32,000 bases of DNA. Source: Pyrodictium abyssi (lineage in GTDB: Archaea > Thermoproteota > Thermoprotei_A > Sulfolobales > Pyrodictiaceae). Each line of letters opens with the position of its first letter. Within the stretch, counting starts at the first letter, position 1. A program made the translations under genes and the position numbers. Under the pieces are notes generated by a model. That model had not been told where the DNA came from and did no database searches. It saw nothing but the letters and a program-made list of their open reading frames with translations. The DNA is taken from NCBI RefSeq assembly GCF_036323395.1, contig NZ_AP028907.1, positions 420,001-452,000 of the forward strand. The letters are read 5' to 3'. Shown here one piece after another: positions 1-32,000 of this stretch.

Positions 1-1517
1 GCGCGGTAGAGCTCTACGCGGGCCCCTTCATAAGGCGCGACGGCCTAGACTACCGCGCAGTGAAGCAGGGCGTACAGAGGCTCATCTACAACCTCAACTT
101 CCCCAGCCGCACAGGCATGCAGACACCGTTCACCAACTTCACGGTGGTCCTGGACGCGGCGCGGAGCAAGCTAGAGAAGGACGACGCAGTCTACGCCGGC
201 GAGCCCGCGGGCAAGCTGGGCGAGTACCTGGACGAGGCCCGCCTCTTCGTGAAAGCTCTCTACGAGGTCCACGGGGAGGGCGACGCCGCGGGCAGGCCCT
301 TCACCTTCCCGATACCCACCGTCATGACGACGAGTAGGATGCTCTTCGACGACCCCGAGGTATTCGAGGCAGTGTTCAACGCTGCGGCACGGAGGGGCAC
401 CGGGTACTGGCTCAACACCAGGGTCGTGGACCCCGACGCGAGCTTCGCCATGTGCTGCAGGATAAACATAGACATGAACGAGCTCCTCCACGCCATGAGG
501 GCCGGGCCCAGGAGCATGAGGATACGCGACATCCGGCGGGAGCTCGAAGAGGCCCGCGAGGAGTACATCCGGAGCCTCGAGCGCCAGAGGATGGGCGGCC
601 TATGGGCCGTACCGGACATAACCGGCAGCAAGGTGGTGATAACGGTCAACCTCCCCAGGCTAGCCCTCGAAGCCCGCGGCGACGACACAGCCTTCACAGA
701 GGCCCTCGACGAGACACTGCGGCTCGTAAGGCAGGGACTAGAGTGGTTCGCCCGGCGCTACGAGAGGCTATCCAAGCTCTACCCAGGCTTCTACAGCATG
801 GTGCTCGACTACCTCCCCGAGGTCTTCCGGCTCACGGGCACCCCGTACTTCCTAACAGTGGGCGTCATAGGGCTCCCCGAGGCAGCAGCGATAATGGCCG
901 GCGACCCCAGAGCCTGGCACGAGGGCAGCAGGAGCCAGTGGCGCGAGATGGCCGAGTGGATGCGCCGGACAGTAGAGCACATCGTGGAGCACACGCGCCG
1001 GTGGAGCATGCGCACCGGGCTAGCCTTCAACGTCGAGGAGGTGCCCGGCGAGAGCGCGGCAGCGAAGCTGGCCAGGAGGGACTCCAGGCTCTACCCACGG
1101 GTCCTCGACTACCTCCCGGACAGGGAGGAGCCGGTCTACAGCACGAGCATAGCGCCCTACTACGCGCCGATGGAGCTATGGGAGCGGGTCGAGGTCGAGG
1201 AGCGGGTGCAGCCAGTCTTCACCGGCGGCGTGATGATGCACATCTTCCTCGGCGAAGAGCCCGACCCAGAAGCGCTCGCGAGCCTGACCCGGAGGCTGAC
1301 CGCGAACACGAGCCTAGTCTACTGGAGCTACACGCCAGCGGTAACAGTATGCCCCAGGTGCGGCTGGAGCGGCGTAGGCCTAGCCACCTCCTGCCCGCGC
1401 TGCGGCTCCGAGACCGAGATATGGAGCAGGATAATCGGCTACTACAGGCCGCTGCGTAACTGGAACCCTGCCCGCCGCCGCGAGTTCTGGACACGCCGCC
1501 ACTACGGCAAGATCTAG
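1..1517 (+). CDS. nrdD: anaerobic (class III) ribonucleoside-triphosphate reductase, C-terminal part; the 5' end lies upstream of the window
   Basis: The frame is open from position 3, with no stop before the ORF-track start at 60. The translation carries a C-terminal zinc ribbon (CPRCG...CPRCG) followed by the glycyl-radical motif SRIIGYYRP close to the stop. QTPFTNFT and a long conserved body are typical of NrdD. An activase gene lies downstream. Confidence 0.9.
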   Translation, partial: AVELYAGPFIRRDGLDYRAVKQGVQRLIYNLNFPSRTGMQTPFTNFTVVLDAARSKLEKDDAVYAGEPAGKLGEYLDEARLFVKALYEVHGEGDAAGRPFTFPIPTVMTTSRMLFDDPEVFEAVFNAAARRGTGYWLNTRVVDPDASFAMCCRINIDMNELLHAMRAGPRSMRIRDIRRELEEAREEYIRSLERQRMGGLWAVPDITGSKVVITVNLPRLALEARGDDTAFTEALDETLRLVRQGLEWFARRYERLSKLYPGFYSMVLDYLPEVFRLTGTPYFLTVGVIGLPEAAAIMAGDPRAWHEGSRSQWREMAEWMRRTVEHIVEHTRRWSMRTGLAFNVEEVPGESAAAKLARRDSRLYPRVLDYLPDREEPVYSTSIAPYYAPMELWERVEVEERVQPVFTGGVMMHIFLGEEPDPEALASLTRRLTANTSLVYWSYTPAVTVCPRCGWSGVGLATSCPRCGSETEIWSRIIGYYRPLRNWNPARRREFWTRRHYGKI

Positions 1518-1581
1518 CACCCCTCCCCGGCGGCCCAGGCCCTTTCCGCGGCAGACGACACGGTCCAAGGGGCACAGCGCC

Positions 1582-2187
1582 TTGCCGCTCATATCGTTTA
1601 TAGGGGTCCACGGCTCCGGGAAGACCTCCACAGCCCGGCTACTAGCCCGGCTCTACCCGGGCTGCTACCTCTACCACGAGCTAGAAGCCATAGACGAGGC
1701 CCACGGGCTACCCCCGGCCGCGCGCCAGCTCCTCTTCCTCTCCAGGTTCGTGGAGGGCTACCTCCAGGCATACAGAGAGTCCCAGAGCACCGGGAAAACA
1801 GTGGTCATGGACAGCCACCCCGTACTAGTGCCGGTCTATAGCCGGTGGTGGCTCCGGGGCCACGCAGAGGACACAGTAGAGGCCATGGAGAAGCTGCTCC
1901 AGGCGCTCCCGCCCGCAGACCTACTCGTCTACATAAGGGCAGGAGACCCCAAGGAGATAGCGCGCCGCATCCTCGCGCGGGGCCGCGCTGTGGCCAGGGA
2001 GGAGGCAGACCCCGAGTACATAGAGTTTATAGACCGCGAAGCCTCGAGGATCGTCGAGGAGTACGGGGCCAGCCTAGCCAGGAGGATAATGGTCCTCGAC
2101 GCCCAGGAGCCCCTCGAGGAGAAGGCCCGCCGGGTACACACGGAGCACGCCAGGCTAGCCGGAGGCACACAGGCTTGCAGCTGCTAG
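1582..2187 (+). CDS. P-loop nucleoside/nucleotide kinase-like protein (deoxynucleoside-kinase-like)
   Basis: TTG start at 1582. Walker A motif GVHGSGKT at residues 8-15. The C-terminal segment ARRILARGRAVAREEADPEYIEFI resembles the dNK/dCK lid (RGR..E....Y). The stop at 2185-2187 overlaps the proposed nrdG start. Confidence 0.6.
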   Translation: MPLISFIGVHGSGKTSTARLLARLYPGCYLYHELEAIDEAHGLPPAARQLLFLSRFVEGYLQAYRESQSTGKTVVMDSHPVLVPVYSRWWLRGHAEDTVEAMEKLLQALPPADLLVYIRAGDPKEIARRILARGRAVAREEADPEYIEFIDREASRIVEEYGASLARRIMVLDAQEPLEEKARRVHTEHARLAGGTQACSC

Positions 2188-2930
2188 CCGGGGGCTGGAA
2201 AGCCCCGAGCCTAGTAGACGTCCGGGGCCGCGCCACGTTCACCCTCTGGCTCTGCGGCTGCAACCTACGCTGCCCCTTCTGCCACAACTGGCGCCTAGCA
2301 GAAGCAGCCCCCGAAGCCTGCCGCCCAGTGGAGCTCGACACAGTCCTGAAGGCGCTCCACGGAGCCGCTAGGCTAGTAGACATGCTCCACGTGACCGGCG
2401 GCGAGCCAGCGCTACAGGCCAGGGCTCTGGAGAGGCTGCTAGAGGAGAGCAGGGGCCTAGGCCTAGGTAACAGCATCAACACCAACTGCACTCTCCCCCA
2501 CCTGCTCCAGCCCCTCCTAGACCGCGGCCTCGTAGACCACGTAGCCACCGACCTCAAGACACCCTTCCACACGCTAGCCGGGCTACGGGGAGGGACAGCA
2601 GCCCGGCTCCAGGAAAGGTTCCTCGAATGCCTCAACGCGCTGGCGAGCCACGGGGTGGAGGTCGAGCTACGCATACCGGTGCCCCGCGAGATACCAGGCT
2701 ACACAAGGCTGCTCGAGGAGAGCCTCAGAGAGGCCGCAGAGGCGCTCCACGGCACCAAGTGGTACGTGGTCGTGAACCCGCTCCAGGGCCGCCCCCTCGT
2801 AAACCCCCGCGACGAGGAGTGGTGCGCCAAGCACTGCAGCCCAGACCAGCAGCTCGTCGACATGGTAGTGGAGACGGCGAGGAGGCACGCCACGAGAGTG
2901 TACGTCAACTGGGTGCTCTCCACGGTCTAG
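2175..2930 (+). CDS. nrdG: anaerobic ribonucleotide reductase activating protein (radical SAM)
   Basis: Radical-SAM cluster motif CGCNLRCPFCHN about 25 residues after an in-frame TTG at 2175, plus the VTGGEPAL SAM-binding motif. The ORF-track start at 1845 runs through the kinase gene in another frame and is Arg/Pro-rich there, so it was rejected. The exact start is uncertain. Confidence 0.85.
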   Translation: MQLLAGGWKAPSLVDVRGRATFTLWLCGCNLRCPFCHNWRLAEAAPEACRPVELDTVLKALHGAARLVDMLHVTGGEPALQARALERLLEESRGLGLGNSINTNCTLPHLLQPLLDRGLVDHVATDLKTPFHTLAGLRGGTAARLQERFLECLNALASHGVEVELRIPVPREIPGYTRLLEESLREAAEALHGTKWYVVVNPLQGRPLVNPRDEEWCAKHCSPDQQLVDMVVETARRHATRVYVNWVLSTV

Positions 2931-3016
2931 GCGGGGGCTGCCCCTCCGGGAAACCTTCTTAACCCCTCACCGGGGTGTTAGAGACCCTACACATGGCAAG
3001 ACCCGGAGCATTGGGC

Positions 3017-3095
3017 GCGGCGGTCGTCTAGCCTGGACTAGGACGCCGGCCTGCCAAGCCGGCGATCCCGGGTTCAAATCCCGGCCGCCGCACCA
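3017..3095 (+). tRNA. tRNA-Gly(GCC): tRNA-Gly, anticodon GCC, with encoded CCA
   Basis: Hand-folded cloverleaf. Acceptor GCGGCGG/CCGCCGC. D stem GTCT/GGAC. Anticodon stem CCGGC/GCCGG with loop CTGCCAA. T arm CCGGG-TTCAAAT-CCCGG. Discriminator A, then CCA at 3093-3095. Confidence 0.9.
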
Positions 3096-3180
3096 CAAAT
3101 CCTCTCCTCTCCACTGCTCCACGCACCGTTCTGTCTGCGCATCTCTCGCTGTTACACACGTGGGTGTGCTGGCTGTCCTG

Positions 3181-3444
3181 TTAGCCTGCTGCAGCTGTGG
3201 TGTTGCCGCGAGGCTGGCTTTGTAAATCCTCCTTGGCCTTGGCTATGCATTGGGCGAGGTTCTCTATGAGGAAGCTGTATATGCGGCATGTCGTCACGTA
3301 TCTGACTGCGTCGGGGTCTGCGCGCATAGTGTAGGAAAAGGACCTGGACCCGTCAGTCCTCAGTATGCCTACAAATACCACACTATCCGGGACCGTGGTG
3401 GTTACGCCATCCGGGCTGTAGCGTAATATAGTGCTTTGCGCCAA
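3181..3444 (-). CDS. hypothetical protein; may be the frameshifted continuation of the upstream ORF
   Basis: 87-codon ORF with a TTG start, overlapping the end of ORF 3402..3956 by 43 nt in another frame. No recognisable motifs. Lower-GC segment. Confidence 0.3.
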   Translation of the reverse strand: MAQSTILRYSPDGVTTTVPDSVVFVGILRTDGSRSFSYTMRADPDAVRYVTTCRIYSFLIENLAQCIAKAKEDLQSQPRGNTTAAAG

Positions 3445-3956
3445 GTATGTTTAGCAGCCTTTGCCTGGCTATCTCGTTGGGGACTGTTCTGGCTACTATG
3501 GCTGATATCCTGGAGGCATATACTCCTCTTAGGCCTTACAAACGCGACGCCTTTTCCCGACTCGAACGCCATCTTCAGCAGCTCTACAACAGGTCGTGCC
3601 AGTGTATCGTTGGCTAGTATACTGTCGGCTTTAAGCAGTATCGCGGCTGCATCCTTGTATGTAGACATGATTTCTGGCGTTGGTGCTGGCACTGTTTTAA
3701 CCGTGAAGCCTGCGCCGCTGAGTATCTCGGCAAGGCGTGTATCGTTAAAGCCGACGAGAACTATGGTAGAGCCGTAGATGGTTCTAGCGACTAGTGCTGG
3801 TATAGTGTATATGTTGCAGCTGGTTGTTGTAGTGTAGCCTGCTTCTCTGTGCCACGCTTCGTGCCCATGTAGGCTCAGCAGATATGTTGAGAGAGCGGTG
3901 ATAGCCAGTAGGCCCAGTATAGCGGCGGCTCGTGGTATAGCGGGTGTGGCTGTCAT
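3402..3956 (-). CDS. hypothetical membrane-anchored/secreted protein
   Basis: 184-codon ORF. N-terminal hydrophobic segment (AAAILGLLAITALSTYLLSL) follows a short charged start. The composition looks coding. No family recognised. Confidence 0.5.
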   Translation of the reverse strand: MTATPAIPRAAAILGLLAITALSTYLLSLHGHEAWHREAGYTTTTSCNIYTIPALVARTIYGSTIVLVGFNDTRLAEILSGAGFTVKTVPAPTPEIMSTYKDAAAILLKADSILANDTLARPVVELLKMAFESGKGVAFVRPKRSICLQDISHSSQNSPQRDSQAKAAKHTWRKALYYATARMA

Positions 3957-4164
3957 AGTATCCCCGGGGCTCGCTGCAGTAGCTTACATCCTTGGCTAAA
4001 TGCAGTGTGTAGGCTTTGTGCAAGGGGATGGATGGCTCTGGCCTCTCCCCGGTGGGGTGGCGCGCAGGATATTACCCGGTAGGCTGTGACACCCGTGTTT
4101 CTGAGCGAGACCGGAGCCCCTAGCCTCTACATGGGCTCCGACGCCCGCTCGGGGAGTAAGCCTA

Positions 4165-4497
4165 ATGGATTTGGGGGCTCTTGCGGCGAGCCTAGTGGAG
4201 CTATACATAGAGAACCCGTTGTTCACAATAGCTGTGGACGCTGTGGCGGCTATAGGCGTTCTCGCGCTAAGCGAGCTACTGCTCCGTAGTCTGCTGCGGG
4301 ACCGCCTCCGTGGCTGGATGATAATAGCTGCTAGGACGGTCCTGGCCTCTGTCCTGGTCCTGGTGCACGAGTACGTCAAGGAGGGCTACTTCTTCAAGGT
4401 CAGCGACCTCTTCGTACTCCCTCCTAAGAGCCATGAGTCGTTCCTGGCCTTCCTCGTGTTCCTGAGCATGGTTCTACGCCGTGCACTGATTATGTGA
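4165..4497 (+). CDS. small polytopic membrane protein, hypothetical
   Basis: ATG start. 110 aa with about three hydrophobic spans (FTIAVDAVAAIGVLALS, MIIAARTVLASVLVLV, FLAFLVFLSMVL). First gene of a same-strand run with short gaps or overlaps. Confidence 0.5.
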   Translation: MDLGALAASLVELYIENPLFTIAVDAVAAIGVLALSELLLRSLLRDRLRGWMIIAARTVLASVLVLVHEYVKEGYFFKVSDLFVLPPKSHESFLAFLVFLSMVLRRALIM

Positions 4498-4676
4498 GGG
4501 CCCAGGAGCCTTCTCGGCAACGAGGCCTACTACTTGTTGAAGCGTTTAATGTATTAGCTGCTATACGTACATCCTACCCGATACTGGGCTGTGTGGGAGC
4601 CCTTACTAAGGCTCCAGGGCTGTGCAGCTCCTGTAGCCTTTGGCACGCTCATGCTGGGTTAGGGGTGCTGCATGGT

Positions 4677-5126
4677 ATGCGGTATCGGGGTATAAGCGAG
4701 CTGGTATCGGCGTCACTGCTAGCGCTGATAGTTGTGGTTATAGGCGGGATAATCGTGGCGAAGATGTTGAGCGAGCTAAACGCTAGGATAAACCAGATAT
4801 CTGAGAACCTTGTGGAGGCTGAGATGAGCCTTAGCCAGGCGGTTGACATAGCTATAGCATACATAGATGGGAACGGGAATCTGCAGCTGGTTGTAGCTAC
4901 TGGCGACTTCCCGGTGAAGCTTCACGGGCTCTACGTCAACTCGACCCTGGCAAGCGGCTGTACTGTCTCTCTGACGACTGGGGAGACAGGGGCGCTTGAG
5001 GGTTTTGATGTACCAGCCTACTCGCTCGCAAGGATAACGTGTAGCTTGGGACCGGGCGCCGTGGCGGCGGATGTGAGGCTAATCTACGAGGGTGGAGAGG
5101 TACACGCCTATGCCCAGAGGATTTAG
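4677..5126 (+). CDS. type IV pilin-like protein with class III (prepilin-type) signal peptide
   Basis: Internal ATG at 4677 gives MRYRG/ISELVSASLLALIVVVIGGIIV. This is a short basic leader, Gly at -1, then about 20 hydrophobic residues, the pattern of archaeal PibD/FlaK substrates. The 61 residues upstream in the ORF track look non-coding. The end overlaps the next gene by 17 nt. Confidence 0.6.
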   Translation: MRYRGISELVSASLLALIVVVIGGIIVAKMLSELNARINQISENLVEAEMSLSQAVDIAIAYIDGNGNLQLVVATGDFPVKLHGLYVNSTLASGCTVSLTTGETGALEGFDVPAYSLARITCSLGPGAVAADVRLIYEGGEVHAYAQRI

Positions 5127-7908
5127 ATCTGTGGGCAGCCTAGCCGGTATGGTGTTCCTAGCCGTAATGATATTCATGGCTATAGGCTTCGCGTTCGTAG
5201 TGCTCTCTGCATTCGACGAGTACAGCTCGGTAATCCTAGCTATAATGGGCGAGCGCGCCTCCATGCTGGGCGTGACTAGCAGTATAACCGGCTGGTGGAT
5301 GATAGGTGGCAGCGATCTCCTGATACACCTCGAGACTAGCTACCCCAAGTCGTTAACTCTGACGGGAATGGCTGTGCTCTGGGACGACGGCACAGTGACG
5401 ATAATGGACCAGGGTAACGCGACGCTGTACAACGTGGTCATGGTGGTGGGGAAGCCCGACGGGACAACCTATACGGTGTCTAGGCTCCCCGTGGTCCTCG
5501 GCCCCGGCTACCAGGTTAACATAACGCTGGCAGGTTATGCCTCGGGCCGCGAGCCAGTCTCGATATCAGCGAGCCTCAGCGCAAGCCCAGCGGTAGCGGT
5601 AGTGCCGATAAGAAGGTACGTGCCCACCTACACGGTCCCCGTCAACGTTACCGTGACGCCCACGCCAAGCTACAATTACACCCCAGCTTTGGTACAGCTA
5701 CTTCCTATGGTCTTCTCCGGCTACACTACAGCTGTGAGAGTCTACCAGGCGACACTGGGCCCAGAGGAGGCGTTCAGCCCGGCGGGCTACAGCGTCGTCT
5801 ACGGTGTCCGGGTCTCCGGCGACCTAAGCAGCCTATCCGCTAGGGATGGGAACACGCTGAACATACAGTCGCAGAGCTACGTGGTGTGCGAGGCGTACAG
5901 CGGGTGGCGCTACTACCGCGAGGTGGAGATAGTCAACAACAACCCGTACAGCTACCAGGATATACAGGTGAAGATAACGCTAAGCCGTGACAACTTCGAC
6001 TTCACCAAGGCGAACCCCGATGGCAGTGACGTGCGTGTGCTCGCCGAGGACTGTACCCCGCTACCCTACTGGATAGAGAAGTGGGACCCCGACAGGGGCA
6101 AGGCAGTGATATGGGTCAGGATACCATCGATAGAGGCCAACGGCAGAGTAAAGATAATGCTCGTCTACGGCAACCCGTCCGCTACGAGCCACGACCCACA
6201 GTACTACGGGCTCGACAAGGTGATGGAGCGGCTACCGGCCGAGGACGGCCCAGGCTACACGATATACTACCAGGAGTGGGTTATGCCGGTAAGCGGCCTC
6301 ATAGGCGGCGGCACGGCTATGGGCTGGCACGCCGACGACGGGGCCTGGAGGTACACGCTCCCGTTCAGCTTCCCGTTCTACAGTAAGACGCTCACACAGG
6401 TGTACGTGTGCAGCAACGGCTTCATATCGGAGAAGCGCATAACAGACTTCTCCGACAGCCTCTACGAGCTCCGGTCAAGGCTGATGATAGCCCCGTTCTG
6501 GGAGGACCTAATGACGTGGAGGCCATACGACATATACATACGGACCGACTACAGAGACGAGTACGGAAGAGCCGTAGTCATACGCTGGTACACCGACTTC
6601 TACTACCGCTACGGCGTAGCAAACTTCGAGCTAGTCCTCTACGAGAACGGCCTCATAAGGTTCAACTACGGGAGGATAGACGGCCGGAGCTACGACCGGC
6701 CGACAGTAGGCCTATCCCTCGGCGACCGCAAGCACTACACGGTCTCGACCTACAACGACAAGACCGCCGATAATCTCAGCAACGCGGCCTCGGTGATGTT
6801 CTGGCCCCGCAAGAAGCCCCAGACTGAGTTCACAGCAACAGTTGGCCAGGAGAAGCTGTTCTCCGTCTACAGGGCTGGCGTCGAGATAAGCTACCCCCTG
6901 GAAGGCATGGCGTCTATAACGGGGCTCGAGGTCTACGCTAACGACCCTGGCACACCCTACAGCTACGAGGTATTGATAATCGCTGGCGGCGTCCCCGTCT
7001 ACACGGTCTCCGGCGAGGACCAGAGCGGTCCGCTCAGCATCAGCCTATCTGGGCTAAGAATACCAGTCGACGGCCCAGTAACGGTCCGAGTGGTCGTGAC
7101 ACGGTTCTCCGGGTTCCAGCTACAGCTGGACCAGGTAAGGCTAACCGTGAACCGGATAACCATGACCGGCAGCAGGATAGCAATAGCGAGCTCCAATACG
7201 AGCACACTACTCCTATACGACCCGGCCACCGGGGCGTCGGCCCAGATAGACCTGGCTACGGGAGGCTTCCCAGCCACCGGCGTGACGCTCCTAGCAATGG
7301 ACTCCATGGTGCGCGGCGTGTCCACCTGGCTATGGGTGGTACGCGGCGACCTCGCGGTCCCCTACGACCTGTTCAACGAGACATGGGTGGCTGACCACGC
7401 TATAACGCTGGCAACAGCTGTGGCAGAGGGAGGCTTCGTCGCCTCCAATGGTACGCACCTCTACGTGTACCCTGGCGGCGGCGCGAGCCGGGTGTACGTC
7501 TACAGCATAGAGACCGGCGTAGTGATGAACACGATACAGCTGCCAGTAGCGCCCGGCACATACACCTCGACAGCCCAGGCGGGCATGGCGCTCTACATAC
7601 ACACGGGCGAGGCGGGCAGGCTCCTAGCACTAAACCTCGTCACCGGCGAGGTAACAGAGCTGGGCACAACGCCTAGCATTTACCCCGTGGGCATGGCCTA
7701 TGACCCGGACCGCGGGAGGCTCTGGGTAGTCCTGCGCGGCGGCGGAGTAGAGTACTACGACCTCTCGGCCGGCCGCTGGGAGGCCTACTCGGTGGCGATG
7801 CCCTACTACCCGCTGAACCCCGGCGACCGGCTCGTGTATATAGATAATAGGCTCTACCATGTAAGAAACGATGGGACTAGTAGCCTGCTAGAGCTACAGC
7901 TCGGCTAG
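5110..7908 (+). CDS. large surface protein: pilin-like N-terminus, DUF2341-like domain, NIDO-like segment, beta-propeller-like C-terminus
   Basis: ATG at 5110 gives MPRGFRSVGSLAGMVFLAVMIFMAIGFAFVVL. The segment YYREVEIVNNNPYSYQDIQVKITL...DGSDVRVL...LPYWIEKWDPDRGKAVIWVRIPSI...IMLVYGNP matches the DUF2341 pattern. Many N-x-S/T sequons. N- and C-terminal regions are paralogous to the next gene. Confidence 0.8.
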   Translation: MPRGFRSVGSLAGMVFLAVMIFMAIGFAFVVLSAFDEYSSVILAIMGERASMLGVTSSITGWWMIGGSDLLIHLETSYPKSLTLTGMAVLWDDGTVTIMDQGNATLYNVVMVVGKPDGTTYTVSRLPVVLGPGYQVNITLAGYASGREPVSISASLSASPAVAVVPIRRYVPTYTVPVNVTVTPTPSYNYTPALVQLLPMVFSGYTTAVRVYQATLGPEEAFSPAGYSVVYGVRVSGDLSSLSARDGNTLNIQSQSYVVCEAYSGWRYYREVEIVNNNPYSYQDIQVKITLSRDNFDFTKANPDGSDVRVLAEDCTPLPYWIEKWDPDRGKAVIWVRIPSIEANGRVKIMLVYGNPSATSHDPQYYGLDKVMERLPAEDGPGYTIYYQEWVMPVSGLIGGGTAMGWHADDGAWRYTLPFSFPFYSKTLTQVYVCSNGFISEKRITDFSDSLYELRSRLMIAPFWEDLMTWRPYDIYIRTDYRDEYGRAVVIRWYTDFYYRYGVANFELVLYENGLIRFNYGRIDGRSYDRPTVGLSLGDRKHYTVSTYNDKTADNLSNAASVMFWPRKKPQTEFTATVGQEKLFSVYRAGVEISYPLEGMASITGLEVYANDPGTPYSYEVLIIAGGVPVYTVSGEDQSGPLSISLSGLRIPVDGPVTVRVVVTRFSGFQLQLDQVRLTVNRITMTGSRIAIASSNTSTLLLYDPATGASAQIDLATGGFPATGVTLLAMDSMVRGVSTWLWVVRGDLAVPYDLFNETWVADHAITLATAVAEGGFVASNGTHLYVYPGGGASRVYVYSIETGVVMNTIQLPVAPGTYTSTAQAGMALYIHTGEAGRLLALNLVTGEVTELGTTPSIYPVGMAYDPDRGRLWVVLRGGGVEYYDLSAGRWEAYSVAMPYYPLNPGDRLVYIDNRLYHVRNDGTSSLLELQLG

Positions 7909-7951
7909 CCAGTAGCTCGGCGCCCGCCGCCCCACCGGAGGCTGGCAGGAA

Positions 7952-9349
7952 GTGGCCCAGCGTGGCGCCGGTAGACGGGCAGTCGGCACGCTAGTAGGCG
8001 CAGCTATAGCCGCGCTCATACTCCTAATGGTGATAGGCGTCTTCATGGTCCTATCTGGCTTCCTTAGCAACTATAGCAAGATGGTTACAAGGCTCTCCAA
8101 GGAGCGTGCACAGTCCCCAGTAATAGCGAGCGCCGTGGACGCCGTGTGGAGCGTCAGCGGCTCCGACATAACCGTACAGCTAGAGTCGCGGTACAGCCGG
8201 ACCATACTCCTCACCGGCGTCGCGATACTGTGGAGTGACTCGAGCCTAACAATAGTAGACCGGTGGAACAGCACCAGCAACGTCGACATAGTGGTCGAGA
8301 CGCCCGACGGTAACACGTACACGGTACAGGGGTTCCCCGTGGGCATAGGGCCGGGTTATAGGGTAAACGTGACGCTCACCGGCTACGCTAGCGGCCGGCA
8401 GCCAGTCACCGTGCAGCCGATAGTAAGCGGCAGCCCATCCGTGATAGCAGTGCCCGCGGCAGCGGCTAGCCGGTCCCCCGCGCTCTTCCTGCTCAACACG
8501 ACAGCCCTAGACTGCACAGTCACATGGCTAGGCGGGGCCACGGTTAACGGCGCGCCCATAACAGCGCTCATCGTGGCCCCCGGGGGCTCGGCCAGGATAG
8601 ACATCTACAACGCCAGTGGTGCAGCCGTGGAGTACCTCTACAGCATAGACGCCTACACAGTGTTCAACTGCAGCGCAGACATCGCCTACGACACAGCAAC
8701 CCAGGCACTATACCTAGTCAACACGAGCGGCGTATACCAGCGCACACTAGACCAGGCAGACCAGTGGCAGCTCCTCAACACTGACTGTGCCGCGCAGGGA
8801 CCGGGCGCACGCGCTGAGGTCCTAGCGACGGCTAACGGCAGGTACCTGCTGGTTATACGCGGAGGCGGGAGCAGCTACTGCATCATACAGCTTGACACAC
8901 CCGGAGGCCAGCGCAGAAACACCCAGCTGGGCATAACCGGGACGATGACCGCTGGCGGCCGCACGCTCGAAGCTGGCAGCTACACTGTCTCAGCGGCGTG
9001 CGGCGATACAGCCTACATACTACTCTACGACGCCGAGAACAACGAGCCCTACATAGCCTCGTTCAACGCCACCAAGGGGGCCACCGGAGCCTCAACCGGA
9101 TGGGCAATAGTAGCCCGCGCCCCCAGCCGCTACAGCACCGGGATGGCCTGCACCGGCACAGAGCTATGGATACTCTACGAGCGCGGCAGCATCTACACGG
9201 TAGACACGGAGATAGCAGCGATAAGCTATGTGCCAGTAGAGCTGCCCTTCTACCCCTGGGGGCCAGGAGACCGGCTAGAATACACGGACAACACCCTGGT
9301 ATTCGCCCGGGGCGACGGCACAGCAGAACTCTGGCTAATACCAGCCTAG
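7952..9349 (+). CDS. surface protein, shorter paralog of 5110..7908 (pilin-like N-terminus, beta-propeller-like C-terminus)
   Basis: GTG start. RRAVGTLVGAAIAALILLMVIGVFMVL parallels FRSVGSLAGMVFLAVMIFMAIGFAFVVL. The blocks GSD(I/L).(V/I)(Q/H)LE(S/T).Y...LTG(V/M)A(I/V)LW.D, PDG(N/T)TYTV and GPGY.VN(V/I)TL(T/A)GYASGR.PV are shared. C-terminal FYPWGPGDRLEYTDNTL matches YYPLNPGDRLVYIDNRL. Confidence 0.8.
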   Translation: MAQRGAGRRAVGTLVGAAIAALILLMVIGVFMVLSGFLSNYSKMVTRLSKERAQSPVIASAVDAVWSVSGSDITVQLESRYSRTILLTGVAILWSDSSLTIVDRWNSTSNVDIVVETPDGNTYTVQGFPVGIGPGYRVNVTLTGYASGRQPVTVQPIVSGSPSVIAVPAAAASRSPALFLLNTTALDCTVTWLGGATVNGAPITALIVAPGGSARIDIYNASGAAVEYLYSIDAYTVFNCSADIAYDTATQALYLVNTSGVYQRTLDQADQWQLLNTDCAAQGPGARAEVLATANGRYLLVIRGGGSSYCIIQLDTPGGQRRNTQLGITGTMTAGGRTLEAGSYTVSAACGDTAYILLYDAENNEPYIASFNATKGATGASTGWAIVARAPSRYSTGMACTGTELWILYERGSIYTVDTEIAAISYVPVELPFYPWGPGDRLEYTDNTLVFARGDGTAELWLIPA

Positions 9350-9469
9350 CAAGCCCAGCAAGACAGCCACACCGGCAAAGGGGATGAAACACCTAATAAC
9401 CCCTGGGCTGGGTCTAGAAGACTCCATGGCCGCGGCCGGCCACGTAGCAGGAAGCAGAGCTGTGCGGGT

Positions 9470-9547
9470 GCCGCGGTAGTATAGCCCGGCCAAGTATGCG
9501 GGCCTTTCAAGCCCGTGACCCGGGTTCAAATCCCGGCCGCGGCACCA
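9470..9547 (+). tRNA. tRNA-Glu(UUC): tRNA-Glu, anticodon TTC, with encoded CCA
   Basis: Hand-folded cloverleaf. Acceptor GCCGCGG/CCGCGGC. D stem GTAT/GTAT (two G-U pairs). Anticodon stem CGGGC/GCCCG with loop CTTTCAA. 4-nt variable loop. T arm CCGGG-TTCAAAT-CCCGG. Discriminator A, then CCA. Confidence 0.9.
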
Positions 9548-9673
9548 AACCATTGCACCAAACCATTCTTTACTGTCTATACGGCTCCTTGCCAGCCAGC
9601 TATGAGGTGTGGCCACATATTACACATAAAGCCTTGGAGTCAATGGTGTAAGTCTATGCGGTGTCCTTGAGCC

Positions 9674-10153
9674 TTACTGTCTTGTGTCTAGAAGCCTGAG
9701 TCTCTGTAGTGTTTGGCGTAGGGTTTCTCCTGGCAGGGGCTGGGCTATCCTGACGCCTTTGGCGTTTAGGGCCTCTAAGGCGTGGCGGCCTAGCTTGCCA
9801 GCGACGACGATGTCTACGTTGTTGTCTATTACCCAGCGGGCTATCGCGACCCCGACGCCGCCCCGCATCTCGGCGAGAGGGTTGGGTACTGTTTCGAGGC
9901 CTGTGATGCGGCCGCCGGCTATGTCTACTAGTGCGAGGTAGGGTGCGTGTGTGAGGCCCCATGATACTCTGCTGTCGAGGCCTAGGGGCTCCTCTAGGCC
10001 TGCGCATACGCGTACCGTGTTGCCTAGCTTGGGCTTTCTTGGTAGTGTCTTGGCGGCCTCTATTGCCCTGAGTATTACCTCTGGGTTGCGACCGTGGCCT
10101 TTGCCGTGGCCGTGTATATGGTGCGCGTGATGGGGCTCTGTCATCCTGTGCAC
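9674..10153 (-). CDS. NifB/NifX-family (dinitrogenase FeMo-cofactor-binding-like domain) protein with His-rich N-terminus
   Basis: SRVSWGLTHAPYLALVDIAGGRITGLETVPNP...GGVGVAIARWVIDNNVDIVVAGKLGRHALEALNAKGVRI follows the Nitro_FeMo-Co domain pattern (HFG.a..f.i.d......ve...n.....gG.G...a..l...gvd.vi.g..G..a...L...Gi.v). The N-terminus is MHRMTEPHHAHHIHGHGKGHG. Confidence 0.75.
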   Translation of the reverse strand: MHRMTEPHHAHHIHGHGKGHGRNPEVILRAIEAAKTLPRKPKLGNTVRVCAGLEEPLGLDSRVSWGLTHAPYLALVDIAGGRITGLETVPNPLAEMRGGVGVAIARWVIDNNVDIVVAGKLGRHALEALNAKGVRIAQPLPGETLRQTLQRLRLLDTRQ

Positions 10154-10439
10154 CCGTATGCTGGTGGCGTGTAGCCGGGTGTTGGAGGCTCGGTAAAATA
10201 GCTCCTAGCCGTCTGCGCTGCTGCGGCGCTGGCCTGGCTTGGCTTTATGCGTGCTGCATCTGTTTCGTGTCTACTGTGCTGCGGCGTCTACATTGTCTCC
10301 TTGCGGTGTACCCCTAGTACTGGTCTGGTACTGGTGTCGCGGCCCCTGGTGTTGGCTGCTGTTTTTCGTTAGATGTATGTCTAACCATGAGTCTTTAATC
10401 CTCATAACATGGCATTATCTTATCTGGGTGAACAGCTTT

Positions 10440-12332
10440 ATGAAAGTATGGGAGGTAGCTAGGAAGCCGCGTGTCGTGGTTACACCGGACGCGCCGGCGA
10501 CTGTTGTCCGCGCGCTGCTGCGGGATAACGAGGAGCCCATAGCGGTGGTGGTGGACAGCGAGAAGAACATGAAGCTGCAGGGCTACGTCACCTGGAGGGA
10601 GGTCATACAGATAACTAGCCACTACTCAAACCTGCGCGCTAAGGACATTGCCCTGGACTGGCCAGTAGCATACAAGGAGGATGACGTAGAGGAAGTAGTC
10701 AAGAGGATGGAGGAGGAGAAGGTCTACGCAGTGCCGGTCCTCGACTCCAAGGACAACCCAGTAGTCGTAGGTGTAGTCAGCATCGCGGACATAGTTAAGG
10801 CGCTGATGGCCGCCGGCTACGAGCCCATCGCGGAGACCGTAGCGGAGGTCATGACCACTGAGGGTCTCGAGGAGTACATAACCACACAGGAGGAGAGAGT
10901 CAACAGGGTATGGAGCGACCTAGTATACCACGGCAAGCTTGGCAAAGTGGTGGTGAGGAGCAAGGAGGAACCGATACCCGTCGGCATAGTGTCCCTACGC
11001 GAGTTCGTGGAGACGGGTCGCTGGTTCTTCCACCGTGAGAGCGAGCGCGGGCTCAAGACGGTGGCAAAGGTACGCACCATAATGCTCCGCGGTGCGCCAG
11101 CCGCTACACCGGAGACGCCGATACAGTACGCTGCCAAGATCATGGCTGAGAATGACTTCCCAGTACTCCCTGTCATAGACGAGGAGACCGGCAAGCTCGT
11201 CGGCGTGCTAACGATATACGATGTAGCGAGAGCCTACCTAGAGGGCGCTAAGCCGGGCCGCGTCAAGCCAACCAAGAAGGCAGCACTGCCGATAGAGGTG
11301 AAGCCGGAGGAGCGCGTCACCTACGCTACAGCCGAGACTGTGCTCCAGCAAGTGCTGGTAGCCAAGCCCCAGGTAGAGACACTCATAGGGCTTAGCGCCG
11401 CCGACATCGCCCGGCCCGAGCTCCCGGCAGTCACAGTGAACGACACCGTTGAGCACGCCCGCCGCATGATGCTACGCTACCACACCAACTACCTCCTAGT
11501 GGTGGACGAGAAGGGAGAGATAGTAGGCGTGGTCAGCAAGTGGAGCATGCTCCGCGCTATAGGCCTCAAGGGCCCGATCTGGAAGAGGAGGGTGCACGAC
11601 CGCTACTTCATAGACTACGTGATGGACACAGAGATACCCAGAGTCAAGGCCGACGACAGTATCGAGCAGGTAGCGCTCCGCATGGTGGAGGCCAAGGCCG
11701 AGGTAGCGATAGTAGTGGACGACAAAGGCCGCCCAATCGGCTTCATAACGAAGGACGACCTAGTGGATGCCTATGCTAGGCTACAGGCAGGCCGCGCCAA
11801 GGTAGAGAACGTTATGACGCCCGGCAGGATAGGCATTGTGCACCCGCACCACAGCCTCTACCACGCTGTGAAGAAGATGCAGACATTCTACCTAGACGCT
11901 CTCACGGTCTACGACGGCTCAAGGATAATAGGCGTGGTCTCTGCGAACAGGCTACCCTTCGTAGCCTACGAGGACGCCGTTACTGGTGTCAAGAGCCGCC
12001 GCCTGGTATGGGTCCGTAAGCTCGTACGCGGTGCAGCTAAGAAGGGACGCTACGTGAAGGTGACGCCACTGCTAGTGATGGACGCTACTGTGCCGCTACG
12101 CGACGTATACGTGAAGACCACCGACGACGTGGTAAAGGCTATAGAGCTGATGCGCGAGCACAACGTGGACGGCGTGCCAGTCGTCGACGAGGAGGGCCGT
12201 GTAGCCGGCGTAGTCACGAAGACCGACATAGTGAGAGAGCTAGCGAGAACAGCAAGGCTGCGCATAGAGCGCGGCGAGACCGTAAAGGTGGAGAAGAAGG
12301 AGAAGCCCGAAGCAAAACCCAAGGCCCAGTAA
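10440..12332 (+). CDS. multi-CBS-domain protein (about eight CBS repeats) with Lys/Glu-rich tail
   Basis: ATG at 10440 (MKVWEVARKP) lies downstream of an AT-rich stretch. The 67 residues upstream in the ORF track are Cys/Trp-rich and unlikely to be coding. Repeated CBS signatures (..vtv.pd.tv.ea...m.e....alpVvD..gk.vGivt..Dl) recur throughout. The tail is VKVEKKEKPEAKPKAQ. Confidence 0.85.
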   Translation: MKVWEVARKPRVVVTPDAPATVVRALLRDNEEPIAVVVDSEKNMKLQGYVTWREVIQITSHYSNLRAKDIALDWPVAYKEDDVEEVVKRMEEEKVYAVPVLDSKDNPVVVGVVSIADIVKALMAAGYEPIAETVAEVMTTEGLEEYITTQEERVNRVWSDLVYHGKLGKVVVRSKEEPIPVGIVSLREFVETGRWFFHRESERGLKTVAKVRTIMLRGAPAATPETPIQYAAKIMAENDFPVLPVIDEETGKLVGVLTIYDVARAYLEGAKPGRVKPTKKAALPIEVKPEERVTYATAETVLQQVLVAKPQVETLIGLSAADIARPELPAVTVNDTVEHARRMMLRYHTNYLLVVDEKGEIVGVVSKWSMLRAIGLKGPIWKRRVHDRYFIDYVMDTEIPRVKADDSIEQVALRMVEAKAEVAIVVDDKGRPIGFITKDDLVDAYARLQAGRAKVENVMTPGRIGIVHPHHSLYHAVKKMQTFYLDALTVYDGSRIIGVVSANRLPFVAYEDAVTGVKSRRLVWVRKLVRGAAKKGRYVKVTPLLVMDATVPLRDVYVKTTDDVVKAIELMREHNVDGVPVVDEEGRVAGVVTKTDIVRELARTARLRIERGETVKVEKKEKPEAKPKAQ

Positions 12333-12570
12333 AACGCCCGCTCTACCCCGGTTTCTTCACTCCCTCCCTCGTAGACACTGGCTCCTAGGAGAGGCTCCTC
12401 GGCCCTCGGCGCTCCTGCCTCGCCTCTGTGCTGGTCGGGGGTGAGCGGAACCACCGACACTGAAGCCCCCGTGGGCCCACGGGGGCGTGTTGACGCCCAG
12501 CGATGGCGACCCCCTGCCGTCATCCCCGCGGGGATTGGGGCGCAGAAGGGCCTAGGAGGTGGCAACGGCT

Positions 12571-13320
12571 ATGACTGCACGGTACGCTGTACTGCTGGCT
12601 GCAGGCCTCGGGACGAGGCTGGGCGGCCCTAAGCCGCTAGTCCGGCTACATGGCCGGCCCCTCGCATGGTACCCTCTGAGCGTGCTACACCTGGTGGGCG
12701 CTTCTGAGGCATGCATAGTGACGCGCAGCGAGCTCGCCAGCGAGCTCCGCGGGTTGGCTGAGAGCATCTACGGCTCTGGTTCAGTGCACGTCGTTGTCAA
12801 CAGCGAGCCCTGGAGGGAGAACGGCTACAGCCTCGTGCTTGCGTCCCGGCTCTGCCCATGCCCCGGGGACGAGCCCGTATACGTGTCCATGAGCGACCAC
12901 GTGTACTCGCCGCTAGTCCCGGCCAGGCTGGAGGCCCCGCGGTGGGCTCTCTACAGTATTGCTGGCGACCGTGAGCCCGTCTATGTTGACGCGGACGAGG
13001 CCACAAAGATACTCGCGGTGGGTGGTATAGGCTACGCTGTGGGTAAGGGGCTCAGGCTCTGGAGCCACGTAGACATGGGGGTCCACGCGGCGCGGCTCGG
13101 CGCTATACGGGAGACAGCCGAGCTGGTCATGGCGGGGAGCCAGGGCGTGCTGGGGCTCAATATGCTGACTGACACGATTGCCCGCCTGGGCGGGCTACAC
13201 GTCTCCGAGGCCTCGGGGCTCCCCTGGACCGAGATAGACACGCCCATGGACCTCGAGGAGGCGGAGAAGGGTCCGAGGAGGAGGGTGGTAGAGCATGTCC
13301 TCTCGTGGTTCCGCAGCTAG
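12571..13320 (+). CDS. nucleotidyltransferase, probable CTP:L-myo-inositol-1-phosphate cytidylyltransferase (IPCT)
   Basis: ATG at 12571 is preceded by GGAGGTG. The N-terminus YAVLLAAGLGTRLGGPKPL is the NTP-transferase G-rich loop. It overlaps the start of a CDP-alcohol phosphatidyltransferase gene, the IPCT/DIPPS arrangement. The ORF-track start is 12559. Confidence 0.7.
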   Translation: MTARYAVLLAAGLGTRLGGPKPLVRLHGRPLAWYPLSVLHLVGASEACIVTRSELASELRGLAESIYGSGSVHVVVNSEPWRENGYSLVLASRLCPCPGDEPVYVSMSDHVYSPLVPARLEAPRWALYSIAGDREPVYVDADEATKILAVGGIGYAVGKGLRLWSHVDMGVHAARLGAIRETAELVMAGSQGVLGLNMLTDTIARLGGLHVSEASGLPWTEIDTPMDLEEAEKGPRRRVVEHVLSWFRS

Positions 13321-13969
13321 GCTAACCAAGAGCACGGACGGGGTAATATCGAGGCTCATTAACCGCAGGATATCGACGAGGATAACCCGTGTGCTCGCCG
13401 GGCTGCCGAGGCCCCCAAGCCCCGACGCAGTAACCGTCGTAGCCTCCGCCCTGGTGGCTGGCGGTGGCCTAGCATTCGCCACGGGGCACCCCGCGGCCGG
13501 GGGCCTGCTAGCGCAGCTAGGCTCGATAATAGACGGTGTCGACGGTGAGCTTGCGCGAGCGCTCGGCCGGCAGAGCCGGGCCGGCGCGCTCCTAGACACA
13601 GTGCTCGACCGGCTAGCGGACATAGCGCTGCTCTTCGGCATGTCGCTGGCAGCCATGGCTGCTGGGCACCGCCCCTTGCTCGCGGCGGCAGTAGCGCTGC
13701 TAGCCGCCACTGGGGACCTCATGGTATCCTACATACACGCTGTGGGCGAGAAGCTGGCCCAGCGCCACCCCGTGCTGGTGGGCCGCATACCCGGCGTAGC
13801 GAGCCGCGACGTGAGGCTCTTCATAGCGTTCCTAGCGGGCCTCACGGGCCGCCCCCTCGAGGGCCTAGCGGCGATAGCCCTGCTCGGCCACGGCTACACA
13901 GTAGCCAAGACCGTGGAGCTCCTGGGCTACATCGAGGAGCAGGAGAGCCGGCAGAGCAAAGCCCACTAG
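13295..13969 (+). CDS. CDP-alcohol phosphatidyltransferase, probable di-myo-inositol-1,3'-phosphate-1'-phosphate synthase (DIPPS)
   Basis: Signature D(x)2DG(x)2AR(x)8G(x)3D(x)3D is present as DGVDGELARALGRQSRAGALLDTVLDRLAD. Multiple hydrophobic spans. 26-nt overlap with the preceding cytidylyltransferase gene. Confidence 0.8.
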   Translation: MSSRGSAARLTKSTDGVISRLINRRISTRITRVLAGLPRPPSPDAVTVVASALVAGGGLAFATGHPAAGGLLAQLGSIIDGVDGELARALGRQSRAGALLDTVLDRLADIALLFGMSLAAMAAGHRPLLAAAVALLAATGDLMVSYIHAVGEKLAQRHPVLVGRIPGVASRDVRLFIAFLAGLTGRPLEGLAAIALLGHGYTVAKTVELLGYIEEQESRQSKAH

Positions 13970-14062
13970 AGAACGGGGTCCCGCTGGCAGGGCCCCTTCT
14001 AGGGGCTCCAGTCTTTTCCCCCCTCGCTGCTGTGGCCCCGGCTCCACGGGTGCACCCGGGCC

Positions 14063-14650
14063 GTGGCCGAGCCTGTGACTGTGCTAGCCATCTCCACGGC
14101 TGTAGGCGCCCTAGTAGGGTACGTGACCAACGTGGTGGCTGTCCGCCTCCTCTTCCACCCATACCGCCCGGTAAGGATACCGCTACTCGGCTGGGAGGTA
14201 CAGGGCCTCCTCCCCTCCAAGAGGGACGAGCTGGCCAGGAGGCTCGGAGAGCTAGCAGAAGAGTACATCAAGACACCGAGGATGCAGCAGGAGCTACAGA
14301 ACAGCATGGAGAAGGTGATACGGGAGGCGCTCGAGCAGAGCCTTCACCGGCTCCTAGCCCGCAACCCGCTAGTCTACGCCGCCGTGCTGCAGTACATACC
14401 CCGTATAGCCGACGCCGTAGCGACACAGGTAGCAGCGCCCCTACTCGAGGCTATACTCCCCGCGGCTACCCGCAGGATAGACGTGGCCAGCATAGTCGCT
14501 GAGAGGATACGCGGGCTCGAGCCCCAGGAGATAGAGGCGCTGTTCCGCAGGATAGCGGGCAAGGAGCTACGCTTCATAGAGCTGGCCGGCCTCGGCCTTG
14601 GCGCGGTGATAGGGTTCCTAGAGGGCTTACTGCTCCTAGCCCTCTCGTAG
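14063..14650 (+). CDS. DUF445-family membrane protein
   Basis: GTG start. N-terminal GALVGYVTNVVAVRLLFHPYRP and C-terminal GKELRFIELAGLGLGAVIGFLEG match the conserved ends of DUF445 (YheB-like) proteins. Confidence 0.7.
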   Translation: MAEPVTVLAISTAVGALVGYVTNVVAVRLLFHPYRPVRIPLLGWEVQGLLPSKRDELARRLGELAEEYIKTPRMQQELQNSMEKVIREALEQSLHRLLARNPLVYAAVLQYIPRIADAVATQVAAPLLEAILPAATRRIDVASIVAERIRGLEPQEIEALFRRIAGKELRFIELAGLGLGAVIGFLEGLLLLALS

Positions 14651-14671
14651 CCGCCAGGGCCTCGGCGCGGC

Positions 14672-14679
14672 TTTATCTA
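14672..14679 (+). promoter_or_regulatory. TATA-like box upstream of purP
   Basis: TTTATCTA sits about 40 nt upstream of the TTG at 14719. An inverted repeat CCCGTG-cc-CACGGG (14692-14705) lies between the box and the start. Confidence 0.4.
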
Positions 14680-14694
14680 TCCCCGCGCGCCCCC

Positions 14695-15837
14695 GTGCCC
14701 ACGGGTGTGGGCGCTCCCTTGCCCATCAGCCACAGCGAGGTGCGCGAGATCCTCCAGCGCTACGACCCGGCCCGTATAACCATAGGCGTCCTGGCGAGCC
14801 ACTCGGCGCTAGACGTGCTCCGTGGCGCGAAGAAGCTGGGGTTCCGCACGCTGGCGGTAGCGCGGCGGGGCCGCGACCTAGCCTACCGCATGTTCCCCGT
14901 AGTCGACGAGCTCATGGTGCTCGACGATTACCGCGACCTCCTCCGGGACGAGGTCCAGGAGGAGCTCCGGCGCCGCAACGTGGTCTTCGTGCCTAACAGG
15001 AGCTTCGCCGTCTACGTGGGCTACGACGGCATAGAGAACGAGTTCCTAGTACCGGTGTTCGGCAACAGGTTTCTGCTGCGCTGGGAGGAGCGTGTCGGCG
15101 AGAAGAACTACTACCGGCTCCTAGACGAGGCCGGGATTCCCCGGCCGAGGGTATACGAGAGGCTCGAGGACGCAGAGGGCCCGGTCATGGTCAAGCTTCC
15201 GGAGGCGCGGCGCCGTGTAGAGCGCGCATTCTTCATAGCCCGTGACGGCCGCGCTGCCGCGGAGAAGATAAGGGAGCTCATGGAGAAGGGTATAATTGAC
15301 GAGGAGAGTCTAAAAGCCATGAGCGTTGAGGAGTATGTTGACGGCGCCCACTTCAACCTAAACTTCTTCCAGAGCCCGATCTACGGTAGACTCGAGCTGC
15401 ACAGCATCGACCGGAGGCTACAGACCAATATAGACGACCTCAACAGGCTCCCCGCGTGGGTGCAAGCGGGCCTTGAGGGCGCAGTAGAGCCGCGCATGAT
15501 AGAGATAGGCCACATACCCGTCACGATAAGGGAGAGCATGCTCCACAAGGTGTTCGAGCTCGGCCTACGCTTCGTAGAAGCAGCCGCCAAGCTGGAGCCC
15601 CCCGGCGTAATAGGCCCCTTCACCCTGCAGGCTGTGGCTACACCGGGGCTAGGCCTCGTGGTCTACGATATAGCGCCCCGGATAGGCGGCGGCACCAACG
15701 CCGTAATGGCGTGGGGCGGGCAGTACAGTGGCCTCTACTTCCCGGAGCCGCTCAGCCTAGGCGAGAGGATAGCCCGCGAGCTGCACGAGGCCCTAAGGAG
15801 GGATGGGCTCGAAGGGCTCGCCGGGCTTGTTACCTAG
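14695..15837 (+). CDS. purP: 5-formaminoimidazole-4-carboxamide ribonucleotide (FAICAR) synthetase
   Basis: ILQRYDPARITIGVLASHSALDVLRGAKKLGFRT is the PurP N-terminal signature (..tlgSHSAL.il.GAk.eGf.t), and an ATP-grasp-like body follows. The true start is probably the in-frame GTG at 14707 or the TTG at 14719 (MPISHSEV...), given the TATA-like box at 14672. Confidence 0.85.
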   Translation: MPTGVGAPLPISHSEVREILQRYDPARITIGVLASHSALDVLRGAKKLGFRTLAVARRGRDLAYRMFPVVDELMVLDDYRDLLRDEVQEELRRRNVVFVPNRSFAVYVGYDGIENEFLVPVFGNRFLLRWEERVGEKNYYRLLDEAGIPRPRVYERLEDAEGPVMVKLPEARRRVERAFFIARDGRAAAEKIRELMEKGIIDEESLKAMSVEEYVDGAHFNLNFFQSPIYGRLELHSIDRRLQTNIDDLNRLPAWVQAGLEGAVEPRMIEIGHIPVTIRESMLHKVFELGLRFVEAAAKLEPPGVIGPFTLQAVATPGLGLVVYDIAPRIGGGTNAVMAWGGQYSGLYFPEPLSLGERIARELHEALRRDGLEGLAGLVT

Positions 15838-16613
15838 GCCTGGCTTCCCCGCGTCTCCAGTATGACGCGGGCGTCGACGGCAAGTGCCCCCTGGGGGTAG
15901 CTGAGCACAGGGTTTAGGTCCAGCTCTTTTACCTCAGGGTTCTCCTCCATGAGCCTCTGCACGGCCATTATTATGTCCACTAGCGCCTCTATATCGCGGG
16001 GCGGCTGCCCACGGACACCGCGGAGCACGCGGTAAGCGCGCACCTCCCGTATCATCTCCTCGGCGTCGCGCCGCGCGAAGGGTGAGACGCGGAAGCTAAC
16101 GTCCCGGAACACCTCGATGAATATGCCGCCTAGGCCGAACATCACAGCAGGCCCGAACACGGGGTCCCTTACACCGCCCACGACCACTTCTAGGCCGCCA
16201 CGGGGAGCCATCCCCTGGACGAGGACACCGACGATACGGGCCTCGGGGACGTGCCTCTTCACGTTCTCGAGCATCTCAGTGCAGGCCTTCTCTACCTCCT
16301 CCGGGGTATCGAGGCCAACTACCACGCCGCCGACGTCGCTCTTGTGGACTATATCGGGGCTAACAACCTTGAGGACGACGGGGAAGCCTATCTCGTGGGC
16401 AGCCTCAGCAGCCTCGCGGGGGCCTCTGGCGAGCTGGTAGCCCGGAACCGGGACACCGTAGCCCTCGACGAGGGCTAGCGCCTCGTGCTCAAGGAGCTTA
16501 GCACGGTTCTCGGCGAGAGCCTTCTCTATTATACCGCGTGGGCTAGTCTTCAAGGCGGGGCTGCTCCTCCAGAACTTAGTGGTAGTATGCTCCAGGGATA
16601 TAGGGGCTATCAC
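15834..16613 (-). CDS. acdB: acetate--CoA ligase (ADP-forming), beta subunit (ATP-grasp domain)
   Basis: LLEHEALALVEGYGVPVPGY...EIGFPVVLKVVSPDIVHKSDVGGVVVGL...ELDLNPV is the conserved ATP-grasp_5 pattern of archaeal ADP-forming acetyl-CoA synthetase beta subunits. The stop overlaps the purP stop in a CCTAGG palindrome. Confidence 0.85.
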   Translation of the reverse strand: MIAPISLEHTTTKFWRSSPALKTSPRGIIEKALAENRAKLLEHEALALVEGYGVPVPGYQLARGPREAAEAAHEIGFPVVLKVVSPDIVHKSDVGGVVVGLDTPEEVEKACTEMLENVKRHVPEARIVGVLVQGMAPRGGLEVVVGGVRDPVFGPAVMFGLGGIFIEVFRDVSFRVSPFARRDAEEMIREVRAYRVLRGVRGQPPRDIEALVDIIMAVQRLMEENPEVKELDLNPVLSYPQGALAVDARVILETRGSQA

Positions 16614-16631
16614 GGCCCCTAGGTGCGTGTC

Positions 16632-17636
16632 CTAGGTTCTCATTCTGCGGAGCACGTAGCGGATGAGGGGGTCTGCTAGCCGGTACTCCCTCCCGGCCTT
16701 CTCCACGAAGCTGTAGTCCCTCAGCTCCCGGAGGTACCTGGTGAACTGGGCCTTGTTGAGGCTCCGGGCTATCCTAGTCTCTAGGCAGGTCTTCAGCTCG
16801 CTCCAGGTAAGAGGCCCTGCGGCTAGACACTCTAGCAGCGCCAGGTAGCGTGTCCGGGCCTGGAGGCGGTTAGCCAGGAACCTCTCCAGCTCAGCCTGGA
16901 CCAGGCTCGCCCCCTCCTCCAGCACGCGCTCTAGCGCCTCCCTGTGGCTTCCCGTGGCGTAGGCGTAGTAGCCGTAGGCTGTTAGCCAGCCGGGTATGCC
17001 GTCGAGCCTGTCGACAGCCTCCTCCATGTAGGCCCGGGGCCACTCTAGCCCTAGCTCAGTGAACCCCTGCTCGAGGAACCCCAGGGACTCCTCGCGGCTG
17101 AGCCGGGGCATCTCGATCTCGAGGTAGGGCCTACCGTAGAGGGGTGCACGCGGGTTCCCCCTGCCCAGTAGCCGGTCTAGCAGGCCCACCTCGGAGCCCG
17201 CTAGCACGAGCTTCACGCGCTGATGATAGTCGTATATGTGGGCTAGTAGCCTCGCAAACCCCGGCACAACGGCCATGTCCTGGGCCTCGTCGAAGACGAG
17301 GACCATGTGCTCCCCAGTAGCCTCCGCCGCCTTGTCCAGGGCCTCTACGACCCGTAGCACCAGGTCGGGGGAGCGCCGCGTGACCCGGACCTCGAACCCG
17401 GCCACCGAGAGGCCCTCGACCCTCGCGAGCAGCTCACGGAGATGACGGCCTAGCCCACCGCTCCGCCGGAGCAGCTCCTCCAGGCCCCGGGCCACGACCT
17501 CGTAGACGGTGTCGCTCGTAAGCAGCGGCACGGTGCGCGCGTCGAACACAGCGTAGAGCTTCACCCCGTGTAGCCGTAGCCCGACCCTCACTAGGGACGA
17601 CTTGCCTATCCGCCTAACACCCTTGACCACTATCAT
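16632..17636 (-). CDS. Arch_ATPase-family ATPase with C-terminal DUF234-like wHTH
   Basis: Walker A GVRRIGKSSL, Walker B VLVFDEAQ, and C-terminal LALLECLAAGPLTWSELK...YLRELRDYSFVEK. Family similarity continues upstream of the ATG (LFRLGVKEDPSEFYDYREQLALLGRGL, to about 17730), but that stretch has no ATG/GTG/TTG. Confidence 0.8.
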   Translation of the reverse strand: MIVVKGVRRIGKSSLVRVGLRLHGVKLYAVFDARTVPLLTSDTVYEVVARGLEELLRRSGGLGRHLRELLARVEGLSVAGFEVRVTRRSPDLVLRVVEALDKAAEATGEHMVLVFDEAQDMAVVPGFARLLAHIYDYHQRVKLVLAGSEVGLLDRLLGRGNPRAPLYGRPYLEIEMPRLSREESLGFLEQGFTELGLEWPRAYMEEAVDRLDGIPGWLTAYGYYAYATGSHREALERVLEEGASLVQAELERFLANRLQARTRYLALLECLAAGPLTWSELKTCLETRIARSLNKAQFTRYLRELRDYSFVEKAGREYRLADPLIRYVLRRMRT

Positions 17637-17735
17637 ACGCGTGATGCTGTCCCGTAGCCCCCGCCCGAGCAGCGCCAGCTGCTCCCGGTAGTCGTAGAAC
17701 TCGCTAGGGTCCTCCTTTACGCCGAGCCGGAAAAG

Positions 17736-17775
17736 CAGGTTACACCCCCCGTAACCAGGTTACACCCCCTGTAAC
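17736..17775. repeat. tandem 20-nt direct repeat, each unit an inverted repeat GGTTAC-N7-GTAACC
   Basis: CAGGTTACACCCCCCGTAAC / CAGGTTACACCCCCTGTAAC differ at one position. It lies in the divergent intergenic region between the Arch_ATPase and the SfsA-like gene. Confidence 0.7.
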
Positions 17776-17855
17776 CGCCTTTATTGGCTCCGCCCCGCGG
17801 GCAGAGCTTTATGAGGGCCCAGAACGCCCGGGGCATAGCCATAGGCGCATAGGCG

Positions 17856-18530
17856 GTGATCCTAGCAGAGACCCCGGTAGTAGAGGCGGAGCCCAGGCGG
17901 CTAGCATGGCCCTGGATAGAGGCCGTAACCAGCACGGGCAGCCGGGCTAGGGTGTACGCGGCTGCAGCGCCACGCCAGCTCCTATCCTGTGCACGCCAGC
18001 TACTCCTATCCCAGGCCGGGCTCACGGGCCTCCGCCTAGCCGCGGTCGTGGATAGAAGCGGGGCAGTAGTGCCCCTAGACCACCGGCTCCTAGAGGCAGC
18101 CTTCCCCCGCGTAGCCGCCCGGCTCTACGGCGACCCAGACCCCCTCGTAGAGCGCGAGAGATGGGTCAACGGGACACGGGTAGACTACCTAGTATCGACC
18201 AGCAGAGGCCTAGTCCTGGTGGAGCACAAGACCCTAGCCCACACCGGCCCAGGAGAGCCAGCGTACCCGAGGACGCCGAGCCAGCGGCTCCAACGCCAGC
18301 TAGAAGTACTGTGGAGAGCGGCAGAAGCCCTAGAGGCACGCGCAGAGCTAGTAGTAGCAGTAGCGAGCCCCTCGGCCAAGAGGCTCCTGCTAACAGGGGA
18401 CCCCGTGGCCCGCCGGCTGCTAAGAGCGCACCCGGAGAGGCTCGGGGCGAGAGCCTACCGGGTAGAAGCGCTGCTCGAAAACCGGAGGCTAGTACTGCTA
18501 TACCGAGGGGAAATCGCTGTACAGCTATAG
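17856..18530 (+). CDS. SfsA-like (sugar fermentation stimulation protein family, PD-(D/E)xK fold) protein
   Basis: GTRVDYLVSTSRGLVLVEHKTLAH...AYPRTPSQRLQRQLEVL...RAELVVAV...GARAYRVE parallels E. coli SfsA (SRIDFML...CYIEVKSVTL...FPDAVTERGQKHLRELM...RAVIFFAV...GVEILAYK). The N-terminal third is poorly conserved. Confidence 0.55.
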   Translation: MILAETPVVEAEPRRLAWPWIEAVTSTGSRARVYAAAAPRQLLSCARQLLLSQAGLTGLRLAAVVDRSGAVVPLDHRLLEAAFPRVAARLYGDPDPLVERERWVNGTRVDYLVSTSRGLVLVEHKTLAHTGPGEPAYPRTPSQRLQRQLEVLWRAAEALEARAELVVAVASPSAKRLLLTGDPVARRLLRAHPERLGARAYRVEALLENRRLVLLYRGEIAVQL

Positions 18531-18786
18531 CGCGAGTTGTGAGCCGCTACGGGGTGATGAGTAACCCCGGTGAGACCCGGCTGACAACCCTCCCCGGGCT
18601 CAGGGGAGGGGATGACTAGAGCCCCGCATCACTGACCACACGTCGCCCTGGAGCACGGCTGAAAGCCGAGCCCGGGGGAAGGAGGAGAGCCGGAGCCCCT
18701 ATCCCGCAGAGGACTCTACGCCGGAGACAGGGGGCTGCGGCGCGCTGGCCAAAGCCCTCTGTCCGGCAGAACGGGGTAGAAGCGGC

Positions 18787-19019
18787 GGGCCTCTGCCCGC
18801 GCCTCCCAGGCCCCGCTGGGGCTGCCCACCCGGGGGCTGGAGCGCCTCCCCCTGTGAGAGCGCCTGCCGGAGCTCCTAGGGGCCGGCCGTAACCCCCTAG
18901 GGCTACGGCTCAAGCCCCTTTCGGAGCCCCTTCTCAGGCGCCCTCTTCGGGGTCTGGCGTCTCCGCGCCCCGGTGGGTTCTTGCCCCTTTGGGTTACCTG
19001 GGAACGCGGGCAGAGGCCC
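18787..19019 (-). ncRNA. structured non-coding RNA, identity unresolved (RNase P RNA-like motifs); the transcript may extend to about 18531
   Basis: Perfect 15-bp terminal helix (19005-19019 with 18787-18801), extended by CCCAGG/CCUGGG and a 10-bp helix with one bulge. Internal hairpins carry GAAA and GAGA tetraloops. G-U pairs in three hairpins would become C-A mismatches on the + strand. TATA box TTTAAATA lies about 26 nt upstream on the minus strand. There is no credible ORF. Confidence 0.5.
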
Positions 19020-19033
19020 ATGTAATACCTACA

Positions 19034-19819
19034 CTATTCTTCATATTTAAACATATTGTTTAATGAGCTATAACGGGTGTCTATAAGTAGTCCGCGGTCA
19101 GAGTAACAGCGCGCTATATCGCCTAGAGTTTCATAGTACTTCTCTGGGTCCACTTCCACGGCCTCGCCTCGGTCCACGTCCACCAGTATCACGGCGTGGA
19201 GCCGGGCGAGCTGGAGATCCTCAAGCGGCACAGGAGGGTCGCGGTAGTAGCGGTCTACGAGGCTCTTGAGCCTCTCCAGCTCCTCTACGCTCCGCGCCTT
19301 GGGCGGGCGGAGCAGTATGCTTGGCACGGGGGCGGCGTAGTATGGCGGCACGGCTAGCGCCATTTTCCCAGCGTACCTGCTGTAGCGGGCAATCTTCGCG
19401 GCTAGCCGGGCCCGTAGGTAGTCCAGCGGGTCGAGCGCGTTAGAGGGAGGCGTAAACCCGGTCTCAACCTCCACTACTAGGCCGTCACCGAGACGCTCAG
19501 CGTACACGTCACAGACCAGGCCGTCTGGCAGCCTGTGCTCCACGTCAACCCTCTCGTAGCCGCGGCGGATGAGATGCCCCGCCACCACCAGCTCCATAGC
19601 CGTGTGGTTTATCTTCACGAGGCCTCTCCGGTACATCTCCACGAGCTTCCCGACTAGGGGCTCAAGCTCCTCCCGGAGGCCCATGCGGCCCGCTATCTCC
19701 TGGAGGTCGCGCTGGAACCTCTCAACGCTGTGCTGGCTCGGCGCCACAGCGGGTAGCCCCTTGTGTAGATGGGGACGGGCACCCTGTAATTCAGCCCCTG
19801 CTACGGGGCAGCCTCTCAC
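19034..19819 (-). CDS. hypothetical protein with PD-(D/E)xK nuclease-like core
   Basis: 261-codon ORF with coding-like composition. ELVVAGHLIRRGYERVDVEH..DGLVCDVYAERLGDGLVVEVETG resembles the D...(D/E)xK-type core of restriction-endonuclease-fold proteins. No family recognised by eye. Confidence 0.6.
   Translation of the reverse strand: MRGCPVAGAELQGARPHLHKGLPAVAPSQHSVERFQRDLQEIAGRMGLREELEPLVGKLVEMYRRGLVKINHTAMELVVAGHLIRRGYERVDVEHRLPDGLVCDVYAERLGDGLVVEVETGFTPPSNALDPLDYLRARLAAKIARYSRYAGKMALAVPPYYAAPVPSILLRPPKARSVEELERLKSLVDRYYRDPPVPLEDLQLARLHAVILVDVDRGEAVEVDPEKYYETLGDIARCYSDRGLLIDTRYSSLNNMFKYEE
19044..19051 (-). promoter_or_regulatory. TATA box for the minus-strand ncRNA, embedded in the last codons of the upstream CDS
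   Basis: The minus strand reads TTTAAATA, matching the archaeal TTTAWATA consensus. Its centre is about 26-28 nt upstream of 19019, the first base of the 15-bp terminal helix. Confidence 0.5.
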
Positions 19820-19923
19820 TACTCGTAACGGTTTCCTCTAAGCAGCATGTTTTTATAGCCCTGGACTGCTAGCCTACTTCTACGCGCGAATACAATAACG
19901 CATGTTTCAATCCCTCCAGGGGT

Positions 19924-21123
19924 ATGAGAGCGTTGGCTACCCAGAAGAAGCGCGTAGTCGTGGTAGGCGGCGGCATAGCAGGTATGGCTGCTGCGCGCAC
20001 ACTCGTAGAGAGGATAGGCGACGCGGCAGAAGTCACAGTCGTAACCAAGGACCCCTTCTACATGGCTGGGCCTAGCCGCCCCCTACTGCTAACCGGGGAG
20101 CAGAGCTACGACCGCATAACCCGCGGCTACGAGGAGGCCGCGGCCAGCGGCATAAGGATAGTGTACGGCAACGTGACCCGCATCGACCCCGGCGAGCGCC
20201 GCGTATACTACACAGAATCCCCAACCAGGAGCTACACCTCGACCACCCAGAGCAGCCTAGACTACGACTACCTAATCCTAGCCCCCGGCGTAGTCTACGA
20301 TGGCTCGAGCATCGAGGGCTACAGGGAGCACTGGCACCGCACAGCTAGCGTCTACGAGCCCGGCCGCGTAGACGTGCTACGCAGCCGCATCTGGAGCCAG
20401 AACAAGGGCACAGTAGTAGTGTACGCTCCGCCCATGCCCTACCGCTGTGCTCCAGCTCCCACAGAGACTGCTCTAATAATAGATGCTGTCCTGCGCCACC
20501 GCGGAGTACGTAATAGCTTCAGCATAGTACATGTGGATGCAAACCAGAAGACACAGCCACCGGTGATAGCAGATATAGTGAAGAATATCTACGATGAAGC
20601 AGGGATCGAACTCATAACGGGTAGAAAAATAACTGAGATAGACGATAAATCGGTGGTCCTGGAGGATGGAGAACGCATAGAATACACGATCCTGGCGCTG
20701 CTTGAGCCGAACCGCGCTCCACGCTTCATAGCCGAGGCAGGGCTCGGCCAGGACTGGATAGAGGTGAAGACACCCGAGAAGCCCCGCACACCAAGCTACG
20801 ACGACATACTCGCGGCGGGCGACGCCGCTAAGCTGCCTTTCCCCAAGAACCAGGAGATAGCCTACGAGAGCGCCCTCTACGCAGCCAACACGATAATAGA
20901 GGAACTGGGCGGCGAGCCAGCGAGCGTACAGTACGCCTTCCTCGGCTGGGTGTATATGGGCAACCTCCAGGGTCGGCTAGAGACGCTGAGCATCCAGTTC
21001 GGGCTAAACTTCACCACGAAGCCGCCGAAGGCCAGCAAGGATGCCACGCCTAAGCGCGACTACACGCTCCAGAAGGACCGCTGGGAGCAGAGCTACCTCA
21101 ACCGGCTCTTCCACCCCAAGTAG
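19924..21123 (+). CDS. FAD-dependent pyridine nucleotide-disulfide oxidoreductase, sulfide:quinone oxidoreductase-like
   Basis: N-terminal Rossmann motif VVVVGGGIAGMAAA. The PYRCAPAPTETALIID segment resembles the SQR/FCSD P.kCpgAP.E motif. A second dinucleotide-fold region ends in AAGDAA. Confidence 0.7.
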   Translation: MRALATQKKRVVVVGGGIAGMAAARTLVERIGDAAEVTVVTKDPFYMAGPSRPLLLTGEQSYDRITRGYEEAAASGIRIVYGNVTRIDPGERRVYYTESPTRSYTSTTQSSLDYDYLILAPGVVYDGSSIEGYREHWHRTASVYEPGRVDVLRSRIWSQNKGTVVVYAPPMPYRCAPAPTETALIIDAVLRHRGVRNSFSIVHVDANQKTQPPVIADIVKNIYDEAGIELITGRKITEIDDKSVVLEDGERIEYTILALLEPNRAPRFIAEAGLGQDWIEVKTPEKPRTPSYDDILAAGDAAKLPFPKNQEIAYESALYAANTIIEELGGEPASVQYAFLGWVYMGNLQGRLETLSIQFGLNFTTKPPKASKDATPKRDYTLQKDRWEQSYLNRLFHPK

Positions 21124-21260
21124 CCATCGCCGCGCCTCTCTTTTTACGGCCCCCGGGGGCCGGAGGAGCGGCCGTAGTCCTCTTATACCCGGAGCTAGGC
21201 CGCGGGGTCTTGGCCCACGTGTATCCCACCTAGCGTCCTGGCCGGGGTGACGGGGTATGG

Positions 21261-22928
21261 GTGGTCGCCAAATCCGTCGCTAGCCTACCCAGCGTAGACG
21301 GAGCCGCACTCCTCGAGAGGGTCGAGGTCCTCGACACAACGCTGCGCGACGGAGCCCAGGCGCACGGCATATCCTTCAGCCTCCAGGCGAAGATACGGAT
21401 AGCCCTAGAGCTAGACCGCCTAGGCGTATCCTTCATCGAGGCCGGGTGGCCGGGCAGCAACCCCAAGGACGAGGAGTTCTTCCGGGCAATAAGGGACTAT
21501 AGCCTCAGCCACGCCGAGATAGTAGCGTTCACCTCGACACGCCGCAAGGGCATGAAGCCGGAGGAGGACAGAGTTCTCGCCAAGGTGCTCGACGCGGAGA
21601 CGCGCTGGGTCACCGTCTTCGGCAAGTCGTGGACACTACACGTCCACGAGGTCCTAAGGACAACGCTCGAAGAGAACCTGGACATGGTCTACGACACGAT
21701 AAGGTTCCTCCGCGAGCACGGCGTCCGGGTCATATTCGACGCAGAGCACTTCTTCAACGGCTACCTCGAGGACCCCGAGTACGCGCTAAAAGTGCTGGAG
21801 ACAGCCGTGGAGGCCGGCGCCGAGAGGATAGTACTAGCGGACACCAACGGCGGCATGCTGCCCCACACTGTGTACCGTGTCGTCCGCGAGGTCCGCGAGA
21901 GGATAAAGGCGCCCCTAGGGCTCCACATGCACAACGACAGCGGCTGCGCGGTAGCAAACACCATCATGGGCGTCCTCGCCGGCGCAGAGCACGTACAGGT
22001 CACGGTCAACGGTATAGGGGAGCGCACCGGGAACGCAGACCTATGCCAGGTAGTCCCGGGGCTCGAGCTGAAGCTCGGCGTCCGCGCCCTAGAGAACCCT
22101 GAGGGGCTCCGGCTCCTACGCCGGGTATCCCGGCTCGTCTACGAGCTAGCAGGGCTCCAGCCCAACCCCTACCAGCCCTATGTCGGCGACAACGCGTTCG
22201 CACACAAAGCGGGGGTGCACGTCGACGCGGTGCTGAAGACACCCAGGGCCTACGAGCACATAGACCCCGGGGCTGTGGGCAACCAGCGACGCCTAGCCGT
22301 ATCGGAGCTGAGCGGCGCCGCTAACCTCGTAGCATGGGCGCGCCGCGAGCTAGGCCTAGAACTCGGCAAGCGCGACCCACGGCTCCGCCGGGCCCTAGAG
22401 CGGGTGAAGCAGCTCGAGAACCAGGGCTACAGCTTCGACAACGCTTACGCCTCGGCGCTCCTCATACTCATGGAGGAGCTGGGGGCCAGGGCCCGGCCCT
22501 TCCGTGTAGAGGCCTGGAGAGTGGTCAGCGAGGGCGGGCCCCAGGGGAGCAGGAGCTGGGCACTAGTCAAGGTCGCGGCGCCGGGCGGCGAGACGGTGCT
22601 AGCAGCAGGCGAGGGCGGCGGACCCGTACACGCCGTAGACGAGGCCCTCCGCGCCGCCCTAGCAAGGCTACTACCCGGCGGAGCCGGGGCGGCCCGGCTC
22701 ATAGACTACCGGGTCACGCTACCCGGGGCCGTGAGGCACACCGCCAGCACAGTGAGAGTCGAGGTAACCCTGACAGACGGCTCCAGCGCGTGGACCACGG
22801 TCTCGGTCTCGGACAACATAGTAGAGGCCAGCCTAGACGCGCTAACCCAGGGCATAGAGTACTACCTGCTCCGCAGCAGGCTACGCCAACAGGCCAGCAC
22901 GCCGGCTACAAGGGCTCCATCCGGGTAG
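21261..22928 (+). CDS. cimA: citramalate synthase / 2-isopropylmalate synthase family enzyme (long form with LeuA-type C-terminal regulatory domain)
   Basis: VLDTTLRDGAQAHGISFSLQAKIRIALELDRLGVSFIEAGWPGSNPKDEEFF is the HMGL-like N-terminus, including the GWPGSNPKD motif typical of the CimA-type clade. HMHNDSGCAVAN is the metal-site motif. The tail is a LeuA_dimer-like domain of about 150 aa. The start codon (GTG at 21261) is uncertain. Confidence 0.8.
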   Translation: MVAKSVASLPSVDGAALLERVEVLDTTLRDGAQAHGISFSLQAKIRIALELDRLGVSFIEAGWPGSNPKDEEFFRAIRDYSLSHAEIVAFTSTRRKGMKPEEDRVLAKVLDAETRWVTVFGKSWTLHVHEVLRTTLEENLDMVYDTIRFLREHGVRVIFDAEHFFNGYLEDPEYALKVLETAVEAGAERIVLADTNGGMLPHTVYRVVREVRERIKAPLGLHMHNDSGCAVANTIMGVLAGAEHVQVTVNGIGERTGNADLCQVVPGLELKLGVRALENPEGLRLLRRVSRLVYELAGLQPNPYQPYVGDNAFAHKAGVHVDAVLKTPRAYEHIDPGAVGNQRRLAVSELSGAANLVAWARRELGLELGKRDPRLRRALERVKQLENQGYSFDNAYASALLILMEELGARARPFRVEAWRVVSEGGPQGSRSWALVKVAAPGGETVLAAGEGGGPVHAVDEALRAALARLLPGGAGAARLIDYRVTLPGAVRHTASTVRVEVTLTDGSSAWTTVSVSDNIVEASLDALTQGIEYYLLRSRLRQQASTPATRAPSG

Positions 22929-23811
22929 TCAGGTCGGCGGGCCGCGCCCAGTACGGAGCACTAGTAACCACCACGTCGACCCCGGTAGCCGCGTACTCCG
23001 CCACGTTTTCCAGCCCTATCCCCCCGCCCACGGCGACACGTATGCGGGGGTTCCGGCGCTTCAGCTCCCTCACGAGCCTCGCCAGCTCCCCGGGCTCCAC
23101 GTGGTCCAGCTGCACCTCGTCCACCACACCGCTCTCCGCAGCGAGCAGCGCCTCCTCCATAGTCTCCGCCTCCACCGCCACCAGCCTCTCCCCGACGACG
23201 CCCCGGGCCCCGCGGAGCCGGTCCAGCGCCTCCCTTAGCCCGCCCCCGAGGAGCACCAGGTGGTTACGGAACACCAGTACGGTCTCCGAGAGCCCCATAC
23301 GGTGCAGCGTAGCCCCGCCGCAGAGCACGCAGCGGTAGTAGAGGCTGCGTAGCCCCGGCGGAGCCTTCCTGGCGACAGCGACCACGACCCCGGGGCTAGC
23401 GGCGCGGGCCCGCTCAACCATCCGCCGCGTATACGTCGCAACACCCGAACCCACAGCAGCCAGTGTCTGGGCGAGCCTCCAGCCAGCATGCAGCACCCCC
23501 GCCGGCCCCTCCGCCTCCAGCAGAGCCTGGCCCGGCTCAGCCCAGCAGCCCTCCCCGGCGAGGAGCCTCACACGAGCCCCAAGCCTCTCGTATACCGCAG
23601 CAGCCTCCCTGAGCCCGCAGGCGACTATCCGCTCCCGGGTCACAAGCCTCGCCCGGCCAGCCCTCCACGCGATGCCCAGCACGCCGGTGGTGAAGTCCGT
23701 GTAGGGCACGTCCTCCCTTATCCACTCGTCGAGGAGCGAGCCCGGTAGCGGGAAGAACCAGTCACAGCCACAGCTCTCGGGCAAGGGGAGACCAGGCACC
23801 CCTCCAGGCAC
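22906..23811 (-). CDS. modD: ModD-like quinolinate phosphoribosyltransferase-family protein
   Basis: REDVPYTDFTT...ARKAPPGLRSLYYRCVLCGGATLHRMGLSETVLVFRNH...VQLDHV...VAVGGGI follows the QPRTase fold. HR.GLSEtvLvF.nH is typical of ModD rather than NadC. The 3' end overlaps cimA convergently by 23 nt. The N-terminal start is uncertain. Confidence 0.75.
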   Translation of the reverse strand: MPGGVPGLPLPESCGCDWFFPLPGSLLDEWIREDVPYTDFTTGVLGIAWRAGRARLVTRERIVACGLREAAAVYERLGARVRLLAGEGCWAEPGQALLEAEGPAGVLHAGWRLAQTLAAVGSGVATYTRRMVERARAASPGVVVAVARKAPPGLRSLYYRCVLCGGATLHRMGLSETVLVFRNHLVLLGGGLREALDRLRGARGVVGERLVAVEAETMEEALLAAESGVVDEVQLDHVEPGELARLVRELKRRNPRIRVAVGGGIGLENVAEYAATGVDVVVTSAPYWARPADLTTRMEPL

Positions 23812-23889
23812 GCAGCCCAGGGCTTCCCCGCGCGTACAATCCCCGGAGAGGGTGGTGCGTAGAAAAGGAACCGGTCTAGGCCCCCGGGC

Positions 23890-24540
23890 CTAGCTCACGC
23901 TAACAGGTGTAACCTCCACGTAGACCGGGATGGTGTCGAACATAGCACCCTCCCTCACCTGGTAGTAGACAATAGCGTCGAAGACCACAGGCCCGGAGGA
24001 GAGGTCGCCGCTATCCAGCACCATGACAGCGGTAGGCGCGTCTAAGCCGACCACAGCCTTAACCTCCCTGCCACCAGTCCCAGCCTTAGCCAGCACCACG
24101 TCTAAGCGGCTAAAGTAGCGCCTCAACACATCAGCGTTAGTAATGTTGACGACGAGCTTCGCGACATCAACGTCCGGGCCCGGAGACACCACGAGCCAGC
24201 CAGGATAGACAAGCTCGCCCACAGCACCAGAAGAGCTAGAGACGGACAACACACCAGCGGTGGACACCGTCACAGGCTCAGCAGCAGCCGAAGCCTCGCC
24301 GACAGCCCAGCCGCCCCCAGCAGCCCCGGAGCCGCCCGCACCATACCCGGGGGAGGCTACGCTAGAGCCCTGTACACCGCTAGGCGCCGGGGTGTAGGGC
24401 ACGCTAGCGGGGCCCGGTTGCTGGCCGCCAGTCTCCGTGGCGAAAGCACCTAGAAGCACTATGGCGGCGAGCGAGAACACTACAGCCGCCAGGCCGGCAA
24501 CGACGACACTGTTACCCATACTACGGCACGCCCTACACAT
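23890..24540 (-). CDS. secreted/anchored hypothetical protein, paralog A of a three-member family (signal peptide, Gly/Ser/Ala/Pro linker, conserved C-terminal domain)
   Basis: The N-terminal hydrophobic segment VVVAGLAAVVFSLAAIVLLGAFA/TE has an AxA-like cleavage site. The low-complexity linker is GYGAGGSGAAGGG. The C-terminal 110 aa align with 29140..29859 (DVDVAKLVVNITNADVLRRYFSRLDVV...EVKAVVGL...VMVLDSGDLSSG...YYQVREGAMFDTIPVYVEV). Confidence 0.7.
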   Translation of the reverse strand: MCRACRSMGNSVVVAGLAAVVFSLAAIVLLGAFATETGGQQPGPASVPYTPAPSGVQGSSVASPGYGAGGSGAAGGGWAVGEASAAAEPVTVSTAGVLSVSSSSGAVGELVYPGWLVVSPGPDVDVAKLVVNITNADVLRRYFSRLDVVLAKAGTGGREVKAVVGLDAPTAVMVLDSGDLSSGPVVFDAIVYYQVREGAMFDTIPVYVEVTPVSVS

Positions 24541-24566
24541 GCATGCTGTGGACCAGCCGGGCAGAA

Positions 24567-24572
24567 CTATAA
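24567..24572 (-). promoter_or_regulatory. TATA-like element for paralog A (near-leaderless)
   Basis: The minus strand reads TTATAG, centred about 30 nt upstream of the ATG at 24540. Confidence 0.35.
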
Positions 24573-25111
24573 GGCTTGCCTCAGCCGCTGGCCCGGCTAC
24601 GCACCGATAACAGTGTTACAGATGACGCCAGATGGTTAGTATCGCTAGAGGTACAGAAACCACTACTATTTCTACTTCTACGACGTAGCTGATACGCGGA
24701 CACCAGAAAAATGTGGGCAACACTTAAGATAGAAAGCTACTAACGAAGTAGACAGCGGGTACACGGCACAGAGCTTATATAGCGTGCGGAGGCAGAGCCA
24801 CAGATACCCGCGCAGGAAGAACGAGGCTCGGCCAAGCACTACACAGCGGTAACAAGGCGTCCTCACACTCAAGGAGCTGGCGGCAGGGCCTCACCCCCTC
24901 ACCGGAGGGATCACAGCCCCCTGCCGCCCCGGTGGGTGAGGAGAGCCCCGGCTGCCGCCCTCGCCCGTCTCTAATACTCGGTCAATTCCCTAGTTTAAGC
25001 ATTTCTAACCATAGGATTAGCCGGGCTAGCACAGCCGCATTATTCCCCGTCGCGCAGACCAGGAGAGAGGGAGCCACGCCCCGCCACACCCTCCCCCGGC
25101 AGGCGCCAAGG

Positions 25112-26092
25112 GTGTCCCCAGCGGTGAGGACCGTCGCCGAGAAGAGGCTCGGCAGCGAGCCCCGCGGAGTAGCATGGAGCCCCCAGGGCTTCCTAGCAGT
25201 AGCCGAGCACTACAAGCGCGTATCAATACTCAGCCCGGGCCTCGAGCCCGTCTGGGCCCGTAGCCCCGGCCTCTACCTCACCGGCGCCCTCGCCTGGAGC
25301 CCCAGGGGCCGCATGCTCGCCGTCGCCGCGCGCTACGGCAGCCTCAGCCCAGCGGGCTTCACAGTCTACGACGTCTCCGAGGCGGTGGGCGCCAGGAGCC
25401 TCACAGCCTGGCTCCGCCGCGCCCGCAGGCTCCACCGCGTCTACACCACCGGCGCCGTCTACAGCCTAGCCTGGAGCCCGGACGGAGGCCTCCTAGCAGC
25501 AGGCAGCAGCATCGACCGCTGGATCCTGGTCTACCGGGCCCGGCGGAGCGGCCCCGAGCCCGCCTGGGAGTGGAGCGTCCAGGGGCTCCACCGCCTCCTA
25601 TTCACCAGCCGCGACCACCTCTACGTCTACAGCCTCGCCTGGAGCCCCCGCGGGGGCCTACTAGCCGCGGCGGGCGGCAGCGGAGGCGAGGGCTTCACAG
25701 CCCTCTTCACCCGCGATGGCGTCCTCCAGCGCCTCTCCAGGCTAAGCTGGACCTGCTTCTCCGTGTCCTGGAGCCCCGACGAGAGCTTCATAGCCGTGGC
25801 CTGCCGCGACAGCCTCCGCGTCTACGACGCCGAGACCGGCGCCCTGGTATGGCGGAGCCCCGAAGGCTGGTACACCAACGTGGCCTGGCTCGACCAGGAC
25901 ACCCTAGCGGCCACGACCAGGACAAGGCTCCACCTCTACACCTGGATAGGCCTAGAAGCCAAGCCCGAGCACACGGTGGAAGTGGCGGGCTTCACCGAGC
26001 CCGGCACAGGGCTCTCCCACCACCCCGGCACAGGGCGCCTCGCTGTAGCAGACACAGCGGGCCGGCGCGTAGTAGTGCTAGAGCCGGGGTAG
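25112..26092 (+). CDS. WD40-like beta-propeller repeat protein
   Basis: Six to seven repeats carry the motif (A/S)WSP(D/R/Q)G..LA(A/V): VAWSPQGFLAV, LAWSPRGRMLAV, LAWSPDGGLLAA, LAWSPRGGLLAA, VSWSPDESFIAV. The start is set at the first in-frame GTG after a TATA-like TTTAAGCA at 24994. The ORF track starts at 24932 in a low-complexity region. Confidence 0.65.
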   Translation: MSPAVRTVAEKRLGSEPRGVAWSPQGFLAVAEHYKRVSILSPGLEPVWARSPGLYLTGALAWSPRGRMLAVAARYGSLSPAGFTVYDVSEAVGARSLTAWLRRARRLHRVYTTGAVYSLAWSPDGGLLAAGSSIDRWILVYRARRSGPEPAWEWSVQGLHRLLFTSRDHLYVYSLAWSPRGGLLAAAGGSGGEGFTALFTRDGVLQRLSRLSWTCFSVSWSPDESFIAVACRDSLRVYDAETGALVWRSPEGWYTNVAWLDQDTLAATTRTRLHLYTWIGLEAKPEHTVEVAGFTEPGTGLSHHPGTGRLAVADTAGRRVVVLEPG

Positions 26093-26115
26093 AGAGGGGG
26101 CGAGCCCCCCGGGGG

Positions 26116-27066
26116 CTACCCGGCCTCGAGCACCTCAACCCGGGCAGCCAGGGGCACCCTATCCACCAGCAGCCCCTCCCGGGCCTCATAGTACACCCGC
26201 GCCCCCAGCACAGCAGCACCGTCCACGAAGCTCCCGCCGTCGAGCACCACTACGGCCTCCGGCCGGTCGAGGCTCATAGCGGCCTCCCCCAGCTCCAGCA
26301 TCTGGACCCTAGCCCGGGCAGACATGTCCAGCACCACATGGTCCTTGCCTATGGTGGCGTTAACCACTACTACGAGCCCGTCACCGGTCATGTTTATCAC
26401 AACGTAGTCGCCTGGCTGCATGAACGTGGCTACATTATCTTCTATCGTGCTGTCGTCAGCGTACCGGAGGTCCACGTTGTAGCATGTGTAGGGCAGCGGC
26501 CAGACATGTATCACAAGGCCCTTCTTGAGCTTCTCGCGGTCAAAGCTAGTGATTACCGTTTCTGACTGGTATCGGCTGTTAGTGACCACTATCCTGTCCA
26601 GTGTGCTCCAGAGCCGGTCCACCTGAGGCCCCAGCGCGGCGGAGAGGTTACCGTACACGTCCACGAGGACGTCGTTGACCCCCGCCTCGCCGCTGTAGAG
26701 GCTTACGCTCCGCCACCCGCCCTCGCCCAGGAACACGAGCTGCGGCGACACGAGGAGGCTCCGGAAGACACTGCGGAGCACATCGACGTCGCCGAGGCTT
26801 ATACGGAGCTTAACGTAGTCCACGTCGCCCCTCTTCTCCACTACTATCCAGTCGAGGTCCCCTACTACTCCGCGGGCCCCGCTAGAGACGTCGAGGAGCA
26901 AGCTCCTAGCATGCACGTCCACGGGCTCGCTCACGGCCGACGCGGCGGCTGCTGCGCCCGCAGAGCCGCCTAGCTGCCGGAGCGCTAGCGTAGCCGCTAG
27001 AGCTACCAGCAAAAGCGCTAGAGTAGGCACAACGCCTCGAGCCCTGCGGTTATATACCCAGCGCAT
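26116..27066 (-). CDS. secreted hypothetical protein, paralog B (the conserved domain appears split by a large insertion)
   Basis: N-terminus MRWVYNRRARGVVPTLALLLVALAATLAL...AAASA/VS. DVDYVKLRISLGDVDVLRSVFRSLLVS aligns with the first half of the A/C domain. AVVVLDGGSFVDGAAVLGARVYYEAREGLLVDRVPLAARVEV aligns with the second half. About 130 unrelated residues lie between. Confidence 0.7.
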   Translation of the reverse strand: MRWVYNRRARGVVPTLALLLVALAATLALRQLGGSAGAAAAASAVSEPVDVHARSLLLDVSSGARGVVGDLDWIVVEKRGDVDYVKLRISLGDVDVLRSVFRSLLVSPQLVFLGEGGWRSVSLYSGEAGVNDVLVDVYGNLSAALGPQVDRLWSTLDRIVVTNSRYQSETVITSFDREKLKKGLVIHVWPLPYTCYNVDLRYADDSTIEDNVATFMQPGDYVVINMTGDGLVVVVNATIGKDHVVLDMSARARVQMLELGEAAMSLDRPEAVVVLDGGSFVDGAAVLGARVYYEAREGLLVDRVPLAARVEVLEAG

Positions 27067-27104
27067 CTTGCCGCCCGTGACTAGCGGAGCGCAGGTTTGT
27101 TACG

Positions 27105-27110
27105 TATAAA
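27105..27110 (-). promoter_or_regulatory. TATA-like element for paralog B
   Basis: The minus strand reads (G)TTTATA(C), about 40 nt upstream of the ATG at 27066. Confidence 0.4.
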
Positions 27111-27317
27111 CTCAACGGACAGGACACACAAGCAGCCCGCCCGTTGCATATAACCCCAGTCCCGGCGATATACAACAAGCCGGTCCAACAGGACGCGGAA
27201 ATCAGGACAACACTCGCCCAGTTATAAAACCGGCTAAGCAGCCCAGCCCCGAACAACGCTGCGGGCGGTAATTACAGAGAAACAGCCCTAAGACATACCT
27301 CTAGGGGCGGCGGCGCA

Positions 27318-27740
27318 GTGATAGAGCCCGCGACGCTGATAGCCCTAGCCGCGCTAGCCATGGCCACGCTCAGCCTAGCCCGCACCCGCGGCCTCCACGC
27401 GAAGAAAGACAACACAGCCAGCCAGCCGGGCACACAGGGCCCCGGAGAGGTAGAGCTAGCCCAGGCAGCACTAGACGAGCGCGACATAGCCATACTAGAG
27501 CTGCTGGACAGCAACGGCCCCATGGGCGTAAGCGAGATCGCACGCAGACTAGGCCTAAACAAGTCCACCGCATGGAGGAAACTGCGCAAACTAACCAACA
27601 TGAACATAGTCGAGAGGATAACCCAGAACGGGAGACCCCTCTACCGCCTACGCCGAGAAACAGCCGCCACAGGCGAGAAGCAACAGAGCATAGCGGCGAG
27701 CATAGTAGAGCAGCTCCGCAGGAAAAACAGGCAAGCCTAA
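27318..27740 (+). CDS. winged helix-turn-helix transcription regulator with N-terminal hydrophobic anchor
   Basis: GTG start. N-terminal IEPATLIALAALAMATLSLA. LDERDIAILELLDSNGPMGVSEIARRLGLNKSTAWRKLRKLTNMNIVERI is a MarR/ArsR/TrmB-type wHTH. Confidence 0.7.
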   Translation: MIEPATLIALAALAMATLSLARTRGLHAKKDNTASQPGTQGPGEVELAQAALDERDIAILELLDSNGPMGVSEIARRLGLNKSTAWRKLRKLTNMNIVERITQNGRPLYRLRRETAATGEKQQSIAASIVEQLRRKNRQA

Positions 27741-27743
27741 GCC

Positions 27744-28241
27744 CTAGACACCACCAGCCACACGGCCGCCCAGCTCCTCCAAGAACCTCTCAACACGCCC
27801 AACCATAGCCCCGAAATGCCTCTCGTCGCCCACGCCCTCCCGGAAGGCCACGAAAGCAGCCAGCCCAGCATACCACGCATCAGCCACAGAGCCAACCTCG
27901 CCCATAGCCTCCGAGACAAGCCCCCAGTACCCGGCAAGCCCCTCCGGCCGGCCACCACCACGCAGGTAGCCAAGCGCATCCAGCCCGAGAAGAACCGAGG
28001 CCCAGACACGGCGGAAAGCTTCCCCAAGCCTACCCTCCTCAGCCAGAGCCCGGGCGTGCTCAAGACTCATATGAGCAGCCTCAAGCAGCGCCCGCGGCCT
28101 CTCACCCGGCTCAACAAGCCTCAGAAGCATCCCTACCATAACAGCCTCCGGAGTACTCCCCCTCTCCTCGGCCTCACGCTCCAACGCCCTAAGGACGGAG
28201 TCCGGGACGGGAAGAGACCCGGGCAAAACACAGCCCACCAT
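27744..28241 (-). CDS. RHH-like N-terminus fused to a PaREP1-family (HEPN-like) domain
   Basis: SVLRALEREAEERGSTPEAVMVGMLLRL resembles a CopG/RHH strand-helix-helix. ALLEAAHMSLEHARALAEEGRLGEAFRRVWASVLLGLDALGY...VADAWYAGLAAFVAFREG...VERFLEEL follows the PaREP1 pattern (A..ll..G.l..A.eK.W.A...a.ka.a......lw..a..lH..FYe). Near-leaderless, with TTTAAC about 25 nt upstream. Confidence 0.6.
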   Translation of the reverse strand: MVGCVLPGSLPVPDSVLRALEREAEERGSTPEAVMVGMLLRLVEPGERPRALLEAAHMSLEHARALAEEGRLGEAFRRVWASVLLGLDALGYLRGGGRPEGLAGYWGLVSEAMGEVGSVADAWYAGLAAFVAFREGVGDERHFGAMVGRVERFLEELGGRVAGGV

Positions 28242-28288
28242 CTATAACACTGCACGGGAGAAGTTAAACACCTAACCCCCGGCAGCCC

Positions 28289-28318
28289 GGTACATACACC
28301 GGTACACGCGCGGGTACA
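28289..28318. repeat. three direct GGTACA(Y) repeats with 12-nt period, upstream of the PaREP1-like gene promoter
   Basis: GGTACAtacaccGGTACAcgcgcgGGTACAcc, with copies at 28289, 28301 and 28313. This places them about 50-75 nt upstream of the ATG at 28241 on the minus strand. Confidence 0.5.
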
Positions 28319-28981
28319 CCCGCCAGGACACATTCCAGCAACCCGCACAGGTAAAGACAAAAGCTAAAATGTTAGCAGACACGCAGCTAGACGTGGAGCA
28401 CCTACGAGCTAGCTCTACTACGCCAGGCCCAGGAGGCAGCCCCATGCAGGGTAACATCCAAGCCCGGTGTACACAAGTAAGCACATAAACTAGTAAGACA
28501 ACATTTAGAAGTAGTAGCATCACATGCTAAACGTTGCACCAGCATAGTACTAGGGCAGGGCGGCACACTAGCTAGCCCAGACACGCAGAGCTGAAGGCGC
28601 GGCTCCATGTGTAGTATCACTCATACTGTAGGCTTACAGCTACAGCGATAAGACAACAGCTGCACACGTAAAGCTCTATCTATGCAAGGTTATAGGATAG
28701 TCTTACTCAGCGGCACTGGTGTAGGGGCTAGCTAGCAGAGTGCATGCTCATTGGGCTGTGCGGTGCACTGTAATATCCATTGTCTGGTGGAACACATAAG
28801 GAATAGAGGTTAATGCTTAAAGCACAGCTAGCTTACACACAGCTAGGGGTCTGATAATGCACACGGTATAGCGGTACTATAACTCTGCTACGCGTAAGCC
28901 GCGCCTCTGATAATATATCCCTGCGGCTTCGGTATTGCCTCTGTACTCGTAGAGTGGTCTCGGTAGCCAACAAACAGTACA

Positions 28982-28989
28982 TTTATATA
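28982..28989 (+). promoter_or_regulatory. consensus TATA box about 150 nt upstream of paralog C
   Basis: TTTATATA. The predicted transcript start near 29012 implies a leader of about 125 nt containing the hairpins GGAGAGTC...GACTCTCC (29029-29070) and CCCCCGG-GGCT-CCGGGGG. Confidence 0.45.
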
Positions 28990-29139
28990 ATCAGGTGAAA
29001 ACCATAGTACCCCGGCGGCCGGGGGAGAGTCCAGCCTAGAGAGTGCCAGACGAGATGACGCTGACTCTCCACGCGGGCTACTGGCGAGGACGCATCGTGG
29101 CCCGGACTTATCCCCCGGGGCTCCGGGGGTGCGTAGGCC

Positions 29140-29859
29140 GTGTACATGTACGATAACAGCAACAATACGATCATGGCTGTAAGCCTGCTACTGCTGGTTG
29201 TATCGCTCGCAGGGCTAGCCGTGATAGCTGTCTTCGCTAGCCAGGACTACTCCTACTACACGGGCCCCACGGTCTCCAACACCCCGCAGAGCAGGTACGT
29301 GGACGAGAGCACGGCTGGAGAGGTATACGATTACATGAAGGAGCCTGAGTGGGAGATAGGCGAGAACGGCTACCAGCAGACAGAGACAACAACCACCGCC
29401 ACCACGACCACGGCAACAGCTACAGAGACAGTCACGTCGACAGAGGCTGGAGCCGCAGTAGGCGGTATGGAGGGCACTGTACAGGTAACAGTATCGGCTC
29501 TACCGCTCGAGATAAGCAGCGTCCTAGGCCCCTCGGGCCAGTTTGTACAGCACAGCTGGATGACGATAACAGCAGCCCAGGACGTAAACGTGGCCAAGAT
29601 AGTGCTAACATTGGCGAACGCTAAGCAGCTCCAGGGCTACTTCAACCAGCTCGACGTCGTAGTAATAGACCCGTCTGACGGCGAGGTAAAAGCAGTACTA
29701 AGCATACTCAAGCCGACCGTGGTACTAGTGCTCGACAAGGACGAGCTATCAGCTGGCGTAGTCACGCTTGACGCGGCTATACACTACGAGAGCCATGAGG
29801 GCGTAACCTTCGACACGCTCCCGGTCATTGTGGAGGCGAGGGTCGAGAGCGTAAGCTGA
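29140..29859 (+). CDS. secreted/anchored hypothetical protein, paralog C (signal peptide, Thr-rich linker, conserved C-terminal domain)
   Basis: The hydrophobic segment AVSLLLLVVSLAGLAVIAVFA/SQ has an AxA-like site. The linker is TETTTTATTTTATATETVTST. The C-terminal domain is DVNVAKIVLTLANAKQLQGYFNQLDVV...EVKAVLSIL...VLVLDKDELSAG...HYESHEGVTFDTLPVIVEA. Alternative starts are ATG 29146 and ATG 29173. Confidence 0.7.
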   Translation: MYMYDNSNNTIMAVSLLLLVVSLAGLAVIAVFASQDYSYYTGPTVSNTPQSRYVDESTAGEVYDYMKEPEWEIGENGYQQTETTTTATTTTATATETVTSTEAGAAVGGMEGTVQVTVSALPLEISSVLGPSGQFVQHSWMTITAAQDVNVAKIVLTLANAKQLQGYFNQLDVVVIDPSDGEVKAVLSILKPTVVLVLDKDELSAGVVTLDAAIHYESHEGVTFDTLPVIVEARVESVS

Positions 29860-30269
29860 GAGCGCTAGGCTAGGCGCCGCAGCCCTAGCACGATAATGCC
29901 CCGTACGGCTCCCAGGTCACCTTCTCCTTTCCCCAGGCCCGGGGGTTCCTGGTGGTGTCTTCTCCCGTGTTCTCCCCCCGGGTGCCCTGTGGGCCTCAGG
30001 GCTGTGGGCTCGGTCCTCGGTGCTGGGAGGATGGGGGAGAAGGAGGAGGGGGGCGGCGGGCTGTGGGGCGGCGAGGGCGGCAGCCGGGGCTCCTCCGCGT
30101 TCTTCTGGCGGGCTGTTCCGCCGGGTGCTAGTGTTCTGGTCCTGGGTGCTAGAAAACATGGGCGGAGGAATTGCCTTACATGACATGTTCCGCAAGTTTT
30201 AACAAGACGGCTCCTCTATATGGCTGGGTGTTCCTTGTCTACATGAGGTGTTCCGTCTGGGGCCGGTTC

Positions 30270-31723
30270 CTAGTATATGCAGCGTTCCTCCAGTAGCAGG
30301 TCTAGCCGGTACTCCTCTATCACGGATAGCCCCGCGGTGGGTGTGGCCACGTTGAGGCGGAACCGGTGAACCGTCTCCTTCCGGCCCTGCTCTGTGAGCC
30401 TCACGTCAACCCCTAGCGAGTCTACGTCTAGCCTTATGTCGGCTATGGAGCGGAGTACGCGTAGGAGCTTCTTCTCCTCGGGGGCGGCGTCCACGGAGTA
30501 GATGTAGAAGGTTGTTACTCCCTCGCTGCGTAGCCGGAGCAGTGTGTTGATGAGCGGGTTCTCGGCCTCGCTGCCGTATAGGCTCTCTACCAGCTCTATG
30601 CCGTCTAGAATAAGTATTGTGGGTGCTTCTCTCTCGACGAGGGAGGCTACTAGCGGAGGTATATGGGCGGGGATGTGCGCGGTCGGGTTAACCGTCTCGA
30701 GGACTATCTCTTCGCCGGGTTTCTCTGTCGGCTATTATCCTGTAGATGCAAGACACCATCTTGCCTAGGAACCGCAGTGAGGACCGGAAGCTCATGATAG
30801 CCACTTTCCCATTGCTGCACCGCTGTAGTGTGGCCGCGAAGAACGGTACTATGAAGCAGCTCGAGGTGCTCTCGGAGAGGGATACGAGCACCTGGGCGCC
30901 CGGGTAGAAGTGCACTGAGGCCATGAGGTCTGGGGGCGCGGGGCCGCCGGTGAGTGTGAGCACTCTGGTTATGAACTCCCGCCTCCCCTCGCGGGCGACG
31001 CGCATCATGTCTAGCAGGCTGTAGCTTCTTTCGGCTTCTGTAGCGGCTTCTCTCCCCGGCTCCTCGGGCGCGACCACCTCTATGACCTTGCTGGGGACTA
31101 TCTCGAAGGGGAGTTCCACCTGGTGTATGGGGCCTAGCGCGCCTTGCGCAGCTCCATTATGCGGTAGGCCTTGCCCCGTAGGGTTGTGAGGCGGAGCACT
31201 ATGACAGCGTCTACTACGAACTCCTTGACGCCGTAGCCGACTGTCTTGGCGCCGTAGGGGTGCTCCGCTATGAGCAGGGTTACGACGCCTAGCTTCTTCA
31301 TAGCGTTTACGAAGAAGTTCTGCATGAACTCGCGGGCACGGGTCTTGTCGCCCACCATCTGTAGTATGACCGTAACGCTGTTGACCACGAGCCTCCGTAT
31401 ACCGTGCTCCTCGACGAATTGGGCCATCTCCTCTAGCTGGGCTATCAGCGCCTCCTCGTCAACGACCGTGAGCGCCTCCATGTAGTGTACTAGGCCCTTC
31501 TCCTCGTAGGACCGGAGGTCCAGGCCGAGCCGCTTCATGTGCTCGAGGAACTCGTCGTGGGGCTCCACGAAGCTCACGTAGAGTCCGGGTTCGCCCCTCC
31601 GGGCCCCTCGTAGATGAACCGGGCTGCGAAGCTGGACTTACCCGTACCCGGGTTACCGGCCACAAGCACGATAGCGCCGCGGGGCACGCCGCCTAGCAGG
31701 CGGTCTAGCTCCTCAATACTCAA
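30270..31723 (-). pseudogene. KaiC/RecA-superfamily ATPase gene (two-domain, second P-loop degenerate) disrupted by at least three frame changes
   Basis: Minus-strand reading from the TTG at 31723 gives MSIEELDRLLGGVPRGAIVLVAGNPGTGKSSFAARFIYEG, then the frame is lost in a G4 run (+ strand CCCC at 31604-31607). It continues as (A)RRGEPGLYVSFVEPHDEF... (ORF 31134..31577) and stops at KAR*. The KaiC C-terminal motif HQVELPFEIVPSKVIEVV continues in another frame (ORF 30688..31119). A third shift near the A3 run (30720-30722) leads into an open frame to 30270 (ILILDGIELVESL = Walker B-like). Confidence 0.6.
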
Positions 31724-32000
31724 TACCTATGTTCACGAACCTTGTCATTGCGTAGCCGCACCTCCACTAGCGCCGGGTACCGGAGGGGCTCCGAGCCGCG
31801 CTCCGGGGGCCGGGGGGCCTTGGCTAGGGCCCTTCCAGCTAAGCCCGGCCTCTCCAGCCCTAGGCGGGTCTGTACAGTTTCTAGCCTCCGAAATATAGGG
31901 TGTAGCCCACGTGGCTTCTGTACGCGGCATGTATGATACTTATGCGTAGGCTGTTACCTGTGGCACTAGACCATTATAGGTTAGGTGTCTGGCTTACGCT

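Follow-up and report, generated by a model that had tools for sequence, protein, structure and literature searches.

We found that a small gene cluster of Pyrodictium abyssi probably encodes type IV pilin-like proteins that serve an archaeal type IV pilus as accessory or minor subunits. The window, by which we mean the whole 32,000-nt stretch that was analysed, contains three such genes on the + strand: gene B (PABY_04570, 4677-5126), encoding a putative small pilin of 149 aa; gene C (PABY_04580, 5110-7908), encoding a modular pilin-like protein of 932 aa; and gene D (PABY_04590, 7952-9349), encoding a 465-aa protein related to C. B and C overlap by 17 nt, and D follows C after a gap of 43 nt. 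Shown here by computation are a conserved signal motif, a pilin-like fold, the order of the domains, a conserved pairing of B with C and, in other lineages, physical linkage of this pair to pilus genes. An earlier note on this DNA had suggested that the proteins are tip adhesins or minor pilins of a filament not yet characterised, and this proposal is supported by the conservation of the motif, the predicted fold and the linkage in other lineages.

The cluster is bounded upstream by tRNA-Gly(GCC) (3017-3095, +) and downstream by tRNA-Glu(UUC) (9470-9547, +). As the earlier note had stated, four genes on the same strand lie between them, the first of them being ORF-A (PABY_04560, 4165-4497, +), which is annotated and encodes a hydrophobic protein of 110 aa. 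ORF-A stands outside the conserved module: tblastn found no counterpart of this ORF in any of the fetched orthologous loci. Relatives at least 90% identical to ORF-A were present on a few metagenomic contigs. Together with an ORF at 3402-3956 (-), ORF-A occupies a ~1.5-kb stretch specific to the P. abyssi lineage; in P. occultum and Pyrofollis, the distance from tRNA-Gly to the start of the pilin gene is 150-190 nt. The five P. abyssi genes of the stretch carry only hypothetical or DUF2341 annotations.

The position between two tRNA genes, the lower GC at 3000-7000 and a 29-nt direct repeat (97% identity) at the 3' ends of the two tRNAs could suggest the cargo of a mobile element integrated at this site, but this reading is effectively refuted and we give it next to no weight. 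The repeat is no more than T-arm, acceptor and CCA from two tRNAs that are complete and differ from each other, and Pfam searches found no integrase or other mobile-element gene. The same tRNA pair flanks B-C in P. occultum and Pyrofollis japonicus, with tRNA-Glu directly after C in Pyrofollis, where D is absent; the housekeeping-gene synteny downstream of the cluster is retained, and B-C pairs of other lineages occur without tRNA neighbours. The flanking tRNAs are family-level synteny, conserved in Pyrodictiaceae, and not the scar of a mobile element. The GC content of the cluster's first part, which had been described as lower than that of its surroundings, is indeed lower than upstream (0.53-0.60 across 3000 to ~7000, against 0.64-0.67); because the downstream CBS gene is equally low, the drop is a weak signal.

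B, C and D each start with a basic leader that ends in R-G/S/A and is followed by ~20 hydrophobic residues. The predicted class III signal of B, already recognised in the earlier note, reads MRYRG/ISELVSASLLALIVVVIGG (MRYRG/ISELV...), and its pattern is conserved in all B orthologues; the corresponding leaders are MPRGFRS/VGSLAG... in C and ..GRRA/VGTLVG... in D. When every ORF of 60 aa or more on either strand of the 32 kb was scanned with a crude FlaFind-like pattern, only these three proteins and an ORF at 23890-24540 (-) matched. All B and all C orthologues carry [KR][GAS], then [IVL][SGA][STGE] and a hydrophobic stretch. Among 143 representative clusters in which the module of C is N-terminal (median leader, 10 aa), the strict pattern, [KR][G/A/S/C] directly before the hydrophobic stretch, was found in 117, and position -1 in these was exclusively G (66), A (36), S (13) or C (2). 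This shows that the cleavage-type motif is kept family-wide. Ser at -1, as in C, is less common at prepilin cleavage sites, and this counts against the pilin reading. C and D contain eight N-glycosylation sequons each (0.86 and 1.72 per 100 aa), compared with 0-0.5 per 100 aa in their cytoplasmic neighbours; both are thus enriched, and the earlier description of the two proteins as rich in sequons is fair for D but not for C.

The B family profile matched the type IV pilin of Pyrobaculum calidifontis (8fk7_A) with E=6.6e-5 over residues 1-106, in an alignment that covers the helix and runs into the head. In this alignment the R-G site, one of the two Cys of B and its conserved N88-S-T sequon coincide with their counterparts in the solved pilin. 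The sequon corresponds to N85 of 8fk7, and Asn85 is glycosylated in that pilus (PMC10334743). B gave no Pfam match. It scored 19.7 bits (E=8e-4) against BasA (NCBIfam NF053669), for which the cutoff is 230 bits, and an assignment as BasA was rejected. Wherever the region upstream of a C-type gene was present, a B-type orthologue lay immediately upstream on the same strand, usually overlapping. B is most likely a small partner pilin, a diverged paralogue rather than an orthologue of the major pilin.

C is 100% identical to the P. abyssi DUF2341 protein P0003, and its full-length orthologues are 31-67% identical. In its AlphaFold model (mean pLDDT 82.7), a pilin module is followed by a linker, DUF2341, a NIDO-like domain, a beta-sandwich and a beta-propeller. 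The pilin module (aa 1-170; 5110-5619, +; pLDDT 87.5) is predicted to comprise an N-terminal helix of 51 residues (aa 7-58) and a beta-sandwich (aa 59-169). Structure comparison of this predicted module returned archaeal type IV pili as the two best PDB matches, with 8fk7_A of P. calidifontis as the top Foldseek hit (E=9.9e-4, TM 0.51) and 8q30, the Aap pilus of S. acidocaldarius, as the other. The module profile also matched the archaellins 5o4u and 7ofq (E=0.007-0.009), and the Pfam model Arch_flagellin was matched by 3 of 96 remote relatives. The similarity to pilins is modest (Foldseek E ~1e-3 with TM 0.42-0.51; HMM E ~0.007) and in this respect counts against the pilin reading, as does the finding that neither B, the N-terminus of C nor D matched any Pfam or NCBIfam pilin or archaellin model, including PF07790 and PF01917, at E<=0.1.

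In C, a Thr/Pro/Val-rich linker (aa 172-192; 5623-5685, +) with sequons at N179 and N189 is predicted to be disordered (pLDDT <50). The DUF2341 core (aa 304-361; 6019-6192, +) matched PF10102 with 71.4 bits (E=9e-20), exceeding the gathering cutoff of 23.4, and it falls within the most conserved part of the C family, aa 266-568, where the invariant columns are concentrated. The NIDO-like domain (~aa 414-529; 6349-6696, +) gave a weak match to Pfam NIDO, and in phmmer this region matched the gliding-motility adhesin RemA (8gl6_D, E=6.2e-5). The beta-propeller (~aa 700-931; 7207-7905, +), which ends in the motif PGDRL..Y.DN.LY, gave profile matches to Kelch and YncE and Foldseek matches to YncE, WD40 and BamB-type propellers (E ~1e-8). 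DUF2341, the RemA-matching NIDO-like domain, the propeller and the enrichment in sequons point to an adhesin character of C; for D, it is the sequons that do so. As modelled, with a pilin module, a disordered linker and then non-pilus domains, C would correspond to a modular pilin as defined for bacteria (PMC8179133).

The relationship between C and D that the earlier note had described, a shared N-terminal module of ~160 aa and a shared C-terminal motif, was confirmed. Identity between the two proteins is 45% across the N-terminal 163 aa (E=4e-39) and 28% across the C-terminal 172 aa (E=3e-12), a stretch that includes PYYPLNPGDRLVYIDNRLY in C versus PFYPWGPGDRLEYTDNTLV in D. The modular-pilin architecture recurs in D, where the pilin module (aa 1-170; 7952-8461, +) is joined by a short linker to a beta-propeller (aa 206-463; 8567-9340, +), which the C-family propeller profile spans end to end (E=2e-28). 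DUF2341 gave no Pfam match in D, and NIDO is missing too. The only relatives of D are a 90%-identical metagenomic sequence and CF15_07485 of P. occultum. Judged by its sequence, D is a Pyrodictium-specific shortened paralogue of C.

B-C pairs, whose two genes usually overlap, are spread through Thermoproteota, with examples in Pyrodictium as well as in Nezhaarchaeales and Geothermarchaeum. Genome comparison placed the pair in or beside pilus operons in four lineages, where it adjoins a T2SSE ATPase gene (loci L009, L010, L092 and L093). In three of these (L010, L092 and L093), the pair shares an operon with this gene, in the order major-type pilin(s), B-like, C-like, T2SSE; the separate pilin upstream of the pair is likely the major subunit. 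TadC-like genes and KaiC follow T2SSE in L010 and L092, and the L093 contig stops just past T2SSE. L009 has the pair in convergent orientation to two TadC-like platform (T2SSF) genes, one T2SSE gene and a homologue of 8fk7 over its full length (E=1.9e-25). In a fifth lineage (L017), an archaellum operon lies to one side of the pair and a T2SSE gene, itself next to a pilin gene, to the other. Because the orthologous pair sits in type IV pilus operons, we read B and C, and with them D, as adhesin-carrying minor pilins whose assembly genes would lie elsewhere in P. abyssi.

Indeed, the window itself appears to hold no assembly genes, as the earlier note had observed: Pfam detected no T2SSE, T2SSF or Peptidase_A24 in any of the larger ORFs, and tblastn with ATPase and TadC proteins from the related loci gave no match. 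No assembly gene was found within 10 kb of the pair in P. abyssi, P. occultum, Pyrofollis and several MAGs, and this counts against pilus subunits. Cryo-EM of P. abyssi AV2 cultures, in which only cannulae and AbpX bundles and no type IV pilus were seen (bioRxiv 10.1101/2024.12.30.630787), likewise counts against a pilus.

If B, C and D are pilus subunits, their N-terminal hydrophobic helix would anchor each of them in the membrane, and a prepilin peptidase of the PibD/FlaK type would cut the predicted leader after R-G in B, R-S in C and R-A in D. The ~50-residue helices would then pack with those of other pilins. B would act as a small partner pilin, translationally coupled to C, and C as a modular pilin whose flexible Thr/Pro linker bears ~740 residues of adhesin-type domains (DUF2341, the NIDO-like domain, the beta-sandwich and the propeller), a bulk that would fit only the tip of a filament or a short stalk. 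D would present the propeller alone. The backbone would be a separate 8fk7-like major pilin, and the motor would consist of a T2SSE ATPase, a platform of the TadC type and, in many cases, a KaiC-like ATPase; the P. abyssi genes for major pilin and motor may lie elsewhere in the genome and act in trans. Analogy suggests that B and C could form a complex and that this complex could sit at the tip, and the domains of C suggest that its role may be adhesion.

A pseudopilus or short stalk without an extended filament, similar to the bindosome, is a possible alternative, though one we regard as unlikely. Here PibD-processed B and the pilin modules of C and D might form a membrane-rooted stem only, which could push the adhesin and propeller domains across the wide Pyrodictium quasi-periplasm and the S-layer. 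This would suit the uncoupling of the pair from pilus operons in Pyrodictiaceae and several other lineages, the cryo-EM of P. abyssi and a tight, 1:1-style coupling of B and C as expected of a defined complex, and in Sulfolobus, surface proteins that form no filament are known to bear class III signals (PMC4858521). The match of B to the bindosome protein BasA also points this way but falls far below the cutoff, and operons linked to machinery also encode a protein homologous, over its full length, to a pilin that is known to assemble into a long filament. Another idea is that B is itself the major subunit of a Pyrodictiaceae-specific pilus with C and D as tip or minor subunits, the cluster then being the structural half of a complete but split system. 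Within the window B is closest to the solved major pilin 8fk7, B-type and 8fk7-type pilins cross-match in HMM searches, and Crenarchaeota often have major pilin genes that stand alone (PMC4858521). However, complete operons have a separate pilin before the B-like gene that is far nearer to 8fk7 (1.9e-25 versus 6.6e-5), and overlap and translational coupling with a 932-aa protein would be unusual for a highly expressed major subunit. We therefore consider B an improbable major pilin.

Even less probable is that the three proteins are surface glycoproteins with uncleaved signal anchors, or S-layer binders of the ArlF/ArlG type, in which the helix is a transmembrane anchor and the proteins operate independently of pilus machinery. 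The lack of matches to curated pilin models would agree with this, as would the L017 pair that adjoins an archaellum operon; the stator proteins ArlF and ArlG are also beta-sandwiches after a transmembrane helix and align well with 8fk7 (PMC10334743). It is nevertheless hard to explain on these terms why G/A/S strictly follows K/R before the hydrophobic stretch across very divergent sequences, and the pair is repeatedly found inside T2SSE/TadC operons without archaellins.

Minor pilins of an archaeal type IV pilus are thus the reading we prefer, and it bears on a gap in the field, as we found no determination of tip composition or target binding for archaeal type IV pili in the literature consulted. 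The B-C family offers a concrete and widely conserved tip candidate, a small pilin coupled to a ~900-residue modular pilin that bears lectin- or adhesin-type domains and a beta-propeller. It would extend to Archaea the idea of the modular pilin, surveyed so far for bacteria only, with a propeller adhesin fused directly to the pilin. More speculatively, and with little confidence, B-C might be an ancient, self-contained tip cassette of Thermoproteota pili that was freed from its operon and duplicated (D) in Pyrodictiaceae. In such a cassette, a small pilin dedicated to this partnership could hold a PilY1-like propeller adhesin that is covalently joined to a pilin. Its carrier in Pyrodictiaceae might conceivably be a different one, for example a short stalk that spans the S-layer, and such a stalk might, at a stretch, tie cells to the cannula/AbpX matrix or to minerals, or capture DNA through the YncE-like propeller. 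If true, it would give archaeal type IV filaments their first defined tip complex. As P. abyssi serves as the model organism for cannulae, groups already imaging its surface would have a practical interest in a third surface system.

Among known systems, the type IV pilus of P. calidifontis (8FK7) is the best solved relative, of B by sequence and of the C module by Foldseek. Features shared with its pilin are a leader ending in K/R-G, a long N-terminal helix and an Ig-like head, and in B the sequon of the glycosylated Asn and a Cys align as well. The 'flagellar-like' pilus locus of P. calidifontis encodes an ATPase, TadC and a KaiC-like ATPase (PMC10334743), and a KaiC-like ATPase is likewise present in the L010 and L092 operons with B and C orthologues. 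Unlike in P. calidifontis, the P. abyssi pair has no adjacent machinery, and the 5.5-kb locus described for P. calidifontis (PMC10334743) has no room for a C-type gene of 2.8 kb. The crenarchaeal BasABC bindosome of Sulfolobus resembles B, C and D in combining small pilin-like proteins with large non-filament surface proteins that have class III signals, and its genes are often unlinked from the ATPase; its sugar-binding proteins have a solute-binding fold, whereas C and D have a predicted pilin-type beta-sandwich after the helix.

In Methanococcus, a role as tip adhesins has been proposed for DUF2341 proteins (arCOG03508) encoded in pilus loci of the Epd type (PMC4858521), and a screen for mutants that had lost pilus-dependent natural transformation repeatedly hit the DUF2341 gene MMJJ_08210 (PMC10133366). 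Like C, these proteins are large and encoded with archaeal pilins, but they belong to another phylum and another pilus type and are compared with C by DUF2341 alone; the Thermoproteota family combines a pilin module with NIDO-like and propeller domains and has an obligatory small partner pilin. Like C, the bacterial PilY1/PilC proteins end in a beta-propeller; their N-terminal domains are adhesive and variable, and they are presented at the tip. C and D gave no Pfam match to the PilC/PilY1 propeller (PF05567/IPR008707) at E<=0.1, their propellers are of generic YncE/Kelch/WD40 type and they have a pilin module of their own, and membership in PilY1/PilC was rejected. PilY1 is a non-pilin that docks on minor pilins, whereas the propeller of C and D is covalently fused to the pilin module, most plainly in D, and the resemblance is a functional analogy only. 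Bacterial modular pilins (PMC8179133) are built like C, with a class III signal, a small pilin module and a bulky module attached via a linker, but by analogy rather than homology, as they carry the N-methylation motif IPR012902 and other grafted domains. Their survey sought only this bacterial motif, a signature that does not apply to archaea, and archaea are not mentioned in it (PMC8179133). In the Streptococcus sanguinis PilA-PilC tip pair (PMC9934059), a small pilin and a large lectin-bearing modular pilin are modelled at the tip of the filament, the same design that B and C appear to follow.

The three pilin-like genes of the locus lie on the forward strand between tRNA-Gly(GCC) at 3017-3095 and tRNA-Glu(UUC) at 9470-9547. 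They encode the small pilin-like protein B (149 aa, PABY_04570; 4677-5126), the large modular protein C (932 aa, PABY_04580; 5110-7908), whose gene overlaps that of B by 17 nt, and its shortened paralogue D (465 aa, PABY_04590; 7952-9349). C has 100% identity to a Pyrodictium abyssi protein annotated as DUF2341 domain-containing. Upstream of B are ORF-A (PABY_04560; 4165-4497, forward strand), encoding a hydrophobic protein of 110 aa, and PABY_04550 (3402-3956, reverse strand), encoding a 184-aa protein with a hydrophobic segment at its N-terminus. The region's five ORFs, PABY_04550 to PABY_04590, are without exception currently annotated as hypothetical or DUF2341. No T2SSE secretion ATPase, T2SSF platform protein or Peptidase_A24 is encoded within the 32-kb window, in agreement with the earlier note, which had seen no assembly genes there. 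The lower GC that it had described for the first part of the cluster (up to ~5300) was also observed, but the reduction was only modest and ran from 3000 to ~7000.

The gene order tRNA-Gly, small gene, large gene, tRNA-Glu is shared by P. abyssi, P. occultum and Pyrofollis japonicus, and this comparison confines D to Pyrodictium. The small gene begins 150-190 nt from tRNA-Gly in P. occultum and Pyrofollis alike; P. abyssi has an additional ~1.5 kb between tRNA-Gly and B (3100-4670, GC 0.53-0.59), which carries PABY_04550 and ORF-A. Counterparts of the two ORFs were absent from P. occultum, Pyrofollis and every other orthologous locus compared, and both were therefore rejected as cluster members. 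Thus, of the four genes originally grouped together, B, C and D were retained, and ORF-A is a lineage-specific neighbour, not a fourth member. In the aligned B-upstream regions of P. abyssi, P. occultum and Pyrofollis, no promoter element was conserved. In Pyrofollis the tRNA-Gly gene (9318-9396 of that locus) and the pilin pair lie on opposite strands, and in the two Pyrodictium species they share one strand; the tRNA gene has been inverted locally, with its position kept. A second small difference at the tRNA-bounded site is found between P. abyssi and P. occultum: a gene at 9674-10153 (reverse strand), between tRNA-Glu and the CBS-domain gene, encodes a 159-aa protein with a dinitrogenase FeMo-cofactor-binding-type domain (PF02579, E=1.9e-15), whereas in P. 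occultum the CBS gene lies ~260 nt past tRNA-Glu and the PF02579 gene is absent there.

The flanking tRNAs could suggest that the cluster is a mobile island, a reading that was rejected in view of the synteny, what the repeat consists of and the missing integrase. The 29-nt direct repeat (3067-3095 and 9519-9547) is merely the 3' ends of two intact tRNAs, and no integrase was found at the tRNA-Gly/tRNA-Glu-bounded locus. Downstream, synteny is preserved through the genes for a CBS protein, a nucleotidyltransferase, a CDP-alcohol transferase, DUF445 and PurP, and remoter lineages carry the gene pair without the tRNAs.

C and D share 45% identity across their first 163 residues (E=4e-39) and 28% across their last 172 residues (E=3e-12), the latter including the PGDRL motif. 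The profile of the C-family C-terminus aligned D 206-463 end to end (E=2e-28). Since both ends align, D corresponds to the N-terminal module and C-terminal domain of C, minus ~520 central residues, and by these alignments the two proteins are paralogues.

Among all ORFs of at least 60 aa in the 32 kb, a crude class III signal pattern was matched only by B, C, D and one unrelated ORF. The latter (23890-24540, reverse strand) encodes 216 aa with the N-terminus MCRACRS/MGNSVVVAGLAAVVFSLAAIVLL; it has no Pfam match and is unlike the B and C families. Full-length C orthologues (31-67% identity, ~900 aa) are present in P. occultum, Pyrofollis, many Desulfurococcales MAGs, Nezhaarchaeales, Geothermarchaeum and others, and every one has a basic leader ending in K/R-G/A/S, then I/V/L-S/G/A and a hydrophobic stretch. 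The first 170 residues of C were used for an exhaustive profile search, which, counted as 50%-identity representatives, yielded 143 clusters at E<=0.001 (82 at E<=1e-10), and in most of the 143 the match begins within 14 residues of the N-terminus. On the cleavage-site check proposed in the earlier note, a strict cleavage-type pattern was satisfied by 117 of the 143 clusters, with G (66), A (36), S (13) or C (2) at residue -1 and a median leader of 10 residues. Conservation of a small residue at one position would be expected of a peptidase site, not of a plain anchor. Glycosylation sequons were enriched, with 0.86 (C) and 1.72 (D) per 100 aa versus 0-0.5 in cytoplasmic neighbours, although the note's word 'rich' suits D alone. 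Taken together, layout, C-D paralogy, class III pattern, sequons, GC and missing assembly genes all agree, showing that the observation of same-strand, tRNA-flanked genes with pilin-type N-termini was correct.

The structure of the shared N-terminal module was addressed with AlphaFold2 models of full C (pLDDT 82.7) and of its first 172 residues (pLDDT 87.5), the module being modelled separately because full-length C was swamped by generic beta-propellers in Foldseek. The model has a helix (7-58) followed by a beta-sandwich (59-169), after which comes a disordered Thr/Pro linker (172-192). The best PDB matches of the separately modelled module in Foldseek were two archaeal type IV pilus structures, 8fk7_A (E=9.9e-4, TM 0.51) and 8q30 (the S. 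acidocaldarius Aap pilus). The sequence profile of the module matched solved archaellins at E=0.007-0.009, and 3 of 96 remote relatives matched Pfam Arch_flagellin. The B family matched 8fk7_A, the solved type IV pilin of Pyrobaculum calidifontis, by sequence across residues 1-106 (E=6.6e-5); its R-G site was aligned with K-G of 8fk7_A, one Cys was aligned too, and its invariant N88-x-T was aligned with N85-A-T, in which Asn85 carries the glycan in the solved pilus (PMC10334743). No curated pilin model in the Pfam and NCBIfam scans recognised B, C or D; these scans gave DUF2341 in C and otherwise sub-threshold noise (BasA, NqrD, OppC). When the profiles of the B family and the C module were compared with each other, just 26 N-terminal columns were aligned (70% probability), and homology of the two heads is therefore not claimed.

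Beyond the linker, C carries all-beta domains, DUF2341 among them (aa 304-361, E=9e-20), a NIDO-like domain most closely related, among solved structures, to RemA, an adhesin of gliding motility (8gl6_D, E=6.2e-5), a further beta-sandwich and, at the C-terminus, a beta-propeller of the YncE/Kelch/WD40 kind. Within the C family, conservation is highest in the DUF2341-NIDO region, where dozens of aromatic and glycine positions are invariant, and this points to a specific binding surface there. Other members of the module family bear CARDB, SpaA-like, SdrD_B, H-lectin or Fn3-like domains instead, and the N-terminal module thus appears as a carrier for varied surface domains.

HMMs of the B family and of the C module were run over all collected loci. 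Wherever the region upstream of a C-type gene was present, a B-type gene lay immediately 5' of it on the same strand, usually overlapping. Whether this pair travels with a pilus operon depended on the lineage. In Pyrodictiaceae and several MAGs, nothing pilus-related was found within 10 kb of the pair, and the neighbourhoods all differ; a link between the pair and machinery is seen in five other lineages (loci L010, L092, L093, L009 and L017). L010 and L092 hold, on a single strand, one or two canonical pilins, the B-like and C-like genes, a T2SSE ATPase (E ~1e-35), TadC-like platform genes and a KaiC-like ATPase, and L093 has the same order through the ATPase, just beyond which the contig ends. 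In L009 the pair is convergent with two T2SSF, one T2SSE and one pilin, a full-length 8fk7 homologue (E=1.9e-25). In L017 (Candidatus Geothermarchaeum rappei) the pair (8545-12682; large protein 1251 aa) has T2SSE and an adjacent Pilin_N protein on one side (2025-3902 and 7816-8355, both reverse strand) and, on the other, an archaellum operon that is complete (from archaellin at 14674-15306 to ArlJ at 19765-21375), so that a span of under 20 kb (2025-21375) holds three sets of type IV filament genes. Given the handful of such ATPase genes per genome, we estimate that chance adjacency in ~5 of ~11 informative lineages is very unlikely. The linked operons hold another pilin that resembles the major pilin of known structure far more closely; the best interpretation of B and C is therefore as further pilins in a minor role, not as the backbone.

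The window also contains a KaiC-like ATPase gene (30688-31740, reverse strand) that appears split over three reading frames, with Walker A GNPGTGKS in one, the KaiC core (31134-31577) in a second and the tail (30688-31119) in a third, so that it is either a pseudogene or affected by sequencing errors. With the KaiC-like ATPase ending the L010 pilus operon it shares 32% identity. As a pilus component it was rejected, being split, 21 kb off and on the other strand, with no ATPase, TadC or anything else pilus-related nearby. At 29140-29859 (forward strand), just after the window's lowest GC (28501-29000, 0.48), a 239-aa protein with a hydrophobic N-terminus and Thr-rich linker is encoded. Its C-terminal 120 residues match the P. 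abyssi cannula subunit CanX (PDB 9h8b, E=7.4e-18), a DUF1102 tube protein (9bab, 1.4e-11) and CanA (7uii, 4.4e-8), and it probably belongs to the scattered CanA-like paralogues that the cannulae paper mentions.

The comparative and structural computations support the proposed tip adhesin or minor pilin reading. We consider it highly probable that B, C and D are pilin-type proteins of a type IV filament system with class III signals, and hold the minor or tip adhesin model specifically with moderate confidence. By analogy with what is established for type IV filaments and with the modular pilins of bacteria (PMC8179133, PMC9934059), the N-terminal helices would anchor the precursors of all three proteins, a prepilin peptidase would then trim them, to the predicted mature N-termini ISELV... 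(B), VGSLAG... (C) and VGTLVG... (D), and helix-helix packing would incorporate them. Only the tip or a short stem would leave room for the large domains that C carries and for D's propeller, and B, whose gene is translationally coupled to C, would be the likely partner completing or stabilising the tip. The presumed backbone pilin and motor must in P. abyssi be supplied in trans. Cryo-EM of this strain reported solely cannulae and AbpX bundles (bioRxiv 10.1101/2024.12.30.630787), which keeps alive a version of the model in which B, C and D form a non-filament 'stalk'. No description of the B/C family was found in the literature searched, and the family is unannotated; the principle of modular pilins, which the tip adhesin model follows, is already known. 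Makarova et al. proposed the same role for the DUF2341 proteins of Methanococcus pilus loci (PMC4858521), and one such gene was hit repeatedly when mutants were screened for loss of natural transformation (PMC10133366).

Follow-up and report, generated by a model that had tools for sequence, protein, structure and literature searches.

The window, by which we mean the whole 32,000-nt stretch of Pyrodictium abyssi DNA analysed here, contains a gap (18531–19033) bounded by the stop codons of two convergent genes, 17856–18530 on the plus strand and 19034–19819 on the minus strand, and the question raised by this locus is what the gap encodes. A reading made from the letters alone (the sequence-only reading) had proposed a highly structured non-coding RNA on the minus strand with RNase P RNA-like motifs in permuted order and, as a fallback option, two separate RNAs. 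It is the fallback option that matches the evidence, with the two elements lying on opposite strands. Our tentative answer is that the gap may consist of two convergent small-RNA genes split by a non-functional spacer (Table 1).

Two ORFs in the gap reach 60 codons or more, and the judgement that neither is credible was borne out: the one of 101 aa, rich in Arg, Pro and Gly, is not kept as an ORF in the syntenic related locus L001, and Pfam matches neither. Folding of the whole gap was far more stable than expected by chance (z = −8.55). The middle part was moderately stable on either strand (z ~ −3 for 18646–18786), and comparison of the spacer at 18640–18773 with L001 yielded no alignment, the aligned columns being noise-like, with indels. 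The synteny of the SfsA-like gene is the same in L001.

Table 1. Features of the gap and its flanking genes, in window coordinates.
Feature	Position	Strand	Remarks
SfsA-like nuclease gene	17856..18530	+	Pfam SfsA, E = 9.6e-07; oriented towards the rod RNA
Box C/D-like small RNA candidate	18551..18639	+	just past the SfsA-like gene, in its 3' flank
C box GUGAUGA	18554-18560	+	box C/D-like element
D' box CUGA	18581-18584	+	box C/D-like element
C' box GAUGA	18611-18615	+	box C/D-like element
D box CUGA	18632-18635	+	box C/D-like element
Spacer between the two RNA elements	18640..18773		contains the P3-like hairpin and CR-I-like stretch of the sequence-only reading
Pyrimidine-rich stretch CCCGCCGCUUCUACCC	18774..18789	-	first 3 bases still paired, completing the rod; the others form the 3' tail
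Rod RNA, main element	18787..19019	-	233 nt; essentially unbranched hairpin of ~93 pairs with small purine-rich internal loops
Apical hairpin GCCGUAGCCC-UAGG-GGGUUACGGC	18886..18909	-	carries the GCCC-UNRG-GGGU signature, with the G.U closing pair conserved
Conserved TACK protein gene	19034..19819	-	~220 aa (longest ORF 261 aa); PD-(D/E)xK nuclease-like fold (weak structural matches); constant neighbour of the RNA family
TATA-box candidate TTTAAATA	19044..19051	-	lies in the final codons of the gene upstream; rod pairing begins 25 nt further on

Minimum free energy (MFE) folding of the main element on the minus strand gave −188.2 kcal/mol (z = −11.4), as opposed to −174.2 kcal/mol on the plus strand, and 6 G-U pairs as opposed to 4. 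The preference for the minus strand, previously argued from the G-U pairs, is thus shared by the free energy, and five homologous rods show the same preference. The perfect 15-bp helix at the base (19005–19019 with 18787–18801) was confirmed. The view of a large helix enclosing separate hairpins with GAGA and GAAA tetraloops had to be given up, as the MFE fold and the relatives agree on a single rod, which is unbranched in the window and in six relatives. The 10-bp hairpin that had been described is present and forms the conserved apex of this structure, with the GCCC-UNRG-GGGU signature at 18892–18903.

The rod starts 15 nt past the stop codon of the 19034–19819 gene. The TATA consensus, read directly from the sequence, stands where it had been placed; L001 carries TTTAATTA at the equivalent position, and TATA-like elements were found 20–28 nt 5' of the rod base in L002, L006, L009, L014, L016 and L018. 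A highly structured non-coding RNA with its own TATA box, predicted to start near 19019 on the minus strand, is supported by these sequence features. The pyrimidine-rich stretch at the other end is probably the 3' end or termination region, judging from its recurrence: the distant relatives L006, L007 and L008 share an exact 16-nt match with it, likewise placed directly behind their rods, related tails were found in L012 and L018 (CUUCUACCC, UUCUAC), L001 has U-runs at the tail position, and AT-rich relatives show a plain U-run directly after the rod. As the promoter candidate overlaps the 3' end of the gene, structural constraint alone could keep gene and RNA together in the window, a point that counts against a partnership between the RNA and the neighbouring protein.

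Comparison with related loci revealed the fold to be conserved. L001 folds into the same rod independently at a sequence identity of only ~76%; of the pairs compared between the two rods, 52 are unchanged, 8 differ compatibly on one side, 7 show compensatory changes and 15 are lost. All six rods tested were 5–31 kcal/mol more stable on the gene strand, where G.U pairs were also more numerous in five of the six (L001 ties at 7 vs 7) and the internal loops are purine-rich. An alignment of all rods with MAFFT/RNAalifold was poor owing to differing lengths and internal loops, and pairwise and per-lineage comparisons were used instead.

The apex was the part conserved in sequence. Scanning the pattern [AG]CCCT[AG][AG]GGGGT over 170 loci (1.2 Mb) yielded 14 matches, as compared with ~0.6 expected by chance according to our estimate; 13 of these lie at a rod apex beside the orthologous gene (L001, L002, L003, L006, L007, L008, L009, L011, L012, L013, L014, L018 and L097) and one (L053) lies elsewhere. 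Pairing is retained where the apex varies, the G.U closing pair being replaced by A-U in L014 and L009 and a U-A pair by C-G in L001. In L002, L006, L012, L014, L018 and L097, the rods with the apex motif adjoin the orthologous gene despite differing other flanking genes; in L009, the rod lies upstream of the gene in divergent orientation, and in L006, it begins ~140 nt past the stop codon of the gene. The internal loops showed no conservation between lineages, so that no specific protein-binding site can be singled out in the window. The basal loops of L006, L009, L014 and L018 resemble what we take to be a loop-E motif (AGUA/GAA). A k-turn reading of the basal loop was rejected, since the consensus could not be fitted, and a pairing of the conserved loop with the start region of the gene was dismissed as chance, inspection of one locus (L048) by eye having given only a 6-nt match.

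For the protein encoded next to the rod, 156 homologues were found, all of them in TACK lineages (42–89% identity), with no Pfam domain in any of them. The loci were collected by alignment-based scans; a scan with a single protein returned nothing. In an AF2 model of the protein (pLDDT 84), the best Foldseek matches were all PD-(D/E)xK nucleases (SfsA, XisH, Can2, Cas4 and NucS), at E ~5e-3 and TM ~0.28, and these weak matches to a predicted structure hint at a PD-(D/E)xK nuclease-like fold. PADLOC gave no match, and the PDB none of significance at the sequence level; PHROG matches (E ~0.07, for one homologue) and the sole NCBIfam match (blaPOM, 15.5 bits vs a cutoff of 610) were insignificant. 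Conserved protein neighbours were not found at the loci of this gene.

What does recur beside the gene is RNA. At least 90 of ~175 TACK loci carry one structured, non-Rfam RNA adjoining the gene for the PD-(D/E)xK-fold protein, in one of three arrangements (same-strand downstream, convergent downstream or divergent upstream), and the adjacency persists across classes in which none of the other flanking genes is shared. A single RNA copy is present per related locus, always at the same gene, and in the window as in the related loci, the RNA lies within ~400 nt of the orthologous gene. Structured flanks are enriched (z < −4 in more than 45 of 170). In many loci, mostly of soil Nitrososphaera, the 330 nt next to the gene lack a structured RNA, so that the pairing is not obligatory in cis.

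A covariance model (R1) was built on 22 upstream-divergent RNAs. Its consensus has 30 pairs, 20 of them with compensatory changes, as well as invariant U.G pairs, and is characterised by a basal stem, a GRAGCA / UUAGAC loop and a GAUNNCAUCAA loop. R1 finds more loci and, in ~600 kb of fetched loci, matches only right beside the gene. In L009 and in ~60 other loci, the RNA lies upstream on the opposite strand. A branched variant located downstream of the gene, on either strand, occurs in Nitrososphaerales and Bathyarchaeia (65 pairs, 35 compensatory). Among loci searched with more than one detector, none had two RNA types together. With filters off, the top R1 match in 74 kb was the full-length rod of L002 (15.5 bits, E = 0.007), followed by the rods of L018 and L097; L018 joins a rod-type apex with an R1-like basal motif. 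On the rod of the window itself, R1 gave trivial local matches only under the same setting, nothing meaningful. We infer that the rod of the window belongs to the wider family from the shared apex motif, the position at the gene and the intermediates L002 and L018, there being no significant direct match. Rfam matches to the RNA were absent from every locus tested, and no published description was found in the literature searched, although papers beyond the searchable library might hold one. With novelty defined as absence from Rfam 15 and from that literature, the rod-type RNAs are apparently an undescribed family of structured RNAs.

The explanation that we provisionally prefer is as follows. 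The TATA box at 19044–19051 would drive a minus-strand transcript of ~235–250 nt from ~19019, which would fold into one long, very stable rod (19019–18787) with a conserved GCCC-UAGG-GGGU cap and a pyrimidine-rich tail. This RNA would be the Pyrodictiaceae-type member of the undescribed family encoded beside the PD-(D/E)xK-fold gene, and it may act as a stable, protein-bound RNA working with the neighbouring protein as a scaffold, regulator or substrate. Protection would come from the pairing of its 5' and 3' ends, recognition would rely on the apical loop and on the basal stem, whose internal loops are purine-rich (loop-E-like), and the long duplex would act as a spacer that varies with lineage. 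Within the explanation by two small-RNA genes, we regard such a partnership as quite possible, although short of probable; both transcription of the rod and its physical or functional link to the protein are inferred. A broader conclusion, which we hold with more doubt, is that TACK archaea possess an unrecognised ribonucleoprotein composed of the ~220-aa PD-(D/E)xK-fold protein and a dedicated adjacent RNA of 150–250 nt, the body of which would have diversified from a compact branched form to the long GC-rich rods of the hyperthermophilic Pyrodictiaceae. We know of no described precedent for an RNA-dependent or RNA-regulated nuclease of the PD-(D/E)xK fold.

The structural, strand and promoter evidence would apply equally to a genuine stable non-coding RNA whose function is unrelated to the neighbouring protein, its adjacency reflecting inherited order, shared promoter regions and compact genomes. 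This alternative, which we consider doubtful yet worth serious attention, draws further on the many protein loci without an adjacent RNA and on the overlap of the RNA promoter with the gene end in the window, an overlap that itself resists separation. Passive synteny does not predict, however, that adjacency is kept in three arrangements across classes, and the confinement of R1 matches to the immediate vicinity of the gene in the ~600 kb of loci also argues for a link to the protein.

Its location directly past a stop codon, on the same strand and between convergent genes, would also suit a rod acting in cis, either as a stable 3'-end structure of the upstream mRNA or as an insulator or terminator between the two genes, given that long GC-rich hairpins can stabilise 3' ends. 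We judge a cis role improbable. A TATA element precedes the rod by 20–28 nt across lineages, the RNA of L009 and ~60 other loci lies upstream on the opposite strand and cannot be the 3' UTR of the gene, the L006 rod starts well beyond the stop codon, and a 230-nt rod with a sequence-conserved apex far exceeds what termination needs.

A function at the level of DNA was considered very improbable. The rod is a near-palindrome (in L002, a self-BLAST palindrome search found the arms to be ~76% self-complementary over 186 nt), and with a nuclease fold next to it and XisH, an excision factor, among the best structural matches, it might be a cruciform or a recombination or cleavage site for the adjacent PD-(D/E)xK nuclease, or else a palindromic mobile-element relic. 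Such an element would not account for the consistent strand asymmetry in G.U pairs, stability and purine-rich loops, or for the invariant U.G pairs of the wider family; moreover, the promoter and terminator signals are oriented, and the branched variants are not palindromes. A MITE or other dispersed palindromic repeat was rejected, as no second copy is present in the 32-kb window and related loci have a single copy at the same gene.

Almost no credence is left for the proposal that the region encodes a circularly permuted RNase P RNA or, alternatively, SRP RNA, despite the short look-alike strings and the long hairpin with paired 5' and 3' ends that the rod shares with SRP RNA. A cmscan search of the whole window against Rfam, which the sequence-only reading had suggested, returned two tRNAs only at gathering score; at E<=10, the region 18400–19150 gave, on both strands, only sub-threshold miRNA-hairpin matches and a weak C/D snoRNA match. 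RNaseP_arch, type-T RNase P and Archaea_SRP matched neither at gathering score nor at E<=10, and none of them matched in any related locus. The motifs likened to RNase P thus have no covariance-model support; the CR-I-like stretch (18695–18717) falls within the segment for which comparison with the closest relative gave no alignment, and GUGUGGUCAGUGAUG (18627–18641) is part of a block whose box order reads right only on the plus strand. Together with the 8-bp hairpin, it is the reverse complement of the plus-strand box C/D-like element, so that the supposed downstream half is a separate element. P4-type long-range pairing is absent from either fold, and an RNase P relationship, canonical or permuted, is unsupported by Rfam 15 and by the unbranched rod. 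All that the rod has in common with archaeal RNase P RNA (types A, M and T) is to be structured, intergenic and equipped with a promoter of its own; it lacks the multi-helix catalytic core. With archaeal SRP (7S) RNA, the rod shares a GC-rich body of 200–300 nt and purine-rich internal loops, but it lacks the branching of helices 6/8, the Alu-domain hairpins and the conserved helix-8 motif. For annotation, a false lead is thereby removed, a permuted RNase P RNA being absent.

Parallels to the preferred explanation, a stable RNA partner of the neighbouring protein, are found in bacteria. Y RNAs encoded beside rsr (the Ro60 orthologue) are likewise small structured RNAs with their ends paired in a long stem and a gene next to that of the presumed partner, and they combine a variable body with a conserved binding module, as do the RNAs described here. 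They differ in that the neighbour here is a PD-(D/E)xK-fold protein and no TROVE/Ro protein, that no Y RNA covariance model matched and that the rod is two to three times longer, without a tRNA-like domain. OLE RNA with OapA/B/C and 6S RNA beside ygfA offer precedents for structured non-coding RNAs that first drew notice through their conservation and a constant neighbouring protein gene, their functions becoming known much later; 6S RNA, too, forms a long rod. Both are bacterial, unrelated in sequence and architecture and associated with proteins of another kind, and the rod described here lacks the central bubble of 6S RNA. To our knowledge, widely distributed structured RNA families of archaea are few (rRNA, tRNA, RNase P, SRP, and C/D and H/ACA guides). 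A family with covariation across several TACK classes beside one uncharacterised nuclease-fold protein would, if true, be a rare addition and would render the function of that protein testable. The covariance model and signature motifs are supplied for finding these RNAs in metagenome-assembled genomes.

The second candidate gene of the gap lies on the plus strand. The segment 18551–18639 is essentially 100% identical in L001, with conservation running from the C box to just past the D box; it differs only by an additional CC next to the C box and in the hairpin loop between D' and C'. As the comparison comprises two identical copies only, covariation is unavailable here. A search for the complete C-D'-C'-D series gave a single match in the 32-kb window and none in 200 dinucleotide shuffles. 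The perfect 8-bp hairpin (18588–18610) noted earlier is present and sits between D' and C' of this element. The weak Rfam match on the plus strand was to the C/D snoRNA sR7 (16.1 bits vs a gathering score of 37, E = 0.44); archaeal C/D families are lineage-specific, so that a model miss says little.

The canonical box order, the conservation bounded by the C and D boxes and the position in the 3' flank of a protein gene, which is common for box C/D sRNAs in Crenarchaeota, are shared with archaeal box C/D sRNAs. The element departs from them in its length (~89 nt vs ~55 nt typically), in its spacers of 20 and 16 nt, as compared with the near-invariant ~12 nt, in the 8-bp hairpin inserted between D' and C' and in an Rfam score far below threshold. 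We propose that 18551–18639 would be a box C/D-like (kink-turn) small RNA, probably derived from the 3' end of the SfsA-like transcript, with GUAACCCCGGUGAGACCCGG and CUAGAGCCCCGCAUCA as its candidate guide stretches.

The gap under study separates two convergent genes (see table) in a window with a G+C content of ~63%. The nearest named relatives of the 261-codon ORF, which encodes the neighbour protein, were MAGs labelled Thermoproteota and Pyrodictiaceae with 61-68% identity. No credible ORF is present in the gap, as an earlier, sequence-only reading had held: both long ORFs were without a family match, and the reading frame of the Arg/Pro/Gly-rich ORF of 101 aa is lost in the closest relative, L001, an ENA metagenome contig with the gene order of the window and a copy of the neighbour protein that is 89% identical.

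Comparison with shuffled controls revealed folding z-scores of -8.55 (minus strand) and -8.36 (plus strand) for the whole gap, with nearly all of the signal supplied by positions 18787-19019 (z = -11.4, minus strand); the middle segment of the gap reached z ~ -3 and the block at 18540-18645 z ~ -1. The TATA box TTTAAATA (19044-19051, minus strand), the perfect 15-bp helix (19005-19019 with 18787-18801), the 10-bp hairpin (18886-18909) and the 8-bp hairpin (18588-18610) of the sequence-only reading were all recovered. Its helix enclosing several hairpins gave way to a predicted fold of 18787-19019 as a single unbranched hairpin of ~93 pairs, the rod. An archaeal ATPase of 334 aa (PF01637/AAA_22) with a C-terminal MCM-type winged helix is encoded two genes from the rod (16632-17636, minus strand).

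The gaps of L001 and the window were alignable in two blocks. In the first, the rod, identity was ~76%, and the same rod folds independently in L001; of the window rod pairs mapped to L001, 52 were unchanged, 8 showed one-sided compatible changes, 7 were changed on both sides yet paired, and 15 were broken or shifted. The second, the 3' block (~18545-18642), was essentially 100% identical apart from one hairpin loop and two bases inserted next to the C box. The stretch between them, for which no alignment was obtained, is a non-conserved spacer; in L001 it carries U-runs on the rod strand, so that a rod transcript would end before the conserved block.

In all six rods tested, the rod strand was the more stable one, by 5-31 kcal/mol, and it had more G.U pairs in five of them; the internal loops were purine-rich on this strand. 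Each rod has a TATA-like element 20-28 nt 5' of the first paired base, and AT-rich members terminate in a plain U-run. The end of the window rod and its tail read CCCGCCGCUUCUACCC, and in the distant L006 group the rod is followed by the identical 16 bases. The rod of the gap is shown to be conserved, covarying and specific to one strand, with signals resembling a promoter and a terminator, and it is probably transcribed. ACCGGGTAGAAGCG and ACGGGGTAGAAGCG (18457-18470 and 18771-18784, plus strand) form a direct repeat that may be coincidental: one copy complements the motif of the rod tail, and the other falls within the SfsA-like gene, at its 3' end.

The RNase P RNA-like motifs in permuted order that had been proposed for the gap did not hold up. 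At gathering score, Rfam 15 returned nothing from the whole window but two tRNAs, tRNA-Gly(GCC) (3017-3092, plus strand) and tRNA-Glu(UUC) (9470-9544, plus strand), which were also the sole ARAGORN matches. An Rfam scan of 18400-19150 on both strands at E<=10 yielded three sub-threshold miRNA-hairpin matches on the rod and a weak sR7 box C/D match on the plus strand, and neither RNase P nor SRP nor any further family. The 'CR-I-like' string and the 'P3-like hairpin' lie in the stretch that does not align to L001, and the motif GUGUGGUCAGUGAUG corresponds to the plus-strand D-box end read in reverse complement. An identity as RNase P or SRP RNA is effectively excluded.

This D box belongs to a separate, plus-strand box C/D-like block of ~89 nt, in which the 8-bp hairpin sits between the D' and C' boxes. 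The order C-D'-C'-D was found once in the 32-kb window and in 0 of 200 dinucleotide shuffles, relaxed spacing included. Its spacers of 20 and 16 nt, versus 12 in a canonical archaeal guide RNA, and its length set it apart from that class; the block is therefore named box C/D-like and considered, with moderate confidence, a candidate small RNA of the kink-turn type.

Features of the gap and representative RNAs beside the gene in other loci
Feature	Position	Strand	Remark
Gap	18531-19033		between stop codons of two convergent genes
SfsA-like gene	17856-18530	+	Pfam SfsA E = 9.6e-07
261-codon ORF (neighbour protein gene)	19034-19819	-	without Pfam domain
Stop codon of gene upstream of rod	19034-19036	-	
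C box GUGAUGA	18554-18560	+	block starts here
D' box	18581-18584	+	internal
C'-like GAUGA	18611-18615	+	internal
D box CUGA	18632-18635	+	block ends just past D box
Type D RNA	L048:2201-2368	-	shared by ~60 more loci (alignment A6; model R1)
Type C RNA	L017:3214-3448	+	also L021, L027, L028, L059, L060
Type C RNA	L041:3158-3379	-	also L047, L061, L066, L073
Type B RNA	L025:3160-3430	+	also L038, L039, L055
Type B RNA	L171:5690-5870	+	

Among contigs encoding homologues of the 261-aa protein, 170 loci were scanned for the apex pattern. Long hairpins with the apex GCCC-UNRG-GGGU were found 3' of the gene in L002 (sequence also in L003 and L011), L006 (rod also in L007, L008 and L013), L012, L014, L018, L097 and L146, the last with the variant GCCC-UUGG-GGGC, while in L009 the rod precedes the gene and is encoded on the other strand. 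Thirteen of the 14 pattern matches were rod apexes and one (L053) lay elsewhere, at a chance expectation that we estimate at ~0.6. The other flanking genes differ among the rod loci (IMPDH, a Na/Ca exchanger, etc.). In L014 and L009, the apex closing G.U is changed to A-U, which fits an RNA on the rod strand, as the other strand would have an A.C mismatch. In L006 (3664-3800; also in L012 and L013), ~140 nt between the gene stop and the rod contain an extra conserved hairpin, UGGGUGAACGGUGAUCAGGUCU...AGAUCUGAUUAAAUCCCA.

Palindrome search and flank z-scores revealed many further loci with one highly structured RNA adjoining the gene. The largest group, type D (~60 loci; Bathyarchaeia, Brockarchaeota and others), sits on the upstream side of the gene in divergent orientation. 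Three stretches are common to its members: GCCCAAGUUGRG-RAGCA-GGCUU in the 5' part, GNGAUNNCAUCAAM as the central loop, and AGGCUUAGAC-YCAACUUGGGC in the 3' part, after which U-runs occur; GCUU, GAU..AUCAA and GGCUU.G are near-invariant. Compensatory changes were seen in 20 of the 30 consensus pairs, and invariant U.G pairs fix the strand. R1, a covariance model built from 22 type D members, recovered rods outside the training set (L016, L031, L074, L085, L127, L167) as well as further loci, always adjacent to the gene. Run without filters on 74 kb from rod-type and other loci, R1 scored highest on the full-length L002 rod (15.5 bits, E = 0.007) and next on those of L018 and L097 (E ~0.1); L018 has both the apex of the rod type and a basal motif resembling that of R1. 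The strand of the GC-rich RNA at L167:726-862 is ambiguous, since it folds slightly better, with more G.U, on the strand opposite to the AGGCUUAGAC motif and R1.

Type C is a branched RNA of ~230 nt with a 10-bp closing stem, a GAAA/GAGUA internal loop and three hairpins; compensatory changes affect 35 of its 65 consensus pairs. In Nitrososphaerales it shares the strand of the gene that it follows, and in some Bathyarchaeia, where it is likewise downstream, it is encoded on the other strand. Type B (~200-260 nt, 3' of the gene) has a conserved hairpin, GUGCGUG-UUAGACCCCUAGGCCC-CACGCAC, whose loop carries UUAGAC, a string that the 3' motif of type D contains too, and CCCUAGG, which is seen at the apex of the rods. 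No locus among those searched with more than one detector had two RNA types. None of these gene-adjacent RNAs, type C included, had an Rfam match; at E<=10, type D gave nothing but sub-threshold miRNA-hairpin matches. Within 330 nt of the gene, many loci of soil Nitrososphaera lack such an RNA, and in Nitrosotalea a 700-nt AT-rich gap after the gene (L174:5661-6357) showed no R1 match and weak structure (z = -1.85).

For the neighbour protein, the AlphaFold2 model was confident (pLDDT 84, pTM 0.79). Its best PDB structural matches were all PD-(D/E)xK nucleases (SfsA, XisH, Can2, Cas4, NucS, EndA), albeit weak ones (E ~5e-3, TM ~0.28), and no sequence search (PDB, Pfam, NCBIfam, PADLOC, PHROGs) yielded a significant match. 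The lineage of L171-L173 alone has, ~1-2 kb 5' of the gene, a HEPN/nucleotidyltransferase (NTP_transf_2) pair of the kind typical for toxin-antitoxin-like modules.

It is well supported that same-apex rods and a broader collection of structured RNAs occur beside the orthologous gene, in three orientations, across TACK archaea; no constant neighbour was found among the other protein genes of the loci compared. R1 gave no match to the window's own rod, which would belong to this gene-linked family by a chain of similarity. That the rod functions with the neighbouring protein is a tentative proposal. Its main rival, a stable RNA with a function unrelated to that protein, we consider less likely. 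A cis-acting 3'-end role and a role as a DNA-level palindrome are both disfavoured by the opposite-strand arrangements and the strand asymmetry. The closest parallels are functional analogies rather than family membership: Y RNA and Rsr, OLE RNA and its Oap proteins, and 6S RNA. No description of these RNAs or of the gene-RNA pair was found in Rfam or the literature searched.

Elsewhere in the window, 28248-29139 and 29860-30687 each span >800 nt without an ORF of at least 110 codons. Their folding was not unusual (|z| < 2.3), and the former includes the lowest GC segment of the window (0.48 at 28501-29000).

Follow-up and report, generated by a model that had tools for sequence, protein, structure and literature searches.

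Three related genes and their surroundings

The window, a stretch of 32 kb, derives from Pyrodictium abyssi AV2 and contains three open reading frames, A, B and C, interspersed with other genes:

23890..24540, minus strand: gene A, ORF of 216 aa; cannula-like member of the CanX/CanA family, extended N-terminally
25127..26092, plus strand: neighbouring WD40 beta-propeller (Pfam WD40/ANAPC4_WD40), without signal sequence
26116..27066, minus strand: gene B, 316 aa; member of the CanX/CanA family carrying a domain insertion of 141 aa
27318..27740, plus strand: neighbouring winged-helix regulator, WP_338251546.1 (Pfam HTH_24, MarR, TrmB), with an N-terminal hydrophobic segment
29140..29859, plus strand: gene C, 239 aa (WP_338251550.1, PABY_04780); member of the CanX/CanA family bearing an N-terminal extension of 70 aa

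In the NCBI annotation, gene A (P0005) starts at Met8 (24519), giving 209 aa, and gene B at Val13, giving 304 aa. The earlier note took A, B and C for paralogs, and sequence comparison agrees: over 119 aa, A and C share 45% identity (E = 3e-30), within the 40–50% estimated there by eye, and B matches both. B aligns with A and C in two pieces, residues ~46–104 and ~261–311 (E 1e-9 to 2e-4). The domain of B is split by an overlooked insertion of ~141 aa, and the shared domain, put at ~110 aa, measures ~135–140 aa including the donor-strand segment. A family HMM run over the 32-kb window gives exactly three matches, A, B and C, and no further members.

A TATA-like element, claimed for each gene, was found upstream of all three:

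24567..24572, minus strand: candidate TATA box of A, TTATAG, ~30 nt upstream of the ATG at 24540; conserved in the related contig L001
27104..27110, minus strand: candidate TATA box of B, TTTATAC, ~40 nt upstream of the ATG at 27066; from sequence only
28982..28990, plus strand: candidate TATA box of C, TTTATATAA, ~150 nt upstream of the start codon

The candidate box of C lies within a block of ~95 nt nearly identical in L001, the remaining spacer being ~60% identical, and the spacers are indeed lower in GC (0.48–0.60 versus 0.65–0.71). Pfam bears out the WD40 and winged-helix neighbours, but the RHH-PaREP1 label given to a 165-aa ORF finds no support in Pfam or NCBIfam. The WD40 gene, syntenic in L001 and absent beside distant A- and B-type genes, is probably functionally unrelated to A, B and C. 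The winged-helix protein also has sub-threshold NCBIfam matches to Csa3-HTH and Lrs14, and a role as local regulator of the A/B/C region is possible, if speculative. Neither a chaperone nor a signal peptidase was found among the neighbours by Pfam, NCBIfam or the L001 comparison, an absence reported for the cannula family too (PMC12518558).

Assignment to the CanA/CanX jelly-roll family

Pfam and NCBIfam hold no model for A, B or C, and no Pfam family, DUF1102 included, matches them at E ≤ 1. In HMMER/phmmer comparisons, gene A matches CanX (9h8b, E = 3.2e-18), Hyper2 (9bab, 1.4e-10) and CanA (7uii, 2.6e-10), gene C matches the same three proteins (7.4e-18, 1.4e-11 and 4.4e-8, respectively), and gene B matches CanX at 1e-12 in two stretches; across all three, E values range from 1e-11 to 7e-10 for Hyper2 and from 3e-10 to 4e-8 for CanA. 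With an AlphaFold (AF2) model of B (pLDDT 74) as query, the top five Foldseek matches are 7uii, 9bab, 9hdi, 9h8b and 9dlo at probability 1.0, which only cannula structures reach, with TM ≤ 0.72 normalised to CanX. Together, these sequence and structure matches identify the family that the earlier note did not recognise as the CanA/CanX cannula-like jelly-roll family, of which A, B and C are almost certainly divergent paralogs. The subunits of this family make up the cannulae of P. abyssi, extracellular tubes that withstand heat. The link to Pyrodictium cannulae, ventured only tentatively, thus stands: all three are significant homologs of CanX, CanA and Hyper2, and the window comes from P. abyssi itself. 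The match is a confident one to a characterised family, whose role is the one guessed rather than a different one, and the combination of Sec signal, small beta (jelly-roll) domain and donor-strand logic fits the published cannula family.

CanX (WP_338251948.1; PDB 9h8b), the major subunit in cannulae of P. abyssi AV2 examined ex vivo, is encoded in the same genome, its cluster lying ~200 genes from A, B and C. Its jelly-roll aligns end to end with those of A, C and B, and shares with them the EP(V/I)xV strand, the xxGxxG loop, the D-V-(D/N)-V-x-K-L strand, LDxxD and YYExxEGxxFDxxP. CanA (P. abyssi TAG11; PDB 7uii, 9dlo, 9hdi) belongs to the same family, yet CanA, CanB and CanC have identical N-terminal 25 residues at 20–24 kDa (PMC4187195), and A, B and C, with their unrelated N-termini, are not CanB or CanC orthologs. 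Hyper2 (A0A432R7L7; PDB 9bab/9bac, deposited as "DUF1102 domain-containing protein") has the same fold and motifs and demonstrates Ca2+ self-assembly in distant family members, although it belongs to another genus-level lineage and has the canonical short architecture. TasA/camelysin, AbpA, AbpX and Saci_0406 resemble A, B and C as donor-strand-complemented jelly-roll/Ig-like extracellular filament subunits with Sec signal peptides; however, they form thin fibres rather than 25-nm tubes, often beside a dedicated signal peptidase, which A, B and C lack. The kinship suggested with TasA, AbpA and Sulfolobus threads was not borne out, as the 50 best structural matches to the B model include none of these and Pfam Peptidase_M73 gives no match; they are remote superfamily relatives at best, HHsearch in the literature tying CanX to the TasA/camelysin superfamily at 80–95% probability.

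The family was described structurally and bioinformatically in 2024–2025. Sleutel et al. 2025 (PMC12518558) list 19 CanA-like candidates in the P. abyssi AV2 genome, 15 of them alignable and 11 in two clusters, and several with domain insertions and N-terminal extensions. Because the family and its many AV2 copies were published in 2025, A, B and C represent a correct rediscovery, not a new family. The family is confined to Pyrodictiaceae; an exhaustive profile search of 1.84e9 representatives gave only 36 relatives.

Selection and distribution

All three genes are intact and kept up by purifying selection (dN/dS ~0.2). The value is 0.22 for A (against its ortholog in L001), 0.18 for B and 0.22 for C, and falls to 0.15–0.17 within the domain while reaching 0.35 in the extension of A. 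Orthologs at 80–92% identity occur in at least three metagenomic contigs. The nucleotide divergence of the three genes, 2.5–4 times that of flanking genes, the degenerate donor strand of B and the loss of Q39 and Y76 throughout would suit decaying or functionless duplicates of cannula genes. This reading is disfavoured and highly improbable given the intact frames, the orthologs, the low dN/dS of the domain, and the conservation of the B-type architecture, insertion included, down to 38% identity in another lineage.

N-termini, extensions and donor strands

The protein segments discussed below are as follows:

24439..24540, minus strand: predicted hydrophobic signal sequence of A, residues 1/8–34, ...LLGAFA↓TE, from hydropathy and (-3,-1) sites
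24313..24438, minus strand: extension of A, 42 aa, Gly/Ser/Ala/Pro-rich, between signal peptide and donor strand
24265..24312, minus strand: donor-strand-like segment of A, GWAVGEASAAAEPVTV, from HMMER alignment to CanX and family alignment
23893..24264, minus strand: jelly-roll core of A, residues 93–216, aligned end to end with CanX
26929..26982, minus strand: degenerate donor-strand region of B, LRQLGGSAGAAAAASAVS, from family alignment
26293..26727, minus strand: inserted domain of B, residues ~114–258, ~141 aa, splitting the family domain
29239..29448, plus strand: extension of C, residues 34–103, motif YDYMKEPEWEIGENGY followed by a Thr-rich run
29449..29856, plus strand: donor-strand-like segment (GAAVGGMEGTVQVTV) and jelly-roll core of C, from alignment to CanX and family

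Hydropathy gives one N-terminal hydrophobic segment in each protein and no second TM-like segment. The AxA-like sites proposed for A (GAFA↓TE) and C (AVFA↓SQ) line up with GFA↓TT, the site of CanX, whereas the ASA↓V site proposed for B is doubtful, TLA↓LRQ being favoured by homology with the B-type protein P0026 and canonical members. The hydrophobic segments are long (22–23 aa), and no positive charge precedes them in C or in A (from Met8), so they might persist as uncleaved membrane anchors. A, B and C might then be non-polymerising surface proteins, fixed by such an anchor, with a low-complexity stalk spanning the pseudo-periplasm and a Can domain on which cannulae dock or nucleate. Cannulae are known to reach into the periplasmic space, and the linkers of A and C lie exactly between hydrophobic segment and donor strand. 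Nevertheless, B lacks a stalk, the conserved FA↓T/S site is also that of CanX, which does lose its signal peptide, and DeepTMHMM predicted Sec/SPI for all CanX homologs (PMC12518558), which makes this arrangement rather improbable. A class III signal peptide and assembly as type IV pilin-like proteins by the archaeal type IV pilus machinery are disfavoured and barely conceivable: despite the helix-length hydrophobic segments and RRARG↓VV directly ahead in B, the motif K/R-G is missing from A and C, no pilus ATPase or PilC-type gene adjoins the three genes, and their best homologs are Sec/SPI-processed, donor-strand-complemented jelly-roll subunits.

The low-complexity linkers were correctly called in both A (residues 35–76, G/S/A/P-rich) and C (residues 34–103, with the Thr run). 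Set against canonical members in the family alignment, the extension of A appears as an insert state of 35 aa together with residues on either side, and the motif of C recurs in the A-type homolog P0010 as SDYEYMTQPEWSIGEEGY. Both extensions (42–70 aa) are flexible and probably glycosylated. In mature CanX, of 148 aa, the donor strand lies 8 residues from the N-terminus, and A and C have 42–70 residues more before it.

Donor-strand registers in A, B and C were set by alignment alone, with donor-strand rules taken from PMC12518558. The P1 aromatic of CanX is missing or shifted in all three proteins. In GWAVGEASAAAEPVTV of A, the central Gly81 is kept, Trp78 aligns with CanX Tyr10 and a Gly occupies the P1 position; GAAVGGMEGTVQVTV of C keeps Gly108 and lacks both the aromatic and Glu-Pro. 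The A/C sub-family has a donor motif G-[WA]-A-V-G... versus the canonical FYATG. In LRQLGGSAGAAAAASAVS of B, Ala takes the place of the P1 aromatic as well as that of the invariant Gly (CanX Gly13), whereas P0026 keeps the canonical SLFHAIGVINAGREPV; in Hyper2, G13A causes an assembly defect (PMC12518558).

The insertion of B occupies the loop in which CanA has an 8-aa loop. CanA shares this insertion site, yet its loops, of 8 and 29 aa, are not a whole domain; they protrude on the tube's outer face (PMC12518558). The insert is conserved only in B-type proteins (winB, P0008, P0009, P0026) and has no similarity in Pfam, in the PDB or to the Can domain. It is modelled at pLDDT 64–86 inside the whole protein, while an insert-only model (pLDDT 41) is unusable.

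Common to A, B and C, in CanX mature numbering, are G37, G40, D54, K59, D108, Y126, E130, D135 and P138. The axial Ca2+ sites have been assigned to loops 34–40 and 161–173 of CanA (PMC12518558), and the kept residues sit in these loops, a match at the level of loops. In contrast, Q39 and Y76, which never vary among canonical subunits, have given way to other residues in all three proteins, which possibly would not fit the CanX lattice at all; the N51 glycosylation sequon of CanX is also absent.

A proposed role in cannula-type assemblies

Most likely, with a probability of about 0.7 that blends family membership, structural role and accessory status, A, B and C leave the cell by the Sec route and serve as accessory or variant cannula subunits, assembling via donor-strand complementation and calcium coordination. 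Of these parts, the secreted structural role through donor-strand complementation is probable, and the accessory status, as opposed to that of bulk subunits or of a separate filament, is tentative, at somewhat below even odds. Bulk building blocks they are unlikely to be, since A and C carry 42–70-aa extensions before the donor strand and no canonical P1 aromatic, and in B the P1 aromatic and the central Gly are both gone and an extra 141-aa domain sits in the loop that in CanA is turned to the outside of the tube. Cryo-EM of ex vivo cannulae showed no heterogeneity and no outward domains (PMC12518558), so any incorporated paralog must be rare under those culture conditions; the same study raised minor-subunit incorporation of CanX-like paralogs as a possibility.

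Alternatively, each paralog, or the A/C pair, could form under other conditions a homopolymeric filament or tube that is distinct from CanX cannulae but relies on the same mechanism of donor strand and Ca2+. The divergent A/C donor motif could mean self-matched donor–groove pairs, both Hyper2 and CanA form tubes unaided, the two differing in symmetry, every gene has its own promoter-like element, and A-type and B-type genes are found as orphans in another Pyrodictiaceae MAG, which implies that each can function without the other. However, the filaments observed ex vivo fell into just two classes, CanX cannulae and AbpX bundles, B is without the Gly that, once exchanged for Ala, cripples the assembly of Hyper2, and a long N-terminal extension may not be compatible with a closed tube lattice; we consider separate filaments credible yet unlikely.

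As accessory subunits, the precursors of A, B and C would pass through the Sec translocon, and signal peptidase I would cleave them near ...FA↓T/S. High extracellular Ca2+ would order the two conserved loops, "xxGxxG" and "YYExxEGxxFDxxP", and the jelly-roll would join a polymer when the N-terminal beta-strand of a neighbour enters the groove that its first strand forms with its last. A and C would also donate their own strand, with complementation proceeding without a chaperone. B may be a groove-only, acceptor-type subunit with its outward domain on display. By analogy only, B may be likened to the minor, tip or terminator subunits of bacterial chaperone-usher pili (for example FimH, PapH), which have a groove, a defective or absent donor strand, sometimes an extra lectin-type domain and a terminal position from which a functional domain is displayed, although they share no homology with B and cannulae need no chaperone or usher. 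A, B and C would thus be sub-stoichiometric or condition-specific variants that decorate, cap, anchor or diversify the cannula-type assemblies of P. abyssi.

Three paralogous genes encode proteins with a shared domain

Three open reading frames (ORFs), here called A, B and C, lie exactly where the earlier note had placed them:

A, 23890-24540, minus strand, ORF of 216 aa
B, 26116-27066, minus strand, ORF of 316 aa
C, 29140-29859, plus strand, ORF of 239 aa

A and C are paralogs, sharing 45% identity across 119 aa (E = 3e-30). The similarity of B to A and to C falls into two stretches (residues ~46-104 and ~261-311), indicating that it carries the same domain split by an insertion of ~141 aa; this interruption (residues 114-258) had been overlooked in the earlier note. 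Searches of six-frame ORFs with A, B and C (phmmer) and with a family HMM matched exactly these three within the 32-kb window, and the observation of three paralogs is confirmed far beyond chance.

Other features read from the DNA are borne out as well. Each protein has one N-terminal hydrophobic segment and no further transmembrane-like stretch, followed in A by a Gly/Ser/Ala/Pro-rich low-complexity linker of 42 aa and in C by one of 70 aa that includes a Thr run. TATA-like elements (hexamers or nonamers) are present 5' of each gene, and the spacers are lower in GC than the genes. The start codons of A and B are uncertain. For A, NCBI begins at Met8 (209 aa; window 24519-24540), and the ortholog on L001, a related syntenic metagenomic contig, lacks the upstream ATG. 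For B, NCBI begins at Val13 (304 aa; window 27031-27066), and the orthologous database proteins P0008 and P0009 favour the upstream ATG with an RR-containing n-region; shortly after its 5' end, the long ORF of B contains GTATATAA.

In sequence alignment, the candidate cleavage sites FA↓T of A and FA↓S of C line up with GFA↓TT of CanX, the major cannula subunit of P. abyssi, and DeepTMHMM predicts a Sec/SPI signal peptide for all CanX homologs (PMC12518558). On these grounds, A, B and C would be exported by Sec and cleaved by SPase I at ...FA↓T/S. In B, the candidate site is ambiguous among TLA↓LRQ, ALA↓ATL and ASA↓VSE. The n-regions of A (from Met8) and C lack a positive charge and the hydrophobic regions are long, features with which a membrane anchor would be compatible; as a less likely alternative, the three may be non-polymerising, membrane-tethered docking proteins. 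We also considered archaeal type IV pilins and rejected this reading, given that A and C have no [KR]-G class III motif and that RG↓VVP of B lines up with family members of the Sec type.

A, B and C are members of the cannula-like family

No family model in Pfam or NCBIfam matched A, B or C, which explains why the domain had gone unrecognised. C is 100% identical to the P. abyssi hypothetical protein WP_338251550.1 (PABY_04780) on a 2.22-Mb contig, and a literature search for accession WP_338251550 found no paper giving that name. By extrapolation from PABY_04760 and PABY_04780, the neighbouring genes would bear the tags PABY_04730 and PABY_04750. Searches of PDB sequences with phmmer, however, place all three proteins with the solved cannula subunits CanX (9h8b), CanA (7uii/9dlo/9hdi) and Hyper2 (9bab/9bac).

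phmmer E-values of A, B and C against cannula subunits in the PDB
A: CanX 3.2e-18; CanA 2.6e-10; Hyper2 1.4e-10
B: CanX 1e-12; CanA 7.1e-10; Hyper2 6.7e-10
C: CanX 7.4e-18; CanA 4.4e-8; Hyper2 1.4e-11

The alignments of A and C to CanX run end to end, from the donor-strand region through the final residue. By sequence homology, A, B and C are members of the CanA/CanX cannula-like family. Consistent with this assignment, an AlphaFold2 model of mature B (mean pLDDT 74) retrieves five cannula-protein entries as its top five Foldseek matches in the PDB, each with probability 1.00 and with TM scores of 0.58-0.72 normalised to the target (0.72 for CanX), and all lower-ranked matches are noise; the modelled B thus has a jelly-roll fold superposable on cannula protomers. 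A likeness of the whole B model to legume lectins or alginate lyases was rejected as noise (probability 0.1-0.4, TM ~0.13).

Cannula subunits are jelly-roll proteins, and the tube structures of CanX, CanA and Hyper2 have been solved (Sleutel et al., Nat Commun 2025; PMC12518558). Their polymerisation is chaperone-free and proceeds by donor-strand complementation, in which an N-terminal β-strand inserts into the groove of a neighbouring subunit, reinforced by three Ca2+ sites (PMC12518558). For the genome from which the window comes (AV2, NZ_AP028907.1), the same study reports 19 CanA-like candidates, 15 of them alignable to a consensus (11 in two clusters and 4 orphans), and describes, besides N-terminal extensions, "numerous candidates with substantial domain insertions" (PMC12518558). 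Since a CanA-seeded HMM search would detect A, B and C at the phmmer E-values seen here, they very likely belong to these 15-19 published genes. The tentative link to cannulae drawn in the earlier note is therefore correct for all three proteins, while its view of an unrecognised family is wrong as of 2025: the family, its mechanism and its paralog expansion in AV2 are already published.

The family is confined to Pyrodictiaceae (PMC12518558), in agreement with our exhaustive HMMER profile search, in which 1.84e9 representative proteins yielded only 36 relatives. Such a search was required, because word-indexed homolog searches returned 2-3 matches per protein, only the protein itself and close orthologs, and missed the paralogs. 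UniRef names P0005, the NCBI version of A, a "GerMN domain-containing protein"; this looks like an automatic mis-annotation, as a Pfam scan of A at E <= 1 gives no family whatever.

A, B and C are not the CanB and CanC of P. abyssi TAG11, proteins of 20-24 kDa whose first 25 residues are identical to those of CanA (PMC4187195): the N-termini of A, B and C (mature A, TETGGQQPG..., and mature C, SQDYSYYTG..., by predicted cleavage) are unrelated to CanA's TTQSPLNSFYATG.... A remote superfamily link between cannula proteins and TasA has been claimed from HHsearch (PMC12518558). TasA/camelysin (Peptidase_M73) gave no Pfam match at E <= 1 for any of the three, and none of TasA, AbpA and Saci_0406 is among the best 50 PDB structures that Foldseek matched to the B model.

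The donor strands of all three proteins are non-canonical

To compare donor strands, we aligned the family to a profile made from its short members, with the register taken from the alignment alone and numbering after mature CanX. Canonical members of ~170 aa read ...LLAGFA↓TTQSPLNSFYATGxAxAxxEPIDV... across the signal peptide and donor strand, followed by the jelly-roll. With positions counted back from the Glu in "EP", the donor residues that face the groove are at -11 (the aromatic first groove position, P1), -9, -7 (the invariant Gly13), -5 and -3. The central Gly is conserved in every putative cannula-like protein, and its mutation in Hyper2 (G13A) causes a severe assembly defect (PMC12518558).

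In this alignment-inferred register, none of A, B and C has an aromatic residue (F/Y) in the P1 column. A, whose donor segment GGGWAVGEASAAAEPV is preceded by the 42-aa linker, retains the central Gly (Gly81) and has Gly in the P1 column, the next residue being a Trp aligned with CanX Tyr10. C, whose donor segment EAGAAVGGMEGTVQ-VTV follows a 70-aa extension containing YDYMKEPEWEIGENGY, likewise retains the central Gly (Gly108), but has no aromatic residue and no Glu-Pro, with Gly in the P1 column and Ala at the following position. The invariant Gly (G13 of CanX and Hyper2), present in A and C, is missing from B: in B and its close orthologs the donor region reads ...LRQLGGSAGAAAAASAVSEPV, where Ala takes the place of both the P1 aromatic and the central Gly (AGAAAAASAVSEP). 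P0026, a B-type protein of another lineage that is 38% identical and keeps the insertion, retains a canonical AYA↓TVAGNSLFHAIGVINAGREPV, including F-H-A-I-G. Judged on its sequence, B is a family member by domain homology, yet it lacks the donor-strand signature of the family.

At motif level, most family-invariant positions are retained, including those in the putative Ca2+-site loops. G37, G40, D54, K59, D108, Y126, E130, D135 and P138 are kept in A, B and C, whereas Q39 and Y76, invariant in 11/11 canonical members, are changed in all three. G37/G40 and E130/D135 fall in the two loops to which the axial Ca2+ sites have been assigned, CanA 34-40 and 161-173 (PMC12518558). E127 is replaced by Gln in A and D111 by Ser in B.

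The motif YDYMKEPEWEIGENGY of the C extension (window 29239-29448, residues 34-103) recurs as YEYMTQPEWSIGEEGY in P0010, an A-type homolog, where it begins an extension that is much longer than that of C and rich in Cys and acidic residues. A/C-type Can proteins thus carry a conserved short motif at the mature N-terminus.

B carries an insertion in a predicted surface loop

In the family alignment, the ~141-aa insertion of B occupies the loop where CanA carries an 8-aa insertion, a loop that projects outward (PMC12518558); the extra domain of B would therefore face outside if B entered a lattice. The insertion is conserved among B-type proteins only. No similarity of the insertion could be detected to Pfam models or PDB sequences, nor to the Can domain or the ~210-aa insertions that other paralogs carry, and we rejected both a second Can domain and a kinship with the ~210-aa insertions. 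A profile of the insertion gave only noise against PDB sequences (best E = 0.03, a TIM barrel), and an AlphaFold model of the insertion alone was unusable (pLDDT 41).

The genes diverge rapidly within a slowly evolving neighbourhood

Synteny was compared on metagenomic contigs, and divergence with one of them, L001 (Logan SRR26701691). In a scan of GTDB genomes, a B-type alignment gave 600 pattern matches and none was confirmed, in a collection that apparently lacks AV2, as the window's own sequence was not recovered either. L001 retains the full gene order, i.e., QRPTase, A, WD40, B, wHTH, 165-aa ORF and C.

Divergence of A, B, C and flanking genes from L001
A: dN/dS 0.22; dS 0.42; nucleotide identity 83.5% (23890-24519)
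B: dN/dS 0.18; dS 0.24; nucleotide identity 89.9% (26116-27066)
C: dN/dS 0.22; dS 0.39; nucleotide identity 84.3% (29140-29859)
Flanking QRPTase, WD40 and 165-aa ORF: dN/dS 0.16-0.21; dS 0.10-0.12; nucleotide identity ~95.5%

The low dN/dS, 0.15-0.17 in the jelly-roll domains of A, B and C, shows that purifying selection acts on the three genes, which are therefore no pseudogenes; the alternative that they are decaying copies of cannula genes is accordingly disfavoured. A, B and C, together with parts of their spacers, form rapidly diverging islands in a slow backbone. We interpret this pattern as one commonly seen in surface proteins that are exposed, or where alleles are exchanged, and it suggests either allele exchange or recombination, or a locally raised mutation rate, at surface-protein genes.

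Synteny with L001 ends just upstream of the QRPTase gene (window 16631-22721 versus L001 1-3628). The match of 16631-20246 to L001 is inverted, and 20247-22721, which contains most of a 555-aa ORF (21261-22928), has no counterpart at the L001 junction; a rearrangement thus adjoins the A/B/C cluster.

In the distant Pyrodictiaceae MAG GCA_003978665.1 and related metagenomes, A-type and B-type genes lie on separate contigs amid housekeeping genes, and neither WD40 nor wHTH genes nor other Can-like genes are close by. Given this absence in the distant MAG, the interleaved WD40 and wHTH genes are not conserved partners of Can-like genes. Published neighbourhoods of the family contain no chaperone or dedicated signal peptidase (PMC12518558), and we likewise found no chaperone, peptidase S26 or signal peptidase among the neighbours here (QRPTase, WD40, wHTH and the 165-aa ORF). 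The WD40 protein has no signal sequence, and the label "RHH-PaREP1" previously given to the 165-aa ORF finds no Pfam or NCBIfam support. The membrane-anchored wHTH protein (27318-27740), with an N-terminal hydrophobic segment, shows sub-threshold NCBIfam similarity to Csa3-type HTH, Sta1 and Lrs14-type regulators and could, speculatively, be a local regulator. Its dN/dS of 0.54 is the highest of the region, and its divergence is concentrated between the hydrophobic segment and the HTH (27372-27520, 79% nucleotide identity).

Two spacers contain conserved blocks. At 28930-29139 in the 898-bp spacer 5' of C, a ~95-nt block is near-identical in L001, the remainder being ~60% identical; with TTTATATAA at 28982-28990 inside it, this block would imply a 5' leader of ~130-150 nt for C. 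Two conserved GC hairpins lie in this putative leader, CCCCGGCGGCCGGGG at ~29010 and CCCCCGGGGCTCCGGGGG at 29111-29128, directly before the GTG start, and the leader may be regulatory. The A-WD40 spacer holds a ~230-nt block (24810-25045) that is ~90-97% identical to L001 amid spacer of ~65% identity and carries a long GC-rich inverted repeat, GGGCCTCACCCCCTCACCGG...CCGGTGGGTGAGGAGAGCCC. Possible readings are a small RNA and the genuine 5' region or leader of the WD40 gene (ORF from GTG 24932); an Rfam scan of the block returned nothing. Over the window, Rfam found two tRNAs only (RF00005), at 3017-3092 (61.7 bits) and 9470-9544 (63.4 bits), both in lower-GC stretches distant from A, B and C.

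Discussion

For the AV2 paralogs, the published work offers speculation only on function, and minor subunits were searched for in ex vivo cannulae and none were seen, the cannulae looking homogeneous (PMC12518558). Because of this homogeneity, the deviating donor strands of all three proteins and their extra modules, we favour a role of the three as accessory or condition-specific variants over one as bulk subunits. Alternatively, A, B and C may each build a separate homopolymer. As accessory variants, they would engage other Can-family subunits by Ca2+-primed donor-strand complementation, with B likely an acceptor-only subunit showing its domain outward.

By analogy with the ordered subunits of chaperone-usher pili, the cluster might represent a division of labour in cannula assembly, an unlikely reading to which we give a probability of about 15%. 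B would then be a groove-only subunit, with no functional donor strand and with its 141-aa domain on an outer-surface loop, and may act as a cap, nucleator or adhesin, either terminating a donor-strand chain or occupying scattered positions in the lattice. The long N-terminal stalk of A and C, ahead of a variant donor strand, would be glycosylated, and these two may line the lumen or tether cannulae to the cell envelope. The rapid divergence of the genes, which resembles recombination, may reflect selection on exposed surfaces, e.g., by viruses or cell-cell recognition.

Few known protein assemblies rival cannulae in heat stability, and the roles proposed for cannulae include a matrix, cell-cell conduits and DNA transport. 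What remains of interest in this cluster is the degenerate donor strand of B, the A/C-type extension motif, the accelerated divergence of the three genes and the roles of the non-canonical paralogs. Together, A, B and C offer a compact test set of non-canonical forms, to which A and C contribute an N-terminal stalk and B a degenerate donor strand combined with a surface-loop domain. Their roles would show which subunit loop or terminus accepts large cargo, of use for cannula-based nanomaterials, and knowing whether they serve as caps, anchors, decoration or substitutes for CanX would bear on how the tubes start, end and attach without a chaperone or usher.
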